Shown here: positions 1-59,586 of the stretch, in pieces
How positions within the stretch are numbered: the stretch's first letter is position 1
Layout of the letters: the number at the start of each line of letters is the position of its first letter
Virus record (IMG/VR): IMGVR_UViG_3300026536_000001
Coordinates: 1 to 59,586 of that record
Length of the DNA stretch: 59,586 nt
From: a virus
Taxonomy: Duplodnaviria; Caudoviricetes
Direction: 5' to 3' (one strand)
The notes under the pieces: model-generated
Databases searched by the model: none
Told to the model about the DNA's origin: nothing
Seen by the model: only the letters and a program-made list of their open reading frames with translations
Made by a program: the position numbers and the translations under genes

Positions 1-127
1 ATCAAGCACTGGGTCTTCCCGAATGCAGTAATCATCCGGTTGGTTCGCCGGTTTCTAGCCTGTTCCATCCGCGTCGCCCAACAACAATTCGACGGCTCAT
101 AATTCCCAAGATTGTTCTTGCGCTCGA
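1..127. repeat. 127-bp terminal overlap identical to 59460-59586 (circular assembly)
   Basis: 1-127 equals 59460-59586; an ORF reads through the junction. Confidence 0.95.
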
Positions 128-521
128 TTGTATGCTGCGGGGATGGGCGCTCGCCCATATCGGCCAGGAAATTCTCGAATGAGAGCCATCGCTTACAGAC
201 GCGGATGCCGCGCGCTCCATAGCGGAAGTAATCCGGAGATTGCGGATGATGACAGCGGTCCAGAAGCTTACGCCAGACACTATAGATGGGAGTCCTTGTC
301 CGCCCGTGGGTCGTATGGATCTGCTGCGTTATTTCCCGCAATAAACACCCACACGATTGGGTTCTACCACTCTTCAAGTGATCCAGCCGGACGGGCTTCG
401 TCTGTCCACAATCACACTGGCAGATCCAATATTGGCGGTGCCTCGAATCCACGGGTGGGTCCGCGGGCTCGATCACCGTCCATCGTCCGAAATGTTGACC
501 AATAGGGTTGGTTCGACTCAT
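1..521 (-). CDS. HNH-type homing endonuclease spanning the circular junction (521->1, continuing 59459->59342; ~212 aa), missed by the ORF track
   Basis: Manual translation MSRTNPIGQHFGRWTVI..WICQCDCG..SCGC..YGARGIRVCKRW..HTIERKNNLGNYEPSNCCWAT; ATG overlaps the stop of the AAA gene. Confidence 0.85.
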   Translation of the reverse strand, partial: MSRTNPIGQHFGRWTVIEPADPPVDSRHRQYWICQCDCGQTKPVRLDHLKSGRTQSCGCLLREITQQIHTTHGRTRTPIYSVWRKLLDRCHHPQSPDYFRYGARGIRVCKRWLSFENFLADMGERPSPQHTIERKNNLGNYEPSNCCWATRMEQARNRRTNRMITAFGKTQCL

Positions 522-1336
522 GGGATTAGCGGCATCTCGACATCGGGATAGATCAGCGACATCACGTTACTGAAGTTGATCGAATCGTCGGTGAGCAAGT
601 CTTTCCCTTGCGGCCCTTCCAATTCCGGCCGTGGTTGGCAGTCGATCACGTCGCAACTGTACTTCCATGGCTTTCCTCCCCCAGCGCCGTTTCGTTCGTC
701 CCAATATATGTTCTTCTTGAGTTCGATCTGGACTGCAACATGGTATCCAATGTTCGGGAAGCCTGCGTGCTTGAATTTACCGGAGGGTTTGGCACTATCC
801 CCATCGCCGACCCAGATCTCCTGAGATTTATGCGTGAGCACGAGGTTCTTACCGCTCATGGCGTTCAAGAAATCGATGACATCCTGGTTAGGCCCGCCTC
901 GATCACGCGGCATGATCCGGTTGGAGCGCCCAAAGTGGGCAAACAGGACGTTTTCCCAGAACTGCGAGAATGAGTCGATCCCGATGGTCTTGATCTCTCT
1001 CGATTCCAGAAGGCGGTAGGCGGCACGCATGATGTCGGAGATGTGTTTACGGTAATAAGCTTTGGCCTGTTCGGGATTCATCACGGCAATAGCCAGAGGA
1101 TTGTCCTGTCGGATGAAGTCTTTTTCCGGCATGATCACATCGGTACGGCCCCATTCCTGCATCGTCTTGGCCACAGTGTATCGAGTCTTCCGATCGAGTG
1201 GGATGACGCCAATGGGACCGGGAGCGGTGGCTAGAAAGCGGGTCTTGCCACTACCCTGAACTCCGTGTAAAGCCACCACCATCTCAGGGGATTTCTCGAT
1301 GTGGCTGGTGAACCCTTCAATCGGCTTGAGGATCAC
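518..1336 (-). CDS. P-loop AAA-family ATPase (Sak4-like recombination/NTP-binding protein)
   Basis: Walker A GVQGSGKT, Walker B TIGIDS; near exonuclease gene. Confidence 0.75.
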   Translation of the reverse strand: MILKPIEGFTSHIEKSPEMVVALHGVQGSGKTRFLATAPGPIGVIPLDRKTRYTVAKTMQEWGRTDVIMPEKDFIRQDNPLAIAVMNPEQAKAYYRKHISDIMRAAYRLLESREIKTIGIDSFSQFWENVLFAHFGRSNRIMPRDRGGPNQDVIDFLNAMSGKNLVLTHKSQEIWVGDGDSAKPSGKFKHAGFPNIGYHVAVQIELKKNIYWDERNGAGGGKPWKYSCDVIDCQPRPELEGPQGKDLLTDDSINFSNVMSLIYPDVEMPLIP

Positions 1337-1608
1337 GCTTCCCTCTTCTCTTCACTCTTGAGCTTCAGCCACTTCTCGAACGCCCCTTTATATCCCCAGC
1401 ACCCAGCCGGAGTTTCGTTATACAAATAGGCCACAATTGTAGGTATGATTCTGATGTTGACCATATCCGCCCGTCCCACCGCTTCTTTCAGATCGTTCTC
1501 GATACAGGCTTCCAGGAACCCGCCTGTAGGTACGCCGTCATTCACGTAACGTTTGATGGACTCCTCAATATCGCGTGGCAGGGCCATCCCGTAGAAAGTG
1601 TAGCTCAT
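1333..1608 (-). CDS. phage hypothetical protein
   Basis: 91 aa, 4-nt overlaps with neighbours. Confidence 0.7.
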   Translation of the reverse strand: MSYTFYGMALPRDIEESIKRYVNDGVPTGGFLEACIENDLKEAVGRADMVNIRIIPTIVAYLYNETPAGCWGYKGAFEKWLKLKSEEKREA

Positions 1609-1774
1609 CGGATAACCTCCTTGAAGTGTTCACAGGCATCCATAATCCCGCGAAGATACGACTCTAACAGCAACTCGACGATCACCCGGCTGTCGGCCCG
1701 CAGCGTGCCCTCTGCCATTAACGGAGCGACACGAGCGAGTATCCACTCCCGCATGGCTTCCAGATTCGCTTCTG

Positions 1775-2419
1775 TTAAATACCGGCTGAACTCATCTCTT
1801 GGGCTACCGGAACGAACATCGCCGTCCATAACCGCTCCCTTTCTTCTTCTTTCAATTCCAGAGTGTACAGTCTATAAATGGGTGTATACGGGTGCCGGTA
1901 ATCCCCGTTCACGTACAGAGTGTGCAACCTCGCCAACGTTGATCCGGTGATGGCCAGATAGCCACTGATCTGCCACATCCAAAGCGTCTCCCGGAGGATC
2001 GGCCGCTTCTCCGGATTCGAGCTTTTGAACGTGAACTTGAACTCGTCAATCACCGGCATCCCGCAGTATTCGGAGATCCCATCCGGACTCCCTGTGATCC
2101 CATCCCGCGTGAATTCTCCTGGTTGCCATACCATCTCCGGATACAAACCCGCGGCCCATCTCTCCCAAGCGACTCCTAACGCCATCCGTAAGGGGTAGGA
2201 CCGTTCCCCGTGGATATCACCAATTTCCTCTTGAAGCTCGGCTTCTTTTTGGAGTCTAGCCGGGTCGCCTGCCGGTAGGGACCCGAACCACAACTTTGCA
2301 ATAATCTGGGTGAGATGGACTCCGCCGGACCGTTCTCCGATGTAAGCTGCAACCGGCGCTTTCCACACACTCATATCGATGGCCTGAAGATCCACGTCGC
2401 ACTGTTCGATGAGATTCAT
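1775..2419 (-). CDS. PD-(D/E)XK (Cas4/RecB-like) exonuclease
   Basis: GSPDG..IDEFKFT..WQISGY motifs. Confidence 0.75.
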   Translation of the reverse strand: MNLIEQCDVDLQAIDMSVWKAPVAAYIGERSGGVHLTQIIAKLWFGSLPAGDPARLQKEAELQEEIGDIHGERSYPLRMALGVAWERWAAGLYPEMVWQPGEFTRDGITGSPDGISEYCGMPVIDEFKFTFKSSNPEKRPILRETLWMWQISGYLAITGSTLARLHTLYVNGDYRHPYTPIYRLYTLELKEEERERLWTAMFVPVAQEMSSAGI

Positions 2420-2766
2420 GCCCCGCGTGTCGATCCCGGCTGCTTCATGGTGGATGATATCTGAGCAAAATCCTCGAACTCCTGGATCATCGCGTCGATA
2501 CTTTGGAGTTGAAAATCGTTACAACCGTCTCGAACACATAGATCCCGGTAATATTTCAGCATCGGTAGAGCCAGTTTATCTCTCCCTCTGAACAATATCC
2601 TGGGCTCATCATCCGGTATTGGTTGCATGTTCGAGGTTTTGACAATCAATCCAAGACCTGAAATGTGATGCTTCTCATCGATCCGTGGTCGCCATCCGTC
2701 CGGCGTCGATACTTGTATCTGCCGCATTCTTTCCTCCATTTCAATTGATCGATGACTCTCCGCCAA
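2416..2766 (-). CDS. hypothetical protein
   Basis: coupled ORF in minus-strand operon. Confidence 0.6.
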   Translation of the reverse strand: MAESHRSIEMEERMRQIQVSTPDGWRPRIDEKHHISGLGLIVKTSNMQPIPDDEPRILFRGRDKLALPMLKYYRDLCVRDGCNDFQLQSIDAMIQEFEDFAQISSTMKQPGSTRGA

Positions 2767-2986
2767 ACCTCCGATCCACTCTATCCCGGAGTACTCCTAG
2801 AGTTATCGCCAGCACCATGAACGCATCGACTCGCGATAACCCCTCTTTAGCGAGAACATCGAAGACTTCCTTACTGATCCTGGCTGTATTCCACGCCTCT
2901 TCTTCCGTACTGCGAGAGGTCATCTCCACCCCAGCGGCAATCACCGTGTCGATCGCTTGATTCAACTGATCTCGATCGAACGTCAT
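2741..2986 (-). CDS. hypothetical protein
   Basis: coupled ORF in operon. Confidence 0.55.
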   Translation of the reverse strand: MTFDRDQLNQAIDTVIAAGVEMTSRSTEEEAWNTARISKEVFDVLAKEGLSRVDAFMVLAITLGVLRDRVDRRFGGESSIN

Positions 2987-3182
2987 TCATCTCCCGGTAT
3001 GGCCATGATCATTTCCTTCTCCCGGAGGAGCTGGAGCTCGATCATCACATCGGCCCAGCCCTGGAAGTTTTCGATACAGCCATCCGGGAAGGATAGCTTC
3101 TTTTCGATCTCGGCCCACATCAATAGGGTCCGCCGTTTGATGTCATCCATTTTTAGTCTCGATTCGGAATGTTCGCTCGTGT

Positions 3183-3346
3183 CTCGCCTTCGTCTCGTTT
3201 CGTCACAAAGCGTTCCACTTCGCATCGGATCTCGAATTCGTCTCGCAACAAACCACGGCACTACGCCTCGCCCCACTACGCTTCTCGGATTCGTCTCGCC
3301 TCGCAACACGCCACACCACATCGCAGCGAGACACGACGCGACTTCA
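3183..3346 (-). ncRNA. YG-NNN guide cassette, 3 units, all matching gene 3344-4315
   Basis: handles at 3183, 3231, 3284, 3337; decode to LFQSSFM, LKTGYLPY, LLNATIRD. Confidence 0.85.
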
Positions 3347-4315
3347 CTCCGCGGGAAAGATCAGTACTCCTAATCCGGCATCGAACCCGATTCCTTTCTC
3401 TCCAGTCACACTCGCCAACCACTCATCATTGCGGATGGTCTCATTGACCAAATTCTTTTTGGCCTCGGCATCCAGCTTCGTCCGCCGCATTAAAAAAGTC
3501 ATGAAACTCGACTGGAAGAGCGCACGCTTGACTTCTCTCCCCTTATTTTGCTTGGCGAGTTCATCCAATCCATCTTTCGCGATCGCGTCATAGTCGGCCG
3601 CGACCACGGTTCCGGTTTGAATCTCGCCGTTCGGTGGGATGACCGCCGCCGATCCGCTATTGGGTGATGGAGCCTTCGACCCTGCTCCGGTCCTCGTGGG
3701 TATCGGCGTCTTCCCAGCGGGCTTTCCTTTCCTCTCATACCCAAATACGTGAATCTTCTTCACACCTAGTAGTGTCCTCTCCCGTGTGGCATCTCCGCCT
3801 TCCGGAGTGAAGCCTGTCTTCAGCCGCTCGACATCGAACTTGGTTCCTTCCAGATATGGCAGATAGCCGGTCTTCAACAATTCATCCTTGAAGCCTTTAT
3901 CGGCCAGACTATGAGCGAATTTTGCCCAGGCGCAGTTCTCATAAATCTTGATCGGTTGGTGGTTGGGATCGCCAAACACGGTGTTGCCCTCCGCCCCGAG
4001 GGCCGCCCCCATATCCTCGGCCTCGCTGTCTTCGGGTTTGGCCAGCTTCCCTGGACGCAAAATATCGAGGGTATTCTTCCTGCCGAACCCTAAATGTTCC
4101 AAAGCGGGTTCGTCGTCGATCCTCTCCAACGTGTTGGGATCTAATTTGTACAGCTCTAACCGCACCATACAGGCCGGATCGGTTTGCTCTCCGGTTTGAC
4201 TGTTCGGCGGAAATTGATACACGATACAACTGGCTTTTCCGATCTCCCAGGTTCCTTCCTGAGCCCCGAATCCTCCTTTAACGGTATCTTTACTCGATAG
4301 ACTGATCTTTGGCAT
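3344..4315 (-). CDS. hypothetical replication-region protein (possibly ssDNA-binding)
   Basis: true start probably MPKISLSS (ATG 4315, SD AAGGAGAG); function inferred from context only. Confidence 0.65.
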   Translation of the reverse strand: MPKISLSSKDTVKGGFGAQEGTWEIGKASCIVYQFPPNSQTGEQTDPACMVRLELYKLDPNTLERIDDEPALEHLGFGRKNTLDILRPGKLAKPEDSEAEDMGAALGAEGNTVFGDPNHQPIKIYENCAWAKFAHSLADKGFKDELLKTGYLPYLEGTKFDVERLKTGFTPEGGDATRERTLLGVKKIHVFGYERKGKPAGKTPIPTRTGAGSKAPSPNSGSAAVIPPNGEIQTGTVVAADYDAIAKDGLDELAKQNKGREVKRALFQSSFMTFLMRRTKLDAEAKKNLVNETIRNDEWLASVTGEKGIGFDAGLGVLIFPAE

Positions 4316-4577
4316 GAAACTCTCCTTTAGGTTGAATGTTGATGTGTAAAGCGAATCCGGCATGGGTGACCGGCTCATCGGCACCGCACTTGAAACAGAT
4401 GCCTCTTTCGCGAAGCAGGTTGGGTTCTTGGAAGGTACAACGCTCACCACACTGGGGACAGGTGAATTTGAAGTAGATGACGGCACACTCCGGACCACCG
4501 AATCGAGTGACGACATCATCGGCCCGCTTCAGGATTTCTTCGCGCGGCAGGTCGCCTTGACGCGGCTTGAAGTTCAT
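4290..4577 (-). CDS. zinc-ribbon protein
   Basis: CPQC..CFKC; SD AGGAG before MNFKP. Confidence 0.6.
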   Translation of the reverse strand: MNFKPRQGDLPREEILKRADDVVTRFGGPECAVIYFKFTCPQCGERCTFQEPNLLRERGICFKCGADEPVTHAGFALHINIQPKGEFHAKDQSIE

Positions 4578-4621
4578 CGGCTTTCTCCTGATATTAGAAG
4601 TAAAAACGGATTGCACGTGTA

Positions 4622-4650
4622 ATAATATGAGCCTGGACGACTCCCGTCAA
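4622..4650 (-). promoter_or_regulatory. sigma70-like promoter TTGACG-N17-TATTAT
   Basis: read on minus strand upstream of 4577 start. Confidence 0.55.
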
Positions 4651-4831
4651 GTCTTTTTGACGAACAATAACCGGTATCCGAAAGGTGAGTGAAGTATAAT
4701 CGCCGGTCCGGCACCTCCAGATTCCGGCCACTCAAAGGCATCGCGGTGCTGGAGGAGACGTGCCTTTGCCGGTATCGACTCCAACAGTTCGTCCCACGCC
4801 AGCTTCGAGAGGACACACACGCGATCTTCCA

Positions 4832-6478
4832 TCATTCGTCCATTCCGAGGGCTTCGCGTTTGTCGAGGCTGTCATCATCGGCGATATCCTTCCGCGGCGT
4901 CCGTTCTGGCAGCTTCGTCAACGGCTTCGGTATCGCACTCACACTGAACACACTCTGGCTGAACCAACGCGGTGCCAGCTCCCGATTCTTTCCTAATAAC
5001 CACGATAAATGCGCGTCGGTGATAAACACCTCACACTGATCCGTCTCACTCCTCATCCCTCTCATGGTGGACTGGGCGAGTTCCTGTAAAGCTTCGGCAT
5101 TCATCCAATCCGGATCGTATCTGGTCTTGGCTTTAGCCAGCGGGGATTGGCTGGGCTGGAATGGCACCTTGGCCACAATAATAAACTCGCATTGACTAGC
5201 TGGGAAATCCCATCCGGTCCCGAACGACGGGGATACCAGGATCGCCGGTGCCGCGGCCTTCCTAAACTTATCCGCCGCTTCCGAAGCCGTGTCCGAGTCG
5301 GGATCGGTGGTATTCGCAATCATGAACCGGGCGTGCTGGGAATGCTGGAGCAAAAATTGTTGACGAGCGTAGGAGACCGTGTGGATCAATCCCTTCCGGT
5401 CCAATCTCGCGCCGATGATCTTATCGATATGCCGCACCCAGATGGCCAGCTCCTCCTCACTCGTCCTCCGATCCACTCTCACGGCCTTACCATTCGATCG
5501 CGGCGGGCAGAGATACACGGGCGAGCGTTCGGCCGGGAATATTCTCCCCCATTCCGTGAATTGTCCCTGGAGCCCGAGCTCCTCCAAGGTTCGTTTCTTG
5601 AGTGTCGCACTCATCAACACCACTCTCTGAACTCCCTGAATCAACAACCCGGTATATTTCTTAGGTGAGATCACATCCCAGGTCCAGGTCCTCCCGGCTG
5701 GCGTTGAGGCTTCGTACTCGAACACCCACTCCACTTTCGTCTTCCCCGGCAACGGCACCGGAAATCGCGCCAGCTTTTCCTCCAGCCTCTTCCAGCGTTT
5801 CAGCCGGTCTGTGCCTGTTGGAGTGAGGGCCCGGACACTGAGATCCTGAATGGCGATCCGGGCCAGTGGACGGATCTGAGCAACCCAGTGTTGCCAATCC
5901 GTGAGATTTCCGGTCTTGGGAGGAACCGTCACGATCCGCAACAAATGGAGTTCTCTATCGTCTATCGCGATCCTTAAATGATTGGCTAAATGTTTAACGG
6001 CATGAACCGCCTCATCCAGAATCAGCGTGTCGAAATTCCCGATCGCCTTGATCCCGGCCGCCAACCAATAACTGTAGTTCGACAACACCACAGGCGCGGC
6101 AGCAGCTTGTTGAACCGCGGCGACGTACCCCTCCGGGTTCGCACACCCACATCCCATCGGCCGTCCATCCTCACAGGTACGTGCCATGGGACACGGATAG
6201 TTCACCTGGCCTCGCACATCGACGAGATGATTGCGGAAGTCTTTGAGATATTGATCTTCTAAACCTTTCGTCGAAGTGAGAATCAGGGTTCGACCGGGCA
6301 GGCCGAGCTTCGCAATCGTCGCCGCCACCAGAGATTTCCCCGCTCCCGGCGGCAGTCCTAAACCCTGCACGGCGGAATCGCCGTATAAAGCCTGCTCGAC
6401 CGCTTCCAACTGCTCCGGCCGGTAGCTCTCATAGGAGAAACCGAGGTCTGCTGGCCGGAGGCCGTCCAGCGTGGTCAC
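4832..6478 (-). CDS. DinG/Rad3-like SF2 helicase
   Basis: YRPEQ Q-motif, PPGAGKS, ILDEAVH, MSATL, GWDFP, KVPF, RGMRSETD. Confidence 0.85.
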   Translation of the reverse strand: MTTLDGLRPADLGFSYESYRPEQLEAVEQALYGDSAVQGLGLPPGAGKSLVAATIAKLGLPGRTLILTSTKGLEDQYLKDFRNHLVDVRGQVNYPCPMARTCEDGRPMGCGCANPEGYVAAVQQAAAAPVVLSNYSYWLAAGIKAIGNFDTLILDEAVHAVKHLANHLRIAIDDRELHLLRIVTVPPKTGNLTDWQHWVAQIRPLARIAIQDLSVRALTPTGTDRLKRWKRLEEKLARFPVPLPGKTKVEWVFEYEASTPAGRTWTWDVISPKKYTGLLIQGVQRVVLMSATLKKRTLEELGLQGQFTEWGRIFPAERSPVYLCPPRSNGKAVRVDRRTSEEELAIWVRHIDKIIGARLDRKGLIHTVSYARQQFLLQHSQHARFMIANTTDPDSDTASEAADKFRKAAAPAILVSPSFGTGWDFPASQCEFIIVAKVPFQPSQSPLAKAKTRYDPDWMNAEALQELAQSTMRGMRSETDQCEVFITDAHLSWLLGKNRELAPRWFSQSVFSVSAIPKPLTKLPERTPRKDIADDDSLDKREALGMDE

Positions 6479-6548
6479 GATCTCGTCTCACGACACGGCA
6501 CCTCACCGCGCCCCAACACACGACGCTTCGCGGCGATTCTCGTCTTCG
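6476..6548 (-). ncRNA. YG-NNN guide cassette (1 unit) matching helicase N-terminus
   Basis: decodes to LDGLRPHDFGF vs resident LDGLRPADLGF. Confidence 0.85.
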
Positions 6549-6589
6549 TGGACGGCCTCCGATACTTCACCCTCATCGCGATTTCACTC

Positions 6590-7207
6590 TCATCGGGTCA
6601 CTCCCAAATCTCTCAACGCATTTTCCCGCGCCGTCACCAACCGCTGCCACTCCTCCATCGTCCCGCCTTTGTCCGGATGATAAATATGGGCAAACGATCG
6701 AAACGCTTTCTCGACATGATCCACCGTGGCCTTCGCGCCGGGCGGTATCTCCAGAACCTCGCGCCAGTATTCGCCCGCTTTTTCGGGAATGGCTTTGAAG
6801 CCGCGAAAGGCCCGCTGCATCATGTCGGAAGACCCCCAGCGTTCAATGCCGCGAATCGCTTCAATCGTCTTCTGAATGGCCCGCATGTTTTCCCAGGCCA
6901 GCGCATATTTATCACAAGCGAAACACATCTCCTGTTTCTTCAACATGAAATAAACGGCAATTCCAGGGTCGTCCAGCCGGTGGACTCCGGCTCTGGGCAT
7001 ACCGTCCGCACGCAGCGGAATATTGCTCGAAATGATCACACTCGCGGCGCGCAAGCGGTCCAGCTCGTCACAAAGCTGCCTGCGGATCTGGTCGAAGGAG
7101 CCGCTGAACTGGCTACGGACCCGGTGACCCGCGGGGGTGCGCGGGCGATCCTCCGGCCAGTAGAGCGGGTAGGACTCGATCGCTTTATTCATAAAAGCGG
7201 AGGCCAT
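6590..7207 (-). CDS. DnaJ/J-domain phage protein
   Basis: YPLYWP N-terminus, C-terminal HPDKGG J-domain motif. Confidence 0.85.
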   Translation of the reverse strand: MASAFMNKAIESYPLYWPEDRPRTPAGHRVRSQFSGSFDQIRRQLCDELDRLRAASVIISSNIPLRADGMPRAGVHRLDDPGIAVYFMLKKQEMCFACDKYALAWENMRAIQKTIEAIRGIERWGSSDMMQRAFRGFKAIPEKAGEYWREVLEIPPGAKATVDHVEKAFRSFAHIYHPDKGGTMEEWQRLVTARENALRDLGVTR

Positions 7208-7298
7208 CCAGGGTTCTGCTCATGGCTCGGCTTCACCTCGCTTCGGAACGGGTCACGCCACAGCAGCGCGATTCTCGCCTTCAGGACAGCCTCCGATG

Positions 7299-7616
7299 TC
7301 ATTGTTTCCTCTCGGGAGTGTTCGCCTCCCAGACTATTTCTCGTGGTAAGTCCATTTCTTCCACTAACTTAACTTGATCAGCGTACAGCTCTAGGTACGC
7401 GGCCAGATCATCCAGGGAGATCCCTAGAACTTCCGCCAATCTGCGGGCGACTTTCAAGCTCGGGTTCCTCCGGCCCAACAAAACGAGCGACAGATGCGAA
7501 TGCGATATCCCGACTTCTTTGCATAATTCTCTCAGGTTTAAATCCGGGCGAACCAACCCTTTCCGGCCTCTTCCTGTGGGTAATCCTTCGCTATCGAGCG
7601 ATCGAAAATGACTCAT
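7299..7616 (-). CDS. XRE-family HTH regulator
   Basis: LRELCKEVGISHSHLSLVLLGRRNPSLKVARRLA. Confidence 0.85.
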   Translation of the reverse strand: MSHFRSLDSEGLPTGRGRKGLVRPDLNLRELCKEVGISHSHLSLVLLGRRNPSLKVARRLAEVLGISLDDLAAYLELYADQVKLVEEMDLPREIVWEANTPERKQ

Positions 7617-7639
7617 AGAGTCTAATTATATACCGGGAG

Positions 7640-7903
7640 TCAAGTTTTAGAATCCTCCAACGGTGGTCCATCGCGCCGTGCCTGGAGCATGGCGTCGGCG
7701 ACCACGTAAGCGAAAGTCGCCGTATCTTTGGGTGTCCATTCATCCCTGTTATCAGCAGCGAGTAATCCGGTCAGTGCCGCCGCTGCGAAATAATCGCGCT
7801 GGGTCAACCCGAACTGCGCGATATTTTCACACGGGAAAGCCAAGCCTCCGTCCGCCGCATCTAAATATTTACTCGCATCGAAATGTTTACTCTCAGTATC
7901 CAT
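7640..7903 (-). CDS. conserved phage protein (GLTxRDYFAAAAL motif)
   Basis: AFP..GLTQRDYFAAAAL..AYVVADAML. Confidence 0.75.
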   Translation of the reverse strand: MDTESKHFDASKYLDAADGGLAFPCENIAQFGLTQRDYFAAAALTGLLAADNRDEWTPKDTATFAYVVADAMLQARRDGPPLEDSKT

Positions 7904-7904
7904 A

Positions 7905-8080
7905 GCCGCCTCCTATGTCCCGTCCAAAATACCTATGTCCCCGATTAAATAACTCATTATACTATACTTATATTATTTTGGGACAGTGGGATGGTATATA
8001 TACGTGTATTTCTCTTTACGTGCGAGTGGAGCATATGCCTATAAGGACCTATTAACTTGGGACACCGGATAATGTCCCTT
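7905..8080. other. candidate replication origin: AT-rich gap with TGTCCC/GGGACA repeats
   Basis: CCTATGTCCC x2, GGGACA x2 and TGTCCC directly downstream of the primase-helicase gene. Confidence 0.45.
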
Positions 8081-9455
8081 AATGTCTACCGTTAGTCGAT
8101 ATAAATGGCCGCGTCAATTGGACGCCGATCCAGAACCGGGATTGCCCATGATGGCTACATGGCATCGCGCCGTGCCGTCTCAAATACTTCCAAAAAGGGG
8201 CCGGTGTGGTCGCGGCGACTCCATTGTCTTTGGCCCACATCCGGGCGTTTCCCCACAACACCGCCGAGGTCTCGCGGCCGTCGCCGTGAAATTCGAGATG
8301 GGCCGCGCCAAAATCCTGCCAATCGTCCATCTCGGTCTGCCAACGCTGCTGGGGGAATTCGGCGGACGAGGGAGCCGCCAGTCCATCAGTCTGCCATTCC
8401 AAGCAGCCTTGAACGCGCGAGGTCAGGATGCCTTCACTTTCCCGCTCCAGCCTGTCGCTCAGGAAGCGATCCATCCGCTCGGCCGGAATCCGGATATTGA
8501 ACTGAATGATCCGGAAACGGGAAAACGTCGAGGGACTGGCTTCGATCCGCGGCGCATCGTTGGCGTCGATAAACAGCTTGGCCGCCAGATCGAAAGTGAT
8601 GGGATTCTCGAATAAACGGCGGACTTTGATGGAATCCAGGGAGGCGAGCTGCTTCATTGTGCTTTCATTCAATCGGGCTTCCGATGAAGGCTCCGAGGTG
8701 GTCACCAGACGCTTCCCGAAGAGACTGGCGAGATCGCTATTCCGGTTATTATCCGAGCGAGAATGGCTCAAGAGAGAATCGATCTGGACTTGGCCGCCGT
8801 AGTCTCCCGAGGTGTGCCGCCATGCCCGCAACAGGGTGGTCTTGCCGTTGTCTCCTTCGCCGATAAGGATGAAGTGGGTCTTCTCGCTGACGATTCCGGT
8901 TAGAGCGTATCCGGAGATGCGGCGGATATAGGCACGCATTGGTTCCTCGTAGAACATCTCGCTGACGGTACGATCGTAGATGGGGCATCCGGCAGCGGGA
9001 TTGTAGCGGACACCCGTTGATAGCGTGCAGAAGTATTCCGGCCGGGCTTCCAGCAGCGCCCCGGTCTGAAGGTCGATGACGCCGTTCGGAGTATTCAGCA
9101 TCCAGGGGTCGCGGTCGAACGCCGAGGCATGGATTTGAACCCGGCGGTCATGACTGGCGGCGGTCACAATGGCCGGGAGCCGATTCTCACTACCGCGGAT
9201 GGAGTGATCGAGCTTGCGGATGTCATTGGCTGTCCAGCCCAGCTTGGAGGCTGCGGGAACGACCCGGCGCAGAGACCCCTTGGCCCACTCGAAAACTTGG
9301 CCTGGAGGATCGGCCGACCAGCGGTGACTGTCCCAGTAGAGCCAGCGTTTTTGTTCGATCACATAACGGAGGTGATGGTGGTGGAGAGCCACGAGACGTT
9401 CGGCGTGACCCAGATCGGATAAAGGGAACGACAGCAGTTCTTGATCGGTCATCAT
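8079..9455 (-). CDS. P4/D5-like primase-associated SF3 helicase
   Basis: D5_N (SDLGHAERLV, LNTPNGVIDL), Walker A GEGDNGKTT, GKRLVTTSE. Confidence 0.9.
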   Translation of the reverse strand: MMTDQELLSFPLSDLGHAERLVALHHHHLRYVIEQKRWLYWDSHRWSADPPGQVFEWAKGSLRRVVPAASKLGWTANDIRKLDHSIRGSENRLPAIVTAASHDRRVQIHASAFDRDPWMLNTPNGVIDLQTGALLEARPEYFCTLSTGVRYNPAAGCPIYDRTVSEMFYEEPMRAYIRRISGYALTGIVSEKTHFILIGEGDNGKTTLLRAWRHTSGDYGGQVQIDSLLSHSRSDNNRNSDLASLFGKRLVTTSEPSSEARLNESTMKQLASLDSIKVRRLFENPITFDLAAKLFIDANDAPRIEASPSTFSRFRIIQFNIRIPAERMDRFLSDRLERESEGILTSRVQGCLEWQTDGLAAPSSAEFPQQRWQTEMDDWQDFGAAHLEFHGDGRETSAVLWGNARMWAKDNGVAATTPAPFWKYLRRHGAMPCSHHGQSRFWIGVQLTRPFISTNGRH

Positions 9456-9937
9456 GTGGACGCACTCCTCCCAGGGCGTTTATGGACTCCACGAAACGTT
9501 GTCAACAGCCTCCGCACACTCGGAAGCGGACAGGAGACTACTCCCGGCGGGAGTCGAAAATCAAGTCTTTTTTTGAGGAGAAATGGGGAGAAGGTTTGGT
9601 GTGACCGGGTGTGCGGTTCCGGTCCCTCCCCCCCGTGGGAGATGGCAGGTCTGACCGATCAAGATAAGAACCCGCCATAGCTGATTGGGGGCCGGTTTGC
9701 CCGCCAGCCCCCGAGGATGGTCGATAAACTTCACGCCCCCGTGGAGAGTTATGACCGGAAGCTACGATACAGGATGGGTGCGGGTCTTTGTCAAGATATT
9801 TGTGCGGAAATCGAGAAATATTTGCAGAAAAATTTGCAGACGTGCTAGGATTCGATCGAGCCGATACGCATCGGCTTCTGCTATTCGTTTCGGGGAGGCT
9901 CCTTCGTTCAGGGTCGGAGCCTCCCGCCTCTTTTCTC

Positions 9938-10684
9938 TTAGTAGCCTTCTTTTCTCAGAAAAATATCCACAGCTTCAAGAACAAGAGCGTTGCGAGGGGA
10001 GACATAAATTCCGCCGAAGGTGTCGCAGACGTAACGTCCCAGACGCACCGACAAGTCTAGCGGCATCTCGACACGGAAATGAACCCGCGGATTCCGGTTT
10101 TGTCTCCACTTGAGGGTGGCTTGTGCGGGCTTGACCGGCGCATGCAATAGTGCCGTCCTCTCGATACTCCCGGTCTGCGGACTGAGCAGGAAGAACTTCT
10201 TCGCCTTTTTCGCCGCGTCTCCGGGAAAGAGCATTTCGATCCGTTCGTCCAGCGCATCGCGGCGGGCATCGTGGCCGCTATTGGGGGAGTGTTTCCGCGG
10301 CGGCTTATCTTCTTCCACGTTGTCCTTTGTGCGGTCGATTTGATGAACCCCGTCCTCATCCACAGCGACATCCACTTTGCGGCGGACGGCGGCTTCCATG
10401 TCGATGGACTTGACGAAATGCTGGTAGGCTTTTTGAATCGCTTCTTTTCGCCGTTTGTGCTCGAACTTCCGTTGTCGGCTCCGCATGAGGTGCTGCCGCT
10501 CCGCTATAGTGCCGACGCGGTGCTGCGTTAATTTCAAACCGTCGGGCTCGCGCGCCGGTTGACGGGATTTGGCCGGTAGGGGCTCCGGGTCACTACTGGG
10601 AATGGGATGGCATGGGCACCCGCACCCGGAACAGTGCTCGTGTTGCTGCAACCCGCATGCCGGACTGATGTAGACGTTATCCAT
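9938..10684 (-). CDS. hypothetical protein with Cys/His N-terminus and RHH-like C-terminus
   Basis: likely start MDNVYISPAC; CGLQQHEHCSGCGCPCH. Confidence 0.55.
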   Translation of the reverse strand: MDNVYISPACGLQQHEHCSGCGCPCHPIPSSDPEPLPAKSRQPAREPDGLKLTQHRVGTIAERQHLMRSRQRKFEHKRRKEAIQKAYQHFVKSIDMEAAVRRKVDVAVDEDGVHQIDRTKDNVEEDKPPRKHSPNSGHDARRDALDERIEMLFPGDAAKKAKKFFLLSPQTGSIERTALLHAPVKPAQATLKWRQNRNPRVHFRVEMPLDLSVRLGRYVCDTFGGIYVSPRNALVLEAVDIFLRKEGY

Positions 10685-11068
10685 TGTGCTGCCTTGTCCG
10701 GTAACAGGCTTGCCGGATATAGAGCGGGACTCTCCGTAGTGCGATGCGCCTGTCGGCGACCGGCCCCTCCGCGGGCATGACACTGGCGCGTGGCCGCTTC
10801 GAGTCCCGCCGCGGATACTCCAGGATGAACGTCAGCCGTGTCCGGATATCGGTAATCATGAATATATTTTCCATTGTGCAGCTCCTCGGCTTTATCTTTC
10901 AGTGCGGAAACACGGAATCGCCGTGATCTCTCTCCGGATAGTGCCGCTCGGCACAGCTCCAGTGCATGGGACCAGTCTTGGTCATCTCGGCCTCGGTCTC
11001 CGGTAATCTGTATCCACATCCGGCGCAGATCACTTCCGCTTTGTCTTCGTCCGTTTCACCCATGTCCT

Positions 11069-11314
11069 TTACCTGCGATCTTCCACCTTCCAGAAGTCCC
11101 AGGCTTCCCTAGCGACTCTGCGGAATCGATTCTCCTGGCTGCCCGCTTGGTAGATGGACGGATGGTCGGTGTCGATCAGGAATTGGGCGAACCCCGCTTT
11201 ATCTCGGGCACTCATACAATGGAACCAGACCCACCGGACGGCTTGATCGAAGCTCTCGTGTTTGCGGTCCAGCACCGCTTGGATATGTTTGTTCATCCCT
11301 TGCGCTGTTTTCAT
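11069..11314 (-). CDS. hypothetical protein
   Basis: SD AGGAGG upstream. Confidence 0.6.
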   Translation of the reverse strand: MKTAQGMNKHIQAVLDRKHESFDQAVRWVWFHCMSARDKAGFAQFLIDTDHPSIYQAGSQENRFRRVAREAWDFWKVEDRR

Positions 11315-11318
11315 AAAC

Positions 11319-11558
11319 TCAACCCTCCTGAACCGGATAGAGCGTCAGCTTCCGCTGTTCGATCTTCCGTGTCCGTTCGTCCGTCCACGTCTTGACTAAA
11401 TTCACTATCCATCCGGCCACCGGTATTCCCCGCTCTTTGGGCCAGCGGTAGAACCCCAACATGTGCGGTCCCAGCTCCAATACGACCGATACGGACAGGA
11501 ACCCATTTTCCTGGCCATAGTGCAGCCGGTTTGCCGATAGCGATAGTGCGACTCTCAT
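11319..11558 (-). CDS. hypothetical protein
   Basis: SD GAGGAGG upstream. Confidence 0.6.
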   Translation of the reverse strand: MRVALSLSANRLHYGQENGFLSVSVVLELGPHMLGFYRWPKERGIPVAGWIVNLVKTWTDERTRKIEQRKLTLYPVQEG

Positions 11559-11591
11559 CGGTCCTCCTCAGTTTGTGGTAAAATTCAATTC

Positions 11592-12104
11592 ATGACAAAC
11601 AAAAAAGTATGTGCGCGTTGCTTGAAGAAGAAGCCTTTGGATCAGTTCAAAGTGCGAAAGGGCGGACGGCAGAGCGGGCGATTGGAGAGTTACTGCCATC
11701 CCTGCTATCGCGCCTATTTCCAAGAGTACAACGCTAAGCGGTTTGCCAGCGCAGAGGCCTATCAGCAAGAGCTGGTTCGCACGCGCGAGCGGTATCACCG
11801 GCTTTTCAAGCTCGGGCGAATGGAGCGTAAACGGCAGTTGATCCTCGAAATGGGGGGCCGATGCGAGCGGTGCGGCTACAACCGCTCGGCTGCGGCTTTG
11901 GATTTTGACCACATCGACCCCACGACAAAGCTGCGGACTGTGAGTCATTTGCTGGCGGTAAACCGGCCGGGAATGTGGGAAGCTGCCCGGGAAGAGGCGC
12001 GTAAATGTCGGCTGCTGTGTTCCAACTGTCATCGCGAGTTGACCTATCCCGGGCATGAATTTTCCTTAGATCCTGACGAATTTTTCAGAACGCAATCTCA
12101 ATGA
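11592..12104 (+). CDS. HNH endonuclease, opposite orientation to neighbours
   Basis: CERCGY..LDFDHIDP..LLCSNCH. Confidence 0.85.
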   Translation: MTNKKVCARCLKKKPLDQFKVRKGGRQSGRLESYCHPCYRAYFQEYNAKRFASAEAYQQELVRTRERYHRLFKLGRMERKRQLILEMGGRCERCGYNRSAAALDFDHIDPTTKLRTVSHLLAVNRPGMWEAAREEARKCRLLCSNCHRELTYPGHEFSLDPDEFFRTQSQ

Positions 12105-13284
12105 GCTTCCCTGCGGCTCGATCGAGCTCCACACGTTTGTCCGCATTTGGGGCATCTTGGCTCATCCGGGTCACGCCCTGAGCCAGACCATACGCGGTAT
12201 ATGCCGGTCCATCTTCGTCCGGGTTGACCGCATCGTAGGCTTTCACGATATCCTGCCGGGTGAGAATCCGCAGATTGAACACGAAGTCGATAACCTCTTC
12301 TTTCGTCCTGCCTTTCAAGACGAACTTCTGTGCCTGTTCGATTTTCGCTTCGGCGTCAGATACGCTCGCGTTGGCGTATTTTGTCAGCTCGATCTCCAAA
12401 CCGTGAAAAGCACGTTCATCAGCTGTTCCGACGTGACGGAGGTTGATCTCTTTCACGTCCTCGGCACCGAATATGCAGTGATTGCCGCAAGCCCCTCTAA
12501 AATAAAAGGTTTGCACCCCAAACGTCTGCTTGCCGACTTCCGAATTCCAGACTAAGAATCCGCGGATGAGCCCGCCTTCGGTCCCGTCTCTCACCACTTT
12601 TTCCGGATGGACCAGGAAGGCGAACATATCCTCGAAACTCGCGTAAAGCCCGCTAGGACCGATCAAGTCCCCTTCCCTGACCGTTAGGCTCAGTTCGGCG
12701 TCGGAAGCTGTAGCACGGCGAACCTGGGCAGGATTTTGGGCATTCTGTGCGCTGTCTAGAACGGCAACCCGGCTATTCTGGAAAACCGGTTCTCTAGCGG
12801 CAACCGGCCTTCCCGGCGGCACCCTCCATCCATCGGCCTCGAACCCCAGCAGCCGGTAAACGATATCGCTATTCCAGATTCTCGTGTATTTATCACTGGT
12901 TATCGCTCTTGCTAGAAACCCCCCGTTCTGATGCAACAGCAACCTGGCACTAGCGTCCGGCCTCATGACCGCGGCTTCTTTCAGGCCATGGTTGAGATTT
13001 TGTGCGGCTAAGGTGGCTGGCAGCTTTCTCAGGTAGCTGGCCGGTGCCTCCGCCCTGGCCGCTAACTGTCCAAACGCCCAGTGTGTCAGTTGTGCGTTGT
13101 GATGTTCCCCCACAAGTTGAATATCGCCCTCTTTGGCTTCGACCCTTAGCTGGTTCAGGTTCGGTTTCGCCACTATTGCGGCTTCCCGGTGGGCTCTTGT
13201 GGCTTCATAGAGCTCTTGAATGGTCCAGAACCGTTCATCGGCTGGACGCTCGGACCACTGTTGACTGGCTTTCATGATCTGCAT
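12085..13284 (-). CDS. DUF932-like protein
   Basis: ASQQWSERPADERF, THWAFGQLA, WNSEVG, CGNH; start ATG 13284 with SD AAGGGG. Confidence 0.7.
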   Translation of the reverse strand: MQIMKASQQWSERPADERFWTIQELYEATRAHREAAIVAKPNLNQLRVEAKEGDIQLVGEHHNAQLTHWAFGQLAARAEAPASYLRKLPATLAAQNLNHGLKEAAVMRPDASARLLLHQNGGFLARAITSDKYTRIWNSDIVYRLLGFEADGWRVPPGRPVAAREPVFQNSRVAVLDSAQNAQNPAQVRRATASDAELSLTVREGDLIGPSGLYASFEDMFAFLVHPEKVVRDGTEGGLIRGFLVWNSEVGKQTFGVQTFYFRGACGNHCIFGAEDVKEINLRHVGTADERAFHGLEIELTKYANASVSDAEAKIEQAQKFVLKGRTKEEVIDFVFNLRILTRQDIVKAYDAVNPDEDGPAYTAYGLAQGVTRMSQDAPNADKRVELDRAAGKLIEIAF

Positions 13285-13357
13285 TGTGCTTAATCCCCTT
13301 TGTCCATCGGACCTTGAGGTTTGGTTTGTGCTACCTCGAATGTGACGGACTGTGGCT

Positions 13358-13385
13358 ATTATACGCTCATAGTGCATAATGTCAA
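13358..13385 (-). promoter_or_regulatory. consensus sigma70 promoter TTGACA-N16-TATAAT
   Basis: perfect hexamers upstream of the DUF932-like gene. Confidence 0.8.
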
Positions 13386-14500
13386 GTGCCTTGGTTTTGA
13401 AGTGCCATTACCCGGACTGCGAATGGTGCCTCGGGTTTGTGCGACCTGGCTTGACGACATGGACGATTCTATGCGACTTTTTACCGACATGAACTACGTT
13501 TGTAGTAGTGTATGTCGTTGATAATAAAGGACTTACTGTCACAGTCTGGACATCCGAAGACGCTAGGTTTCTACCGATCGGTAGGTCGTATAAAATCGTA
13601 TAAAATCGTATATCGTAGGCTGGAAAGCCCGCCGTTACAGAGAAACGAGTGACACGTTAGGTTTCTCAAGTCTGATGGTATTGGTTGCGGAAGTGTTATC
13701 GTGACACGATATTGTTGCAGATATCGTGATACGATATGTGTAGTGTGTTGGAGTGTTTTCGAGTCCGCTTTGAGTCCAGTTCGAGTCCGCTTTCGAGTGA
13801 GCTGTGAGTGACCTCTCCTGTCTGCAAGTCACTGATAAGGACTTCGAGTCCTAATCCTTTTGGGCTACTCCAAAAGACTGCTTGCAATTATATACTGGCA
13901 GCATATAAATTGAGAGTCCTATGGTTTCTCAGTCGGACGCGAGTGGAGTTAACGGTATGACACTGCTGCCGTCGTCCACGGATGAGACCAGGAAAGGCTG
14001 ACTCTATGCACAGTCTGGAGACCACCATTGCACTGAACAATGATTGCGATGGGACTTGCCGCGATATCATGCCCACACTTCAGGAGCTCGCTAAACCCAT
14101 CCACTTAGATAAAGACTTCAAAGTCATACCCGACTTCAAAGTCTCACCTACAGACAACCTGATCCCCACTGATGAGGAGCTCGCCGAACTTGAACTCCAG
14201 CGGCTCGAACGCGAGGGTTTACTCTGCCGACTCCCGCGGAACCAATCTGAACTTCAATCCCTGTATGAAACAGTCCGTATCCTTGCTGGTAAGTAGTCAT
14301 GTTGCGGAAACCACACTTTATCGACGCGCTCCACATCGGCGGCCCAATCGACCCCTATTATGACCCTTACTACAAAACCTGCTTTGAGTGCTCCTGCGGC
14401 TTCTCTACTCCACATTGCGATAGTTGGCAGGATGCCGGTAAGCACTTAGATGAGCACCTTGCTGTTAATGAAGTCCGATCGGTCGTGACTTAACGTTTGA

Positions 14501-14537
14501 TGACCTGGGCTCGCAGACTGGGCCCAGGTCACTTTTC
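14501..14537 (+). terminator. hairpin/terminator TGACCTGGGC...GCCCAGGTCA + CTTTT
   Basis: 10-bp inverted repeat followed by T-run. Confidence 0.5.
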
Positions 14538-14711
14538 AACCTTTGGAGGCTACTATGTCAACAATGATTCATTGGGACCGGGACAGACTCGAACGCTTCA
14601 AGTCCGTCTACGCGCTCTGTACCTCTCCTGATGCTGTATTCACGTTTGAAGGCAACCAATTCCTTTGCTCCTACGCGCGTTATCTAATCGAATACCTGGA
14701 AGGGAGATTCA

Positions 14712-14918
14712 ATGGCTAACCTGACATCGGCCGATACCGCAGACCTCGAACGTATGCTTGACAGCTCCAGTCTACATGAGGTCTTAGACACACTACGCTT
14801 GATCTGCCACGAGAAGGCAGACCACATACGCTCCAGCTGGCAAGATGAGCGTACCGCTAAAGTGTGGGATAGACGCGGACGATTGCTTTACAACATGCTG
14901 GCGCGGATTACGTTCTAA
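14712..14918 (+). CDS. small hypothetical protein
   Basis: SD GGGAG, 68 aa. Confidence 0.55.
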   Translation: MANLTSADTADLERMLDSSSLHEVLDTLRLICHEKADHIRSSWQDERTAKVWDRRGRLLYNMLARITF

Positions 14919-15678
14919 ACCCCACAGTCTGGCCACAGTCTCTCCTCTAGGGACTGTGGCTGTCCCCCACTCCCTGCCGCGTGCCTGTCCCTGCCCACCT
15001 CCCACCTTTGTCCAGGGGGGTAGCCAAGAGATGCGCGTGCTGGCTATGGATTCGTGAGTCTAAAAAATAACGAAAAATCGAAAATTAAAAATCGATCACG
15101 AAGAATAATTCAGGAATAATATTCAGGAAATATTCCGGACGTATTTGTTGTGCAGAGCGGCGGCTCGCGTGCGTCCTTCGCGAATGATGACGGGGCCATC
15201 CACGGACAGGTCGCCGCCGGTTGCCTCGCCGGAAGGCGTGGCGTCTTCCGCCTCAATTAGTGGAGGCGGGCCGTCCCTTTCCCCGCGCGCCGGAGGCGGG
15301 CCGTCCAGCAGTCCCAGCGTCAACATGGCCAGGATCGCGATATGCTGCTCAATCGAGTGCCGTAACAGATCGGCCGGATCTAAGGCGCGGCAGGCCTTGT
15401 CGAGTTCTTTGCTGGCCGCAAGGATATGGGGATAAGCGTATTTGCGGGCGTGTTCCATCCTTGAACCGTAGTACCAAGACCGCCGGTCTACCAGCGAAAA
15501 CGAGTGCCGTCCCACTGTCAACGATAATCGCTATCTTGACTTCTATCCGTCCGCGGAAGTCACGTAAATTTTCCTGGACATGTGCATGTCCCGACCCGAG
15601 AATGCCGCGAGGTTATTGAGATCAATGAATATCTTCAGTTTTCCGGCAACGCTCTTCAACAAAGGAAAGGATTCCATC

Positions 15679-15861
15679 ATGCAAGCATTCGTCAACAGTC
15701 TCATTCGTCATTCGGCCACCACTCTGGGAGGCGCGTTGGTCTCTCACGGCTATCTGGCTGCCGATCAAGCCCAACTCGGTATTGGCGCGTTGATCACCCT
15801 CGGTGCCGTCGCGTGGTCCATTTTCGACAAAGTGTCCACCTCCAAAGCCCTGTCCGCATGA
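15679..15861 (+). CDS. putative holin (two TM segments)
   Basis: MQAFVNSLIRHSATTLGGALV..GALITLGAVAWS; SD AAGGA. Confidence 0.65.
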   Translation: MQAFVNSLIRHSATTLGGALVSHGYLAADQAQLGIGALITLGAVAWSIFDKVSTSKALSA

Positions 15862-16130
15862 AACGCCGGGCCGGAGCCGCGGTGCTGGCCTTGGGCCTCG
15901 TTCTATCCGGGTGCTCGAAACGGATCGATGTCCAGTCCCCGCACCTGACCGTGACCGCCAGCGACCGCATCTCGGATGTGTTGAAGAGTGATCTTCCCGC
16001 CGCCGAGAAGGTTCAGGTCATCCACGATATATTGGATCGCGAACAGTCCAAAGGCCAGAACTGGACGAGTTCGTGGAAGGAAACTCTGGCTTGGCTATCG
16101 ACAGTCGCGACCCTCGCGATCCGGCACTGA
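15858..16130 (+). CDS. lipoprotein, possibly spanin-like
   Basis: signal peptide with lipobox LSGC; overlaps holin stop. Confidence 0.6.
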   Translation: MKRRAGAAVLALGLVLSGCSKRIDVQSPHLTVTASDRISDVLKSDLPAAEKVQVIHDILDREQSKGQNWTSSWKETLAWLSTVATLAIRH

Positions 16131-16156
16131 TCGTGGCTATTATCTGGGAGGCACGG

Positions 16157-16360
16157 ATGCCTTTAGAAGACTTTCAACCCACACCCATCGGTGTCGCGTT
16201 GGCGGCGATCATCGCTTGGTTTGCGAAACGATATGCCGCCACCGTCGATCGCGATGTCGCTAGGCTGGATGCGCGAATCGATCATCTCGAACAGCGTCTA
16301 TCCGAAAGCGAGTGCCTGGTCATCCGGAAGGTGAGTCATCATGCGGAAAGCAAAGTGTAG
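16157..16360 (+). CDS. small membrane protein with coiled coil (lysis cassette)
   Basis: SD GGAGG, one TM, heptad C-terminus. Confidence 0.55.
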   Translation: MPLEDFQPTPIGVALAAIIAWFAKRYAATVDRDVARLDARIDHLEQRLSESECLVIRKVSHHAESKV

Positions 16361-16572
16361 TCTTGCTGGACGGGTCGCCATCGGCTGCCTCCGGCTGATC
16401 TTGATCTTGATCCGGATGCGCCTGCGATAAGCTTTATACGGTATAGGTCCGGTGTTGGATTCCCCGCCCACGCCGCCGCCCAGGTGCCTGTCTTGGGGGC
16501 TTTCCCATAAAGGGAACGGCAGATCGTCGCGGACAACACTGCCGCAAGCCCCCACAGGTTCATTGAGTATGT

Positions 16573-16673
16573 ATCGACTTCGCCCCGATTCGCCTCACCT
16601 CGCGTCGTTTCTCGAATTCGTCTCGACTCGCCTCAGCCCGCCGCGCGGCGGCTCATTCCACCACTCGTCTTCA
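16573..16673 (-). ncRNA. YG-NNN guide cassette, 2 units
   Basis: handles 16573, 16611, 16664; one unit matches adjacent 16487-16507. Confidence 0.75.
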
Positions 16674-16966
16674 CGAAGGAGCACACTCGATTCTGTTTAC
16701 CGGAGCGCCTTTTTCCATGACTCCACCCGCTCTTTAGAAACCTCAATGGTGGTATGGTTGGTACGATTGTCTAGGCGTATCCAATAGCGCCTGCCATCAC
16801 CGGACCCCGTTTGATAGAGGGTTTGAACACCGGTTTTGAATATTCGTCTGGCCAATATCTGTCGCTGGATGGTTTCAACCATAGATCCACCATACCAGCA
16901 GGTAATACACCGCGGCCGCGATCAGGGCCACTCCGATCATGGTCAGCCACTTCTCCAACAGACGGC

Positions 16967-17236
16967 TCATTCCTCGACTCCCCCGAGGTGATTGTTGTGC
17001 CGGTCTATTGTTTCTTCGACCGGCTCCTGGGATCGATAGAGGGCGTCTTGAATCTTTCCGGCGTGTTCCCCGATCTCCTTCATCCGTACGATCACGATCT
17101 GGATCAGCCCCTCAATTGCCGATCCTGGCTTCACGGGATGCCTGCGGATGACACCAGGAAGGTGTTTGGCCGATACCTCCACCGCTTTGAGTGTGTCCGC
17201 TAAAGATTGAAGAGCGCTGCGGAACTGGTGATTCAC
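16967..17236 (-). CDS. hypothetical protein
   Basis: coupled ORF. Confidence 0.5.
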   Translation of the reverse strand: MNHQFRSALQSLADTLKAVEVSAKHLPGVIRRHPVKPGSAIEGLIQIVIVRMKEIGEHAGKIQDALYRSQEPVEETIDRHNNHLGGVEE

Positions 17237-17713
17237 GGGATTTCCAGCCTGATCAACTGTTCCAGGAGTTGAGTCGCCACTTCACGATCGCCGCGCGAGA
17301 CGATGGCCTGGAGTTGCTCCCGGAACAGATGGGCGTCATTGCGGCAACAGAGGAAACCGATACGGAACCAGAAGCTCCCGTCATCAGGAGCCTCCATGAC
17401 GGTACCGACGGCTTCCATGAGTGTAGCGTTCAGGATCGAATCCCTCAACTTGTCCAGATGATTCACGATATTTCCACCCATTCGATATGAAGTGCTTCCT
17501 CCACCCGGATATTGCGGATCAGCTCCCCCTTCCCCATCAACTCCCTCAATCCATCGGCCTGTTCCCGAACCGACTCCTGATCCTCGGCTTCTCTTACAGC
17601 CCTCGTCCACCACGCCTCCGGTATGACGCTGGCGGGAACGATCGGTTCTTCCCAGTGGAAGGCTTCGGGATGGGAGATCGGGTTGACATACTCGAAGACG
17701 ACGCGATATTTGG

Positions 17714-18109
17714 TCACACCGTCCTCGTTCGACTTACAGCAGGCGGATAAAGCCACGTCACTCCGTCAGGTTTCGATAAATCCATATCCAGATGAATAAA
17801 GCTGAAGCCAATACCAACCCTTCTGAAACCTAACGCGATGGCATTTTCGACGATCACAAATCTTGTGTGACTATCCCTCGCTGTGATGTCAACTGCAAGG
17901 CCGTTTTCGTGCGAGGAGGAATCGACTCCTCCGACTTCTCGATTGTGTTCGGGTGTGCGATATCCACTACTGATGAAGAGTGGAAAGCCGCATTTGGACC
18001 GCAGCTCGTCGAGGAGCTTTACGAAATCGAGATTCATCTTCGAGCCGCTTCCAGGCGCATCTGGACTTGAGAATTCATCCGGTTGGAAATAGCGTATGCC
18101 TTCCCACAT
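17714..18109 (-). CDS. peptidase M15A-family endolysin
   Basis: SSGYRTPEHN..SSHENGLAVDI..FIHLD. Confidence 0.9.
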   Translation of the reverse strand: MWEGIRYFQPDEFSSPDAPGSGSKMNLDFVKLLDELRSKCGFPLFISSGYRTPEHNREVGGVDSSSHENGLAVDITARDSHTRFVIVENAIALGFRRVGIGFSFIHLDMDLSKPDGVTWLYPPAVSRTRTV

Positions 18110-18164
18110 GCTGTCGATTCCTCCACCTTAGATTTGCCGGAGGCCGTTAGGGATTGGATAGATT

Positions 18165-18242
18165 CTCGGCTTCACCCCAGAACGGCTCGAAACGGCCCAC
18201 ATCGGCCCACATCGGCTCAGCGCGAAACGACCCTCGGCTTCA
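18165..18242 (-). ncRNA. YG-NNN guide cassette (1 unit, 12 triplets) matching endolysin
   Basis: decodes to GFRSMGMGFSFG vs resident GFRRVGIGFSFI. Confidence 0.85.
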
Positions 18243-18274
18243 TCCCGTCCGGCCTCCGGTAAAATTCGCTTCCT

Positions 18275-18303
18275 ATCCTAGCAAAAAATTGCTACGCTAG
18301 CAA
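18275..18303 (-). promoter_or_regulatory. putative promoter TTGCTA-N17-TAGGAT for guide and endolysin
   Basis: hexamer spacing 17 on minus strand. Confidence 0.45.
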
Positions 18304-18305
18304 GT

Positions 18306-18524
18306 ATGCCGTTGACCTCTCTAGCTTCGGCGGAGGAATCCGAGACGGGCGCGTTCTCACGTTTGAGCGTGGTCCTGCATCGTTGGCGTGCCATGAGCGA
18401 ACTCACCCTCAAGGAAGTCGCTGATGAGATTGGGATTTCCACCTCCACGCTATCGAGATTCGAGCGTGGAGAAATGCCGGATGGGGAAACTCTCCGGAAG
18501 ATATTGTTGTGGTTGATGGCGTAG
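18306..18524 (+). CDS. XRE-family HTH protein
   Basis: LTLKEVADEIGISTSTLSRFERG. Confidence 0.85.
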   Translation: MPLTSLASAEESETGAFSRLSVVLHRWRAMSELTLKEVADEIGISTSTLSRFERGEMPDGETLRKILLWLMA

Positions 18525-18549
18525 TATACTGCCGCTCTGAGGAGGACCT

Positions 18550-19041
18550 ATGCCTAAAGTTTCGTTGAGTTCTCAGACCGCCGAACGTGAACCGGAATCG
18601 AGCAAGACTGATCCGGAACCGCATCCCGAACCTCAACCCTCACCGTCTCCTACACCCGAAAAACGAACTGTTACCGACCCTTCCGCCGCTTTGGCCGAGC
18701 TCGGCAGGCATTTATCTCAAGCCCGCGATCCGGATGTGGCCGCGCTCCAGAGGGCGCGAGGCGAGAAGGGTTGGGTTCATCTTACGTTTAGTGGCTTCTC
18801 GCCAGATGATACCGGAGTCTCTTTGCACCGCCAGTTCGCTGGAAAGATTTCTGCTCGCCGCTCCGACGGTATCTTAGTCACAATATCGGTTCCCACCCGT
18901 CGCACCGGCGATCCCAGCCGTATCGGTGTCGATCTGGTGAGCGCCTTCCAGCGGTTGGAGGAATACCGAGTATGCGCGTGTACGCCGACAGTCCCTTGTA
19001 CAGCCCACGTTCAAGAGCGGATGGCTGCCGCGAGAGGATAA
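18550..19041 (+). CDS. hypothetical protein
   Basis: SD GAGGAGG. Confidence 0.65.
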   Translation: MPKVSLSSQTAEREPESSKTDPEPHPEPQPSPSPTPEKRTVTDPSAALAELGRHLSQARDPDVAALQRARGEKGWVHLTFSGFSPDDTGVSLHRQFAGKISARRSDGILVTISVPTRRTGDPSRIGVDLVSAFQRLEEYRVCACTPTVPCTAHVQERMAAARG

Positions 19042-19045
19042 ACGG

Positions 19046-19801
19046 ATGCCTCTTCCTGAATTTCAGGCGTATAACGACTTGAATGGCCGTGAATGTTTAG
19101 ATATATTGCACAGTCGCTTTTTCGACCTTATCACTTCCATTCCGGAATTCCAGGAACGTTTCGCCCTCAAACGGGTCTGTCTCCGCCTCGAACTGACCAT
19201 CGATATCTGGGGCTCCGGTAAGAAGATCCTGCACGACAAGTTCGAGCTCCAATCCACCGCACCGCCTCCCCCGGATTTCGTTCCTATTGAAGCGGCCCAC
19301 ACGCTCACTGCCGACGTGGACGCCCGCTCGAACCCTCCCGATTTGGTGAGAGAAGAGCATGGCCTTCCCATTCCCACAGCGATTCGAAACTCCTCCGGAT
19401 TTTTAGCGGACGAGCCGGTCCCCTCCACGGTTCCTCCCAAGTATCCTCCGGCTCCTCCCCCCGATAAGTCCAAACTCCCAGCCAACCTTCCGAATCCGAA
19501 CGCCCGCCAGTTGGGTAAACGCCGTTACGCCGCTTTCGTCGAGCAAGACTACGGCTCCTGGGTGACCGGCGACCGTTCCAAGAACGAACCCCCGATCGTC
19601 GGTGCCGAAAAGATCGCGCTGACCGGCGCGGGTTCCGATCACGCTCCGGTTCAGCCCGACTTCCGGGCGGCCGACTTCCGCGACTTACCGGAAGAGAAGG
19701 TCCGTTCCATCGTCGAGGATACCCTCTCCCGCGGGCAGAGGGTGGACGCGGACCTCTCCCGGCAGCAGCAACCTCTTCCCGATGAAGGAGGGACGGAATA
19801 A
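19046..19801 (+). CDS. hypothetical proline-rich protein
   Basis: operon continuity. Confidence 0.65.
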   Translation: MPLPEFQAYNDLNGRECLDILHSRFFDLITSIPEFQERFALKRVCLRLELTIDIWGSGKKILHDKFELQSTAPPPPDFVPIEAAHTLTADVDARSNPPDLVREEHGLPIPTAIRNSSGFLADEPVPSTVPPKYPPAPPPDKSKLPANLPNPNARQLGKRRYAAFVEQDYGSWVTGDRSKNEPPIVGAEKIALTGAGSDHAPVQPDFRAADFRDLPEEKVRSIVEDTLSRGQRVDADLSRQQQPLPDEGGTE

Positions 19802-20250
19802 TGGCGATTGAAGAGAAGCTGGACCGGGTGATCTCTCTTCTCGAACAACTGGTCAACCTGGAGGACTTGAAAGAGCGCCGTCTGGCCGAGCGTGTTGCCG
19901 AGAAGCTCAAGCCCCCGGCCGGACCTAACGACGTGCCTTCGGCCCGTGGGGGGCCTAACGGACGAGCCGCTGTCCCGAATGCAGCCTTGCGCCAGCCCGA
20001 AGCTGAACGTCCTCCGCTTCGCCGCCGTTCCACTCTCTCCGACCTCACTCTCGCCGATCCTATTGACCAGGAACGGGCTCGTGCCGCTTCCGTCCAGTTC
20101 GCGATCGACAACATGACCGTTCCCTGGTCGGAAGCGCATATGCGCGCGGTTCTTCAATACGAACAGATGTTGCGTGACGAGTATGGTGAGGAAGCGGTCT
20201 TGAACCTGCCGTGGAATAAATTGTCAAGGGGGCCGGATGCCACCCGATGA
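19801..20250 (+). CDS. hypothetical protein
   Basis: coupled ORF. Confidence 0.65.
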   Translation: MAIEEKLDRVISLLEQLVNLEDLKERRLAERVAEKLKPPAGPNDVPSARGGPNGRAAVPNAALRQPEAERPPLRRRSTLSDLTLADPIDQERARAASVQFAIDNMTVPWSEAHMRAVLQYEQMLRDEYGEEAVLNLPWNKLSRGPDATR

Positions 20251-20689
20251 TATCGGCTCCATTATCAGCGATATGAATAAGATCCTGGATAACTTGAAAG
20301 TACCCGCTTTGATGACCGTGAGCGAGTATCTCTTATCTATGGCGAAGCAACTGGAACGCGCGCAGAGGAATGACGATGTGGGCGAGTTCAAACGTCTGCT
20401 TCAGTCGGTTGAGAAGACTATCGCGGAGTTGTTGAAGTCCATCGATGGGGGAGAACCGGATGCCACACGCTGATCTCAGTCTCATTGTAAAAGACCTCCA
20501 GGAGTACGAACAGCAGCGCACTCAGATCGAAGTCTGCGGTATCTCCTCGGTCCAGCCCATCACCTGTATCGTTCTGAACGGCATCCCTCATTCCGGCGTG
20601 GCCACCCACGCCTGTACCAAGAGCCGCGATCACACGGGTCCAGAACTGTGCCAGTGCGCCTGCGGCTATAAGTGGCTGGGGAAGAAATA

Positions 20690-21415
20690 ATGCCCAAAGG
20701 TTCACCTCCCGGCCGCCCTTTCAAGAAAGGAGACATCCCGGCCACCAAAGGCAAGCACCAAGTCCGTGGCTATTATCCGGGAACCCGTAAGCAGCGGGAG
20801 AAGGCCCCGCCCCCTCCACCTCCGACCGAGGGTCAGATCATGGACTCCATCGTCCAGAAGTTGAAGGTCGCCGACTCTCCTCTCGCTGTGGCTTTCTCTT
20901 CGCTGGATGGCGGCTGGCGCAACTATATCCGGTACGTGATCCAGGCGGCAAAAGAGGGCGACACTGAGATGCAGCGGTTCATGAACGCGCTCAATGGTCT
21001 TTCCGCACGCGAACGGTTGACGGTCTCTCCCGAAGATGTCTGTGATATGGCTGGTGTAAGTGTGGAGGATCTGATCGGGGCGGTCCTGCCGTTAATTTGG
21101 CGCTACTCCCGCTTGAGAAGTTCCATCGTTGCGGCCACTCACGATCCGGTCGTCCTCCGAACCACAGCGGCGTATGCGATGCGTCCGGATAATCAGCACG
21201 ATCGCGAGATCTTCTTGAAGGCGACAGGAACATTGCCAATTCCGAAAGGCAGTGTGACGGCTATTTTTAATTCCGCTGGTTCTGGGCCTCCCCCTCCGAC
21301 CCCGGCAGGAATCCTTCCCCCGGTATCTTCAGACATTTCAGATATGGAAGCTCTCGACGATAAATTTTCAGCTAGCAACCCCCTTGACACATCATCCAGT
21401 TCGGATGAGAATTGA
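20690..21415 (+). CDS. probable terminase small subunit
   Basis: GRPFKKG N-terminus, directly upstream of terL; its stop TGA is the first base triplet of a guide handle. Confidence 0.55.
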   Translation: MPKGSPPGRPFKKGDIPATKGKHQVRGYYPGTRKQREKAPPPPPPTEGQIMDSIVQKLKVADSPLAVAFSSLDGGWRNYIRYVIQAAKEGDTEMQRFMNALNGLSARERLTVSPEDVCDMAGVSVEDLIGAVLPLIWRYSRLRSSIVAATHDPVVLRTTAAYAMRPDNQHDREIFLKATGTLPIPKGSVTAIFNSAGSGPPPPTPAGILPPVSSDISDMEALDDKFSASNPLDTSSSSDEN

Positions 21416-21530
21416 AGCCGAGAGGCGAAGCGCCGCGTGCCGTCGTGGGACGTAGTGACGTGAAGCGCCGTGAGCCGCGCTGGCGTGTTGTGCCGTGACG
21501 TGAACCGCAGTGGGGTGAGACGAATTCGAG
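21413..21530 (+). ncRNA. YG-NNN guide (20 triplets) complementary to a terL homologue
   Basis: decodes to LPWFVGNARLGFVYPEHGFL vs resident LPWFTGSARLGYIYPEQGFL. Confidence 0.9.
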
Positions 21531-21542
21531 TCCTGACCTGCG

Positions 21543-23696
21543 ATGTACAGCGAAAAAGTCACACAAGCCAAGATCGCGTTCGCGTTGAGGACCGGCTTCT
21601 TGAAAACGGAGCCGGTCTTCCACACCCGCAGCGAGTGTGATGCCGCAGTCTCCCACCTGAAGTCCAACTGGGACGAAGACTCACAGACCTGGAAGCGTGA
21701 GTTAACTCGCGAAGAGATCGCGTTTATAAAAAACGAAAGGTTTCTCTGTCGCGTCAGTTATAATTATTGGAAAACGCGGTACTGCTGGATCAAGTCCCGT
21801 GAAGATAAGCCCATCCGTTACACTCCATGGGTTAGTCAAACAATTCTGACAGACATATTTTCCGAGCACGAGATCGAAGGCATCGCGATCGAGTTACAGG
21901 CACTTAAGGCTCGACAGCTCGGAGTCTCCCGCGAAGTCTCTCTGGCGCAGCTCCATAGAGTTCAGTTCTTCAGTCACATCAACGCCATGATGGCTTCCTC
22001 TGCTCCAGCAAAGACGGCGAAACTCGGCGATATGTTAGCCTTCACGTTGGGTTATCAGCCGCACTGGTTACTGCCTCGTTTCGCTTTCGGCCCCCGTGAG
22101 CAAGCCCAGCACTTCGGCGGGGAGTGGTTCGAGCTAGAGACAGGCTCCTCACTCACACTCCAGTCCGGATCTCAAGTCACTGGTATCGCCCGCGGCACAA
22201 CCCCTACCGTTATTCATATTAGCGAGCTTGCCGAGTTCGAGTACCAAGGTCTCGGCCCCGAAGAAGTCATCGACTCATCTTTATTCCGCGCAGTCCATCC
22301 CTCCGCTCGTGTCTTCATGGTTCTGGAATCCACCGCACTAGGCCAGTTCAATTGGTGGCACAAGAAGTGGCTCTCCTCCAAGTCCGGCTGGCCGACACGC
22401 CGCTCCCGCCTGCGTCCGGTCTTCCTTCCATGGTTTACCGGAAGTGCGCGTTTGGGCTATATATACCCAGAACAAGGATTTTTGGACCGCTCTCCCGTCC
22501 CCGCCAACTACTCTCCCGCACTCTGGGCTCTCGAACACGCCAAGCGAGCCGAAGATTACGTCAAGTCGAACGATACTCTGCGGGCGTACATGGGAAGCAA
22601 CTGGACGATGCCTCGCGAACAAATCTGGTTCTACGAAGTCGAGCGCCAGCAAGCCGTTAACGAAAATCGCTTGAATAAATTTTTTCAAGAGATGCCAAGT
22701 AGTGATGACGAGGCTTTTCAAAGTACGAACGTCTCGGTCTTCTCCACTGAAACCATCACCGCGCACCGCGACCGCACCCGCGCTCCACTCGGCGTCTACG
22801 GCTTGATCGGCCCGGATATGTCCCCCCGCACGGTCCTCTTCTCCCGCGCTCACATCGATCCCAACTCTAAACCGATTGTGATCGATTATCCGTGGGGCGC
22901 TCACCCGCACCAATACGAACTGGTCCCTCTACGCTGGGACGGTTACGCGACCGATGACGGTTTAGACAAACTCTACATTTGGGAGATGCCCGAAGACGGC
23001 CAGATCTACGGCCTCGGTGTGGACACCGCCGACGGTATAGGTAAGGACCGCTCAACCATAGAGGTATTAAGAAAAGGCTCTCCTCTTCAACGGGCGGGTC
23101 AGTGTGCGGAGTTCGCCTCGGATAAGATCAACGCTTTGGACTTGACCCCATACATGATGGCTTTGGGAGCTCTCTTCAGTGTCAAAGACACGGATGGGAA
23201 TCGTCGTCAGTGCCGTGCGGCGATTGAATGCCGGGGCAAGGGTGATCTCTCCCAATTGGGCATGAGAATCGATGGCTGGAGAAATTTTCACCCTTGGCAA
23301 CGTATTGATTCTAAAACCATTTCTCCCGACAAAGTAAGCAAGTTAGGGGTATTTACAAACGAATGGTTTCGTCAATCGATTCAAGAATATCTGGTGAAAT
23401 TCCTTCGCGATGAAGAGGTTGAAATTCTCTCGCCGTTCCTTGTGAGTGAAATGCAGTCCCTTGAGTCTCGTGAGGACGTGCAGAGCTTCCGCGCGACATA
23501 CGGCGGCCACGATGACAGAGTGATGTCGCTCGGTTTTATCCTCATTTCGTTATATCAGTACGAGCCCAATCGTCCTGTTGCTGCACTGACACAGACGAAG
23601 CAATCGCGGGGGCAAGTTCGATTTGAACGCAAATACGCTTCCTGGCGACCCAACGATCAGGAGCGCCTGACTACTTTAGATGACGCCAGCGTATGA
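21543..23696 (+). CDS. terL: terminase large subunit
   Basis: LKARQLGVS Walker A, HISE Walker B, LESTA, GVDTADG and HDDRVM RNase H-like motifs. Confidence 0.92.
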   Translation: MYSEKVTQAKIAFALRTGFLKTEPVFHTRSECDAAVSHLKSNWDEDSQTWKRELTREEIAFIKNERFLCRVSYNYWKTRYCWIKSREDKPIRYTPWVSQTILTDIFSEHEIEGIAIELQALKARQLGVSREVSLAQLHRVQFFSHINAMMASSAPAKTAKLGDMLAFTLGYQPHWLLPRFAFGPREQAQHFGGEWFELETGSSLTLQSGSQVTGIARGTTPTVIHISELAEFEYQGLGPEEVIDSSLFRAVHPSARVFMVLESTALGQFNWWHKKWLSSKSGWPTRRSRLRPVFLPWFTGSARLGYIYPEQGFLDRSPVPANYSPALWALEHAKRAEDYVKSNDTLRAYMGSNWTMPREQIWFYEVERQQAVNENRLNKFFQEMPSSDDEAFQSTNVSVFSTETITAHRDRTRAPLGVYGLIGPDMSPRTVLFSRAHIDPNSKPIVIDYPWGAHPHQYELVPLRWDGYATDDGLDKLYIWEMPEDGQIYGLGVDTADGIGKDRSTIEVLRKGSPLQRAGQCAEFASDKINALDLTPYMMALGALFSVKDTDGNRRQCRAAIECRGKGDLSQLGMRIDGWRNFHPWQRIDSKTISPDKVSKLGVFTNEWFRQSIQEYLVKFLRDEEVEILSPFLVSEMQSLESREDVQSFRATYGGHDDRVMSLGFILISLYQYEPNRPVAALTQTKQSRGQVRFERKYASWRPNDQERLTTLDDASV

Positions 23697-23917
23697 ACGA
23701 AAAGGTCTTTCAATCCAGTCACTTGCAACGCGGCGTTTACGATCCGGCGACGGGGAACCTAGAGATCGAGTTCGTCAATGGTCAACGCTATACTTACGAG
23801 GGCGTGCCGCAAGAGAAATGGGAGGCCCTGACACGAGCGGTATCCCCCGGAAAGTTCTTGCATAACTGGATCAAAGGATCGCATAATTCTCGACCGATGG
23901 GCACCTCTGAGACCTGA
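23693..23917 (+). CDS. KTSC domain protein
   Basis: YDPATGNLEIEFVNGQRYTYEGVP..SPGKF..IKG. Confidence 0.9.
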   Translation: MNEKVFQSSHLQRGVYDPATGNLEIEFVNGQRYTYEGVPQEKWEALTRAVSPGKFLHNWIKGSHNSRPMGTSET

Positions 23918-24035
23918 AGCCGAGGCTCGATTTGGAGCGTGTCGCGACGGGTTGAAGCGGGGTGAGACGAATCCGAGTAGCGATGTGTAGCGTAGCGAGG
24001 CGTCGTGGTTTGATCTGGCCTGCGGTGAAGCCGAG
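23915..24035 (+). ncRNA. YG-NNN guide cassette, 2 units (terL sense; portal antisense)
   Basis: decode to AIECRGKG and RAITDLYYIY. Confidence 0.9.
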
Positions 24036-24052
24036 TAGCGGAGGACTGAGGG

Positions 24053-24724
24053 GTGCCCGTCGTAGACTACCGCTGTTCCAGTTGCTTCAGAGATGACTCT
24101 CATTATTATCCGTTAGCCTCGTTTCCATACCCCGAGGTTATCCAGTGCCCATTTTGCGCTTCGCAGTCCGAACGCAACTACATGGCCGGTTCTCCATCAG
24201 TCGGTTTTTCTCCTATAGTCATACATATCCGAAAAGATACTGGTGAAGTCTCGATCCCAGGCCGAGTGGATGATCCGGTTGAAAAAGGCTACGAACGAGT
24301 CGAAATACGAGACTTTAGAGCCTATGAAAAATTCCGCCGTCACGTCGAGTCTGTTGAGAAAGAGAAGTCGCAGTTCTTCATGGAAGCGTCGAATGCTTTC
24401 TTTGATGATGTCCGGCGCGAACATCGCCAATCCCAACGTACTCGTATCGAACAAGCCATCCGTCAAGGAGGCTATGAAGCCACCTATATCGATGAAGACG
24501 GCAACGAAAAGAAGCGATGGGCCCCTATAACCCAACGTGCTCGGTTCCTCTTCGATCTCGCGTGTAAGTATACGGACCGTACTCGTGATGAGCGCCGTAA
24601 GAAGCTGGCATCTGGCTCCCCCAACTTCCACTCCCGCGCCCTCGAACACAGGTCCTCTGAGGCTAGTGTCGTTTCGGGTGAAGCCAAACGCGCCTCCCTC
24701 TTCTTCCGCAAGGGCAAGCCGTGA
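24053..24724 (+). CDS. FmdB-like zinc-ribbon protein
   Basis: MPVVDYRCSSC..CPFC. Confidence 0.7.
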   Translation: MPVVDYRCSSCFRDDSHYYPLASFPYPEVIQCPFCASQSERNYMAGSPSVGFSPIVIHIRKDTGEVSIPGRVDDPVEKGYERVEIRDFRAYEKFRRHVESVEKEKSQFFMEASNAFFDDVRREHRQSQRTRIEQAIRQGGYEATYIDEDGNEKKRWAPITQRARFLFDLACKYTDRTRDERRKKLASGSPNFHSRALEHRSSEASVVSGEAKRASLFFRKGKP

Positions 24725-26793
24725 GATCCGACACCGGTAATTTTTACTTGGCCCCACCGATACTCAACCAGGATGGCGAGACTCCCACTACTGACGAACT
24801 CCTCGGCTGGACAAAAGAGTTCCGTCAACAAGCGCAGTCATACCTAAGGCTGCAACCAGCGCACCCGTACATCCAAGATGGTCTCGACCTCATCAACGGA
24901 GACTTCGCTAAATCGACCGTCTCGACTCTCTCCAACGCCCGCACCGACTTGACCGTACGTAACGAAAAAGAACTGATCGCCGCTCAGACCAACCTCCGCA
25001 TCATCCCGGCCATCACCACCTCCATCGAAGCCTTCAAAGAGCAAGGCGTTTTATTAGATAAAAGTTGGATGTGGTGGCAGCAGAAAACCTTCGCCGATCG
25101 CGTGATCCGTCAAGCCTGGCAGAACGCCGTGGCTTTGGGCACCGGCTACTGTTCGATCGGCTACGACCCGGACTACTACTGTGCTGGTAAAGGCGAGATC
25201 GCCCTCCGTTCTCATGGCCCTCTCGATATCCTCCCGATCGGCCTCCCGCACGACCACAGTATCCAAAAGGCATATGCGGTCGCCATCAAAGTCCCCACGC
25301 CCTACCACCAAGTCATCGAAATGTTCCCGGACTTCCGCGATCAGATCCGCCCCACCACCGAGATGAAGGGCCGCGGCACCGTCATGGCCCAATCGGTCAA
25401 GTTCGCTTCGGCCGTCCTCAAACGTTTCGGTCCGACCGCGATTCAGGAACGCGAGCCGATGCCGTGGGCGATGACGGATTTATTTTACATTTATATCGAC
25501 GACCGCACCGTCAACCGCACCGGCAAAACCATCGCCATGGGCGACCCCCACACCTCCTGGGAGTACTTCGTCCCTTCTGTCGGCGATCTGATCGAGACCG
25601 GCCGCGACGACGAAGGCAAGTCCGTTTACAAACAAGCGACTCCGGAAGACTGCCGCTTCTATCCGAACCGCCGCCGGATCATCTGCACCGATAATTTAAT
25701 CCTCACTCCCGACCCGACTCTCCAGGTCAACCCGGCCTGGCACGGCAAGGTCCCCGTCGTTCAATTCCGCGCCGATGACTGGCCTTGGATGTTTCTCGGT
25801 TTCCCCCTCTCCAAAGCCGGAATGCTGCTGGAAAAAGCCAATACCGAGCTCCTGCGCGGCATCGTCGATATGATGAACGTGCGCCTCTCCCCACCGACCG
25901 GCTACGATCGTAACACCATGGCCCGCTCCCTAGCCGAAACCATCAATCTGCGCGTCCCCAACCAACGCCTCGGCCTCGATTACGGCCTGGGTGGCGACCA
26001 ATTCAAACCCCTCCTCCCGGTCGAGTTCCTGAACGTCCCCTCCAACATCCCGGAATTGATCACTCAAAACGAAGCCCGTCAGACGCACTACATGGGAGTG
26101 GCCGACGCTTCGGCCCTGACCCGTGCCCGCCAGCTCCCGGCCGGAGATTCCACCGACCGCTTATTAGAAGCCCTCGGTCCTCTGGTTAAAGATATGTCCC
26201 GGAACATGGAGCTCTCGGTCACCGGGATTGGCGAGATGTGGGTTCCGCTCGTGTTTCAGTGGTGGAAGGCGGGGAAGCGTTTCCAGATCTTTGGTGAAGA
26301 CGGACTCGTTGAAGAGGATATCGATTTCAACCCCGGTTCTCTGGTCCCTCAGGACGTTCTCTCTCTCCCCAAACACTCCTCCTACTTTGAACGCGCCCGG
26401 AAACATTGCGCTCATTTCCACTATGCGATCGAGCCGTACAGCCTGCACGAACTCAATTCGATGACACGGAAGATGGCCTTCCTCCAGCTTTCCCGCTCCG
26501 GCTTCCCGATTTCCTGGAAGACCCTAGCCCGAGTATGGGATGTCAAGAACTTCGACTTCGACCCCAAAGATACCGATCCGTCCAGCCCGAATTTCGGCAA
26601 GAGCCTCCAGGGAGAGTTCCCGATCTGGCTGGCCCAACAAGAGATTATGGCTCGAATCGCAATGGCCACGGGAGGCGGAGGCGGTAAAGGGAAAGGTCCT
26701 CAAGGACGTCCTCCTACGGGTCAGCAGCCGCCTTCTTTGGAGCAAAAAGGCGGGTTTGGTGGGCGCTCCACCATCCGCGAATCCAGGAGGTAG
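24721..26793 (+). CDS. portal protein
   Basis: 690 aa after terL; LGTGY..GYD, HGKVPVV motifs typical of podophage portals. Confidence 0.8.
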   Translation: MRSDTGNFYLAPPILNQDGETPTTDELLGWTKEFRQQAQSYLRLQPAHPYIQDGLDLINGDFAKSTVSTLSNARTDLTVRNEKELIAAQTNLRIIPAITTSIEAFKEQGVLLDKSWMWWQQKTFADRVIRQAWQNAVALGTGYCSIGYDPDYYCAGKGEIALRSHGPLDILPIGLPHDHSIQKAYAVAIKVPTPYHQVIEMFPDFRDQIRPTTEMKGRGTVMAQSVKFASAVLKRFGPTAIQEREPMPWAMTDLFYIYIDDRTVNRTGKTIAMGDPHTSWEYFVPSVGDLIETGRDDEGKSVYKQATPEDCRFYPNRRRIICTDNLILTPDPTLQVNPAWHGKVPVVQFRADDWPWMFLGFPLSKAGMLLEKANTELLRGIVDMMNVRLSPPTGYDRNTMARSLAETINLRVPNQRLGLDYGLGGDQFKPLLPVEFLNVPSNIPELITQNEARQTHYMGVADASALTRARQLPAGDSTDRLLEALGPLVKDMSRNMELSVTGIGEMWVPLVFQWWKAGKRFQIFGEDGLVEEDIDFNPGSLVPQDVLSLPKHSSYFERARKHCAHFHYAIEPYSLHELNSMTRKMAFLQLSRSGFPISWKTLARVWDVKNFDFDPKDTDPSSPNFGKSLQGEFPIWLAQQEIMARIAMATGGGGGKGKGPQGRPPTGQQPPSLEQKGGFGGRSTIRESRR

Positions 26794-26796
26794 CTT

Positions 26797-27105
26797 ATGC
26801 CCGAACAGGGTCCGATGAAATTCCGCAAGAAGCCAATCGTTATCGAAGCCATCCAACTCCGCTGGGATACCTGGGGTGCGGTCTGCGACTTCGTGCCGCG
26901 TCCCTGGTTCCTCTCCGGCGTTTATCTCGATCCAGATGGCAAGGAAACGACCGATACCAACGGCCGCTGCGGGCTGCGGATGAAGACCCTCGAATCCGAA
27001 GAGTTTATCGCCCAAGAAGGGGATTGGATTGTGAAGGGCATCGGTGGAGAATTTTATCCAGTCCGCGACAATATTTTCCGTGAAACCTACGATCCTGTCG
27101 AATGA
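26797..27105 (+). CDS. conserved phage protein
   Basis: FRKKPIVIEAIQ..TLE..GDWIVKGIGGEFYPV..IF.ETYD. Confidence 0.8.
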   Translation: MPEQGPMKFRKKPIVIEAIQLRWDTWGAVCDFVPRPWFLSGVYLDPDGKETTDTNGRCGLRMKTLESEEFIAQEGDWIVKGIGGEFYPVRDNIFRETYDPVE

Positions 27106-27279
27106 GGAGGTGAGCGATGCCCGCCCAACGATTCACCAAAAAAGCGAACACGCCGAAACGTCGTCGGCAATGGCAGCACGTTTATGACTCTGCCCTCCGC
27201 CGCGGGGCTTCCGAAGGCTCCGCGATTGCTCAAGCCTCCGGAGTGATTAAAAGATCTCGCCGTCGAGGGGGGCGCTCCC

Positions 27280-27516
27280 GTGGCCGCCGATAACGGAACC
27301 GCCAACACCGGCAATACCGGCAGCGTCGCCAACACCACCTTGGTCGTCCACCACCCCGTCGCCGACCTGGACCGCCTCCTCGCCGAGATTCACCGTATCC
27401 AGTTCACGGGTTCGATCACCCTCAATTTCTCGCAAGGCTCCCCCTCTGGCACGGTTGAGGTGAAACAAAAGGTTCAGGCCAGCTTTTTCGAGATTTCCGG
27501 CTTCTTGAACGGGTAA
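27280..27516 (+). CDS. hypothetical protein
   Basis: FTGSITLNFSQG motif. Confidence 0.5.
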   Translation: MAADNGTANTGNTGSVANTTLVVHHPVADLDRLLAEIHRIQFTGSITLNFSQGSPSGTVEVKQKVQASFFEISGFLNG

Positions 27517-27661
27517 GGCTGGTTTGATAAAATAAGAATCATTGAAAATTTCCCCTTGACATTCCCATCTCCTCAATCCTACCTTTTCCCATTGTACGAG
27601 TTGGGAACTTGAAGGATCGTTCTTAGAGAGAACATCGGCCCTTTAAGAACGGTATCCGCAG

Positions 27662-27708
27662 AAAGCCCATTCCTGTGAGTCGCGTGCTCACCGGGATGGG
27701 CTTTTTTA
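27662..27708 (+). terminator. Rho-independent terminator-like hairpin
   Basis: AAAGCCCAT(T)CC..GGATGGGCTTTTTT. Confidence 0.7.
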
Positions 27709-27977
27709 TTTCCCATTTCGTAGCGATCCCCAGTACCGATAGCCCACCGGCTGTCGGGGAAAGGAGGCTCCCATGATCGGTCATTTTGAGTACGCCGAGC
27801 GCGGGCGTCGTCGAGGGCGTCGGCGCGGCCGGAAGCGGTAGGTTCCTGTCCGTGTCAGTTGTCCGGGACCGTTCTTCCCGGACTGTTGTGAGGGAGAGGG
27901 GCCCGGTTCCCACCCATCAGGTTCCAGTCTCCTCTCCTTCGTTCATTCTTCTTTATTCTTTTTCGCTGGAGTATTCG

Positions 27978-28085
27978 ATGAGGCACACGGGGATGACTAA
28001 AAGCGGCTTGAAGCGGGGACGCGGTCGCTCGAAAATCCGCACGCCCATGTACACCCGAATCCGCGGTAGAGGACGTAAACGCTAA
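27978..28085 (+). CDS. 35-aa Arg/Lys-rich basic peptide
   Basis: SD GGAG; MRHTGMTKSGLKRGRGRSKIRTPMYTRIRGRGRKR. Confidence 0.55.
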   Translation: MRHTGMTKSGLKRGRGRSKIRTPMYTRIRGRGRKR

Positions 28086-28086
28086 C

Positions 28087-28395
28087 ATGGCGGTCGAGAC
28101 CCCATCCACGCCGGACCCTCAATCCGGAGCGTATGGTGGTGTGCGGCAAATGACCGGTGACGATGGTATGGCCGGTGCGTCTCCATCTCCAGTCCAAGCC
28201 GATCCGGCACAGATGCTCGCCGGAGTCACGTCTCAACTTCGACAAGCCGACCAAGCCGTTAGCGAGATTGCCCGTGCTTTTCCGCAGGCTGCTGCCGAGG
28301 CCAGACGCGCGCGTTCGGCACTACGTTCGCTGCTTCAGAAAGTTGTCAGCGAACCCGGAGGAGGCGCTCCTGCCGCGCCTGTAGGTGAGGTATGA
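28087..28395 (+). CDS. hypothetical protein
   Basis: SD AGAGG, head-gene region. Confidence 0.6.
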   Translation: MAVETPSTPDPQSGAYGGVRQMTGDDGMAGASPSPVQADPAQMLAGVTSQLRQADQAVSEIARAFPQAAAEARRARSALRSLLQKVVSEPGGGAPAAPVGEV

Positions 28396-28442
28396 AAGGT
28401 TTGAGTCGCGAGCGGCCCCATCGGTCAGGGCCGCCCTTGGAA

Positions 28443-28578
28443 CACGATCTCACATCGCGACACGACAACTCACGGCGTTTCACGACAACGCGCGCCACGA
28501 CACCGCACGACGATACGCTTCTCGGATTCGTCTCGCATCAACTCATCTCGCCACGACCCGGGTCGGCCCTCGTATTCA
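28443..28578 (-). ncRNA. YG-NNN guide cassette, 2 units, antisense to the late operon
   Basis: one unit decodes to IDELGFERADREYF vs scaffold IDELGLEGADKDYF. Confidence 0.85.
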
Positions 28579-28598
28579 GTATCGGGATCGCGATCCAC

Positions 28599-28627
28599 AT
28601 TGTATCCCAACGCGCCGGTCTCAACAA
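28599..28627 (-). promoter_or_regulatory. putative antisense promoter TTGTTG-N17-TACAAT for guide cassette
   Basis: located ~20 nt upstream of first handle on minus strand. Confidence 0.45.
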
Positions 28628-28675
28628 CCCTAAATCCGCTGGTTATCAACCAAGAACGGATGGAGGACTGAGGTT

Positions 28676-29659
28676 ATGCCTGTAGACACCAAAAGAGTTC
28701 AAGAATTGATCGATGAGTTAGGTCTCGAAGGCGCGGACAAAGACTATTTCGCCCGCGTTCTCACCACCAATGAGAAGGCGGGCGTTGCTTTTACCGGGCA
28801 GAGAGAGAGGCACGATAGGTTTACGCAGAAGACTCAAGAACTCTCTCAGAAAGAGAAAGAGTTGGAACAACGTGCCAATCAGCGCGACTTGGAGTTAGCG
28901 CAACAGTTAAACGCGGCGGAGGATCGCATCCGCAAAATCATGGCCGACTATGAGACTTCCGAGATCTCTCGTACTAAAGCAGAGACACTTCTTCGCCGTG
29001 TCAAAGAGATTTACAATTTGAGTGACGAAGACATACCGAAGCTCTCCGAGCCTCCCAAGCCCAAAGACACTCCTCCTCTCGACATCGACAAGAAGTTCAG
29101 CGAGTTCAAGGACACACTCCTCAAGGAACTGGCTCCCAACTTCCGCGCCCTCCCTCGAATCAACGTCATTCAGGCAGAGATTTTTGAGAGGCACCGCGAG
29201 CTTACCGGCAAGCGTCTCACCCAGCGCGAAATGGAAGAACTGATGGCCGAATCCATGAAAGACAACGGTCCGACTCTCATGGAAGCTTGGCGCGAAAAAT
29301 ACAAGATCGCCGATATCGAGAAGAAGAAGGAACGCGAGGAGTGGTCCAAAGAGGACCGGCAGAAGTGGGAAGACGAACAGAAAGCCAAGAACAGCGAAGA
29401 AGCGATGCGGCAAGTCCGCTCCACTCCCGACGGCCGCACTCAACACCTCTCTCCGGTCTTCCGCGAATACAAACGGCACGAAGACGGCACCTTCGCTTCT
29501 CAGCAAGCTCCGGATAAGGACAAGAACCGTCCGGCCGACAGAGTACCGGCAGTGCAGAATGGACAGAAGTTGAGCGGAGCCGAACGAGCGGCGAAGAGCT
29601 TCATCGAAAGAAGACAGGCGGGAGTGCCTCTGGGGAAAGAGGCTGTTGGGAAAACCTAG
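28676..29659 (+). CDS. capsid scaffolding protein
   Basis: charged coiled coil (FTQKTQELSQ) upstream of MCP. Confidence 0.7.
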   Translation: MPVDTKRVQELIDELGLEGADKDYFARVLTTNEKAGVAFTGQRERHDRFTQKTQELSQKEKELEQRANQRDLELAQQLNAAEDRIRKIMADYETSEISRTKAETLLRRVKEIYNLSDEDIPKLSEPPKPKDTPPLDIDKKFSEFKDTLLKELAPNFRALPRINVIQAEIFERHRELTGKRLTQREMEELMAESMKDNGPTLMEAWREKYKIADIEKKKEREEWSKEDRQKWEDEQKAKNSEEAMRQVRSTPDGRTQHLSPVFREYKRHEDGTFASQQAPDKDKNRPADRVPAVQNGQKLSGAERAAKSFIERRQAGVPLGKEAVGKT

Positions 29660-29694
29660 CGCGAGGTATAGTGGGCGCGGAGGTTTGAGAGATT

Positions 29695-30237
29695 ATGACG
29701 GAACGGGACAAATTGATCTGGGCAGCCGGGTTTTTTGATGGGGAAGGCTGTGTCTCAATTGTTCGCAACATCGACAAGCGGCGACCTAAAGATGGGCATG
29801 TTCTGGAATATGAGAGGTTCCAACTCGTCGCTGTGGTCGTTAATAAAGCGCGTGCTCCGCTGGATGTCTTTGTCGAGTTGTTCGGAGGCAGCCTGCGGAC
29901 ACAGAAAGCCACCAATGGCTCGACGTACTGGAAGTATAAGCTGCATGGGAAAAAAGCCGTGCCGATGTTGGAGCGCCTTCTCCCGTATATGCTCACGAAG
30001 CGCGAAGTCACCGAGCTCGGTCTCCGATTCGAGGAGTACTTGGAAGCGACGACTCCGAAGCCCACGGTGTACCGCGACGAAGAGTCATTGAGTGTGCTAC
30101 GTGTGTTCCATGAGCAAGCACGAGTTATGAATATGCGGAACAAAGGCGGCATGAACTATGTGGAGGCGGAGTCTTCTATTTCAGATGTAAAATATCATCA
30201 AAAAGGAGGCTTATCGGGCATTAATCTAGTACATTAG
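29695..30237 (+). CDS. LAGLIDADG homing endonuclease
   Basis: LIWAAGFFDGEGCVSI..LFGG..LLPYMLTK. Confidence 0.9.
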   Translation: MTERDKLIWAAGFFDGEGCVSIVRNIDKRRPKDGHVLEYERFQLVAVVVNKARAPLDVFVELFGGSLRTQKATNGSTYWKYKLHGKKAVPMLERLLPYMLTKREVTELGLRFEEYLEATTPKPTVYRDEESLSVLRVFHEQARVMNMRNKGGMNYVEAESSISDVKYHQKGGLSGINLVH

Positions 30238-30262
30238 ATTTTGTCCGTAAGTAATTGATTCT

Positions 30263-31420
30263 GTGGCAGATCCTCTATTGGACGAGATCAACCTTTCGAC
30301 CTTGCCGGAGATAAATGATAGTGCAATAGAAGACGAGTTCTTTCTGGGCAGTGTCTTCCAGGCCCACCTCCGTTCCAAATGCCTCGTTCCCTTCACCGGA
30401 GGCGCGTTCACCCGCAACCTCCAGCTCTACGCTCCATTGAACGGCGGTGCGTACCCGAAAGGCATTGGCGGCTTCAACCTCACCAAACCCCAGACTCTCT
30501 CCGGAACCGTGTTCGATCCGCGCTACTACTGCGTGATGATCATCGAATACCTGGAGGACATCGATGTCTTGAACACCGGAGATCTATCGGTCTTCTCTCT
30601 ATTGGAAACGGATGTGGCCAACGGTTATCAAACGATCTCCGCCATCATGGCCCTGGAAGTCCAGCAGAACGGGGTCCTCGGAGCGCGTGCGGGTGTCAAC
30701 ATCAACGGCTGGGTGGAGGCGCTCAATGACGGGGTTCTCCCCTCCTACGATGGCAACGTCTACACCAACTACGGGACGGCTGCGCGTAATGGCGCTGTCA
30801 AACGCGCTCTCAATGGCAATGTCTACTGGGGCGGCAAGACCGACGGCACTCCCGGCTCGATCCAGTATCCGCAGTTGAACGCGATGTACAATCTGGCGAA
30901 ACGCGGGCGCGACGAACCCGACCTGATCTGCGGCAACAAGCCCATCATCAGCTTTGTCGAGAACCGTATCCAGCCACTCCAGCGTTTCGGCCAGGACGCG
31001 GCGAGTGTTCGCGATCCCTACTTCGGGGCCACCGGCTTCCGCTTCAAGAACGCGGTGGTGATGATCGACGATTATTTCCCGTCGAGTTTTGGACCGCCGT
31101 TCTCCGATAGCTCGAACTTCGGGTTAGGCTCGAACCTCACGGCGGCCTTCACGAACCCGTTAGCGGCGACCGGAACTCCGGCCAACAACTTCCCGAACTC
31201 GACTCAGGCGGCCAATCTCACTCCCGGAGAGGTTTTGAATATGTTCAACACCTCGCGGATTCGCTTCCGGGTGTCCAATTCCCGTGAGTTTGGCTTCAAC
31301 CCGACCGACTTTATCCGCTCGCCCGATGACACGCGCGTCGCGAGTCAGTTGAAGGCGGCGGTCAATATTGAGTTCACAGCCCCCTGGAGCTCGGTCCAGG
31401 GCTACGGATGGAATTCGTAG
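30263..31420 (+). CDS. major capsid protein
   Basis: 385 aa after scaffold; EPDLI..LQRF..GFRFKNA..DDY resembles podophage coat proteins. Confidence 0.8.
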   Translation: MADPLLDEINLSTLPEINDSAIEDEFFLGSVFQAHLRSKCLVPFTGGAFTRNLQLYAPLNGGAYPKGIGGFNLTKPQTLSGTVFDPRYYCVMIIEYLEDIDVLNTGDLSVFSLLETDVANGYQTISAIMALEVQQNGVLGARAGVNINGWVEALNDGVLPSYDGNVYTNYGTAARNGAVKRALNGNVYWGGKTDGTPGSIQYPQLNAMYNLAKRGRDEPDLICGNKPIISFVENRIQPLQRFGQDAASVRDPYFGATGFRFKNAVVMIDDYFPSSFGPPFSDSSNFGLGSNLTAAFTNPLAATGTPANNFPNSTQAANLTPGEVLNMFNTSRIRFRVSNSREFGFNPTDFIRSPDDTRVASQLKAAVNIEFTAPWSSVQGYGWNS

Positions 31421-31510
31421 TATTGAGGTCTTTACAGTGTAAAGTTCAAATCGAAGACAAACGATAACTCCGAAACGGATCGGGTGTCTTGCTGAAGTGG
31501 AGGTGTTCTC

Positions 31511-32149
31511 GTGCCTATCTCTGATCCTGGCGACCTCAAGGTCACCAGTAAGTTCTACAACGATATCGATGACCCCTCTCCAGGGGCCAGTCTCTCAACC
31601 GCGGACGTTTCCGGATCGATCATCCAGCCCTATGGCGGCCAGGTCGGCAAGCCTCTCACTCTAACCGGCCCCATGGCGGCCCAACACTCGAACCCTGCCG
31701 TCGGTACACTGTACGAGGGCCGCTACCAGTATGTCCGGACCAAAGCCGGATCTACGGTCGCTCCCGTCCGCGGCGGACTCTGCTTCTGGGACGACTACGA
31801 GAATATAGTCGTTACTCCTGACGCGACACAAGGCAATATTGGCAACTTTGCCGGAGTCTACCTGCGTGCCAATACCAAAGGGCGCTGGTGCCTGATCCAG
31901 ACCTCCGGGAAAGCCACCGTCAATTTCATCGCCGCCGGGACCACCAAAGACGGCTCGGTGGCGGGTGATCTGGTCGTCGTGGATCTGACCCCAACCAATT
32001 TTGCCGACGTGCTGGCGGATGCGACCAATCTCACCTCGCCACGGGCGAAGGCGATCATCGGGATTGCGATCGAGGCTCCAGATGCCGGTGGCCTCTTTCT
32101 GACCCATCTGTTCCCGCTGCGTCAAGTCTTCGGCGGAGGAGCGTTCTAG
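31511..32149 (+). CDS. capsid decoration/cement-like protein
   Basis: GRYQYVR..GRWCLIQTSG, follows MCP. Confidence 0.55.
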   Translation: MPISDPGDLKVTSKFYNDIDDPSPGASLSTADVSGSIIQPYGGQVGKPLTLTGPMAAQHSNPAVGTLYEGRYQYVRTKAGSTVAPVRGGLCFWDDYENIVVTPDATQGNIGNFAGVYLRANTKGRWCLIQTSGKATVNFIAAGTTKDGSVAGDLVVVDLTPTNFADVLADATNLTSPRAKAIIGIAIEAPDAGGLFLTHLFPLRQVFGGGAF

Positions 32150-32150
32150 T

Positions 32151-32498
32151 ATGGCGGGCACTTTACCTGATTACCCAACGGTTCCGGGGAACAAGCGCGT
32201 TTCGGTCACGACCATTCTTGGCCCGGCGCATTACGCGACGATCGGTATTGCCACGCCGCCCACCGGAGGTCAGTTGATTCACGCGCGGGATCTCGGCTTG
32301 ATCGATATCGACTGGGCGTTCGGCTCCATGTCCAACAACGGGCAGTATGAGGCGATCGTCTGCTATCCGAACAATCCCGTTGGTCCGGTCGAGTCGATCC
32401 GGCTGATGTGGAGACTGGCGGCCACCGGAGCGCAGCTCGCGAATGAATCGACGGCAGCCGCAGCCCTGACGGTTCGTATTGTAGCTAGCGGTAACTAA
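32151..32498 (+). CDS. virion structural protein
   Basis: position and composition. Confidence 0.55.
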   Translation: MAGTLPDYPTVPGNKRVSVTTILGPAHYATIGIATPPTGGQLIHARDLGLIDIDWAFGSMSNNGQYEAIVCYPNNPVGPVESIRLMWRLAATGAQLANESTAAAALTVRIVASGN

Positions 32499-32513
32499 AA
32501 GAGGTGTCGAGAT

Positions 32514-33539
32514 TTGTTTCAGGACTACTGGCAAGATCTCTGTGCAAGTATACCGAGGCTTCCGCCCTCGCACGCGCAGATCCTTGTCAACCGGGCGTGG
32601 GCGGATATCCGGGACTTCCGGCTGTGGTCGTGGCTGGTCCCAATCGGCTATATCACGACCCCGGCCGCCATCACCGTTGGTGTCGCTAATGTCACGTTAG
32701 GTTCGGTATCGGTCGTGGTGGATGCGGCTGCGGCTGCGGCTTTGAACTCCGTCGTCGCGGCCAACCCACCCCTCTTCAGCACTCAGGTCGGTGTCGGCCG
32801 CCAGTTCCGTCTCGCATCGCAGACTTCCGGCACACCAGGCCCGTTATACAACCTGGTCAACTACAACAACGGCACGCAGACGCTCACTCTGGATCGTGTC
32901 TACGCCGAAGCCAACGCGATCAATCAACGATTCACCGTTTATAAAGCCTATTATCAGGCTCCTCCTTCTGACGGGTCCTCCGCTCCGGACTTCTTGCGCT
33001 ACTTCACCGTGACCAACCCGGCGGGGGGCTATACCATCCGTGGCCGGAAGCTCTACTACACCCAATCGCAATTGAACCGAACCGACCCGCAACGCGGGGC
33101 TACCGGGGATACGTACATCCTTGCTTCCTATCTGGATGACCCGGCTTCCGGCAACGTCGTCCACGAATGGTATCCGCACCCAGTCCATTTGCGCGTCTAT
33201 ACCTGTATCTACCAGAAACGCGGTCTGCCCTTATCGAACACCATTGATGTTCCGAAGACCTTCCCGGCGGACCTGTTGATGGAACGCGCGTATATGTACG
33301 GGACAAAGTGGGCCCTCCGAAACGTGGCGACCTTCCCGGAATTGCAGCAGACCAACTGGGTGGCGGCTTATCAGATCCACAAGCAGGATTTCAAGGAGAG
33401 ACTGATCCAAGTGATCAAACAAGACGATGAGACCTCACCGTTGGTCGCGTTTCAACAGGGCGGGATCTTCGACATGCCCCTCGGCGGTCAGTTCTTACAG
33501 TCGCATGATATTTCGCGTCTTGTCGGAGGATTGGATTAA
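32514..33539 (+). CDS. head-tail adaptor-like protein
   Basis: ILVNRAWADI..WSWL, WYPHP motifs. Confidence 0.55.
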   Translation: MFQDYWQDLCASIPRLPPSHAQILVNRAWADIRDFRLWSWLVPIGYITTPAAITVGVANVTLGSVSVVVDAAAAAALNSVVAANPPLFSTQVGVGRQFRLASQTSGTPGPLYNLVNYNNGTQTLTLDRVYAEANAINQRFTVYKAYYQAPPSDGSSAPDFLRYFTVTNPAGGYTIRGRKLYYTQSQLNRTDPQRGATGDTYILASYLDDPASGNVVHEWYPHPVHLRVYTCIYQKRGLPLSNTIDVPKTFPADLLMERAYMYGTKWALRNVATFPELQQTNWVAAYQIHKQDFKERLIQVIKQDDETSPLVAFQQGGIFDMPLGGQFLQSHDISRLVGGLD

Positions 33540-33891
33540 ATGGCGTCCCGGGTGTATCCTTATTTGCAATCCACAAGAAGTCGTGGATTCACTCTCACTC
33601 CACAACAACGGGCGGTTGGACAGGTTCCGTGGGTGCAATCGCCCTTCTTTTTCTCCCAATATCCAAGGAGGTTCTCTATGCCTAAAAAGCAGGGCTCAAT
33701 TCGCAGCCCGATGACGAAGGATATCCAGGCGAATCCGTCTCACCGAACGCCTTCGACTGAAGGGACCACAGAGGTCATGAGAGGGACAGCCCCTAAACCG
33801 GCTCCAATCTCTTCACCGAATCGATCCGAGGCAACGGTGGATACGGGACGTAAATCTTATAATGACCAAAAGCGTGATTGAGGGGTGATCT

Positions 33892-35244
33892 CTGGCAGTC
33901 TACAGTCAGACTACTTTAGCGAGCGCGGCCCAGCAACTCGGCGTAAGGCTGAACGACCCGGACCACATTTACTGGCCCCTCGCTGAAGTCTACTCCCGCA
34001 TTCTTGAAGCCCTCCGTATTTTCAATTCCCTGACAGGCTACTATCGTGAGAGGGTGACCTTCCCCACTATTGCGACTCAACCCTTCTATGACCTCCGCAC
34101 CCTCTTCCCGTCCGAATACGCCTTCTCGATCACCGACAACCAACTCCTCTCTGACATCCAACGCCACTTGATCGAACCGGTGACGAACCCTTGGACCGGC
34201 ACCTCTCAGTTCTCTATCGCGGATATCTCTGAGGCGCTTCAAACCGTCCGTGATGAGTTCCAGTTGGCTACGGGTATCCATACGACCCGCCTCGCTCCAA
34301 TAGCTGTCGGAGCGTTATCATCCCGTATTCCTTTAAACCAGTCTGTTATCGATGTGCGCCGGTCGGCTTGGAAAGATACTGCCTCCGGTATCGTCTATCC
34401 ATTGGTCCGAACTGACGAATACGCTGCCAACGCTTATTCTCAGAACTGGGCTCAGACGTTCGACCTTCCGTTCGCGTACTCGATCGCCGCTTCACCACCC
34501 ATCACTTTGCAATTGATACCGCCGAACCTGCTTGCGGGATCGCTCGACCTCTGTGTGAACCCGTCGGGTCCGGCTCTCATTTGTAACCCGATCTCCCCAG
34601 CCCTCGTCGGCATCCCCGATGATTTGGTCTGGGGGGTCACCTGGGGAGCGTTAGCCTGCCTCCTGGCCCATGACTCACCTTCCAAAGACGCCATGCGGTC
34701 CCAGATTGCCGAGGAGCTGCACGACCTAGCCATCGTTGCTGCGCGCTCCCCGGTGTCCTCTTTACTCATGAGTATCGCCGGAGCTCCGCTCGGGATCGAG
34801 AGTTTAGAGGACACCGATCGTTATCGTCCCAATTGGCCACAAACCTTGGACCGGCCGGAGATTGCCGCTTATGTATCGCCGAATCTATTCGCGCTCGTCC
34901 CTGTCCCGAACGCCATTTATACCGTGACTGTGGATCTGGTCCGCAGCTTCCCGGTCCCTGATCCGCTCAACCCCAACACCACCTATCTTCAAGTTGGAGC
35001 GGAATTGATCGATCCGATCCTCGATATGGCTCAATATCTGGCCTCGTTCAAAGAAGGCACCTCCGAAATCCAAGCCGCCCTTCCCGGCCGTCAACGGTTC
35101 ATCGAACGCTGTGGGTTGATGAACCAACGGCTCCGGGCCAACGCCACCTATAACCGATTGTTGGATCAACCGGCCGCGCGGCAGTCCTTCACACTACCTC
35201 GGATCATGCCGGATACGAAAGCACCGGAGGTGGTTGGTGCCTGA
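33892..35244 (+). CDS. tail adaptor-like protein with probable CTG start
   Basis: frame open 54 codons upstream of GTG 34054; CTG 33892 follows SD GAGGGGTGA. Confidence 0.6.
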   Translation: MAVYSQTTLASAAQQLGVRLNDPDHIYWPLAEVYSRILEALRIFNSLTGYYRERVTFPTIATQPFYDLRTLFPSEYAFSITDNQLLSDIQRHLIEPVTNPWTGTSQFSIADISEALQTVRDEFQLATGIHTTRLAPIAVGALSSRIPLNQSVIDVRRSAWKDTASGIVYPLVRTDEYAANAYSQNWAQTFDLPFAYSIAASPPITLQLIPPNLLAGSLDLCVNPSGPALICNPISPALVGIPDDLVWGVTWGALACLLAHDSPSKDAMRSQIAEELHDLAIVAARSPVSSLLMSIAGAPLGIESLEDTDRYRPNWPQTLDRPEIAAYVSPNLFALVPVPNAIYTVTVDLVRSFPVPDPLNPNTTYLQVGAELIDPILDMAQYLASFKEGTSEIQAALPGRQRFIERCGLMNQRLRANATYNRLLDQPAARQSFTLPRIMPDTKAPEVVGA

Positions 35245-38200
35245 AGTCCTTCGTAAACCTCAAAAGCTCGCCTCTAGAGGTATCGGTCTGCGCTATCCTC
35301 CGGATCTCACTCCCGAAGGTCTCTATCCGGCTCTGACCAATATGGTGTCGCGGACGAACGGCACCATCGAACCCCGCCGCGAGGTCACGCTTCTCAACCC
35401 ATATCCTGATCCTGTCCATTCCATGCGTCGATTAAACGATCCGGCGATTCCTCAGTCCGTATTGATCGCCGGTTCGGGTCAGAAGCTTTTCCGTGACGCG
35501 GTGGAATGCGACCCGGGCTTTTCCGGCTTGCCTCTCGCTATGGTCCCGCTACGTCCGGCCCAATCGCCGTCGCCGTGGATGTATGTCATGGATGGAAAAC
35601 AGTCCAGGAAGATCCGTGCCTCCGGACTTCCGGCCTGCTATGAAGTGGGAATTGCCCCTCCCGTTCAGCCACCAGTCGCGAGACGGGTTCCGCCGAACTT
35701 CTACCCATTAACGACCGCCGATCCTGTTGGTCCATTCACCAACGCCAGTCCTCCACCATGGCATTCGCGCGGGACGGCGAGCGCCAACGCCAGTTTTAGC
35801 CGGATCAACACCACTATCAGCGCCATTATCTATGATGCTTTTACCTCCGGCTGGTGTTCGATCATTCCGGCCACATTTGACACGAACATCCAAGTCGGCG
35901 CTCTGGCCATCCTAAGTACGGACACAACGAATCCGATCTTGATCCGGGAAGTTCACCCGGCCGTCACCGCCACGACCATCTCCAAGATCCTCTACGATAC
36001 GGGTGCGAGTGGACCCTGCTCGATTGTTCCGGCCAACGGGGAGCTCCTCGAAGCCAATTCGGTTGTTCAGATTGGTGCGGAACTTGTCCGAATTCGATCC
36101 GTCACGGTCGGTCCAGATGGCCAGAAATCCTTCAGAACGGTGACCGCGAACCCGCATGTGGATGGAGAGGCGATAACCGGTGTGGACTCGTTTCGGACCT
36201 CGACGGTTCTGCCGCACATCGCTACGGAAACGATCAAGGCCAACGCCTACATTTTTAATGTGGCCTCGGCCGCACCCCCGAATATCGGCTGGCTCTATCT
36301 CAACTTCGATGGCAGCTTCGGAGCGGATGGCTCCCCGATCGATTTATCCGCCCTCGGTGGCCGGACCGTCTCTCCGGAAGACTTCATCCATATCTCCTTG
36401 GCGCTATCGGGAACGTTCACCAGACTCCGGGTCTACTTGAATATCGACGCGACGTTCCCTTCCGGAACCACCGTCACCAACGCGCTGGTGAAAGAGTTCG
36501 ACCCGGCCACGGTCCAGCTCCCGTGGACGGAACTCCTCTTTAAAATCTCCGATATGGAACGGATTGGCACCGGAGCCATGCGTTCGTTGCAGACGGTAAC
36601 GGGGCTGATCGTGGAGGTCTCGGCATCCTCCCCATCCGCGGTGAGTATGAGTTCCTGGTGGATCGGCGGCACCTACGCACCCTCTTCTTTTGGTGCGCTC
36701 GGCTACACCTATTATTACCGCTACCGATCTTCCCTCACCGGAGCGTACTCCAATCCCTCTCCACCGACACGCACTCCTCTCGGTCTTCTCCGGGAGGCGG
36801 CAAACCTGGTTCCGATCGCCTCATTGGACGATCAGGTAGACACGATCGATCTCTTCCGCTTCAAGAACCTCTCTTCAGGTGAAAATGCCCTCCCGCGCCG
36901 TGTCGTCTCCATCCCCAACTCCGCTGCCGCTCTGGGAGGCAATGATCTCATCTCCGATGCCGCTGCGGAAGTAAACGAGACCCTCGATTTCGAGCATTTC
37001 CAACCCTTCCCGGTATCCGACCTCCCGCACTCCGGAACCTGCGAAGTCTCCGGCGTTCTGGTCCACCGTTTATCGGGTGACCCCTTCAACATCCACTGGC
37101 AGGCCGGATCTCAGGTTTTGATCAACGGTGTGGCCTATACCCTCTTCGCTCCTCCGATCGATACCGATACGTTGGAGCTGACCGAAAGCGCCGGAGCCTT
37201 CAACTCCACGTCCTTCTCCGTTCCAGAAGCGACTTTGGGCGGTCAATCGATGCCCTGTTTGTGGGGTCCAGACCCTCTCACTGGCGTTGTCTTTGCGTGC
37301 GGCCACCCTCTCATGGGAGGGACTTTATCCTGGACCCGCCCCTACGATCCGGACGGCGCGTCCGACGCGGACACGCTGGAGATCACCTCCCCGTCCGAAC
37401 CCTTAATGAACGGCTTCATGTATGACGGCCGCTCCTACGTCTATACCACCGAGCGCCTCTTCCTCCTTTACGCCCAACGGATCACCGATCCCAACGGCAA
37501 TCCGCGCCTCCAGTACGCCGCTCAAGAAGTCCCCAATCACAAAGGACTCTCCTGCCGGTACGCCTCCGCGGTCGGCGATCTGTTCTGGGCTGTCAACAAA
37601 GACGGTGTGTACCAGCAATCGGAAGCCATCACGACGGAGGGTCTCCACCCTCTCTTTCCGCATCAAGGTGAAGTCGGTGTGGAGACCAACGGATATAAGC
37701 CGATCGACTTTACGAAACCGAACGAAATCCGGCTGTTCTTCACTAAAGGGGCGCTTTACCTCCTTTACAAAGATACGGATAACGTCCGGCAGATGATGGT
37801 CTACGATCGCAAGTTATCCCAGCCGGGCTGGTTCCCGCGCACCTTCCAAGTGATCCCCTTATGCGTGTACGAAGAAGAAGGTCAAGTTCCTCCGTTACCG
37901 ACCTCTCCTCCGCGCACTCTGCTGGGTGCCGGTGGTCCGATCGTTCCCGACACTCCCATCGCCTTTGACTTCATCACCCGCGCCGAAGACATGGCCGATC
38001 CGCGTCTTCAGAAACTCTTCTTGGACCATATGATCGATCTGGACCCCAAACAGGGAATCACCATCACCCCTCATATTTTATTTAATAACTTAACGGTGGA
38101 TCTTCCGTTCGCTCCAGCAGTCATCGCTGGTCTGCGCCAACAAATCCCGATCTCGCAGCTTCCCGGAACCGACCTCTCTCTTTACCGCAACGCCGCCCTC

Positions 38201-38635
38201 AAACTAATCTCCCAGTACGACCCGAACACCCACACGCCACCGGTCTTCTATGAATACGAGCCGAACGCCGTCCTGCAACCATACCTCGCACGCGTTATGT
38301 CCAGTCCCAACTTCATCACCCTCGGCTTCACGACCTATGGCCACCTCCGCGACAGCTATTGGTGCTGGATCTCCACCTCCCCGATTACCGTGGTGATCAA
38401 AGCCAAAGACCTCGACAACGAATATACCTACACCTTCCCCATCCCTTCCTCCTCGGGGAAGGTCCGGAAGCAATATTTCCCGTTAAAGGCCCTCAAGGGC
38501 TTGGTGTTTTACTTTTCAGCCGATGCGGCCTCTCCCTTCGCTCTATTTACTGAAGAAACGATTGTCCGGGCGAAGGAGTGGGGATCGAACGCGGCGTTCA
38601 TATCGGCGAAACCGTTTCAAGGGCAATCGCGTTGA
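35234..38635 (+). CDS. large tail (nozzle/tubular B-like) protein
   Basis: 1133 aa beta-rich ORF in tail module. Confidence 0.6.
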   Translation: MVPEVLRKPQKLASRGIGLRYPPDLTPEGLYPALTNMVSRTNGTIEPRREVTLLNPYPDPVHSMRRLNDPAIPQSVLIAGSGQKLFRDAVECDPGFSGLPLAMVPLRPAQSPSPWMYVMDGKQSRKIRASGLPACYEVGIAPPVQPPVARRVPPNFYPLTTADPVGPFTNASPPPWHSRGTASANASFSRINTTISAIIYDAFTSGWCSIIPATFDTNIQVGALAILSTDTTNPILIREVHPAVTATTISKILYDTGASGPCSIVPANGELLEANSVVQIGAELVRIRSVTVGPDGQKSFRTVTANPHVDGEAITGVDSFRTSTVLPHIATETIKANAYIFNVASAAPPNIGWLYLNFDGSFGADGSPIDLSALGGRTVSPEDFIHISLALSGTFTRLRVYLNIDATFPSGTTVTNALVKEFDPATVQLPWTELLFKISDMERIGTGAMRSLQTVTGLIVEVSASSPSAVSMSSWWIGGTYAPSSFGALGYTYYYRYRSSLTGAYSNPSPPTRTPLGLLREAANLVPIASLDDQVDTIDLFRFKNLSSGENALPRRVVSIPNSAAALGGNDLISDAAAEVNETLDFEHFQPFPVSDLPHSGTCEVSGVLVHRLSGDPFNIHWQAGSQVLINGVAYTLFAPPIDTDTLELTESAGAFNSTSFSVPEATLGGQSMPCLWGPDPLTGVVFACGHPLMGGTLSWTRPYDPDGASDADTLEITSPSEPLMNGFMYDGRSYVYTTERLFLLYAQRITDPNGNPRLQYAAQEVPNHKGLSCRYASAVGDLFWAVNKDGVYQQSEAITTEGLHPLFPHQGEVGVETNGYKPIDFTKPNEIRLFFTKGALYLLYKDTDNVRQMMVYDRKLSQPGWFPRTFQVIPLCVYEEEGQVPPLPTSPPRTLLGAGGPIVPDTPIAFDFITRAEDMADPRLQKLFLDHMIDLDPKQGITITPHILFNNLTVDLPFAPAVIAGLRQQIPISQLPGTDLSLYRNAALKLISQYDPNTHTPPVFYEYEPNAVLQPYLARVMSSPNFITLGFTTYGHLRDSYWCWISTSPITVVIKAKDLDNEYTYTFPIPSSSGKVRKQYFPLKALKGLVFYFSADAASPFALFTEETIVRAKEWGSNAAFISAKPFQGQSR

Positions 38636-38662
38636 AGGACAGGATGAAGGATTGAATGCGTA

Positions 38663-38998
38663 TTGAAGTGTTTCAACTGCCCCCAGGATACCCATGCCTT
38701 CGATCACGACCCCTGGTGGAGACAACTCCTCTGCCGGTCGTGTATCGAGAAGATCATTCTGGAGTGGCAGGAGCGGAAGTCCATTATCGAGAACGAGAAG
38801 AACGCTCTAGCCGAGAACTTACTCCTCACCGACATGGAGCACACCGTCGAAGTCTTCTCCATTCATATGGCCGAAGAAGATCACGGCCAAGATACCTGGA
38901 ACCGTCTCGACGCGCTGGTCCAGTCCCAGTACGTGTGGCTGGCCCGTTATCTGTTGGACTTCCTGAAGACATCACCATTCCGGTTGACCAGGAAGTAG
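38663..38998 (+). CDS. hypothetical protein
   Basis: CFNC..CRSC. Confidence 0.5.
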   Translation: MKCFNCPQDTHAFDHDPWWRQLLCRSCIEKIILEWQERKSIIENEKNALAENLLLTDMEHTVEVFSIHMAEEDHGQDTWNRLDALVQSQYVWLARYLLDFLKTSPFRLTRK

Positions 38999-39007
38999 AG
39001 GAGACCC

Positions 39008-39247
39008 ATGCGCCATCTGACCATTGATATCACCGATCAAATGGAACTCGACCTGGCCGATGCCGGTTTAACGATCGGACAGGTGTTGATCTCGATCCAA
39101 CATCAAGTCGCGGAACTGGCGGATCGGAAGCGGGCGGAGAAGCTGGCGCAGCAGATCCTGAAACTCCCACCCGCCGAACGGCAGGAGATCCAGACACTCA
39201 TTCAACGGAACGGGAATACCAGCAAGAAAGAAGAACACGTCAGTTAG
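39008..39247 (+). CDS. hypothetical protein
   Basis: SD GAGGAG. Confidence 0.6.
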   Translation: MRHLTIDITDQMELDLADAGLTIGQVLISIQHQVAELADRKRAEKLAQQILKLPPAERQEIQTLIQRNGNTSKKEEHVS

Positions 39248-39256
39248 GGGGACATC

Positions 39257-40540
39257 ATGGCGATTGCGGGTCCAGGTTATGTCGGCCGTTATGTAAAGGG
39301 CGACCTCATCGAATGGAAATTCACCATTCTTGTTGCGGATGTGCCATCCACGCTCGGCACCCCTGCGATCCGTGTCTATGAAGAAGGCAACGCGACGGAG
39401 TTCATCGGAGCCTCGGATGTGTTCACGGTAGATTACGACGGTAAGACCGGCTTATGCCGAGTCCAGTTGGACACTTCCGACAGTGGCTACAACGCAGGTA
39501 AAGCCTACGACGTGTTTATCTCATCGGGTGCAGTCGGCTTGACAAGTTTCGTTGGTGCGTGCGTCGGCCACTTCGCTCTTCTGCCCGAACCAGCGGACTT
39601 ACGTGCAGTCAATGGTGGCTCGACCGGCGCGACGGCGGGTAAAATGGAGCTGAAGCAACTGAAATTGGCTGGTGTAGGTGTAACTGATGCTGATGTACCT
39701 CTTGTAATCACAGCGGACAACGATGCAATTCGAGTAACACCCGGTGGCAATAAGGTTGCATTAAACGTGACTCTGGGTAACGGTGGTGTCGGGCTGCAGA
39801 TGTACGGAGGTACAAGTTCCTATGGAGCAGACATCGAGGTCGGCGCTAACGTCGCTTTCTTATCAACGAATAACGACTCCAGCGCAGCGGCGGTGACGAT
39901 AACGAACTTTACAACTGGCGCTTCATTGGACGTGATTCCGCCGGGCGGTGATGTGCTAAAGATTACCCCCTCTGGTACGGGTAAGGCGATCGACGCCCTT
40001 GGTCAGATCTACGTCAAAGCGCCAATAGGGGCATTTGATGCTGCGGTATGGCTAGACTCTACAGCCGCAGACGGAGCTGGTCTTAAATTGACGGGAGGTG
40101 TTGGACTTGATATACACGGTGATGGTGATAACGGTGCGGATGCCGTTGTTCTTACAGGTAATCGTAGGTCTATCGATGCAATCGGTAGAGTTACTATAGA
40201 AGGAGTAGGAACGGACGATAGTACAATCGAGCTATATCCGACGGGAACTGGAAAAGCTATCGATGCCCAAGGTCAGGTCCTGATAGCTCCCACGAACACG
40301 AACGACGACGCGATCAAGCTCGTCCCCAACGGCACCGGCCAGTCCATCAACGCCCCGGTCGAAGGGTTGATCGGTATCATCGAATCGCTCCGCCTCGCCA
40401 ACGCCGTTCTTGGCGGCAAGATCACCGGAGGCGGAACCACGACGGAGACTTTCCGCGATGTCAACGATACCAAAGACCGGGTGATTGCCACCGTCGATGC
40501 GTTTGGCGACCGCTCGGCAATCACACTGGACCTTGCATGA
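39257..40540 (+). CDS. tail fibre/spike-like protein with internal repeats
   Basis: PxGTGKAIDAxGQ repeats, Gly/Thr/Asp-rich. Confidence 0.6.
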   Translation: MAIAGPGYVGRYVKGDLIEWKFTILVADVPSTLGTPAIRVYEEGNATEFIGASDVFTVDYDGKTGLCRVQLDTSDSGYNAGKAYDVFISSGAVGLTSFVGACVGHFALLPEPADLRAVNGGSTGATAGKMELKQLKLAGVGVTDADVPLVITADNDAIRVTPGGNKVALNVTLGNGGVGLQMYGGTSSYGADIEVGANVAFLSTNNDSSAAAVTITNFTTGASLDVIPPGGDVLKITPSGTGKAIDALGQIYVKAPIGAFDAAVWLDSTAADGAGLKLTGGVGLDIHGDGDNGADAVVLTGNRRSIDAIGRVTIEGVGTDDSTIELYPTGTGKAIDAQGQVLIAPTNTNDDAIKLVPNGTGQSINAPVEGLIGIIESLRLANAVLGGKITGGGTTTETFRDVNDTKDRVIATVDAFGDRSAITLDLA

Positions 40541-41115
40541 AGACTTGCGCCATTTGTAACACTTCGTTCAACACACGCTGGTCATTCCAGGTCTACTGCT
40601 CGAAGGAGTGTCTCGCGGAATCTGGCCGTCGCAACGCGAAGAGGTGGCAACACGACAACTATGAACGAGCTATTGCGCGGATCAAGAAGTGGAGGGAGGC
40701 GAATCCTGAAAAGGTGAAGTCCTATGAAGCGAAATTGCCTATCGAGCGGCGACGTGAGATCAAACGCAACTATGCTCGTCGTCATCTAGCCGAGATCCAT
40801 GAGAAATCACGTATCTGGCGTCACCTGAACCCGGAGAAGGCTCAAGCGCAGAGCAAACGGTACCGGACTCGGAGAAAGGAAGCTGGAGGCCGGTTTTCGG
40901 ATGCAGAGTGGAACCTTTTGCTTTGGGTCTTCAAAGGTCGGTGTGCTTATTGCTGGCAGGTTCCGGACCGGTTGGAAACAGACCACATCATTCCGCTCTC
41001 TAAAGGAGGTACCAATGACATTGAAAACATCCTCCCTGTTTGCAAGCAATGTAATGCCCAAAAAGGGGTGCGCGTAATCCACCCACTCGACGAGGAACTC
41101 CTTATATGTCAATAA
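40537..41115 (+). CDS. HNH endonuclease
   Basis: CAYC..DHIIPLSKGGTNDIENILPVCKQCN. Confidence 0.9.
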   Translation: MKTCAICNTSFNTRWSFQVYCSKECLAESGRRNAKRWQHDNYERAIARIKKWREANPEKVKSYEAKLPIERRREIKRNYARRHLAEIHEKSRIWRHLNPEKAQAQSKRYRTRRKEAGGRFSDAEWNLLLWVFKGRCAYCWQVPDRLETDHIIPLSKGGTNDIENILPVCKQCNAQKGVRVIHPLDEELLICQ

Positions 41116-42224
41116 TTTGTGGAGACGGATTCGACCACTACTTCAACGGCGGGGCTCCCGGAAGCCCCCTTGCTCAAAAATGGGATGTGGTCATCGGCAG
41201 CGGCATCCCCCAGATCGTGCCCAACGACGATGACGCCCAGACCGGCCGCTTCGGAACCAACGCCATGAAACTGCGAACCGATCCGGCGCGGTATGTCCAG
41301 CGGAACCTGCCGAATCTCGCGACCTTCGGGCTGGGCTTTGCCATCCGTCCCACCGTCATGACCATCTTCTCCTATCCGATTGTGGAGTTCCGTGATTCTA
41401 GCCTCCGCCAATTGACCCTGAACCTCCGCTCCGATCTGAGGCTGGAGATCCGCAATTATAACGGAGCCAATAATCCCGTCTCCACACTCGCGATTTCCGA
41501 TACGTCACTCATTGGCAACACCTGGAACTACGTTCAAGTCAAGGTCACTTTCAACGCGACCACCGGGAGTGTCGAGGTGCGCTTCGGAGATGTCACCGTC
41601 ATCAATGTCTCCCCCGTCGTCACCCGCAACACCGCGAGCGTCTTGAACGGCATCACCAACTTCATTTTTGGCTCCTCCACCGATGGCGGCTCTAGCGAAG
41701 CCTATTATATCGACGATGTGATCTGCTGGGACACGGCCGGTGGGATTCACGACGACTTTCTCGGCGACGTGCATATCCAAGCCCTCCTGCCCGACGCCGA
41801 CGGTCCCGTGACCCAGTGGACTCCGCAAGGCGCGGGAGCCAATTATCAATGTGTGAACGAAAACCCTCCCGACGGCGATACGACCTATGTGGAGTCCTCC
41901 ACTTCCGGCAATAAGGATCTCTATCACTTCCCGGATGTTTCTCCGCCCAACCCGTCTCAGGCCCGGATTGTGGCGGTGTTGCAGAATATCGACTGCCGGA
42001 AGACCGGAGGGGGAACAGAACCCATCCAGGCCACCTGCCGGTCCAACACCAGCGATTTCGACGCGCCGTCCAGTTTCGAGCCGGGTTCCGACTATCATAT
42101 TTTCCAGTTCCAGAACTTCACAGTCTGGGAGACGGACCCAGATGCCGGTGTGGAGTGGGACATCGCCCGGTTGAACGACGCCAACGCGGCGACCCGGGCT
42201 TATTTTGGCCATAAATTACCGTAG
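41106..42224 (+). CDS. virion protein, ConA/LamG-like fold probable
   Basis: DGFDHY, WNYVQVKV, YYIDDVI motifs. Confidence 0.6.
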   Translation: MSIICGDGFDHYFNGGAPGSPLAQKWDVVIGSGIPQIVPNDDDAQTGRFGTNAMKLRTDPARYVQRNLPNLATFGLGFAIRPTVMTIFSYPIVEFRDSSLRQLTLNLRSDLRLEIRNYNGANNPVSTLAISDTSLIGNTWNYVQVKVTFNATTGSVEVRFGDVTVINVSPVVTRNTASVLNGITNFIFGSSTDGGSSEAYYIDDVICWDTAGGIHDDFLGDVHIQALLPDADGPVTQWTPQGAGANYQCVNENPPDGDTTYVESSTSGNKDLYHFPDVSPPNPSQARIVAVLQNIDCRKTGGGTEPIQATCRSNTSDFDAPSSFEPGSDYHIFQFQNFTVWETDPDAGVEWDIARLNDANAATRAYFGHKLP

Positions 42225-42232
42225 GATAAACG

Positions 42233-42616
42233 ATGACCGATCGTGTCAGTCAAAACGGCCGCGAAGATATTCTCCAGAGCACCACGGCCGACACGACTCA
42301 AGAGAGTCGCGAAGACGTGATTCAGAGTACGGATGCGTTGGTTACTCAAGATGGTATCGAGCTGGCCGAACAAAGCGGCAAGGTTCAAGTCACTCAGGAT
42401 ATTATCGAACTGGCCGAGGCCGTGTCGGTCAACCCGCCTATTCGAGTGACCGAGGAGGCTCTGGAGGTCGCTGATATCAGCCGGACTGCCATCGTGACTC
42501 AAGAGGCTTTGGAAATTGCCAATCGCAGCCTGAGATCCCGGGTGACTCAGGATATTCTCGAACTGGTCTGGGCCCATACCCAACCCGCGCTCGGCTCGAT
42601 CTGGGTCATCCATTGA
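42233..42616 (+). CDS. repeat protein (VTQ(D/E)xxE repeats)
   Basis: ~7 repeats of ~16 aa. Confidence 0.6.
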   Translation: MTDRVSQNGREDILQSTTADTTQESREDVIQSTDALVTQDGIELAEQSGKVQVTQDIIELAEAVSVNPPIRVTEEALEVADISRTAIVTQEALEIANRSLRSRVTQDILELVWAHTQPALGSIWVIH

Positions 42617-42638
42617 CCATGTTAAGGAGGAGGACGAT

Positions 42639-43085
42639 GTGTCCTACATCTCATCACGCTTTTTCACCGCACGCTTCTTCGGGGCGTTGTTCTTCGGCAC
42701 TCCCGCCGAGCTGGTCCAGGTGACGGCGATGGGTAATCCTTTAGCCGTTCGTTCCTGGTATAGCGGGTTGTTGACCGATATTGTGAGTCCGATCGATCTG
42801 GCCACTCTGGTTAAAGACTTATACGCCGGTCTGCCCCAGCCGCTCCTGGTCGCCGATATCACGGCCTCGGAGCTGAAGATCCTGGCCCCGGCCGCCAATA
42901 CGAAAAACGTGCTGGTCGGCGACGAGCAGTTGGGGATTGTGAACTTCGGCGACTCGATCGCTCCTGCGGCCACCCGCGAATGGGGGCCGTTCAATGTCTC
43001 CCGTATCCCACTCGCCAATATCTTCGTCATGTCGGCGGATGGGGTGACACCCGTAGCCTTGGGGATTCAAGCCTTCGTGGGTTAA
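42639..43085 (+). CDS. virion-associated protein
   Basis: SD AGGAGG. Confidence 0.55.
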   Translation: MSYISSRFFTARFFGALFFGTPAELVQVTAMGNPLAVRSWYSGLLTDIVSPIDLATLVKDLYAGLPQPLLVADITASELKILAPAANTKNVLVGDEQLGIVNFGDSIAPAATREWGPFNVSRIPLANIFVMSADGVTPVALGIQAFVG

Positions 43086-43090
43086 AACAT

Positions 43091-43516
43091 ATGGTTGCCA
43101 TTCTCCGTCCACCCACACTCCGCGGGACTCCAGACGAAGATCAGGAGAACGCCAACTATGCGGTGGAGATCCACAACGCTATTCTTCAGCTTGATCAGAA
43201 GCAGCAGCAACTCGACAAGACGCTAAAGTCAGTCCAGACGGCCATGGCACCCGCGACAGCAACAGCGGCTCCAGCTCCAGTCGCAGCTCCATCCGGGCAT
43301 GTGGTTTCCAGTTTCAGTATTGTCGGGCCGCCGACCTCGGCGCTGATCTGGATCATCACGCATAATCTAGGAACCACGAATGTCCTGGTTCAGATCCGCC
43401 GGGTGTCCAACGGTCAACTAGTCACCCCGAACGTCCATGTAATCGACGCCAATGCCATCCGGGTCATCGTTCCAGGCGGATCGACGAATGCGTTTGTGGC
43501 GGTGATTCATGGCTGA
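43091..43516 (+). CDS. tail fibre-associated protein
   Basis: WIITHNLGT..VLVQI motif. Confidence 0.55.
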   Translation: MVAILRPPTLRGTPDEDQENANYAVEIHNAILQLDQKQQQLDKTLKSVQTAMAPATATAAPAPVAAPSGHVVSSFSIVGPPTSALIWIITHNLGTTNVLVQIRRVSNGQLVTPNVHVIDANAIRVIVPGGSTNAFVAVIHG

Positions 43517-44657
43517 CATCTTCTTTGAGCGGCCTCAAGTCAACGGTGTGGATGTCGCCCTCACGTCGGATATCGCCGAGCTCCGCAATCTCGTGCTAGG
43601 ACTCATGGAGCATACCGAAGAGACTTCGCCGGAGATCGGACTTCCCGGACCGAAAGGGGATAGCGGACCCCCAGGCCCGACGGGTCCTGCGGGCAGCAGC
43701 TCCACCACGGCAGGCCCTCCAGGCTGGGATGCCGACGATCCCGGCGAGCCTCTCATGATTCCAGGCCCGTGTGGCCCTACAGGTCCGCAAGGCCCCACCG
43801 GCCTCCCAGGCCCTCCCGGTCTAGACGCCGACCCTCCGGAGGAACCGCTCATGACGGGCTACATGCCAGTATCGCCCGGCGGCACCACAAAGTTCCTGCG
43901 CGCCGATCTGACTTGGGCCAGTCCTTCCGCGGGCTCCGGCGGCAGCATCCAATACGGAACACGTGCGAGCCTCCCGGCCGCCAACACCGTGTCCGCGGGG
44001 ACGCTCTATCTGTGTACGGATTCACCCTATTCCTATCTGAGTGACGGATCGAACTGGCAAGCGTACATCTATGGCTACGCTGTCGTGGAGCCATCAGGTC
44101 TCACTAAAATCAACAGTGGTCCAACAACGACATTGAACACGACCTATGGGGGGTATCTCTTCTATTGCGCCTCGTCCGGGGACCAGGTCGTGAGCTATGT
44201 GATGGCTGTGACGCCATCCAACACGTTGAAGGTGACGCTCGGGTTCTTGGGCGCGAAACAGTGCGGTGTTGTCATCTACAACAGCAACAACAACAAGGTC
44301 TACTTCTTCCGCGTCATCGGCAACGGAGCCCCGTCCCCCACTACCGGGGGGTCCGTCTACAAGACCCTCTACACGAGCGACGGGGCCTCGGTCAGCAGCC
44401 CCAATGCCCAGCAGTCGGCCATCGGGTACTTAGGCTGGCCCTACGCCGCTTTCTACGTCAAGTTTGACGCGACCAATTTCTATGTCGGGACCACCCTTGG
44501 ACCTGACGACTCTATTCCGGCGCTGGAGTATCAAATTTGTTCGGAAGCCCTAGCTACCAACATTGGGACCAATTACACCCACGTGGGTTTCGGCGTGAAC
44601 AACAGCGGAGCCGACCAGTGGATCTGGGCGCAGCATTTGAAGATCGTGAGCACATGA
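43509..44657 (+). CDS. collagen-like tail fibre
   Basis: GXY repeats, [11 protein letters not shown] motif. Confidence 0.75.
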
Positions 44658-44861
44658 GGAGGTATGGATGAAATGGGAATACGAATGTATCGTGACCTGC
44701 CTCAAGGCGTCGGAGGGAGGACCGGGTGGCATCTGGGCGACACTGAATAATAGCGAGAGCGGCTTCGAGCTGAGAGTGTTCTTCGAGAAGACCGACTGGA
44801 GTGTGGGTCAGAAGATCAAAGTCTACGTGCAGACGGAGACATAATTGCGGGGGTGATCTGA

Positions 44862-45188
44862 ATGGCACGCATACCGAAGAGACTGGCGGGACCGGCGCTG
44901 GTGAGCAATGCCGCGGCAACGAAATACACTGTGCCTGCGCTCACAAAAACGGTGATCCGACATATTCACGTCTCGAATCCCACTGCTTCAGCGGTGACTT
45001 TCACTCTATCGATCGGCGCGGACGCAGCAGGGGTCCGATTATTTGATGCTTACTCGATAGCGGCAGGTGCAGTTCTCGATCACTATTGCTATTATATCCT
45101 GGATGTGGCTGAGATTATTCAGGCATTGGCAGGGACGACGAACGTGCTAACCTTAACGGTGGACGGTGATGAAATCGTTTTGGGTTGA
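44862..45188 (+). CDS. virion-associated protein
   Basis: YTVPA..IHVSN motif. Confidence 0.6.
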   Translation: MARIPKRLAGPALVSNAAATKYTVPALTKTVIRHIHVSNPTASAVTFTLSIGADAAGVRLFDAYSIAAGAVLDHYCYYILDVAEIIQALAGTTNVLTLTVDGDEIVLG

Positions 45189-45205
45189 GCGTGTTAGGTT
45201 ATTTC

Positions 45206-45302
45206 TGAAGACGAGGTGCGACGTGTTACGCCCGTGATCCGAACCGATATGAGGTGAAGTCGAGCAGTGATGTGCGATGCAGCGATACGGGACGAAGCCG
45301 AG
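45206..45302 (+). ncRNA. YG-NNN guide cassette, 2 units, enclosed by a 13-bp inverted repeat
   Basis: handles TGAAGACGAG, TGAAGTCGAG, CGAAGCCGAG; IR 45190-45202/45311-45323. Confidence 0.75.
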
Positions 45303-45342
45303 CAACTAACATAACCTAACACGTTCGATCCAGAGGTGAAAA

Positions 45343-45912
45343 GTGGCCGACTGGAAACATGACCCGACCATAAAATACGGGTATGACATCCTCAAGCAAC
45401 TCGGAGGCGAACAAACCGATCTCGGCCGCCAAACTACCGCTCAAGGCGTCGGGATACTCGGGCCAGTATCCGACTACTTCCGCCGTTTGCTCGGAGGCGA
45501 CACCAATGCTTTAATGCAAGCCATCGGTCCCGAAGCCGACATTATTGGCCAACAATTCAACGCCATCCGTCAGATGATTTCTCAGCAGCCTCGGGGTGGC
45601 GGCAAAACCTCCCAACTGGCCCAACTCCCCATCGAACAGTCGCGCGAACTCTCCGGTCTCGTCGGACAAGCTCGGCGCGGAGCTCCAGCGGGTTTAGAAC
45701 AGATCGCTGGACTGCTCTCCCAACTCGGTGAACAGGAGACGGGACGTGGGTTTGCGGCTGGACCAGAGCTGGCTCAAATCGGCCTTTATGGACGGCAACA
45801 GGACTACGAACAATCGTGGGGACGGTTCTTCAAACAGCTCGCTGTCGGGGCGGTTGGAGGGGCGGGTGAAGGACTCGGCCTCGGCATCGCCAAACACTTC
45901 AAATTATTTTAG
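45343..45912 (+). CDS. DNA ejection/pilot-like protein
   Basis: Gly/Gln-rich helical protein, end of late operon. Confidence 0.55.
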   Translation: MADWKHDPTIKYGYDILKQLGGEQTDLGRQTTAQGVGILGPVSDYFRRLLGGDTNALMQAIGPEADIIGQQFNAIRQMISQQPRGGGKTSQLAQLPIEQSRELSGLVGQARRGAPAGLEQIAGLLSQLGEQETGRGFAAGPELAQIGLYGRQQDYEQSWGRFFKQLAVGAVGGAGEGLGLGIAKHFKLF

Positions 45913-45914
45913 TT

Positions 45915-47921
45915 ATGGGATTTTTAACCAACCTCGTCCGTGAAAAAGCCAAGAAGCAATTCGACGAAACGATCAGCGAAGGTGATAAGCTCCGATTTTT
46001 GATCGAGAACCATCCCGATCCAGAGATGAAGGGCAGATCCGCCGAAGCCCTCGTCAAACATTCCGGATTATCCGCCAAAGAAGGCCAGAATCTCCTCGCC
46101 CTCATGACCCACTTATCGAGTTCGATAGGACAAGGAGGCGAACAGCAGGTATCCGACACCGGAGGACCGCCGATGCTGTCGAAAGTGGCCGGTCCGGAAG
46201 CATCCACTACTGAGGAACTCCCTCCTGTCGCGCCTCCAGCCGGTCCATCTGGAGGTGGTTTCGTCCCGCTCCCTTCAACCACCTATGGCCAGGCCACACC
46301 CCGACCTATACCTGAAGGCGCTCGACCAACAGGCGATTGGCTCGCCGGAGAGTACGAGAGCGCCAACCCCGGCGGTGGACAGGTCCCTCTCCAACCTCGT
46401 GGCGATCCGGGATTGGAACGGATGGCCACCCCTACAGCCACTCCTCCACGCGAAAAAGGACCGGGATTCTTCGGGAGTCTTGGCCGGATTGGATTAGAGA
46501 CTCTAGCCGGTGGTCTCTCTCAAGGGCTCACCGTTCGCGAACAACTCCAACGCGAAGCCGAGACTCGTCAGGCCGAAACCCGGAGGAAGGAACTCGAACA
46601 GCAGGCTGGACTACGGCGAGAGGAGATGGGCTATGAATCTCAACTCCGTACTCAAGAGGCTGTCAATCCTCAAGTCCGTCAAGCCAGAATCGACGATGCG
46701 GTCAACAGTTATGTCCGGCAGCGGCAGGCAGAAGAGAAGCTCAACGATATTCAAGCCGGTAAGTTGAAGGTCAAGTACAAAAATTACATCCAGGAAGAGA
46801 TGGGTAAACTCCGACCTGGAGAATCCGATGATGATGCGTACCGCCGGGCCACCATGAAGATCAACGCCGAAACGGGTAAGGCGGCCTTCTACCCTCCGCC
46901 CACACCTCTCCGCGGCGACCGCTTTGCCGTCCCCGATGACCCAGCAAATCGACAAGGGGGGTGGCATTGGATGGAACGGGTGGGTGCGACAGCCGTCCCG
47001 GTTATCGATGAAACGACGGGCAGGCCATTGGCGGCTCCCATCCCAGCGTCCGAGAAACCACCGCTGGCCCCAGCGAATGTCCGGAGTGCGTTGTGGGTCC
47101 AGTCGCATCTGGCCGATCCCGATCCCCAAGTCCGTGCGGCAGCCAAACAATTGAACGATCGGGCCAACGCGGCGATTCAAGCTGCAGCGACTCAAGCCTT
47201 AGACCCGGAAACCTTACGCTTTTTAGCCGAACGTTCCTTGATTACCGGCAACGATCCCACTTTCGGCTTCGGTACAGCCGCGTCCAAGAACCGGACACAG
47301 TTTTTTATGGCTCAGGCCCAACTCGCTAGGGAGTCCGGCAACACCACAGCGGAGCTGATTGCCAATCAGAACATGGCGAAGGCAGCCCGGCAGGATCTCC
47401 CACGGATGCAGTTGCTCCTATCCCAAACCAGAGTGAACGAGGGAGCGGCCGAAGGGTATTTCAACCTTCTCACTAAAGAAGCGGGCCCTCGGATGGATGC
47501 GGAATCGTGGTCACTCGCTGTACCAGCGTTGGACTCTTGGATACGGACAGGAGTGGTGAAAGCAACAGGGAATCCCGCCGTCAACAACTATTTAACAGGT
47601 CTGACGGAAGCCCTAACCGAGTACGCCAAAGTTGTTGCTGGCCAGACTACAGGAGCAGCAGTAACCCAGGAGGCCAACCGGCAGGCACAGGGACTCATTG
47701 ACCGCGGATTATCCACGGAAAGCGTCAACGATTGGGTAGAGCATATTGCCAAGCCCTTCATGAAGAAGCGGGAGACCGAATATCAGGAGGAGATCAACAA
47801 TCTCCGGCAAATTAGCGGACAAGTGGGTGGCGTTGGACAGGGACGCGCTCCAGTTACGCCTGGTGGAGATGGGACCGCACCCAAGACGGCTGAAGAACTA
47901 CTTAAAGCTCTGGGCCGGTAG
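45915..47921 (+). CDS. internal virion/ejection protein
   Basis: 668 aa, position. Confidence 0.55.
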   Translation: MGFLTNLVREKAKKQFDETISEGDKLRFLIENHPDPEMKGRSAEALVKHSGLSAKEGQNLLALMTHLSSSIGQGGEQQVSDTGGPPMLSKVAGPEASTTEELPPVAPPAGPSGGGFVPLPSTTYGQATPRPIPEGARPTGDWLAGEYESANPGGGQVPLQPRGDPGLERMATPTATPPREKGPGFFGSLGRIGLETLAGGLSQGLTVREQLQREAETRQAETRRKELEQQAGLRREEMGYESQLRTQEAVNPQVRQARIDDAVNSYVRQRQAEEKLNDIQAGKLKVKYKNYIQEEMGKLRPGESDDDAYRRATMKINAETGKAAFYPPPTPLRGDRFAVPDDPANRQGGWHWMERVGATAVPVIDETTGRPLAAPIPASEKPPLAPANVRSALWVQSHLADPDPQVRAAAKQLNDRANAAIQAAATQALDPETLRFLAERSLITGNDPTFGFGTAASKNRTQFFMAQAQLARESGNTTAELIANQNMAKAARQDLPRMQLLLSQTRVNEGAAEGYFNLLTKEAGPRMDAESWSLAVPALDSWIRTGVVKATGNPAVNNYLTGLTEALTEYAKVVAGQTTGAAVTQEANRQAQGLIDRGLSTESVNDWVEHIAKPFMKKRETEYQEEINNLRQISGQVGGVGQGRAPVTPGGDGTAPKTAEELLKALGR

Positions 47922-47926
47922 GACCA

Positions 47927-50017
47927 ATGGCACAAGATATCCAGACCATGTTGGATGATCCGAGATTCCACGGCCTCCCCGCGCCGGAACGCATCAAGTT
48001 TCTGAACACGGTTTATCCCGAGTTCAGATCACTACCGGACGCCGAGAAGCTGAAGTTTGTAACCTCGCCACGTTTATCTCCAAAGAAGCGGCCGATTGGG
48101 GCCACCGGCACATTCACTGAACCTACCCGGACCGAGGTGGCTCTACGCACCGCTTTAGGCCCGTTCGCCCGGCTTGGTGCCGGTGTCGTGGATGCGGCTA
48201 AAGCGACTGTCCATATGCCTCTGGATATTGCCCGTGCTGCTGGACAACCACCCCAAACAGAGCGTGAGAAACTCGCGGCTGCCTCGGCCGGTGGACTGGG
48301 ACTCCTTGGCGAACGACTCATTGCTCGTCCGACCATGGAGTCCTACGAATCGGCTAAAAAAGCGACCTCCCCATGGCGAGCTGCCGTTGCGGGCACCGGA
48401 ATGGTCCCGCTTGTGGGTCCCCCGGCGCGCCACATCGGAGAGCGGCTGCTGAGCGGTGATATCGCTGGAGCGATGGGCGAGGCTCTTGTCCTGTATCTCC
48501 TGCCAAAGACAGTAGGCGAAGCGAAGACGAGCTATCTCAAACCCCTCAAGTACCCGGAAACCGATACAGCCGTCACGAAATCGTCGATCGATGATCTCTC
48601 TTCGGTGATCCGTCCTGGAGTGAAGGCCGTCCCGCTCCAGCCCACGGCTCTTGCCGGTCAACCTCTGCTCAAACAAGTGGCTCAGGAAGCCAATTTCAAT
48701 CCCCTCCTCAACCTCGCGATCAAGCGGGAGACGGTGCCACCCGGAGACGCGTTTGGCGATCTCTATCGTGGCGGAACCGAAGCCCAAACCCGGCTAGTAT
48801 CCCAGAGACTCGGAGTGGAATACAATCCGGCCGATCCGACGCCGATCCCTTTAATGTTTGCCGATCGCGCGGTGGACATCGCCCAACGTCCGATGGATCG
48901 GATCGTCAACTATTTCGCGAATGAAGACGCCGCTGCGGTTCGTGACGCTATTGTCAAAGGATTGGAGGAGCGCGCTTCAGCCACTCCCGACAGCGCCTTG
49001 AAATCCAACTACGCCCACCTGATTCAAGAGGTATGGGCCAAATCACCCAACGTGGCCGGGATGAACGCCTTGAAAGTCTACGCGAACAAGGAGTCGGCCA
49101 GGCTGTATCGGATGTTTCCTGGAGCTCAGATCCAAGCCACGGCGACACCGATTCAAGCCTTCAAGGATCTCGGCGATCTGGTCCGATCCAACTTATACCC
49201 CTTTCTCCAACAAAAAGGGGCCGCCAATTTGTTCGAGTTCGGCCGTCAGGAAGCGGTGGCTATCGCTATGAGGGACGGGATTTACCAATCGTGGACCGAA
49301 GCTGCGATCCGGCAAGTCGCCGACGACCGGCAGGGTTATCTCGATTGGGTCACTTCCGGCCACAGCGATACCCTGCGGTTCGCTTTAACCGAGCGTTCAG
49401 CGGCGACGGTCGGCATGGCTGGACGCTTCTTCAAGGGAAAACCCAACCCATTAGGTGATTTCAACAAAGCCTTTCGCAACGGGATCGGATCGACGGGCGG
49501 GTTTGTCCCTCATCCCGCTCTCTCACGCCGTCCGAAGTTCTGGCCCGATCCACTCACGGGTCGTGGCGAACGCGGACAGCTTCCGATGGGACCGACACCA
49601 CCGATAGAAGGAGGACCACCCACATACCAGGAACCGCTCTGGAGAGAACCCTCTGTGGGCGGGCCACGCGGGCCACAAGGACCTCCCGGCGAGGAGTATC
49701 GAGCGGATATCCGCCGCCGTCAGATCTGGCGCGAAGGGGCCGAGCCGAAGCCCAAAGGCCAACTCTCTCTAGAAAAGGGAATTCCGCCCAAGCTATTCGG
49801 GATCGAACAGACGCCGTTCCGCTGGCAACCCGCCCAGCGTGAAACCTACACCCTCAAAGATCTCAATGACATGGGACGCGAAATCATGGACTATCTGAGC
49901 AAAAACCAGCCCCGACCCAAAGTCCGCCAAGAACTCATGAGCGACCTGATCGCGATCCGGCGCGAGATCAACCGGCGTATGGCTGCCCGGAAGGCTGGTC
50001 CCAGTATGAACTTCTAA
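47927..50017 (+). CDS. internal virion/ejection protein
   Basis: 696 aa, position. Confidence 0.55.
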   Translation: MAQDIQTMLDDPRFHGLPAPERIKFLNTVYPEFRSLPDAEKLKFVTSPRLSPKKRPIGATGTFTEPTRTEVALRTALGPFARLGAGVVDAAKATVHMPLDIARAAGQPPQTEREKLAAASAGGLGLLGERLIARPTMESYESAKKATSPWRAAVAGTGMVPLVGPPARHIGERLLSGDIAGAMGEALVLYLLPKTVGEAKTSYLKPLKYPETDTAVTKSSIDDLSSVIRPGVKAVPLQPTALAGQPLLKQVAQEANFNPLLNLAIKRETVPPGDAFGDLYRGGTEAQTRLVSQRLGVEYNPADPTPIPLMFADRAVDIAQRPMDRIVNYFANEDAAAVRDAIVKGLEERASATPDSALKSNYAHLIQEVWAKSPNVAGMNALKVYANKESARLYRMFPGAQIQATATPIQAFKDLGDLVRSNLYPFLQQKGAANLFEFGRQEAVAIAMRDGIYQSWTEAAIRQVADDRQGYLDWVTSGHSDTLRFALTERSAATVGMAGRFFKGKPNPLGDFNKAFRNGIGSTGGFVPHPALSRRPKFWPDPLTGRGERGQLPMGPTPPIEGGPPTYQEPLWREPSVGGPRGPQGPPGEEYRADIRRRQIWREGAEPKPKGQLSLEKGIPPKLFGIEQTPFRWQPAQRETYTLKDLNDMGREIMDYLSKNQPRPKVRQELMSDLIAIRREINRRMAARKAGPSMNF

Positions 50018-50405
50018 CGTCTCCGGAGCACGTCTAGGATAGAGGTTCCAAATAGGTCCGCAATCCAGCCCGCGATAAATAGAAGAACCATGAGTAGAAC
50101 CCAACCTACAAATAAAGCTGCTGCAATCGTTACGATCACTCGACTTCACCTCACTTCATCCATAACCCTATTTGCGGTGGCCGGACTCGATACCGGCTGG
50201 TGGCGCTTCCGCTGGCAATGATTCGGATTTCTTAATCGCCGTATCAAGGAGCCTCTCTTCGGCGAAACGCCAGTCTGGACCCTTTAACCCTGTCCGGTAC
50301 TCCGGTTACCTGCTCCTAACGGTTTGCGCTCACTCTCCATTCGCTCCCCCTACTGCTAGAGGGACCTCGCTAGGTCTGTGTGTCCTGTCCACACCGCACC
50401 GCAAA

Positions 50406-50640
50406 CTCGACTTCATCTCACCACATTCCGGCTCGCCGCAAAACTCGGCTTCGTTTCAGCTCGTCGCAAACCACTACACACCAAGACGATTCTCGAATTC
50501 GTCTCGCTTCGTGACAACTCGTAACACCGCAATGCGATTCTCGGATTCGTCTCGTTCCAGATCGTCTCGCCTCACGTCGCCACAAATCACCACTCGGCTT
50601 CGTCTCGTCTCGACTCGGCTCACATCGCCGCTCGGCTTCA
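50406..50640 (-). ncRNA. YG-NNN guide cassette, 5 units
   Basis: handles 50406, 50444, 50492, 50540, 50593, 50631. Confidence 0.85.
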
Positions 50641-51015
50641 CACGGTCATGGCCGGTATCGTCGGCAACGGGATCTCCGGATCAGGCTTCTCCTCCGGCTG
50701 CAAGATTGAACCCAGGTCCGCAATGGTCGCCACATGCCGGACGGTATTTCCGCGGATCAGTAGCAAACCACCGCAATGAAAACAGTTCGCCCAGTTTCCC
50801 GTCGCTGCAATCGGGTTCAACTGGGTCTCCCGGACATCGTGATTGGCTCGAACATGGACCGGCGACGGCTTCCGGGTTTGAGGCTTCCCCTTCCGGAGAG
50901 AACCCGCTTGATTCGCGTGCCAGCGTTCATGTGCGGCCAACCCTCTTATATCTATTGGTTTAGCGCAGATCGAACACGGCACTCGACGCATTATTATTTT
51001 TGTTTTTGCCTTCAT
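50638..51015 (-). CDS. C2H2 zinc-finger protein
   Basis: CSIC..HERWH; CFHC. Confidence 0.6.
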   Translation of the reverse strand: MKAKTKIIMRRVPCSICAKPIDIRGLAAHERWHANQAGSLRKGKPQTRKPSPVHVRANHDVRETQLNPIAATGNWANCFHCGGLLLIRGNTVRHVATIADLGSILQPEEKPDPEIPLPTIPAMTV

Positions 51016-51199
51016 ATCTATCCTCTCGCGGCCTCATCGACGTCTTTGGTTTCGAGGATCGCTTTGCCTTCCCTTTTGTACATCGCACAAGCTGGTGTCT
51101 CACACCACAGCTCGACGACAGGAACTTTTCCTTCACCGTGAGCAATCGCCATCTGACCCCAGCACGATGGGCACAGAAACGTAGGTTTGAGCCAGACTT

Positions 51200-51550
51200 T
51201 CACGGTTTCAGCACCTCGAAAAACGCCTGCTGCCAGTAGCCCTCGCCGGTCACGTAAGACTTCTCGATCACATCCGGTGGGACACCGTTTTCCAGGAGCA
51301 GTTCTCGCTTGATGGAACGGCGGCCTTTCACCCACGTCGATCGGAATCCGATACCGTTATTTTTCACTCCCTGAATCCCGTTCATCGTACAGACATTCGA
51401 TAACCCGGCTTTGATCTCGTTCAGACGTTCGATCTTCGACTTGATCTCTCGATCCAGGGCGAACCCTTCGTCCAACAACGCTACGGCCTCTTTGGCGTCG
51501 CCAACGTTGAGTGTTCCAAACACTGGCTCGACTTCGGTTTGTTCTTTCAT
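51200..51550 (-). CDS. hypothetical protein
   Basis: 116 aa; matched by adjacent guide. Confidence 0.7.
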   Translation of the reverse strand: MKEQTEVEPVFGTLNVGDAKEAVALLDEGFALDREIKSKIERLNEIKAGLSNVCTMNGIQGVKNNGIGFRSTWVKGRRSIKRELLLENGVPPDVIEKSYVTGEGYWQQAFFEVLKP

Positions 51551-51589
51551 AAACGTTTCCTATTCGTATCGGGGCGACCCCCTCTGGTA

Positions 51590-51662
51590 CTCGCCTTCGT
51601 CTCAGACCACCTCGCAACGCGGCACCTCGCGGCACGGCACGTCACCGCACAACTCGGCTTCA
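51590..51662 (-). ncRNA. YG-NNN guide cassette (1 unit) matching gene 51200-51550
   Basis: LTLNGLGGVR(N) vs resident CTMNGIQGVKN. Confidence 0.8.
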
Positions 51663-53102
51663 TCCCTTCGACCATCTACTCATGATTTTTGACTCCGCTT
51701 CGACAGGTACACGAAGATATGACTCCGATGAGTCTCTGTCAAGCATAACATTCATCATGGTCGCGGCAGTCATGTCCCCGACAACCTCGGCCCACTCTTC
51801 TTCGACTTCAGACAGCAGTTCGTCGTGGATACTTACGAGCGGTTGCACCCAGACATTCCTCTTTCGGAGGTCTTCGTGGACTTCCTCCATCTCTCCCATC
51901 GTCAGCCGCATCCAATCCGCACCCGTACCCTGGACCGGCATGTTGGCGGCCTGTCTCAACCCTGCCGCTCGAATATGGGGTAGCGCCGACTGGACTTCAG
52001 GCACCTTCCTAACACGCCCGAATAGGGTCCACACGACACCGTACCGCCGCGCCCGATAGAACTGGTCCTCGATATAACCCTTGACTCCCGGATACCACTC
52101 ATTGAACCAGCGTTCAATAAACCGTTCGCACCATGCCACGTCGATCTCCGGAGGGAGAGGGAGATTGGCCGTCGCGTAGGTTACACACATCATGTCGAAC
52201 AGTCCTGGCCCGCCCAGACCATAGAACACCCCGAAATTCACATTGCGGCTCGGTGTCCGCTGCGTGATGTAATCTGGCGTCTGGGTATTGAACGCCAATT
52301 TGGCCGTCTCGTTGTGGGGGTCAATGCCGAGTTTGAAGATCCGGATCAGGTTCGCGTCCTGGCTGTAATGCGACCCGATTCGCATCTCCTCTTGACTGAA
52401 ATCCGCCGAAACTAAACGGGTTCCCGGACTGGCAACAAACCCCTTGCGAAGTTCGCGTCCCAGTGCCGTACGGGAAGGGATGTTCTGGAGGTTGGGATTC
52501 TTCGTTGCCAACCGGCCGGTCTCTGTCCGCGTATCTAATACTTCCGCATGGACCCGATCGGTCGCTCCATAGTGTTTTAATCCGCACCAGCAGCTCCCCG
52601 CCGGATGGTGCCGCGCTAATTTGGGTAGCGCATCGCAATAGGTACTTTTAAGTTTCATTCTCTCGCGATAATCCAACACTTTCTGAATCACCGGATGCTC
52701 GCGCTTCAACCCTTCCAACTGCTTCTTCCCCGTCGATACCCGGCTGCCAGAAGGAGTCATCTTCAACGGCTTTCCCTGACCGACTTTCAGTACATCAAAA
52801 AGCAGGGTGGCCAGTTGATCCGACGATCCCACATTCATGGGTAGATAATCGTCATCGCCAATGAGATTGGAACGGCTGATGAACTCTTCTAACCGGTCCG
52901 GAGGGATCACCTCACAGATCTCTTCACGCAAGTAACGGGCTTCCCGTTCCAGGCGGATACCGAGATCGGCGAAGTAGCCTTTATCGATCGCAATACCATA
53001 TTGCATCATCCGGCGGACCATCGGAACGGGTAACAAATCGAGCTTTCTCACGTTTTCGAGGTCGGGACGGTTGGTTACTTGGATATCACCATACAGGCTC
53101 AT
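51660..53102 (-). CDS. polA: family A DNA polymerase, polymerase domain
   Basis: TETGRLA..NPNLQNIP, ADFSQEE (motif A), RNVNFGVFYG (B), IHDEL (C). Confidence 0.92.
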   Translation of the reverse strand: MSLYGDIQVTNRPDLENVRKLDLLPVPMVRRMMQYGIAIDKGYFADLGIRLEREARYLREEICEVIPPDRLEEFISRSNLIGDDDYLPMNVGSSDQLATLLFDVLKVGQGKPLKMTPSGSRVSTGKKQLEGLKREHPVIQKVLDYRERMKLKSTYCDALPKLARHHPAGSCWCGLKHYGATDRVHAEVLDTRTETGRLATKNPNLQNIPSRTALGRELRKGFVASPGTRLVSADFSQEEMRIGSHYSQDANLIRIFKLGIDPHNETAKLAFNTQTPDYITQRTPSRNVNFGVFYGLGGPGLFDMMCVTYATANLPLPPEIDVAWCERFIERWFNEWYPGVKGYIEDQFYRARRYGVVWTLFGRVRKVPEVQSALPHIRAAGLRQAANMPVQGTGADWMRLTMGEMEEVHEDLRKRNVWVQPLVSIHDELLSEVEEEWAEVVGDMTAATMMNVMLDRDSSESYLRVPVEAESKIMSRWSKG

Positions 53103-53332
53103 ATCCGCCGGTTTGGCTCATACCCACCGATCTCCGGCCATAACTGACCTATCCAATACTTGAAGCCTTCAGAGTCGATCAGGCCCGCCCGCCACAACTG
53201 GAGGAGAACGAGTTTACGGTTTGTGTTCACCGCAAGCCATTGACGATATAACGGCTGGGCAATCGGAACGGATGGGATCGCCATCGCCGCCACGGCTCCT
53301 CCGCAACACTTGAAGAAATCTCTTCGGTTCAT
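53099..53332 (-). CDS. small protein with Tat-like N-terminus (MNRRDFFK)
   Basis: twin-arginine-like motif. Confidence 0.55.
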   Translation of the reverse strand: MNRRDFFKCCGGAVAAMAIPSVPIAQPLYRQWLAVNTNRKLVLLQLWRAGLIDSEGFKYWIGQLWPEIGGYEPNRRI

Positions 53333-53673
53333 CTTTCGAAATCGGCCATCATTTCAACGGCTCGATCGGCAGCCGTCACTAGTTGATGAAGTAAGGGCAA
53401 CAGCACTGAGGAAAGAGCGACGATGGAATTCAGAGGATCTTTCCCCTTGACCCGCGCCATCAAATCCCCGGCGATCGCCTGAGTCTCTTCCAACGCACCC
53501 GGTCTGGCGATACGGTGGCAAATCGCGCTGAGTGGTATCTGAACTTGTTGGGCAAGCTTCGCGATCTCATTGCGCCGGTCGATGGTGGCTTCCAGACCAG
53601 ACTTGCCACTGGTTCTGGCCTGACTGGCTAGCTCCCTGACGGCTTCTTGAATCGCTCTCTCCTTATCGGTCAT
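53329..53673 (-). CDS. hypothetical protein
   Basis: SD GAGGAGG before MTDKER. Confidence 0.6.
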   Translation of the reverse strand: MTDKERAIQEAVRELASQARTSGKSGLEATIDRRNEIAKLAQQVQIPLSAICHRIARPGALEETQAIAGDLMARVKGKDPLNSIVALSSVLLPLLHQLVTAADRAVEMMADFER

Positions 53674-54394
53674 GATCCTCCTCACGAACCCCGAAATAGC
53701 CGAGCCGCTCCCGTTCTTCCTCAAGCGCGACCGCTAATTGCAGAGTCACATCCGCGTCTCTTACAGCGTATTCGACGGCCTCCTCTTCCGGCACCCAGCC
53801 AATCCCCTTCTCCGGGAGATCCAAATCCAACCCCCACTGCTGTTCAATCTCCTTTAACCGGCTCTCTATGTCGTAATCCGGACTCTTCATCCCAAATTTA
53901 AAAATGCGTTCCAAAGTCCTGTAGGCGATACTGGGTTTCTCGACCACCTTGACGGCTCCGCGGCGGGTTTCCTTCCACTCCAGATCCGGAGTCAAGGCCG
54001 CTTCCATCAGCAGCTCCGACAGTCTTTCCAACAGCTTTTCCCTGGAGGCGGCCCCCACGAGATCCGACCAATCTTGCATCCGGACACCGAACAGGCGGTA
54101 GCCGAGAACCTTGAGACTCTGAGGCAACCCCAGATGATATGACTCCTGAAGTGTGTCTCGATAACGTCCATGATATCGAACGCCGATGAGATCCATAACC
54201 GGCAGGTCGGCCGGAGCGTGATGGAAGACCAAAATAGCACCGCTGTCGAGCCTTGAATTGAGCAAATCCACCAAAACGGCCACTGCCTCCGTGTCGGACA
54301 TTCGAACCAAGATTCCTGTTCCCGGCCGCAGCGACACTTGGATACTGAACGGCGCCCCGGCGTGACTTTCGGTATCTATGCCGATCAAGTCCAT
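53663..54394 (-). CDS. 3'-5' proofreading exonuclease domain (split from polA)
   Basis: IGIDTE (ExoI), FHHAPADL (ExoII), YAVRDA (ExoIII). Confidence 0.85.
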   Translation of the reverse strand: MDLIGIDTESHAGAPFSIQVSLRPGTGILVRMSDTEAVAVLVDLLNSRLDSGAILVFHHAPADLPVMDLIGVRYHGRYRDTLQESYHLGLPQSLKVLGYRLFGVRMQDWSDLVGAASREKLLERLSELLMEAALTPDLEWKETRRGAVKVVEKPSIAYRTLERIFKFGMKSPDYDIESRLKEIEQQWGLDLDLPEKGIGWVPEEEAVEYAVRDADVTLQLAVALEEERERLGYFGVREEDHDR

Positions 54395-54861
54395 ATCTTC
54401 CTGTTACGGATACGACTCACGGTGCTCTGATGGACACTGAACCGTCCGGCAATCTCTAGCTGCGTCCCGACGGCCCGTCGTATCGCTTCGACGACCTTCG
54501 GCCCGTGTACCCAGCTATAGCGATGCGGCTTAACGAGGACGCCGACCCTTTTCTTCTTAGCGGCATCCCGCATGTTATCCGCGTCCGATCCTGAAAACAG
54601 ATGGGCCGGATTGCAGCAAGGCGGATTATCGCAGTGGTGGCAGATCAGGCGTGATGTGTCCATACCCGTGATAGAAGCGACAACCCGGTGGGCGTAGAAG
54701 GAAACCACATGCTTAGGCTCGATAGCCACGATAAACCGGCCGTAACCCGCAGCCGTTCTCGGACCCATCCATTCCCAGCAATCGTTTTTGTCTCCAGTGC
54801 GAATCGTCGAATGGAGACGGTGAAGTTGATCACCACTGAACTCCGGGATAGGTTTAATCAT
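54385..54861 (-). CDS. HNH homing endonuclease
   Basis: CWEWMG..YAHRV..CHHCDNPPCCNPAHL..DNMRD. Confidence 0.92.
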   Translation of the reverse strand: MIKPIPEFSGDQLHRLHSTIRTGDKNDCWEWMGPRTAAGYGRFIVAIEPKHVVSFYAHRVVASITGMDTSRLICHHCDNPPCCNPAHLFSGSDADNMRDAAKKKRVGVLVKPHRYSWVHGPKVVEAIRRAVGTQLEIAGRFSVHQSTVSRIRNRKIWT

Positions 54862-55131
54862 GTTTTATTTTCTCGGTATCGGCCCCGATCAGGTTCACTT
54901 CCGTCGTATCGCAACGGTCCACTCTCGCCTCGGCCGAACCTGAAACCGCACACATATCCGGCACATCCTCCCGAACGGCCTGGACGACCACTTCGTCTCT
55001 TCCAAATGATGAAGATCCTTCCCACAAATCGTCTTCCACTCATCCATTGTCACGGTATCGACAAGGTGGGTGGAGGAGGTCCGCCGCGAATAAACGGTAT
55101 GGTTGAATTTCCAAGCAACGTAGTCCGCCAT

Positions 55132-55344
55132 TTATTCTTCGGGCTCCGGTCCGAGATACGTCTTCCAACACTCCCCGTGCAGTCCGGTGATCAACCGCTC
55201 GCGCTCGTCTGTTGTGAGCTCCGGAAAGCATCTTTGGATCAACTCCCCCGCCTTCCAACGCCGATACGCCGCCTCGTCCAGATCGAACTGCTGGGTCTGT
55301 TTGCACACCGGACAGGGCTTGCTATAGATCCGTATCGTCGGCAT
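55132..55344 (-). CDS. small zinc-binding phage protein
   Basis: CPVC..LIQRCFPEL..RERLITG..CW. Confidence 0.65.
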   Translation of the reverse strand: MPTIRIYSKPCPVCKQTQQFDLDEAAYRRWKAGELIQRCFPELTTDERERLITGLHGECWKTYLGPEPEE

Positions 55345-55955
55345 CAGGGATTCTCCTCGAAGTACGTCCGCACCCCATCTTTATGGACCAATCGATAGTC
55401 CGTCTCGGGATATTGATCGACCGGCCACACCCACTCTCGCGTCTCCAGCCACGGTTGGAGCCGCTTCCAATCATCGAGCAACACGCTCATCCACCTCGTT
55501 TCGTGTAAACCTAACGCGGGATGATACATGGGAACAATAAATCCCTTCCAGCCAAACAAGCTCCCCTCGAAAGGACGGCCATGATCCGTCTCTAATCGGA
55601 GACCTGGAACGAGGGAACACGCCACTCCTCCTAACAGGAATACGATCTCCGGTTGAACCTTATCGAGTTCACCAGGGAGCCAATGGGCCGAACACCCGGC
55701 GATCTCTTTCTCGTTAGGAGTGCGGTTGCCCATCGCAAAACATTTTACTGTGTTGCTAACGAATACCTCCGTTCTAGAGAGCCCGGCGAGCGGGAGATAG
55801 GTTTCATTCCACTCCCGCCCGGATGGACCCACAAACGGAATCCCTTGTTTCATCTCCCACTGGCCCGGTCTTTCCCCGACGGCTCCGTATCTCGCCGGAC
55901 ATGGACCGTGACCCAGGACCGGCCTGAACCTCCTGGGACAGATGGGACAAGTCAC
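55344..55955 (-). CDS. uracil-DNA glycosylase (family 4-like)
   Basis: VGERPG..PFVGPSG..NTVKC..MYHPA. Confidence 0.88.
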   Translation of the reverse strand: MTCPICPRRFRPVLGHGPCPARYGAVGERPGQWEMKQGIPFVGPSGREWNETYLPLAGLSRTEVFVSNTVKCFAMGNRTPNEKEIAGCSAHWLPGELDKVQPEIVFLLGGVACSLVPGLRLETDHGRPFEGSLFGWKGFIVPMYHPALGLHETRWMSVLLDDWKRLQPWLETREWVWPVDQYPETDYRLVHKDGVRTYFEENP

Positions 55956-56191
55956 GCCGGTAGTCCCTCACCAACGTACTCGAACATCCTCTCCCAATCC
56001 GCCCGTGGAATATGACAATGCCGGAGCGTCCCGGCCCACTCCGGTTCGATCCGTAACGGAACATAGGTCACCAGATCCGGACCTTTCCCGTAGTGGTCCC
56101 GCGACAGGTTGATGAACAGGTACAACTCACCAACACCACCACCTTTGCCGCGGCCGGACACAGCGATCTTGCGATAAACTCCAGAGAGCAT
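55952..56191 (-). CDS. hypothetical protein
   Basis: SD GGAGG. Confidence 0.55.
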   Translation of the reverse strand: MLSGVYRKIAVSGRGKGGGVGELYLFINLSRDHYGKGPDLVTYVPLRIEPEWAGTLRHCHIPRADWERMFEYVGEGLPA

Positions 56192-56199
56192 CTGGCCTC

Positions 56200-56460
56200 C
56201 TATTTCGGGAGTAGATTTTCCGGGAAGTCGATCTTCCGTATCTTACTGTTCATCCACATCTTAGCTACCTCGAATGGTAGGCGGATGTTGAGATAGACCG
56301 CCCCTTTCAGGGTTGTGTTTACTCCATCTGCTGTTTTTGGATCGATCTCCCCGTTCAATTGAAGATTCAAAACTTCTTCGTAAACATCACGATGGTTCTG
56401 AACCGTCTTCAACGGCATGAATCGTTTCTTCTTATCATCGGCTTTGCTTTCGTCAGGCAT
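56200..56460 (-). CDS. small protein directly downstream of the main guide array (candidate accessory)
   Basis: SD AGGAG; 86 aa. Confidence 0.65.
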   Translation of the reverse strand: MPDESKADDKKKRFMPLKTVQNHRDVYEEVLNLQLNGEIDPKTADGVNTTLKGAVYLNIRLPFEVAKMWMNSKIRKIDFPENLLPK

Positions 56461-56487
56461 ACTCCTATCCTTTCTTTGAATTCGGTA

Positions 56488-57231
56488 CTCGGCTTCGTCT
56501 CAGATCACAGCACTCCAGCGCAAATCGATACTCGAATTCGTCTCGTCTCGACACGCGGCAACGCTCAACGAATCACCCCGGCCCTCGGCTTCATCTCAAC
56601 ACGTTACGTTGTGTCACACCTCGGCTTCACGTCGTCTCGCTTCGTATCGCGACACCGCTCTGCGCCTCTTGTATTCATCCCAGCACACTTCAGCGCAACC
56701 GCACAGCACGTCTCGGATTCACATCGCCTCACTGCAAGACGCAACACAACACATCGCCTCTCGACTTCGCCTCAGCTCATGTCACCGCGCATCACGACAG
56801 ATCGACTCTCGGCTTCGATTCACAACAAGCTCGACTCCGTTCATCGCGGATCGTCTCTCGGATTCATCGCAGCTCAACGCGCTTCACACCAACTCACGCC
56901 ACCACGCGACAACTCTCGGATTCACATCGGCGCACACCAGCGCAACACGTATCTCGGATTCACCTCACCACGACACTCGTCGCTACGCTTCACAACACAA
57001 CTCGAATTCGCCACAACTCACTTCGAAACAACGCACCACGCCGCGCGACACGTCTCGAATTCGTCTCACAACACTGCAACACACACCATCACGTCACACG
57101 TCGCAACTCGGATTCGTCTCGGTTCGTTTACGTATCAGGGCGTCCCCTATTCTCAATACTCGAATTCGTCTCGCGCCACACCAGCGCAACTCGCGTCGAA
57201 ACGCGGCACCTCGCTACGTCTCTCGTCTTCG
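56488..57231 (-). ncRNA. main YG-NNN guide array, 15 units between 16 handles
   Basis: handle spacings 43,53,36,48,44,48,48,49,58,38,48,53,53,52,63 (11 of 15 = 5n+3). Confidence 0.9.
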
Positions 57232-57235
57232 AGCT

Positions 57236-57937
57236 TTAGCTCGCTTCTTCAATGGTAGCGATATACTTTCCTCCGCCCGCTGATCTCTCCCCACCGTAGC
57301 CGTGCGTCCCTCCATAATTCATCAGCGTACTCAGATCCTTGATACTCACGGAGGTTCCCAGGATCTTCAATCTGAATTTGATCATGGCGGGCCGCACCAC
57401 TTCAAAGGACTTCAACGCATTGATGGGTTCTCCTCTCGGTCCTCTGGCGTGGACTGGCTTGTCCAACACTTCGTCGGCCGCAGTAACCGGAGTCCCGTCT
57501 GGCCGCAGGATCGGAATATACTCGTTGGCCTCATCCAAATATGCCCCGTTCACTACCCTTGTTGCAAAGCTCCGTTCACCTTTTATTTTCCCTATAAATT
57601 GCGCTGAGATCACCCTCGCACAATCCTTCAAATGCGCCCGTATCGTATCTTCCCGCACCACCAGCACCTCGTTCTTTTTCTGAAACACTCTTAACGGAAT
57701 GGCCGCTGTTGTTGGATTGGTCAGCGTATCGAGAACCTCCTCGGTGATCTCATCAATACTCTTTCCTCCTGCTGGCATCACGTCCGGAGCTCTACTGTCC
57801 AACCAGGGTCCGACCAGATTCCCATTGGCAGGCACAGACCCGCACAAGTCCCGGATGAAGTCCCACCTCACGTTATAAACGGTCCAGATCGAATCGTTTC
57901 TCTCTTTCGTTTTCGTTTCTTTCTCGGTAATACTCAT
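57236..57937 (-). CDS. stand-alone RAMP/Cas7-like RNA-binding protein (VIPR-like effector)
   Basis: N-terminal beta strand plus LCGSVP, TIRAHLKDCA helix, C-terminal G-rich loop YGGTHGYGGERSAGGGKY; abuts array; start MSITEK with SD AGGAG. Confidence 0.8.
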   Translation of the reverse strand: MSITEKETKTKERNDSIWTVYNVRWDFIRDLCGSVPANGNLVGPWLDSRAPDVMPAGGKSIDEITEEVLDTLTNPTTAAIPLRVFQKKNEVLVVREDTIRAHLKDCARVISAQFIGKIKGERSFATRVVNGAYLDEANEYIPILRPDGTPVTAADEVLDKPVHARGPRGEPINALKSFEVVRPAMIKFRLKILGTSVSIKDLSTLMNYGGTHGYGGERSAGGGKYIATIEEAS

Positions 57938-58016
57938 TGTTGGTTCTCCTGTTTTTATTGGCGACGTTCCGTTCCGTCTATGATGTACCGGTATCTCCCC
58001 CGGTGTAGGGAGTCTA

Positions 58017-58044
58017 ATTATATGCCCACAGTCGATATTGTCAA
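58017..58044 (-). promoter_or_regulatory. consensus sigma70 promoter TTGACA-N16-TATAAT driving RAMP gene and array
   Basis: perfect hexamers ~80 nt upstream of RAMP start. Confidence 0.8.
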
Positions 58045-58228
58045 GTGTCCACTTCAACCTTGCCATCGTGTAGACGCACGACGATTTTCAAAAACTCGGA
58101 ATTCTTCGTTTCGGCCATTATGGTTTTCGTATCCAATAAAAGACTCTTCCCGCTGCCATAGAGAAGATACAGCTTATCCAGATGTTCAATCAGGCTGTGA
58201 AACTCCGCGCGGACCTCCTGTTCAAAAG

Positions 58229-58990
58229 TCATACCGGCCTCCCATATAATTCCTTCACCACCTTCTCGGCCGTGACTCGGCTCTTCTTAATCCCGAGAGC
58301 TTGCATCCACTCCTCCACACTCGCCGAAACCATACTGACGGCGTTCGGGAAGAACTTCCCCACTTGCCATGCCCGGTGGTCGATACCTTCGATTTGACTG
58401 GCCATCCTCACCACGAGATTGGGCGGATCGGGGTGGATCAGCCGAACTGAAGTTGACTCTGGAGCTACCGGAGCATAGATGTCTCTCGGGCTCTTATGCG
58501 CCTCCCAGTCCTTCTCCCACCAGCGATAGAGATCCACAACACACTTCGCGGTCTCAGTTGGATTCGCTGTTCGACGGATCTTGACTCCGCACAATTCAAC
58601 GGAGGTGCAAAAATTATCCACTCCCTCGTATAGAGTCAACCTCTTCCCGAACAGCCCAGACCTCCATCCACCATTCCCATGGCAAATCTCCAGTTCTCCG
58701 CCTGGCCCCGGCCTCCAGATGCCCTCCACAACGAGGTATGTCACGTCGTAGGTCTTCAACAGCCCGCGCAACTGGTGGCCTTGTAACCGACCCGTCTCCA
58801 TTGATTGAATCAAGTCGGATATCGTTTTCCTCTCGACTCCAATAGAGAGCATCCCCTCCGGCCCGTTCCCAGCGAAAGCCAGGTCACCGAACTCCAGCCT
58901 CGACAACTGAACGATAACGCCGAAGGGATGGAAATAATTCTTCAATTCACGACTTCCGGCACGATCGTCTACAAGTATTTGCGGGTTCAT
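58229..58990 (-). CDS. ERCC4/XPF-domain nuclease
   Basis: ILVDDR..LEFGD..GVERKTISDL..YLVVEG. Confidence 0.85.
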   Translation of the reverse strand: MNPQILVDDRAGSRELKNYFHPFGVIVQLSRLEFGDLAFAGNGPEGMLSIGVERKTISDLIQSMETGRLQGHQLRGLLKTYDVTYLVVEGIWRPGPGGELEICHGNGGWRSGLFGKRLTLYEGVDNFCTSVELCGVKIRRTANPTETAKCVVDLYRWWEKDWEAHKSPRDIYAPVAPESTSVRLIHPDPPNLVVRMASQIEGIDHRAWQVGKFFPNAVSMVSASVEEWMQALGIKKSRVTAEKVVKELYGRPV

Positions 58991-58997
58991 CTCGACT

Positions 58998-59295
58998 CTC
59001 GGCTTCGTCTCGCTACAACTCGCGTCGGCACACTTCTCGGCTTCGTCTCGTCTCGAAACACTGCGACTCGTTGCGCTACGGGTCGTCTCTCGGATTCACC
59101 TCACGCCAGCACGAATCGACACATCTCACCACACTACTCGGATTCACCCCAACACGTCTCGTCACAACGCACCACAGCACAACACGGACCGACACTCGGA
59201 TTCACCTCACAGCAAGTCGTAACACAACACGCCGCAACGGTTCTCGACTTCACCCCACCACGCTCCACTCCACATCACGTCGCTTCTCGACTTCA
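58998..59295 (-). ncRNA. YG-NNN guide cassette, 6 units
   Basis: handle spacings 38,53,48,58,48,43 (all 5n+3). Confidence 0.88.
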
Positions 59296-59341
59296 ATCTC
59301 CGCCTTACGGCTCACGGATAAATGAGTCCGCGTAAAAGCTC

Positions 59342-59586
59342 TCAAACAGCACGTTGCCGCCTCCGGGCCGGTCTGGTCAACGCGGCTTCTACCAGCCAAC
59401 CCCGCTGAATCCTCGACCAAATCGCACTCCAATGGATACCCGTTTCATCCTGCCATGCCATCAAGCACTGGGTCTTCCCGAATGCAGTAATCATCCGGTT
59501 GGTTCGCCGGTTTCTAGCCTGTTCCATCCGCGTCGCCCAACAACAATTCGACGGCTCATAATTCCCAAGATTGTTCTTGCGCTCGA
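59342..59586 (-). CDS. C-terminal part of junction-spanning HNH endonuclease
   Basis: in frame with ORF starting at 521. Confidence 0.8.
   Translation of the reverse strand, partial: ERKNNLGNYEPSNCCWATRMEQARNRRTNRMITAFGKTQCLMAWQDETGIHWSAIWSRIQRGWLVEAALTRPARRRQRAV

What the first reader, a model, noticed from the sequence alone, without database searches (positions are those of the whole stretch)
57159..57568. First guide of the main array targets a homologue of the RAMP effector gene itself
Unit 57159-57231 decodes to CTC GCC ACG CGA CTC GTA AAC GGC CTC TAT CT = LATRLVNGLYL. Resident RAMP 57536-57568 is FATRVVNGAYL (TTT GCA ACA AGG GTA GTG AAC GGG GCA TAT TTG; 8/11 aa, heavily recoded). This suggests system-versus-system conflict (silencing a rival's effector) or relic autoregulation.
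Basis: partly seen in the sequence, partly recalled or inferred. Interest (0 to 1): 0.85.

Follow-up and report, generated by a model that had tools for sequence, protein, structure and literature searches.

The report
Codon-phased guide arrays beside phage Cas7
A soil phage carries a CRISPR-type (Cas7-like) protein and many short repeat arrays whose variable letters, read three at a time between fixed two-letter separators, spell out pieces of the genes next door, an array grammar I could not find described anywhere.

Summary
Unit 57159-57231 is a 10-nt repeat, ten pentamers NNNCR plus 3 nt, then the next repeat. It reads LATRLVNGLY(L), against FATRVVNGAYL in the adjacent gene; 0 of 5000 shuffles reach that score.

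The adjacent gene is a Cas7/Csm3-type RAMP by fold. Its family is large, apparently virus-only and unannotated. In 55 of 59 loci a pentamer array follows it, and 350 of 351 runs lie on the opposite strand.

Twelve are in this 59.6-kb complete phage genome and three in another contig (L009). Each spacer matches, codon by codon, a gene within 1.5 kb. Codon positions 1-2 agree at 246 of 294 sites, position 3 at only 46 of 147. The base after CR falls on the wobble position in 10 of 12 best hits.

Close relatives lack both the protein and the arrays. For two spacers a relative's allele is nearer than the resident one, but I found no near-perfect target.

Most likely this is an undescribed Cas7-based guide system aimed at alleles of neighbouring genes in rival phages, possibly homing-like. 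Self-regulation is not excluded.

The parts
57159..57168 (+).
The triplets joined and read from base 2 give LATRLVNGLY
57222..57231 (+). closing repeat, 4 nt from the stop codon of the cas7-like gene
57536..57568 (-). resident motif FATRVVNGAYL, in a conserved block of the family (consensus ERSFSTRVINGVY)
57236..57937 (-). cas7-like (Csm3-type RAMP) gene, 233 aa. The ORF is open up to 58066, but homologues start near 57937
58017..58044 (-). sigma-70-like promoter matching 12 of 12 consensus positions, upstream of the cas7-like gene. It would transcribe gene, array and small gene as one RNA
   Evidence: consensus match only
56488..57231 (+). main array, 15 repeats. Several units (56584-56711, 56808-56856, 57107-57158) break the pentamer frame
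56200..56460 (-). 86-aa two-helix protein, conserved beside the cas7-like gene in 21 loci
3183..3341 (+). array. Its 3 spacers match gene 3344-4519 at 3877, 3520 and 3451 (8 of 8, 7 of 7, 6 of 9 residues)
6481..6548 (+). single unit. It matches codons 4-13 of helicase gene 4832-6478, 12 nt away (8 of 10)
7226..7283 (+). array, no match found
16578..16673 (+). array, no convincing match
18165..18242 (+). unit matching the peptidase M15 / endolysin-like gene 17714-18109 at 17830 (8 of 12, reverse phase 0)
21413..21530 (-). 108-nt unit with 20 triplets. It matches gene 21543-23696 at 22425-22481 (14 of 19 residues, z about 15). The site is array-free in relatives
23915..24035 (-). array. One spacer matches gene 21543-23696 at 23220 (8 of 9). 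The other matches gene 24721-26793 at 25465 (6 of 9; 22 of 27 nt to relative G001)
28448..28578 (+). array between two plus-strand genes. One spacer matches codons 12-24 of gene 28676-29659 (9 of 13). The other matches the last 6 codons plus stop of ORF 28087-28395 (7 of 7, wobble on N3)
45206..45302 (-). array, no match found
50406..50640 (+). array of 6 repeats, no match found
51590..51662 (+). unit with a weak match to gene 51200-51550 (z 2.6)
58998..59295 (+). array of 7 repeats. The last spacer matches Sak4-like gene 518-1336 at 1168, across the 127-nt terminal repeat (6 of 7 residues, 18 of 21 nt)

Best explanation
SHOWN. The window is a complete phage genome with terminal repeats. It carries a Cas7-fold protein, a small helical partner and 13 arrays. 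Each array is built from a 10-nt repeat and spacers written as pentamers, three variable bases followed by a constant C and a purine. Unit lengths are 5k+13. The variable triplets, joined, are colinear with coding sequence of a gene within 1.5 kb, on either strand. Codon positions 1-2 are conserved and position 3 is unrelated. The base after CR usually falls on the wobble position. The protein-plus-array module recurs in dozens of uncultivated phages. Close relatives of this phage have neither the protein nor the arrays.

INFERRED. The arrays are transcribed with the cas7-like gene as the YGNNN strand. The protein coats that RNA with one subunit per pentamer, clamping the constant dinucleotide and displaying the triplet. 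The resulting complex recognises protein-coding DNA of homologous alleles codon by codon and is lenient at wobble sites. Its targets are alleles of the neighbouring genes carried by co-infecting related phages. The resident alleles differ by synonymous recoding. The outcome is either exclusion of the rival or conversion of the rival's locus, which would copy the array in, as a homing element does. That would explain why each array sits beside the gene it matches.
For: Array grammar: position 4 is C in 253 of 258 pentamers and position 5 is A or G in 252 of 258. The window has 36 runs of 6 or more pentamers, against 1, 2 and 0 in three related genomes.

Protein: Cas7 fold.

Linkage: arrays follow the gene in 55 of 59 loci, and 350 of 351 runs lie on the opposite strand. 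A 12 of 12 promoter match sits upstream of the gene.

Matches: 15 spacers, all 12 nt to 1.45 kb from their target. Positions 1-2 agree at 246 of 294 sites and position 3 at 46 of 147 (sums by hand). Twelve spacers have z >= 4 against shuffles, and 10 of those 12 are in the two phases that put N1 on the wobble site, p = 5e-4. In split codon boxes the purine/pyrimidine class is kept in 56 of 61 codons (the alignments were chosen by protein score).

Non-self leaning: for the long spacer, nucleotide identity is 36 of 57 to the resident allele, 42 of 57 to G001 and 41 of 57 to G002. Third positions agree at 4, 13 and 9 of 19. Spacer 23978 has 18 of 27 to the resident and 22 of 27 to G001. The L009 spacer has 18 of 30 to its own gene and 26 of 30 to L026. 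Ser/Leu/Arg codon-family switches number 12 of 21 against 6.8 expected, P = 0.012. GC3 at the long target site is 6 of 19 against 0.615 for the gene, p = 0.008.

Accessory and inserted: 0 of 3 close relatives have the protein. At array F the flanking genes are syntenic and nearly abut in G002. The closest array-bearing relative, L045, shares no spacer with the window, so spacers turn over.

Precedents, from passages read: viral mini-arrays target related viruses (PMC11656645). Homing endonucleases tolerate changes at all wobble positions of conserved coding targets (PMC3159444).
Against: No near-perfect target was found. The best are 23 of 32, 44 of 60 and 26 of 30.

If G-U pairs are allowed, resident and relatives pair equally well: 43, 44 and 44 of 57.

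Over all W matches, codon identity at same-residue codons is 21 of 68 against 24.5 +- 3.7 expected. That means independence, not general avoidance.

Six other complete genomes with the system show almost no matches to their own genes: 57 spacers, one hit, 16.7 kb away. Thirteen of the 14 main-array spacers here are unmatched. So the neighbour rule is not general.

A guide that uses 5 nt per 3 target nt has no structural precedent in Cas7 complexes. No nuclease is conserved in the module: the ERCC4 gene is shared only with L045. There is no known way to write such spacers. There are no expression data. The transcribed strand is inferred from a consensus promoter only.
Confidence: 0.4

Rival explanations
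1. Self-directed control. The guides act on the phage's own neighbouring genes (DNA or mRNA), reading mainly codon positions 1-2, to tune transcription, translation, replication or recombination locally.
For: Targets lie 12 nt to 1.45 kb from their spacer. Resident positions 1-2 agree at 246 of 294 sites. With G-U pairs, 14 of 21 to 24 of 27 positions could pair with the resident site, and the long spacer pairs as well with the resident as with relatives, 43 against 44 of 57. The helicase unit lies just upstream of the start codon and is antisense to codons 4-13 in a co-transcribed RNA.
Against: Matches occur in both orientations (fwd 6, rev 4 among the best 12), so one RNA strand cannot pair with all the mRNAs. 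Array 28448-28578 is in sense orientation to its neighbours. Ser and Arg family switches remove pairing at positions 1-2 more often than expected. Most spacers here and in six other genomes have no self match. Relatives manage without the system.
Confidence: 0.25
2. By-product of how units are born. New spacers are templated from nearby or recombining homologous coding DNA by an unknown process. The similarity is historical and has no targeting role. The arrays serve as protein-binding RNA or DNA tracts.
For: Neighbour matches are restricted to some genomes. No full target was found. Spacers turn over. Several units are decayed.
Against: The wobble phase preference (10 of 12) and the kept purine/pyrimidine class (56 of 61) point to selection tied to coding targets. 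Third positions are already unrelated to the resident gene although spacers are young relative to protein divergence.
Confidence: 0.15
3. The arrays are decoded into peptides that copy segments of neighbouring proteins, by skipping or editing out the CR dinucleotides.
For: Residue-level identity with independent codons.
Against: Arrays have one fixed orientation (350 of 351), yet matches are in both senses. At least 5 window spacers carry stop codons in the forward phase. The frame shifts by 3 nt at every repeat. The codon is split by CR in forward cases.
Confidence: 0.02
4. Chance or a compositional artefact of C-rich, G-poor repeats.
For: Short peptides from biased sequence give many weak hits in large searches.
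Against: All strong hits lie within 1.5 kb in a 59.6-kb genome. The effect is seen again in an unrelated contig.
Confidence: 0.01

Closest known systems
Type III (Csm3/Cmr4), type VII and type III-E Cas7 backbones with their crRNAs
   Same: Same fold (Foldseek probability 1.00; VIA Z 11.6 to 8yhd_A and 11.2 to 6ae2_B). The gene sits beside a repeat-spacer array. A periodic RNA footprint is expected.
   Different: The array period is 5 nt, not the 6 nt of known Cas7 filaments (recalled). Repeats are 10 nt. Every spacer carries a constant CR dinucleotide after each 3 nt. Spacers are colinear with targets only after those dinucleotides are removed. No Cas1, Cas2, Cas6 or Pfam RAMP signal in the genome. 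The only conserved partner is an 86-aa helical protein.
Virus-borne CRISPR mini-arrays used in inter-virus competition (review PMC11656645, passages read)
   Same: Arrays carried by viruses, with spacers directed at related viruses.
   Different: Those arrays use host-type repeats, host Cas proteins and ordinary contiguous spacers. Here the phage brings its own Cas7-like protein and a different array grammar, and spacers sit beside the resident copy of the matched gene.
Homing endonuclease genes (PMC3159444, passages read)
   Same: Selfish-element logic: the target is a conserved coding motif of the homologous allele close to the element. Wobble-position changes are tolerated. The element is absent from relatives at the same site.
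   Different: Recognition there is by protein. Here it would be by RNA arrays acting with a trans-acting protein. Neither cleavage nor a sensitive allele is shown.
TIGR-Tas (PMC12045711, abstract and passages read)
   Same: Arrays found in phages that CRISPR finders miss. Short split guide segments separated by conserved motifs.
   Different: Tas proteins have a Nop domain, and tigRNAs are 36 nt with two spacers, one for each DNA strand. Here the protein is Cas7-fold, units are 38-108 nt and each holds 6-20 triplets.

Membership tests
Cas7 / RAMP superfamily | RRM-based Cas7 fold | tested here: met
   Model pLDDT 78.6. Foldseek gave 102 hits at E<=1e-3, and the rows listed are Csm, Cmr, type VII, III-D and III-E complexes. 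VIA found 29 chains with Z>=8; the top ones are type VII Cas7 and Csm3.
Cas7 / RAMP superfamily | Sequence-profile membership (Pfam RAMPs PF03787, or Cas models) | tested here: not met
   No Pfam hit at E<=0.1. PF03787 not found in the genome at E<=1. Only a weak PADLOC Csm4 hit, E 0.023, over the glycine-rich C-terminus.
Cas7 / RAMP superfamily | Binds guide RNA as a filament | not testable with these tools
   Inferred from the 5-nt array period and the linkage in 55 of 59 loci.
CRISPR-Cas (class 1) | Direct repeats of roughly 21-48 nt (range recalled) | tested here: not met
   The repeat is 10 nt.
CRISPR-Cas (class 1) | Spacers are contiguous copies of protospacers | tested here: not met
   A constant CR follows every 3 nt. 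No contiguous or 5-nt-gapped matches beyond shuffles. Matches appear only after CR is removed.
CRISPR-Cas (class 1) | Adaptation and processing genes (cas1, cas2, cas6) | tested here: not met
   PF01867, PF09827 and PF01881 are absent from the complete genome, and the controls ring. Cas5, Cas10 and Cas11 models were not searched.
TIGR-Tas | Nop-domain Tas protein and 36-nt dual-spacer units | tested here: not met
   The protein is Cas7-fold. Units are 38-108 nt. Family features taken from PMC12045711.
Homing-type selfish element | Target lies in the homologous gene close to the insertion, and the element is absent from relatives at that site | tested here: met
   Distances are 12-1449 nt. Relatives are array-free. 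Flanks of array F are syntenic.
Homing-type selfish element | A sensitive allele exists and is cut; the resident allele is immune | tested here: inconclusive
   Relatives' alleles are closer than the resident for 2 W spacers, but at most 80% identical. Family-switched codons are enriched, P 0.012. Cleavage is not testable here.

The most novel reading that the evidence does not exclude
A new class of RNA-guided element. A Cas7-family protein reads guides written in a 3+2 code, one exposed triplet and one clamped dinucleotide per subunit. The guides are phased to the codons of protein-coding targets, so synonymous drift cannot easily escape them. Dispersed arrays act as RNA-guided homing or allele-exclusion elements, each spreading beside the gene whose rival alleles it attacks. 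This would amount to a natural guide-encoded gene drive among phages.
Probability: 0.3. Interest if true: 0.95.

Novelty: new variant of a known kind. Interest (0 to 1): 0.9.

Why it matters
If these are guides, they show that Cas7-type effectors can use a guide grammar quite unlike CRISPR: constant dinucleotides interleaved with information triplets. They also show that guides can be phased to the genetic code, which would make them robust to synonymous escape. That bears on how RNA-guided systems evolve outside the adaptation machinery, on competition and gene flow among soil phages, and possibly on the design of mismatch-tolerant guides. The dispersed arrays beside their matched genes would be the first RNA-based analogue of free-standing homing endonucleases. 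Even if the function differs, a virus-only Cas7 family with 226 clusters at 50% identity and arrays that standard CRISPR finders would likely miss is a sizeable blind spot in annotation.

Tried and rejected
- Direct nucleotide self-targets. Neither the joined triplets nor a 5-nt-gapped reading match the window beyond shuffled controls, apart from the long unit.
- Rfam on 50000-59586: 0 matches.
- Folding of either strand of the array: no more stable than shuffles, z -0.03 and +0.63.
- Profile of the family against PDB sequences: only a chance S3 hit, E 1.5.
- Fold search of the 86-aa protein: nothing at E<=0.001.
- Complex prediction of the cas7-like protein with the 86-aa protein: no verdict.
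- Expression: no RNA holder listed among 24 runs. Contigs of 4 soil runs are identical to the window, so there is no polymorphism to read. One contig laid with other letters belongs to another array.
- Single-protein locus searches found nothing in viral or metagenome contigs. GenBank phages: no match. 185,579 prokaryote genomes: no relative.
- The repeat pattern typed for genome searches was too narrow. It missed G004 and G005, which do have arrays.
- Cross-phage search of 213 spacers against 2.27 Mb: only 3 exceed the best of 3 shuffles by 3 or more.
- R of CR against the target's third base: no relation.
- Earlier notes of this scan: nothing relevant.
- Literature: 8 searches and passages of 4 papers gave no description of this system. 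Supplements were not seen.
- Considered from general knowledge and dropped: TRAP-like or Rho-type periodic RNA sites, stoperator-like sites, DGR template repeats (nucleotide identity too low), TIGR arrays.

Full report
WHAT IS AT THE COORDINATES. The plus strand of 57159-57231 reads as follows: repeat CTCGAATTCG, ten pentamers of the form NNNCR, three more bases, then the next repeat CTCGTCTTCG, which ends 4 nt before the stop codon of the minus-strand ORF 57236-58066. The resident gene has FATRVVNGAYL at 57536-57568. The match is 7 of 10 complete codons (8 of 11 with the codon completed by the repeat), 17 of 30 nt, 15 of 20 at codon positions 1-2 and 2 of 10 at position 3. Against the adjacent protein, in any of six phases, 0 of 5000 triplet shuffles and 0 of 5000 nucleotide shuffles reach the score.

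THE ARRAY GRAMMAR. The window is a complete phage genome with 127-nt terminal repeats. It holds 13 arrays of the repeat CTCGRMTTCR. Repeat spacing is 38, 43, 48, 53, 58, 63, 68 or 108 nt, that is 5k+13. In units with that spacing, pentamer position 4 is C in 253 of 258 cases and position 5 is A or G in 252 of 258. The window has 36 runs of six or more such pentamers. Three related complete genomes have 1, 2 and 0. The pattern strand is G-poor. Neither strand folds better than shuffles, and Rfam finds nothing.

THE NEIGHBOUR IS A CAS7-TYPE RAMP.
- The 233-aa product (start near 57937, by alignment with homologues) has no Pfam, PHROG or PF03787 match. It has only a weak Csm4 hit over its glycine-rich C-terminus.
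- Its AlphaFold model (pLDDT 78.6) matches Csm3, type VII Cas7, Cas7-11 and Cmr4. Foldseek gives 102 hits at E<=1e-3, and VIA gives Z 11.6 and 11.2.
- The family is large: 187 hits and 226 clusters at 50% identity. It is unnamed and, as far as I could see, viral only. It is absent from 50,697 GenBank phage records and from one genome for each of 185,579 prokaryote species.
- Of 59 homologue loci with at least 600 nt of downstream sequence, 55 have pentamer runs within 2.5 kb. Of 351 such runs, 350 lie on the strand opposite to the gene.
- An 86-aa two-helix protein accompanies the gene in 21 loci.
- A consensus promoter lies upstream of the gene. The array is therefore probably transcribed with it, as the YGNNN strand. 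This is an inference.

I decoded all spacers in all six phases and searched +-3 kb in six frames, with 100 triplet shuffles each. Twelve spacers reached z >= 4: 9 in the window and 3 in the unrelated contig L009. Whole-genome searches added further window cases, at 28448, 59248, 3289 and 23978.

The 15 alignments are tabulated. Examples:
- LKTGYLPY, 8 of 8, and LFQSSFM, 7 of 7, in gene 3344-4519.
- A 19-codon match, 14 of 19, in gene 21543-23696.
- Codons 4-13 of the helicase, 12 nt from the unit.
- The last six codons plus the stop codon of ORF 28087-28395.
- In L009, HGYAGERRDG against HGYAGERSDG of its own cas7-like gene, 68 nt away.

All targets lie 12 nt to 1.45 kb from their spacer. The matched genes include a helicase, an M15 peptidase, a Sak4-like protein, the cas7-like gene and large proteins of unknown function.

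THE NATURE OF THE SIMILARITY.
- Summed over the 15 alignments, positions 1-2 agree at 246 of 294 sites and position 3 at 46 of 147 (sums by hand).
- At same-residue codons in the 9 W cases tested, 21 of 68 codons are identical, against 24.5 +- 3.7 expected from the phage's own codon usage. That is statistical independence.
- Ser, Leu and Arg codons are often in the other codon family: 12 of 21 against 6.8 expected, P = 0.012. The L009 rows were judged with W's codon usage.
- In split codon boxes the purine/pyrimidine class of the third base is kept in 56 of 61 codons. The caveat is that the alignments were selected by protein score.
- Matches occur in both senses. In 10 of 12 best hits the base following CR (N1) is the one aligned with the wobble position, p = 5e-4. 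One clear exception puts the wobble position on N3.
- Translation of the arrays is therefore excluded, since array orientation is fixed while matches run in both senses. The relation looks like nucleic-acid recognition of coding sequence with a lenient third position.

SELF OR NON-SELF.
- Three close relatives share 67-70% (G001, G002) or 46% (G003) identity in the 717-aa protein and are 91-100% complete. They lack the cas7-like gene (0 of 3) and the arrays.
- At array F the flanking genes are syntenic, and in G002 they nearly abut. The arrays are therefore insertions.
- The long spacer has 36 of 57 nt identical to the resident allele, 42 of 57 to G001 and 41 of 57 to G002. Third positions agree at 4, 13 and 9 of 19.
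- Spacer 23978 has 18 of 27 to the resident allele and 22 of 27 to G001. The L009 spacer has 18 of 30 to its own gene and 26 of 30 to L026.
- The resident long target site has unusually low GC3: 6 of 19 against 0.615 for the gene. Only 22 of 699 windows in the gene are as low.
- L045, the nearest array-bearing relative, shares no spacer with the window. Spacers are therefore younger than the protein divergence, yet unrelated to the resident codons.
- Together this leans towards spacers that reflect or target other alleles.
- Against this reading, no near-perfect target exists in the 2.27 Mb I could search. With G-U pairs allowed, the resident and the relatives pair equally (43, 44 and 44 of 57). 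Six other complete genomes with the system show almost no self matches (57 spacers, one hit).

WHAT I CANNOT EXPLAIN.
- How a Cas7 filament would pair 5 nt of guide with 3 nt of target.
- How spacers with interleaved constant dinucleotides are made.
- What the 13 unmatched spacers of the main array recognise.
- Which protein, if any, cuts. The ERCC4 gene upstream is shared only with L045.

COMPARISON WITH KNOWN SYSTEMS. The protein belongs by fold to the Cas7 family. The locus fails the tested defining features of CRISPR-Cas:
- The repeats are 10 nt.
- The spacers are not contiguous copies of their targets.
- There is no cas1, cas2 or cas6.

It is not TIGR-Tas, whose proteins have a Nop domain and whose units are 36 nt (PMC12045711). 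In logic it resembles viral mini-arrays aimed at related viruses (PMC11656645). It also resembles homing endonucleases, which target conserved coding motifs near their insertion site and tolerate wobble changes (PMC3159444). Eight literature searches and the scan's own notes gave no description of this system (11, 12, 91, 92). Supplements could not be read.

VERDICT. The best reading, at 0.4, is a Cas7-based, codon-phased guide system directed at alleles of neighbouring genes in competing phages, possibly with homing. Local self-regulation stands at 0.25 and historical by-product at 0.15.

Noticed in passing
window 1-127 and 59460-59586: Exact 127-nt direct terminal repeat. The record is rated 100% complete, so the window is a whole phage genome.
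   Followed up: yes
window 56019-56066: A run of 9 CR-phased pentamers inside ORF 55952-56191, with no repeat in front. It could be chance, a decayed unit or a coding sequence that mimics the grammar.
   Followed up: no
window 56584-56711, 56808-56856, 57107-57158: Units of the main array whose length is not 5k+13 and whose pentamer frame breaks. They look like decayed or indel-bearing units.
   Followed up: partly
window 58229-58990: ERCC4-domain nuclease gene just upstream of the cas7-like gene. It is shared in that position only with L045, not with the other 80-odd loci.
   Followed up: partly
L065:283-335 against L009:3807: A spacer of one metagenome contig matches the gene of another phage (L009 ORF 3622-4527) at 25 of 30 nt. 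L009's own neighbouring spacer also matches this same site.
   Followed up: no
G008 (L124) 3533-3585: In another complete genome the one strong self match (SSARIASKFL against SSARMATRFL, z 5.2) lies 16.7 kb from the spacer, so neighbour matching is not universal.
   Followed up: no
L045:2891-3800 and L004:10230-11160: The repeat varies between lineages (CCCGRMTTCA in L045). L004 carries about 18 units. This suggests the repeat co-varies with the protein.
   Followed up: no
window, first pentamer of most spacers: The first pentamer after the repeat is usually TCTCR, CCTCA, CCCCA or CATCG. The effective repeat may therefore be about 15 nt, and many forward decodings start with Leu.
   Followed up: no

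Follow-up and report, generated by a model that had tools for sequence, protein, structure and literature searches.

A candidate VIPR guide for an ImmA/IrrE-type motif in the five-base arrays of a soil phage

Between two genes of a soil phage lies a tract of short repeating units, and the question that it raises is what the variable letters of those units specify. The phage is represented by a complete virus record with terminal repeats (IMGVR_UViG_3300026536_000001), and its 59,586 bases, taken whole, are the window analysed here. A preliminary description had singled out one unit, at 56857-56924, as a guide whose decoded letters spell the signature of ImmA/IrrE metallopeptidases, and had proposed both a non-self target and a route to naming the host. 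The answer developed below is that the unit is probably a VIPR guide with a non-canonical repeat, directed at the motif of ImmA/IrrE-type regulators, an assignment drawn from sequence comparison.

VIPR is a CRISPR-like silencer that was first described in 2026; its loci are phage-encoded and consist of a lone RAMP protein (Vipr) and one accessory gene (vap), and its vrRNAs are tandem GGY/NN units (10.64898/2026.04.26.720920). It is the NN letters that pair, in NNx steps, with double-stranded DNA at sites on either strand, the skipped base falls 'overwhelmingly' at the codon wobble position, and guide function has been shown experimentally for the class (10.64898/2026.04.26.720920). Satellites are natural targets, and so are prophage lysis-lysogeny regulators and other VIPR systems; the published sets have zero self matches at 80% or more of the read letters (10.64898/2026.04.26.720920). 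Variant repeats of the forms NNNGG, YNNNG and NNNNG are in print beside Vipr-like folds (10.64898/2026.04.26.720920), as are the further fixed trinucleotides GAC/NN, CAC/NN, WGT/NN and TGH/NN (10.64898/2026.10.21.760802). In the SUSP1 complex one protomer covers each repeat, burying three fixed bases and presenting two, and one target base is flipped out (10.64898/2026.04.26.720927). By the text of these papers, the class, its code and its non-canonical repeats are already in print.

The vipr-like gene and its phage

The features around the unit, together with a second and a third array, are as follows.

56200..56460, minus strand: partner gene, an 86-aa helical hairpin and vap-like accessory, conserved in relatives
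56488..57230, minus strand: main array of about 15 units, between the partner gene and the vipr-like gene
57236..57937, minus strand: vipr-like gene, a lone Cas7/Csm3-like RAMP; the open reading frame extends to 58066, with the start placed at M44
58998..59295, minus strand: second array, 7 units, upstream of the ERCC4-nuclease gene
50406..50640, minus strand: third array, 5-6 units

The M44 start of the vipr-like gene was chosen by alignment with its relatives, which number 452 proteins at E <= 0.001 in a word-indexed search and 337 representatives of 50% identity clusters in an exhaustive one. The protein has no sequence match in Pfam, PHROG or the PDB. Its AlphaFold model (pLDDT 83, pTM 0.76) finds Csm3, type VII Cas7 and Cas7-11 as top Foldseek matches (E 9e-7, probability 1.0), and VIA-align gives Z scores of 11.7, 11.5 and 11.4 against the three, while 32 sequences of the family have an invariant glycine-rich loop in their C-terminal part. 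As modelled, the gene product is a lone small RAMP with an RRM core, G-loop and thumb and without a second RRM, which is how a Vipr protein is recognised. Sequence similarity between SUSP1 Vipr and this family is not significant: hhalign of the 32-sequence profile against the SUSP1 ORF 28474-29061 gave a probability of 0.69 and an E value of 0.083, in a collinear alignment that brings the G-loops together, and tblastn against 50,697 phage records returned a single weak match, which was not SUSP1. The SUSP1 record itself shows ORFs 28031-28471 and 28474-29061 (the latter 195 aa) with GGYNN tracts to either side, at 27623-27966 and 29169-29231, on the strand of the genes.

The partner gene directly follows the vipr-like gene in most related loci; its fold has no clear match and it belongs to no PHROG family. 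A Pfam scan of 30 ORFs found no Cas10, Cas5 or small subunit, and no other cas genes lie nearby. The arrangement is that of a minimal VIPR locus, namely a vipr gene with one accessory gene, no other cas genes and no CRISPR array. The hallmarks of CRISPR-Cas type III (Cas10, Cas5, a small subunit and a repeat-spacer array) are missing, and the array period is 5 bases; Tandem Repeats Finder likewise detected no CRISPR-like repeat array.

The neighbours of the vipr-like gene are the 86-aa helical protein and the ERCC4 nuclease, UDG and polymerase genes. The phage record recurs in many soil metagenome runs, with no RNA run among those listed for it, and the main array is identical in contigs of four of them. 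A complete related phage of 60,892 bases, located by its polymerase (56% identical), has neither a vipr-like gene nor arrays, and a search with the RAMP protein for close relatives of the phage found none. Rfam and tRNA scans of the phage DNA gave no match. None of the 10 large ORFs in the presumed structural block (18306-50017) has a Pfam family, and a PHROG scan of 8 of the 10 placed one in tail-fibre families and one in a family of unknown function. The label 'terL', given earlier to gene 45915-47921, found no backing in either Pfam or PHROG. The phage is a very divergent soil phage. As a separate observation, its family A DNA polymerase seems to be split into a polymerase-domain ORF (51660-53102) and a 3'-5' exonuclease ORF (53663-54394) with small ORFs between them, and an HNH/His-Me endonuclease-like ORF (54385-54861) lies just upstream of the split polymerase (region 51660-54861).

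Array architecture and the letters that are read

Read on the C-rich strand, each unit begins with CTCGR and MTTCR, continues as a run of NNNC[A/G] pentamers and ends in a closing triplet, so that unit length follows 8+5n with n from 3 to 20. The unit at 56857-56924 conforms to this plan, and the coordinates first given for it proved correct.

56857..56924, minus strand: vrRNA-like unit, consisting of junction repeat, 10 pentamers, closing triplet and next repeat
56857-56861: CTCGG
56862-56866: repeat pentamer ATTCA
56867-56911: nine variable NNNC[A/G] pentamers
56912-56914: closing triplet
56915-56924: next repeat

The architecture recurs at 13 intergenic sites of the genome, about 45 units in all, with the G-rich strand of the arrays forming the sense strand of the neighbour genes in every case except the array at 28448-28570. 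This array has its C-rich strand on the plus strand within a plus-strand gene block, is the only one opposed to its neighbours, and overlaps the called ORF 28392-28685. Several arrays stop 2-8 bases ahead of the next start codon (6481-6535, 58998-59010 and 21526-21542), and because no space is left for a dedicated ribosome-binding site, that role may fall to the junction repeat as well.

The same type of array was recovered in two further viral contigs by searching for the repeat together with the rhythm, and one protein family adjoins the array in all three genomes, the window included. Clustered NNNC[A/G] runs lie beside the vipr-like gene, in the sense of the gene, in 44 of 50 viral loci (a set that includes a few duplicates or near-identical pairs) and, in a metagenome set with many short contigs, in 60 of 80 loci; no locus of either set has them on the opposite strand. 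All three MAG loci have arrays beside the gene, with a different junction repeat and the five-base rhythm kept; in a Phycisphaerales MAG (L031, 4650-4889) the junction differs and the phase shift between units is 2 bases rather than 3. Guides are shared between lineages only among near-identical phages, and the arrays of phages 76-85% identical cannot be aligned. An exact search of IMG/VR for the 15-base repeat gave 25 single matches without arrays, which were put down to chance, and Fourier tests for a 5-base period proved insensitive because the phase shifts at every junction.

Four or more tandem five-base units with fixed and variable letters define a VIPR array, and arrays of that kind are present here. 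The fixed letters are Y-G and not GGY, so the repeat is a non-canonical variant, comparable with the non-canonical VIPR arrays in which five-base units with other fixed letters stand beside Vipr-like folds; the exact pattern of Y-G, NN and a G-biased letter is absent from the non-canonical repeats named in the text of the VIPR papers. Type II VIPR (Escherichia phage SUSP1 and a Pseudomonas fulva prophage) shares with this phage the lone small RAMP with one accessory gene, five-base repeat arrays that flank the genes with the guide on the gene strand, and, as predicted for this phage, NNx targets with a wobble skip in rival mobile elements and other VIPR systems. It differs in having GGY where this phage has Y-G plus a G-biased letter, and in vrRNAs of about 100 nt with a structured tail, in contrast to the short units found here (3-20 steps) with their 10-base repeat junctions and 3-base phase shift. 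Unlike type II VIPR, this phage carries its arrays at 13 genome sites. Cas7 of class 1 CRISPR (Csm3/Cmr4 and type VII Cas7) has the same RAMP fold, with one protomer for each fixed guide step, whereas this phage lacks Cas5, Cas6, Cas10 and Cas11 as well as CRISPR repeats and acquired spacers, and its step is 5 bases with 2 read as against 6 bases with 5 read.

The letters that pair can be approached from composition. On the C-rich strand the fourth letter of the pentamer is always C and the fifth always A or G (100% for both); among the pentamers of relatives, letters 2 and 3 are close to uniform, and C makes up 47% at letter 1. This distribution, with letter 1 biased and letters 4-5 fixed, and the analogy with GGY/NN point to letters 2-3 as the read pair, and we infer that in the Y-G variant letter 1 is skipped. 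In the searches that follow, letters 2-3 of each pentamer were accordingly read, letter 1 was skipped, and targets were sought in NNx steps.

Applied to the genome of the phage itself, this reading found sites at 80% or more of the read letters for 7 of the 22 long units, and for five of these no more than one of 400 shuffles scored as high.

Unit 21530 (20-pentamer unit, 21426..21535, plus strand): 33/40 at 22425-22484; best of 400 shuffles, 27
Unit 3231 (one of three units, 3188..3340, minus strand): 16/18 at 3851-3877, in the adjacent gene; best shuffle, 15
Unit 18165 (12 pentamers, 18165..18245, minus strand): 20/24 at 17796-17831, in the adjacent gene; best shuffle, 19
Unit 23977 (one of two units, 23928..24040, plus strand): 16/18 at 23219-23245; 1 of 400 shuffles as good
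Unit 24035 (one of two units, 23928..24040, plus strand): 17/20 at 25465-25494; 1 of 400 shuffles as good

The five match at 82-89% of their read letters, two of them perfectly in all non-repeat units (at the site of unit 23977, all 8), and each adjoins the gene that it matches; the 20-pentamer unit, for example, lies just upstream of its gene, 21543-23696. At three of the five sites the match is in sense orientation, and the two letters read in each step fall on the first and second codon positions. Agreement between the skipped letter and the self target is 2/8, 3/11, 3/9, 2/8 and 4/19, which is the random level. In the related phage that lacks VIPR, the homologue of the gene matched by the 20-step unit is itself matched at 34/40 (L309, 15944-16003), and the peptide read in the frame of this unit is identical to the resident protein segment at 14 of 19 residues. 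Neither the contiguous reading (3 of 5 letters) nor the collinear reading (gapped, both strands) gave a self target clearly above shuffles.

Self matches beyond shuffles, combined with skipped letters that agree at random, argue that the one-base-skip rule and its register hold in this phage, and in silico its guides obey the NNx rule, the wobble base of the codon being the one skipped. The near or full matches of several guides to adjacent genes of their own genome set the phage apart from the published VIPR sets, which lack self matches at 80% or above, and the phage may therefore use the system differently. The self-matching guides may serve self-regulation or the exclusion of rival alleles. 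The text of the VIPR papers contains neither of these uses, the latter in co-infection, nor guides to own adjacent genes, and likewise neither a Y-G repeat with 10-base junctions nor an array spread over 13 sites.

Predicted targets of the main array

For the unit at 56857-56924, a script that takes letters 1-3 of each pentamer reproduced the 30-mer of the preliminary description, and its second frame reads RLRFTLAHE plus CT, which agrees with the hallmark motif of ImmA/IrrE (Peptidase_M78) genes. If letter 1 is the skipped base, reading covers just 20 of the 30 letters, so the BLASTn search of the contiguous 30-mer that had been suggested as a check is the wrong test. The ten dinucleotides that are read supply the first two bases of each codon for R L R F/L T L A H/Q E/D L, the 20-letter reading leaving F and L, H and Q, and E and D indistinguishable, and the motif sits in exactly the frame in which letter 1 is the wobble base. 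Given the array's own triplet usage, the probability that one window spells RLRFTLAHE is about 6e-11. In a survey of 614 distinct units, which come from some 130 related loci and hold 13,947 decoded letters, this match stands alone, and no ImmA-like unit was found in the arrays of other lineages.

The target is non-self. No gene of this family is encoded by the phage (PF06114 has 0 matches in the whole 59,586-base record), and the resident matches are as weak as first described: the contiguous reading reaches 21/30 at 47263, within the range of shuffles (maximum 22), and the gapped reading 15/20 at 47264-47293, where 41 of 60 shuffles were as good. What stood of the preliminary interpretation is thus the guide-like element, the ImmA motif and the non-self target; its contiguous reading of 30 letters and its hope of naming the host did not.

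ImmA/IrrE-type regulators occur in prophages, ICEs and defence modules. Candidate target loci were fetched by IUPAC back-translation of the 10-residue peptide, which is encoded at no fewer than 120 sites in contigs drawn from one genome per species and at 21 sites in IMG/VR viral contigs, giving 141 loci and 1.03 Mb. Every peptide site listed lies in a ...RLRFTLAHELGH/AH/SH... context. The best match of the unit to each locus, by read letters, is distributed as follows.

20 of 20 letters: 33 loci
19 of 20 letters: 43 loci
18 of 20 letters: 30 loci
17 of 20 letters: 14 loci
16 of 20 letters: 19 loci
15 of 20 letters: 2 loci

The match reaches at least 16/20 in 139 of the 141 loci, a level that is partly built in because the loci were fetched by the peptide itself; shuffled unit orders searched against the same 1.03 Mb reached at most 18/20, once in 200 trials. 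Perfect sites occur in 26 of the 120 genome loci fetched and in 7 of the 21 viral contigs, and across these 33 loci the skipped letter agrees in 1-6 of 9 cases. All three target genes checked encode proteins of 344-358 aa with an XRE-type N-terminal HTH and a PF06114 Peptidase_M78 domain, scoring 58-78 bits against a cut-off of 22, and the other 138 loci were assigned to the family by the ...RLRFTLAHELGH... context. The matched genes resemble the ImmR/ImmA and DdrO/IrrE pairs in carrying an XRE-type HTH and Peptidase_M78, with the difference that the three checked are single fused proteins. Judged by its sequence, the ten-step run corresponds to the segment that leads into the HEXXH zinc site of such HTH-plus-Peptidase_M78 regulators.

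The records with named perfect sites include Sphingobium, Mesorhizobium, Planctomycetaceae and Gemmatimonadota, and further ones Bacteroidaceae, Leptospira, Faecalibacterium and Ignavibacteriota. A motif present in so many phyla cannot name the host. When all decoded units were compared with the 1 Mb of ImmA-bearing loci by blastn-short, one extra match of 21/22 appeared in an unrelated membrane methyltransferase-like ORF and was judged to be chance.

A second unit of the main array bears on the earlier proposal that this array also targets host defence or prophage genes.

57159..57221, minus strand: main-array unit with 11 read dinucleotides, matching F[AS]TRxVNGxY, a conserved stretch of other phages' vipr genes

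Its best match is 19/22; 13 of 126 vipr loci reach at least 17, as against 1 of 630 shuffle-locus pairs. The match to the phage's own vipr gene is 16/22 only, and since the genes of other phages are matched better than its own, the unit is likely to be an anti-VIPR guide. The proposal is borne out in that the main array, with one ImmA-type and one vipr-type unit, appears to hold guides to other mobile elements, which are non-self guides of the published kinds. Lysis-lysogeny regulators and other VIPR systems being among the natural targets of VIPR, both units would fit the published biology. The words 'ImmA' and 'metallopeptidase' are absent from the October 2026 paper (10.64898/2026.10.21.760802), as far as its text goes, and no Peptidase_M78 target appears in the text of the VIPR papers; their supplementary tables may already list such targets or the Y-G form of the repeat.

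Mode of action and competing explanations

The mode of action is likely to be the binding and silencing of double-stranded DNA, after the VIPR papers. The array would be transcribed on the minus strand with its neighbour genes, yielding a guide RNA that runs in five-base steps of Y-G-N-N-(G-biased N). By analogy with SUSP1, one Cas7-like Vipr protomer would occupy each step, burying the fixed letters and presenting the two variable ones, which would pair with double-stranded DNA in NNx steps with the skip usually at the wobble base, and binding would silence transcription. The phage may in this way shut down ImmA/IrrE-type regulators of rival elements that are already resident. A single hard-wired guide could fit many members of a family, since the skip takes up synonymous differences among them. 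A broader scheme, with guides addressed to protein motifs and not to individual sequences, can be put forward only tentatively: the ImmA unit, aimed at an invariant run ahead of HEXXH, would silence the HTH-ImmA/IrrE regulators of many unrelated prophages, its sister unit would silence rival vipr genes, and the scattered units would act in self-regulation or in allele exclusion during co-infection.

Other explanations differ in which part of this account they give up. It is unlikely that the unit is a VIPR guide whose ImmA reading is a coincidence, the real target lying elsewhere or the guide having decayed. One unit in 614 carries the reading and no other lineage repeats it, a C-rich composition favours codons for R, L, F, T, A and H, and a famous motif can turn up by chance when many decoded peptides are scanned. 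Against coincidence stand the low probability of the reading in a single window, the fit of all ten steps to the motif, a frame that is the one predicted by the code (a chance of 1 in 3), and a strand and target class that agree with published VIPR biology.

A contiguous 30-base antisense RNA that pairs through all three variable letters with an mRNA target is very improbable. It would account for the first letters of the unit, which also yield the right codons for F, H and E, and for the best natural gene, which shares a 21-base exact run and 27/30 letters with the 30-mer (29/30 with G-U pairs), a score that is uninformative under the skip rule. Letter 1, however, agrees in only 14 of 55 cases, or about 25%, at the five internally validated sites, and as poorly as noted above at the 33 perfect loci; self matches under a contiguous reading are not clearly above shuffles, and the published structure has a one-base skip (10.64898/2026.04.26.720927). 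Least probable of all, we think, is that the tracts act in cis, as protein-binding tracts in phage mRNAs for coating, stability or translation control, with uninformative variable letters. The placement of arrays at 13 intergenic sites, abutting start codons, and the compositional bias of letter 1 would suit such a role, but the variable letters match specific genes far beyond shuffles, and guide function is published for this class (10.64898/2026.04.26.720920).

On the preferred reading, that of a guide directed at the ImmA/IrrE-type motif, these findings leave the known mechanism of VIPR unchanged and bear on its range. Natural VIPR targets are known for few clades, and here the pairing register of a non-canonical repeat could be read from the phage's own genome. 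The soil phage offers a candidate anti-VIPR guide and, unlike the published sets, guides that match its own neighbour genes. HTH-Peptidase_M78 regulators, as the class of predicted targets, agree with the bias towards lysis-lysogeny switches that has been reported for VIPR, and skipping the wobble base can make a fixed guide a family-wide weapon.
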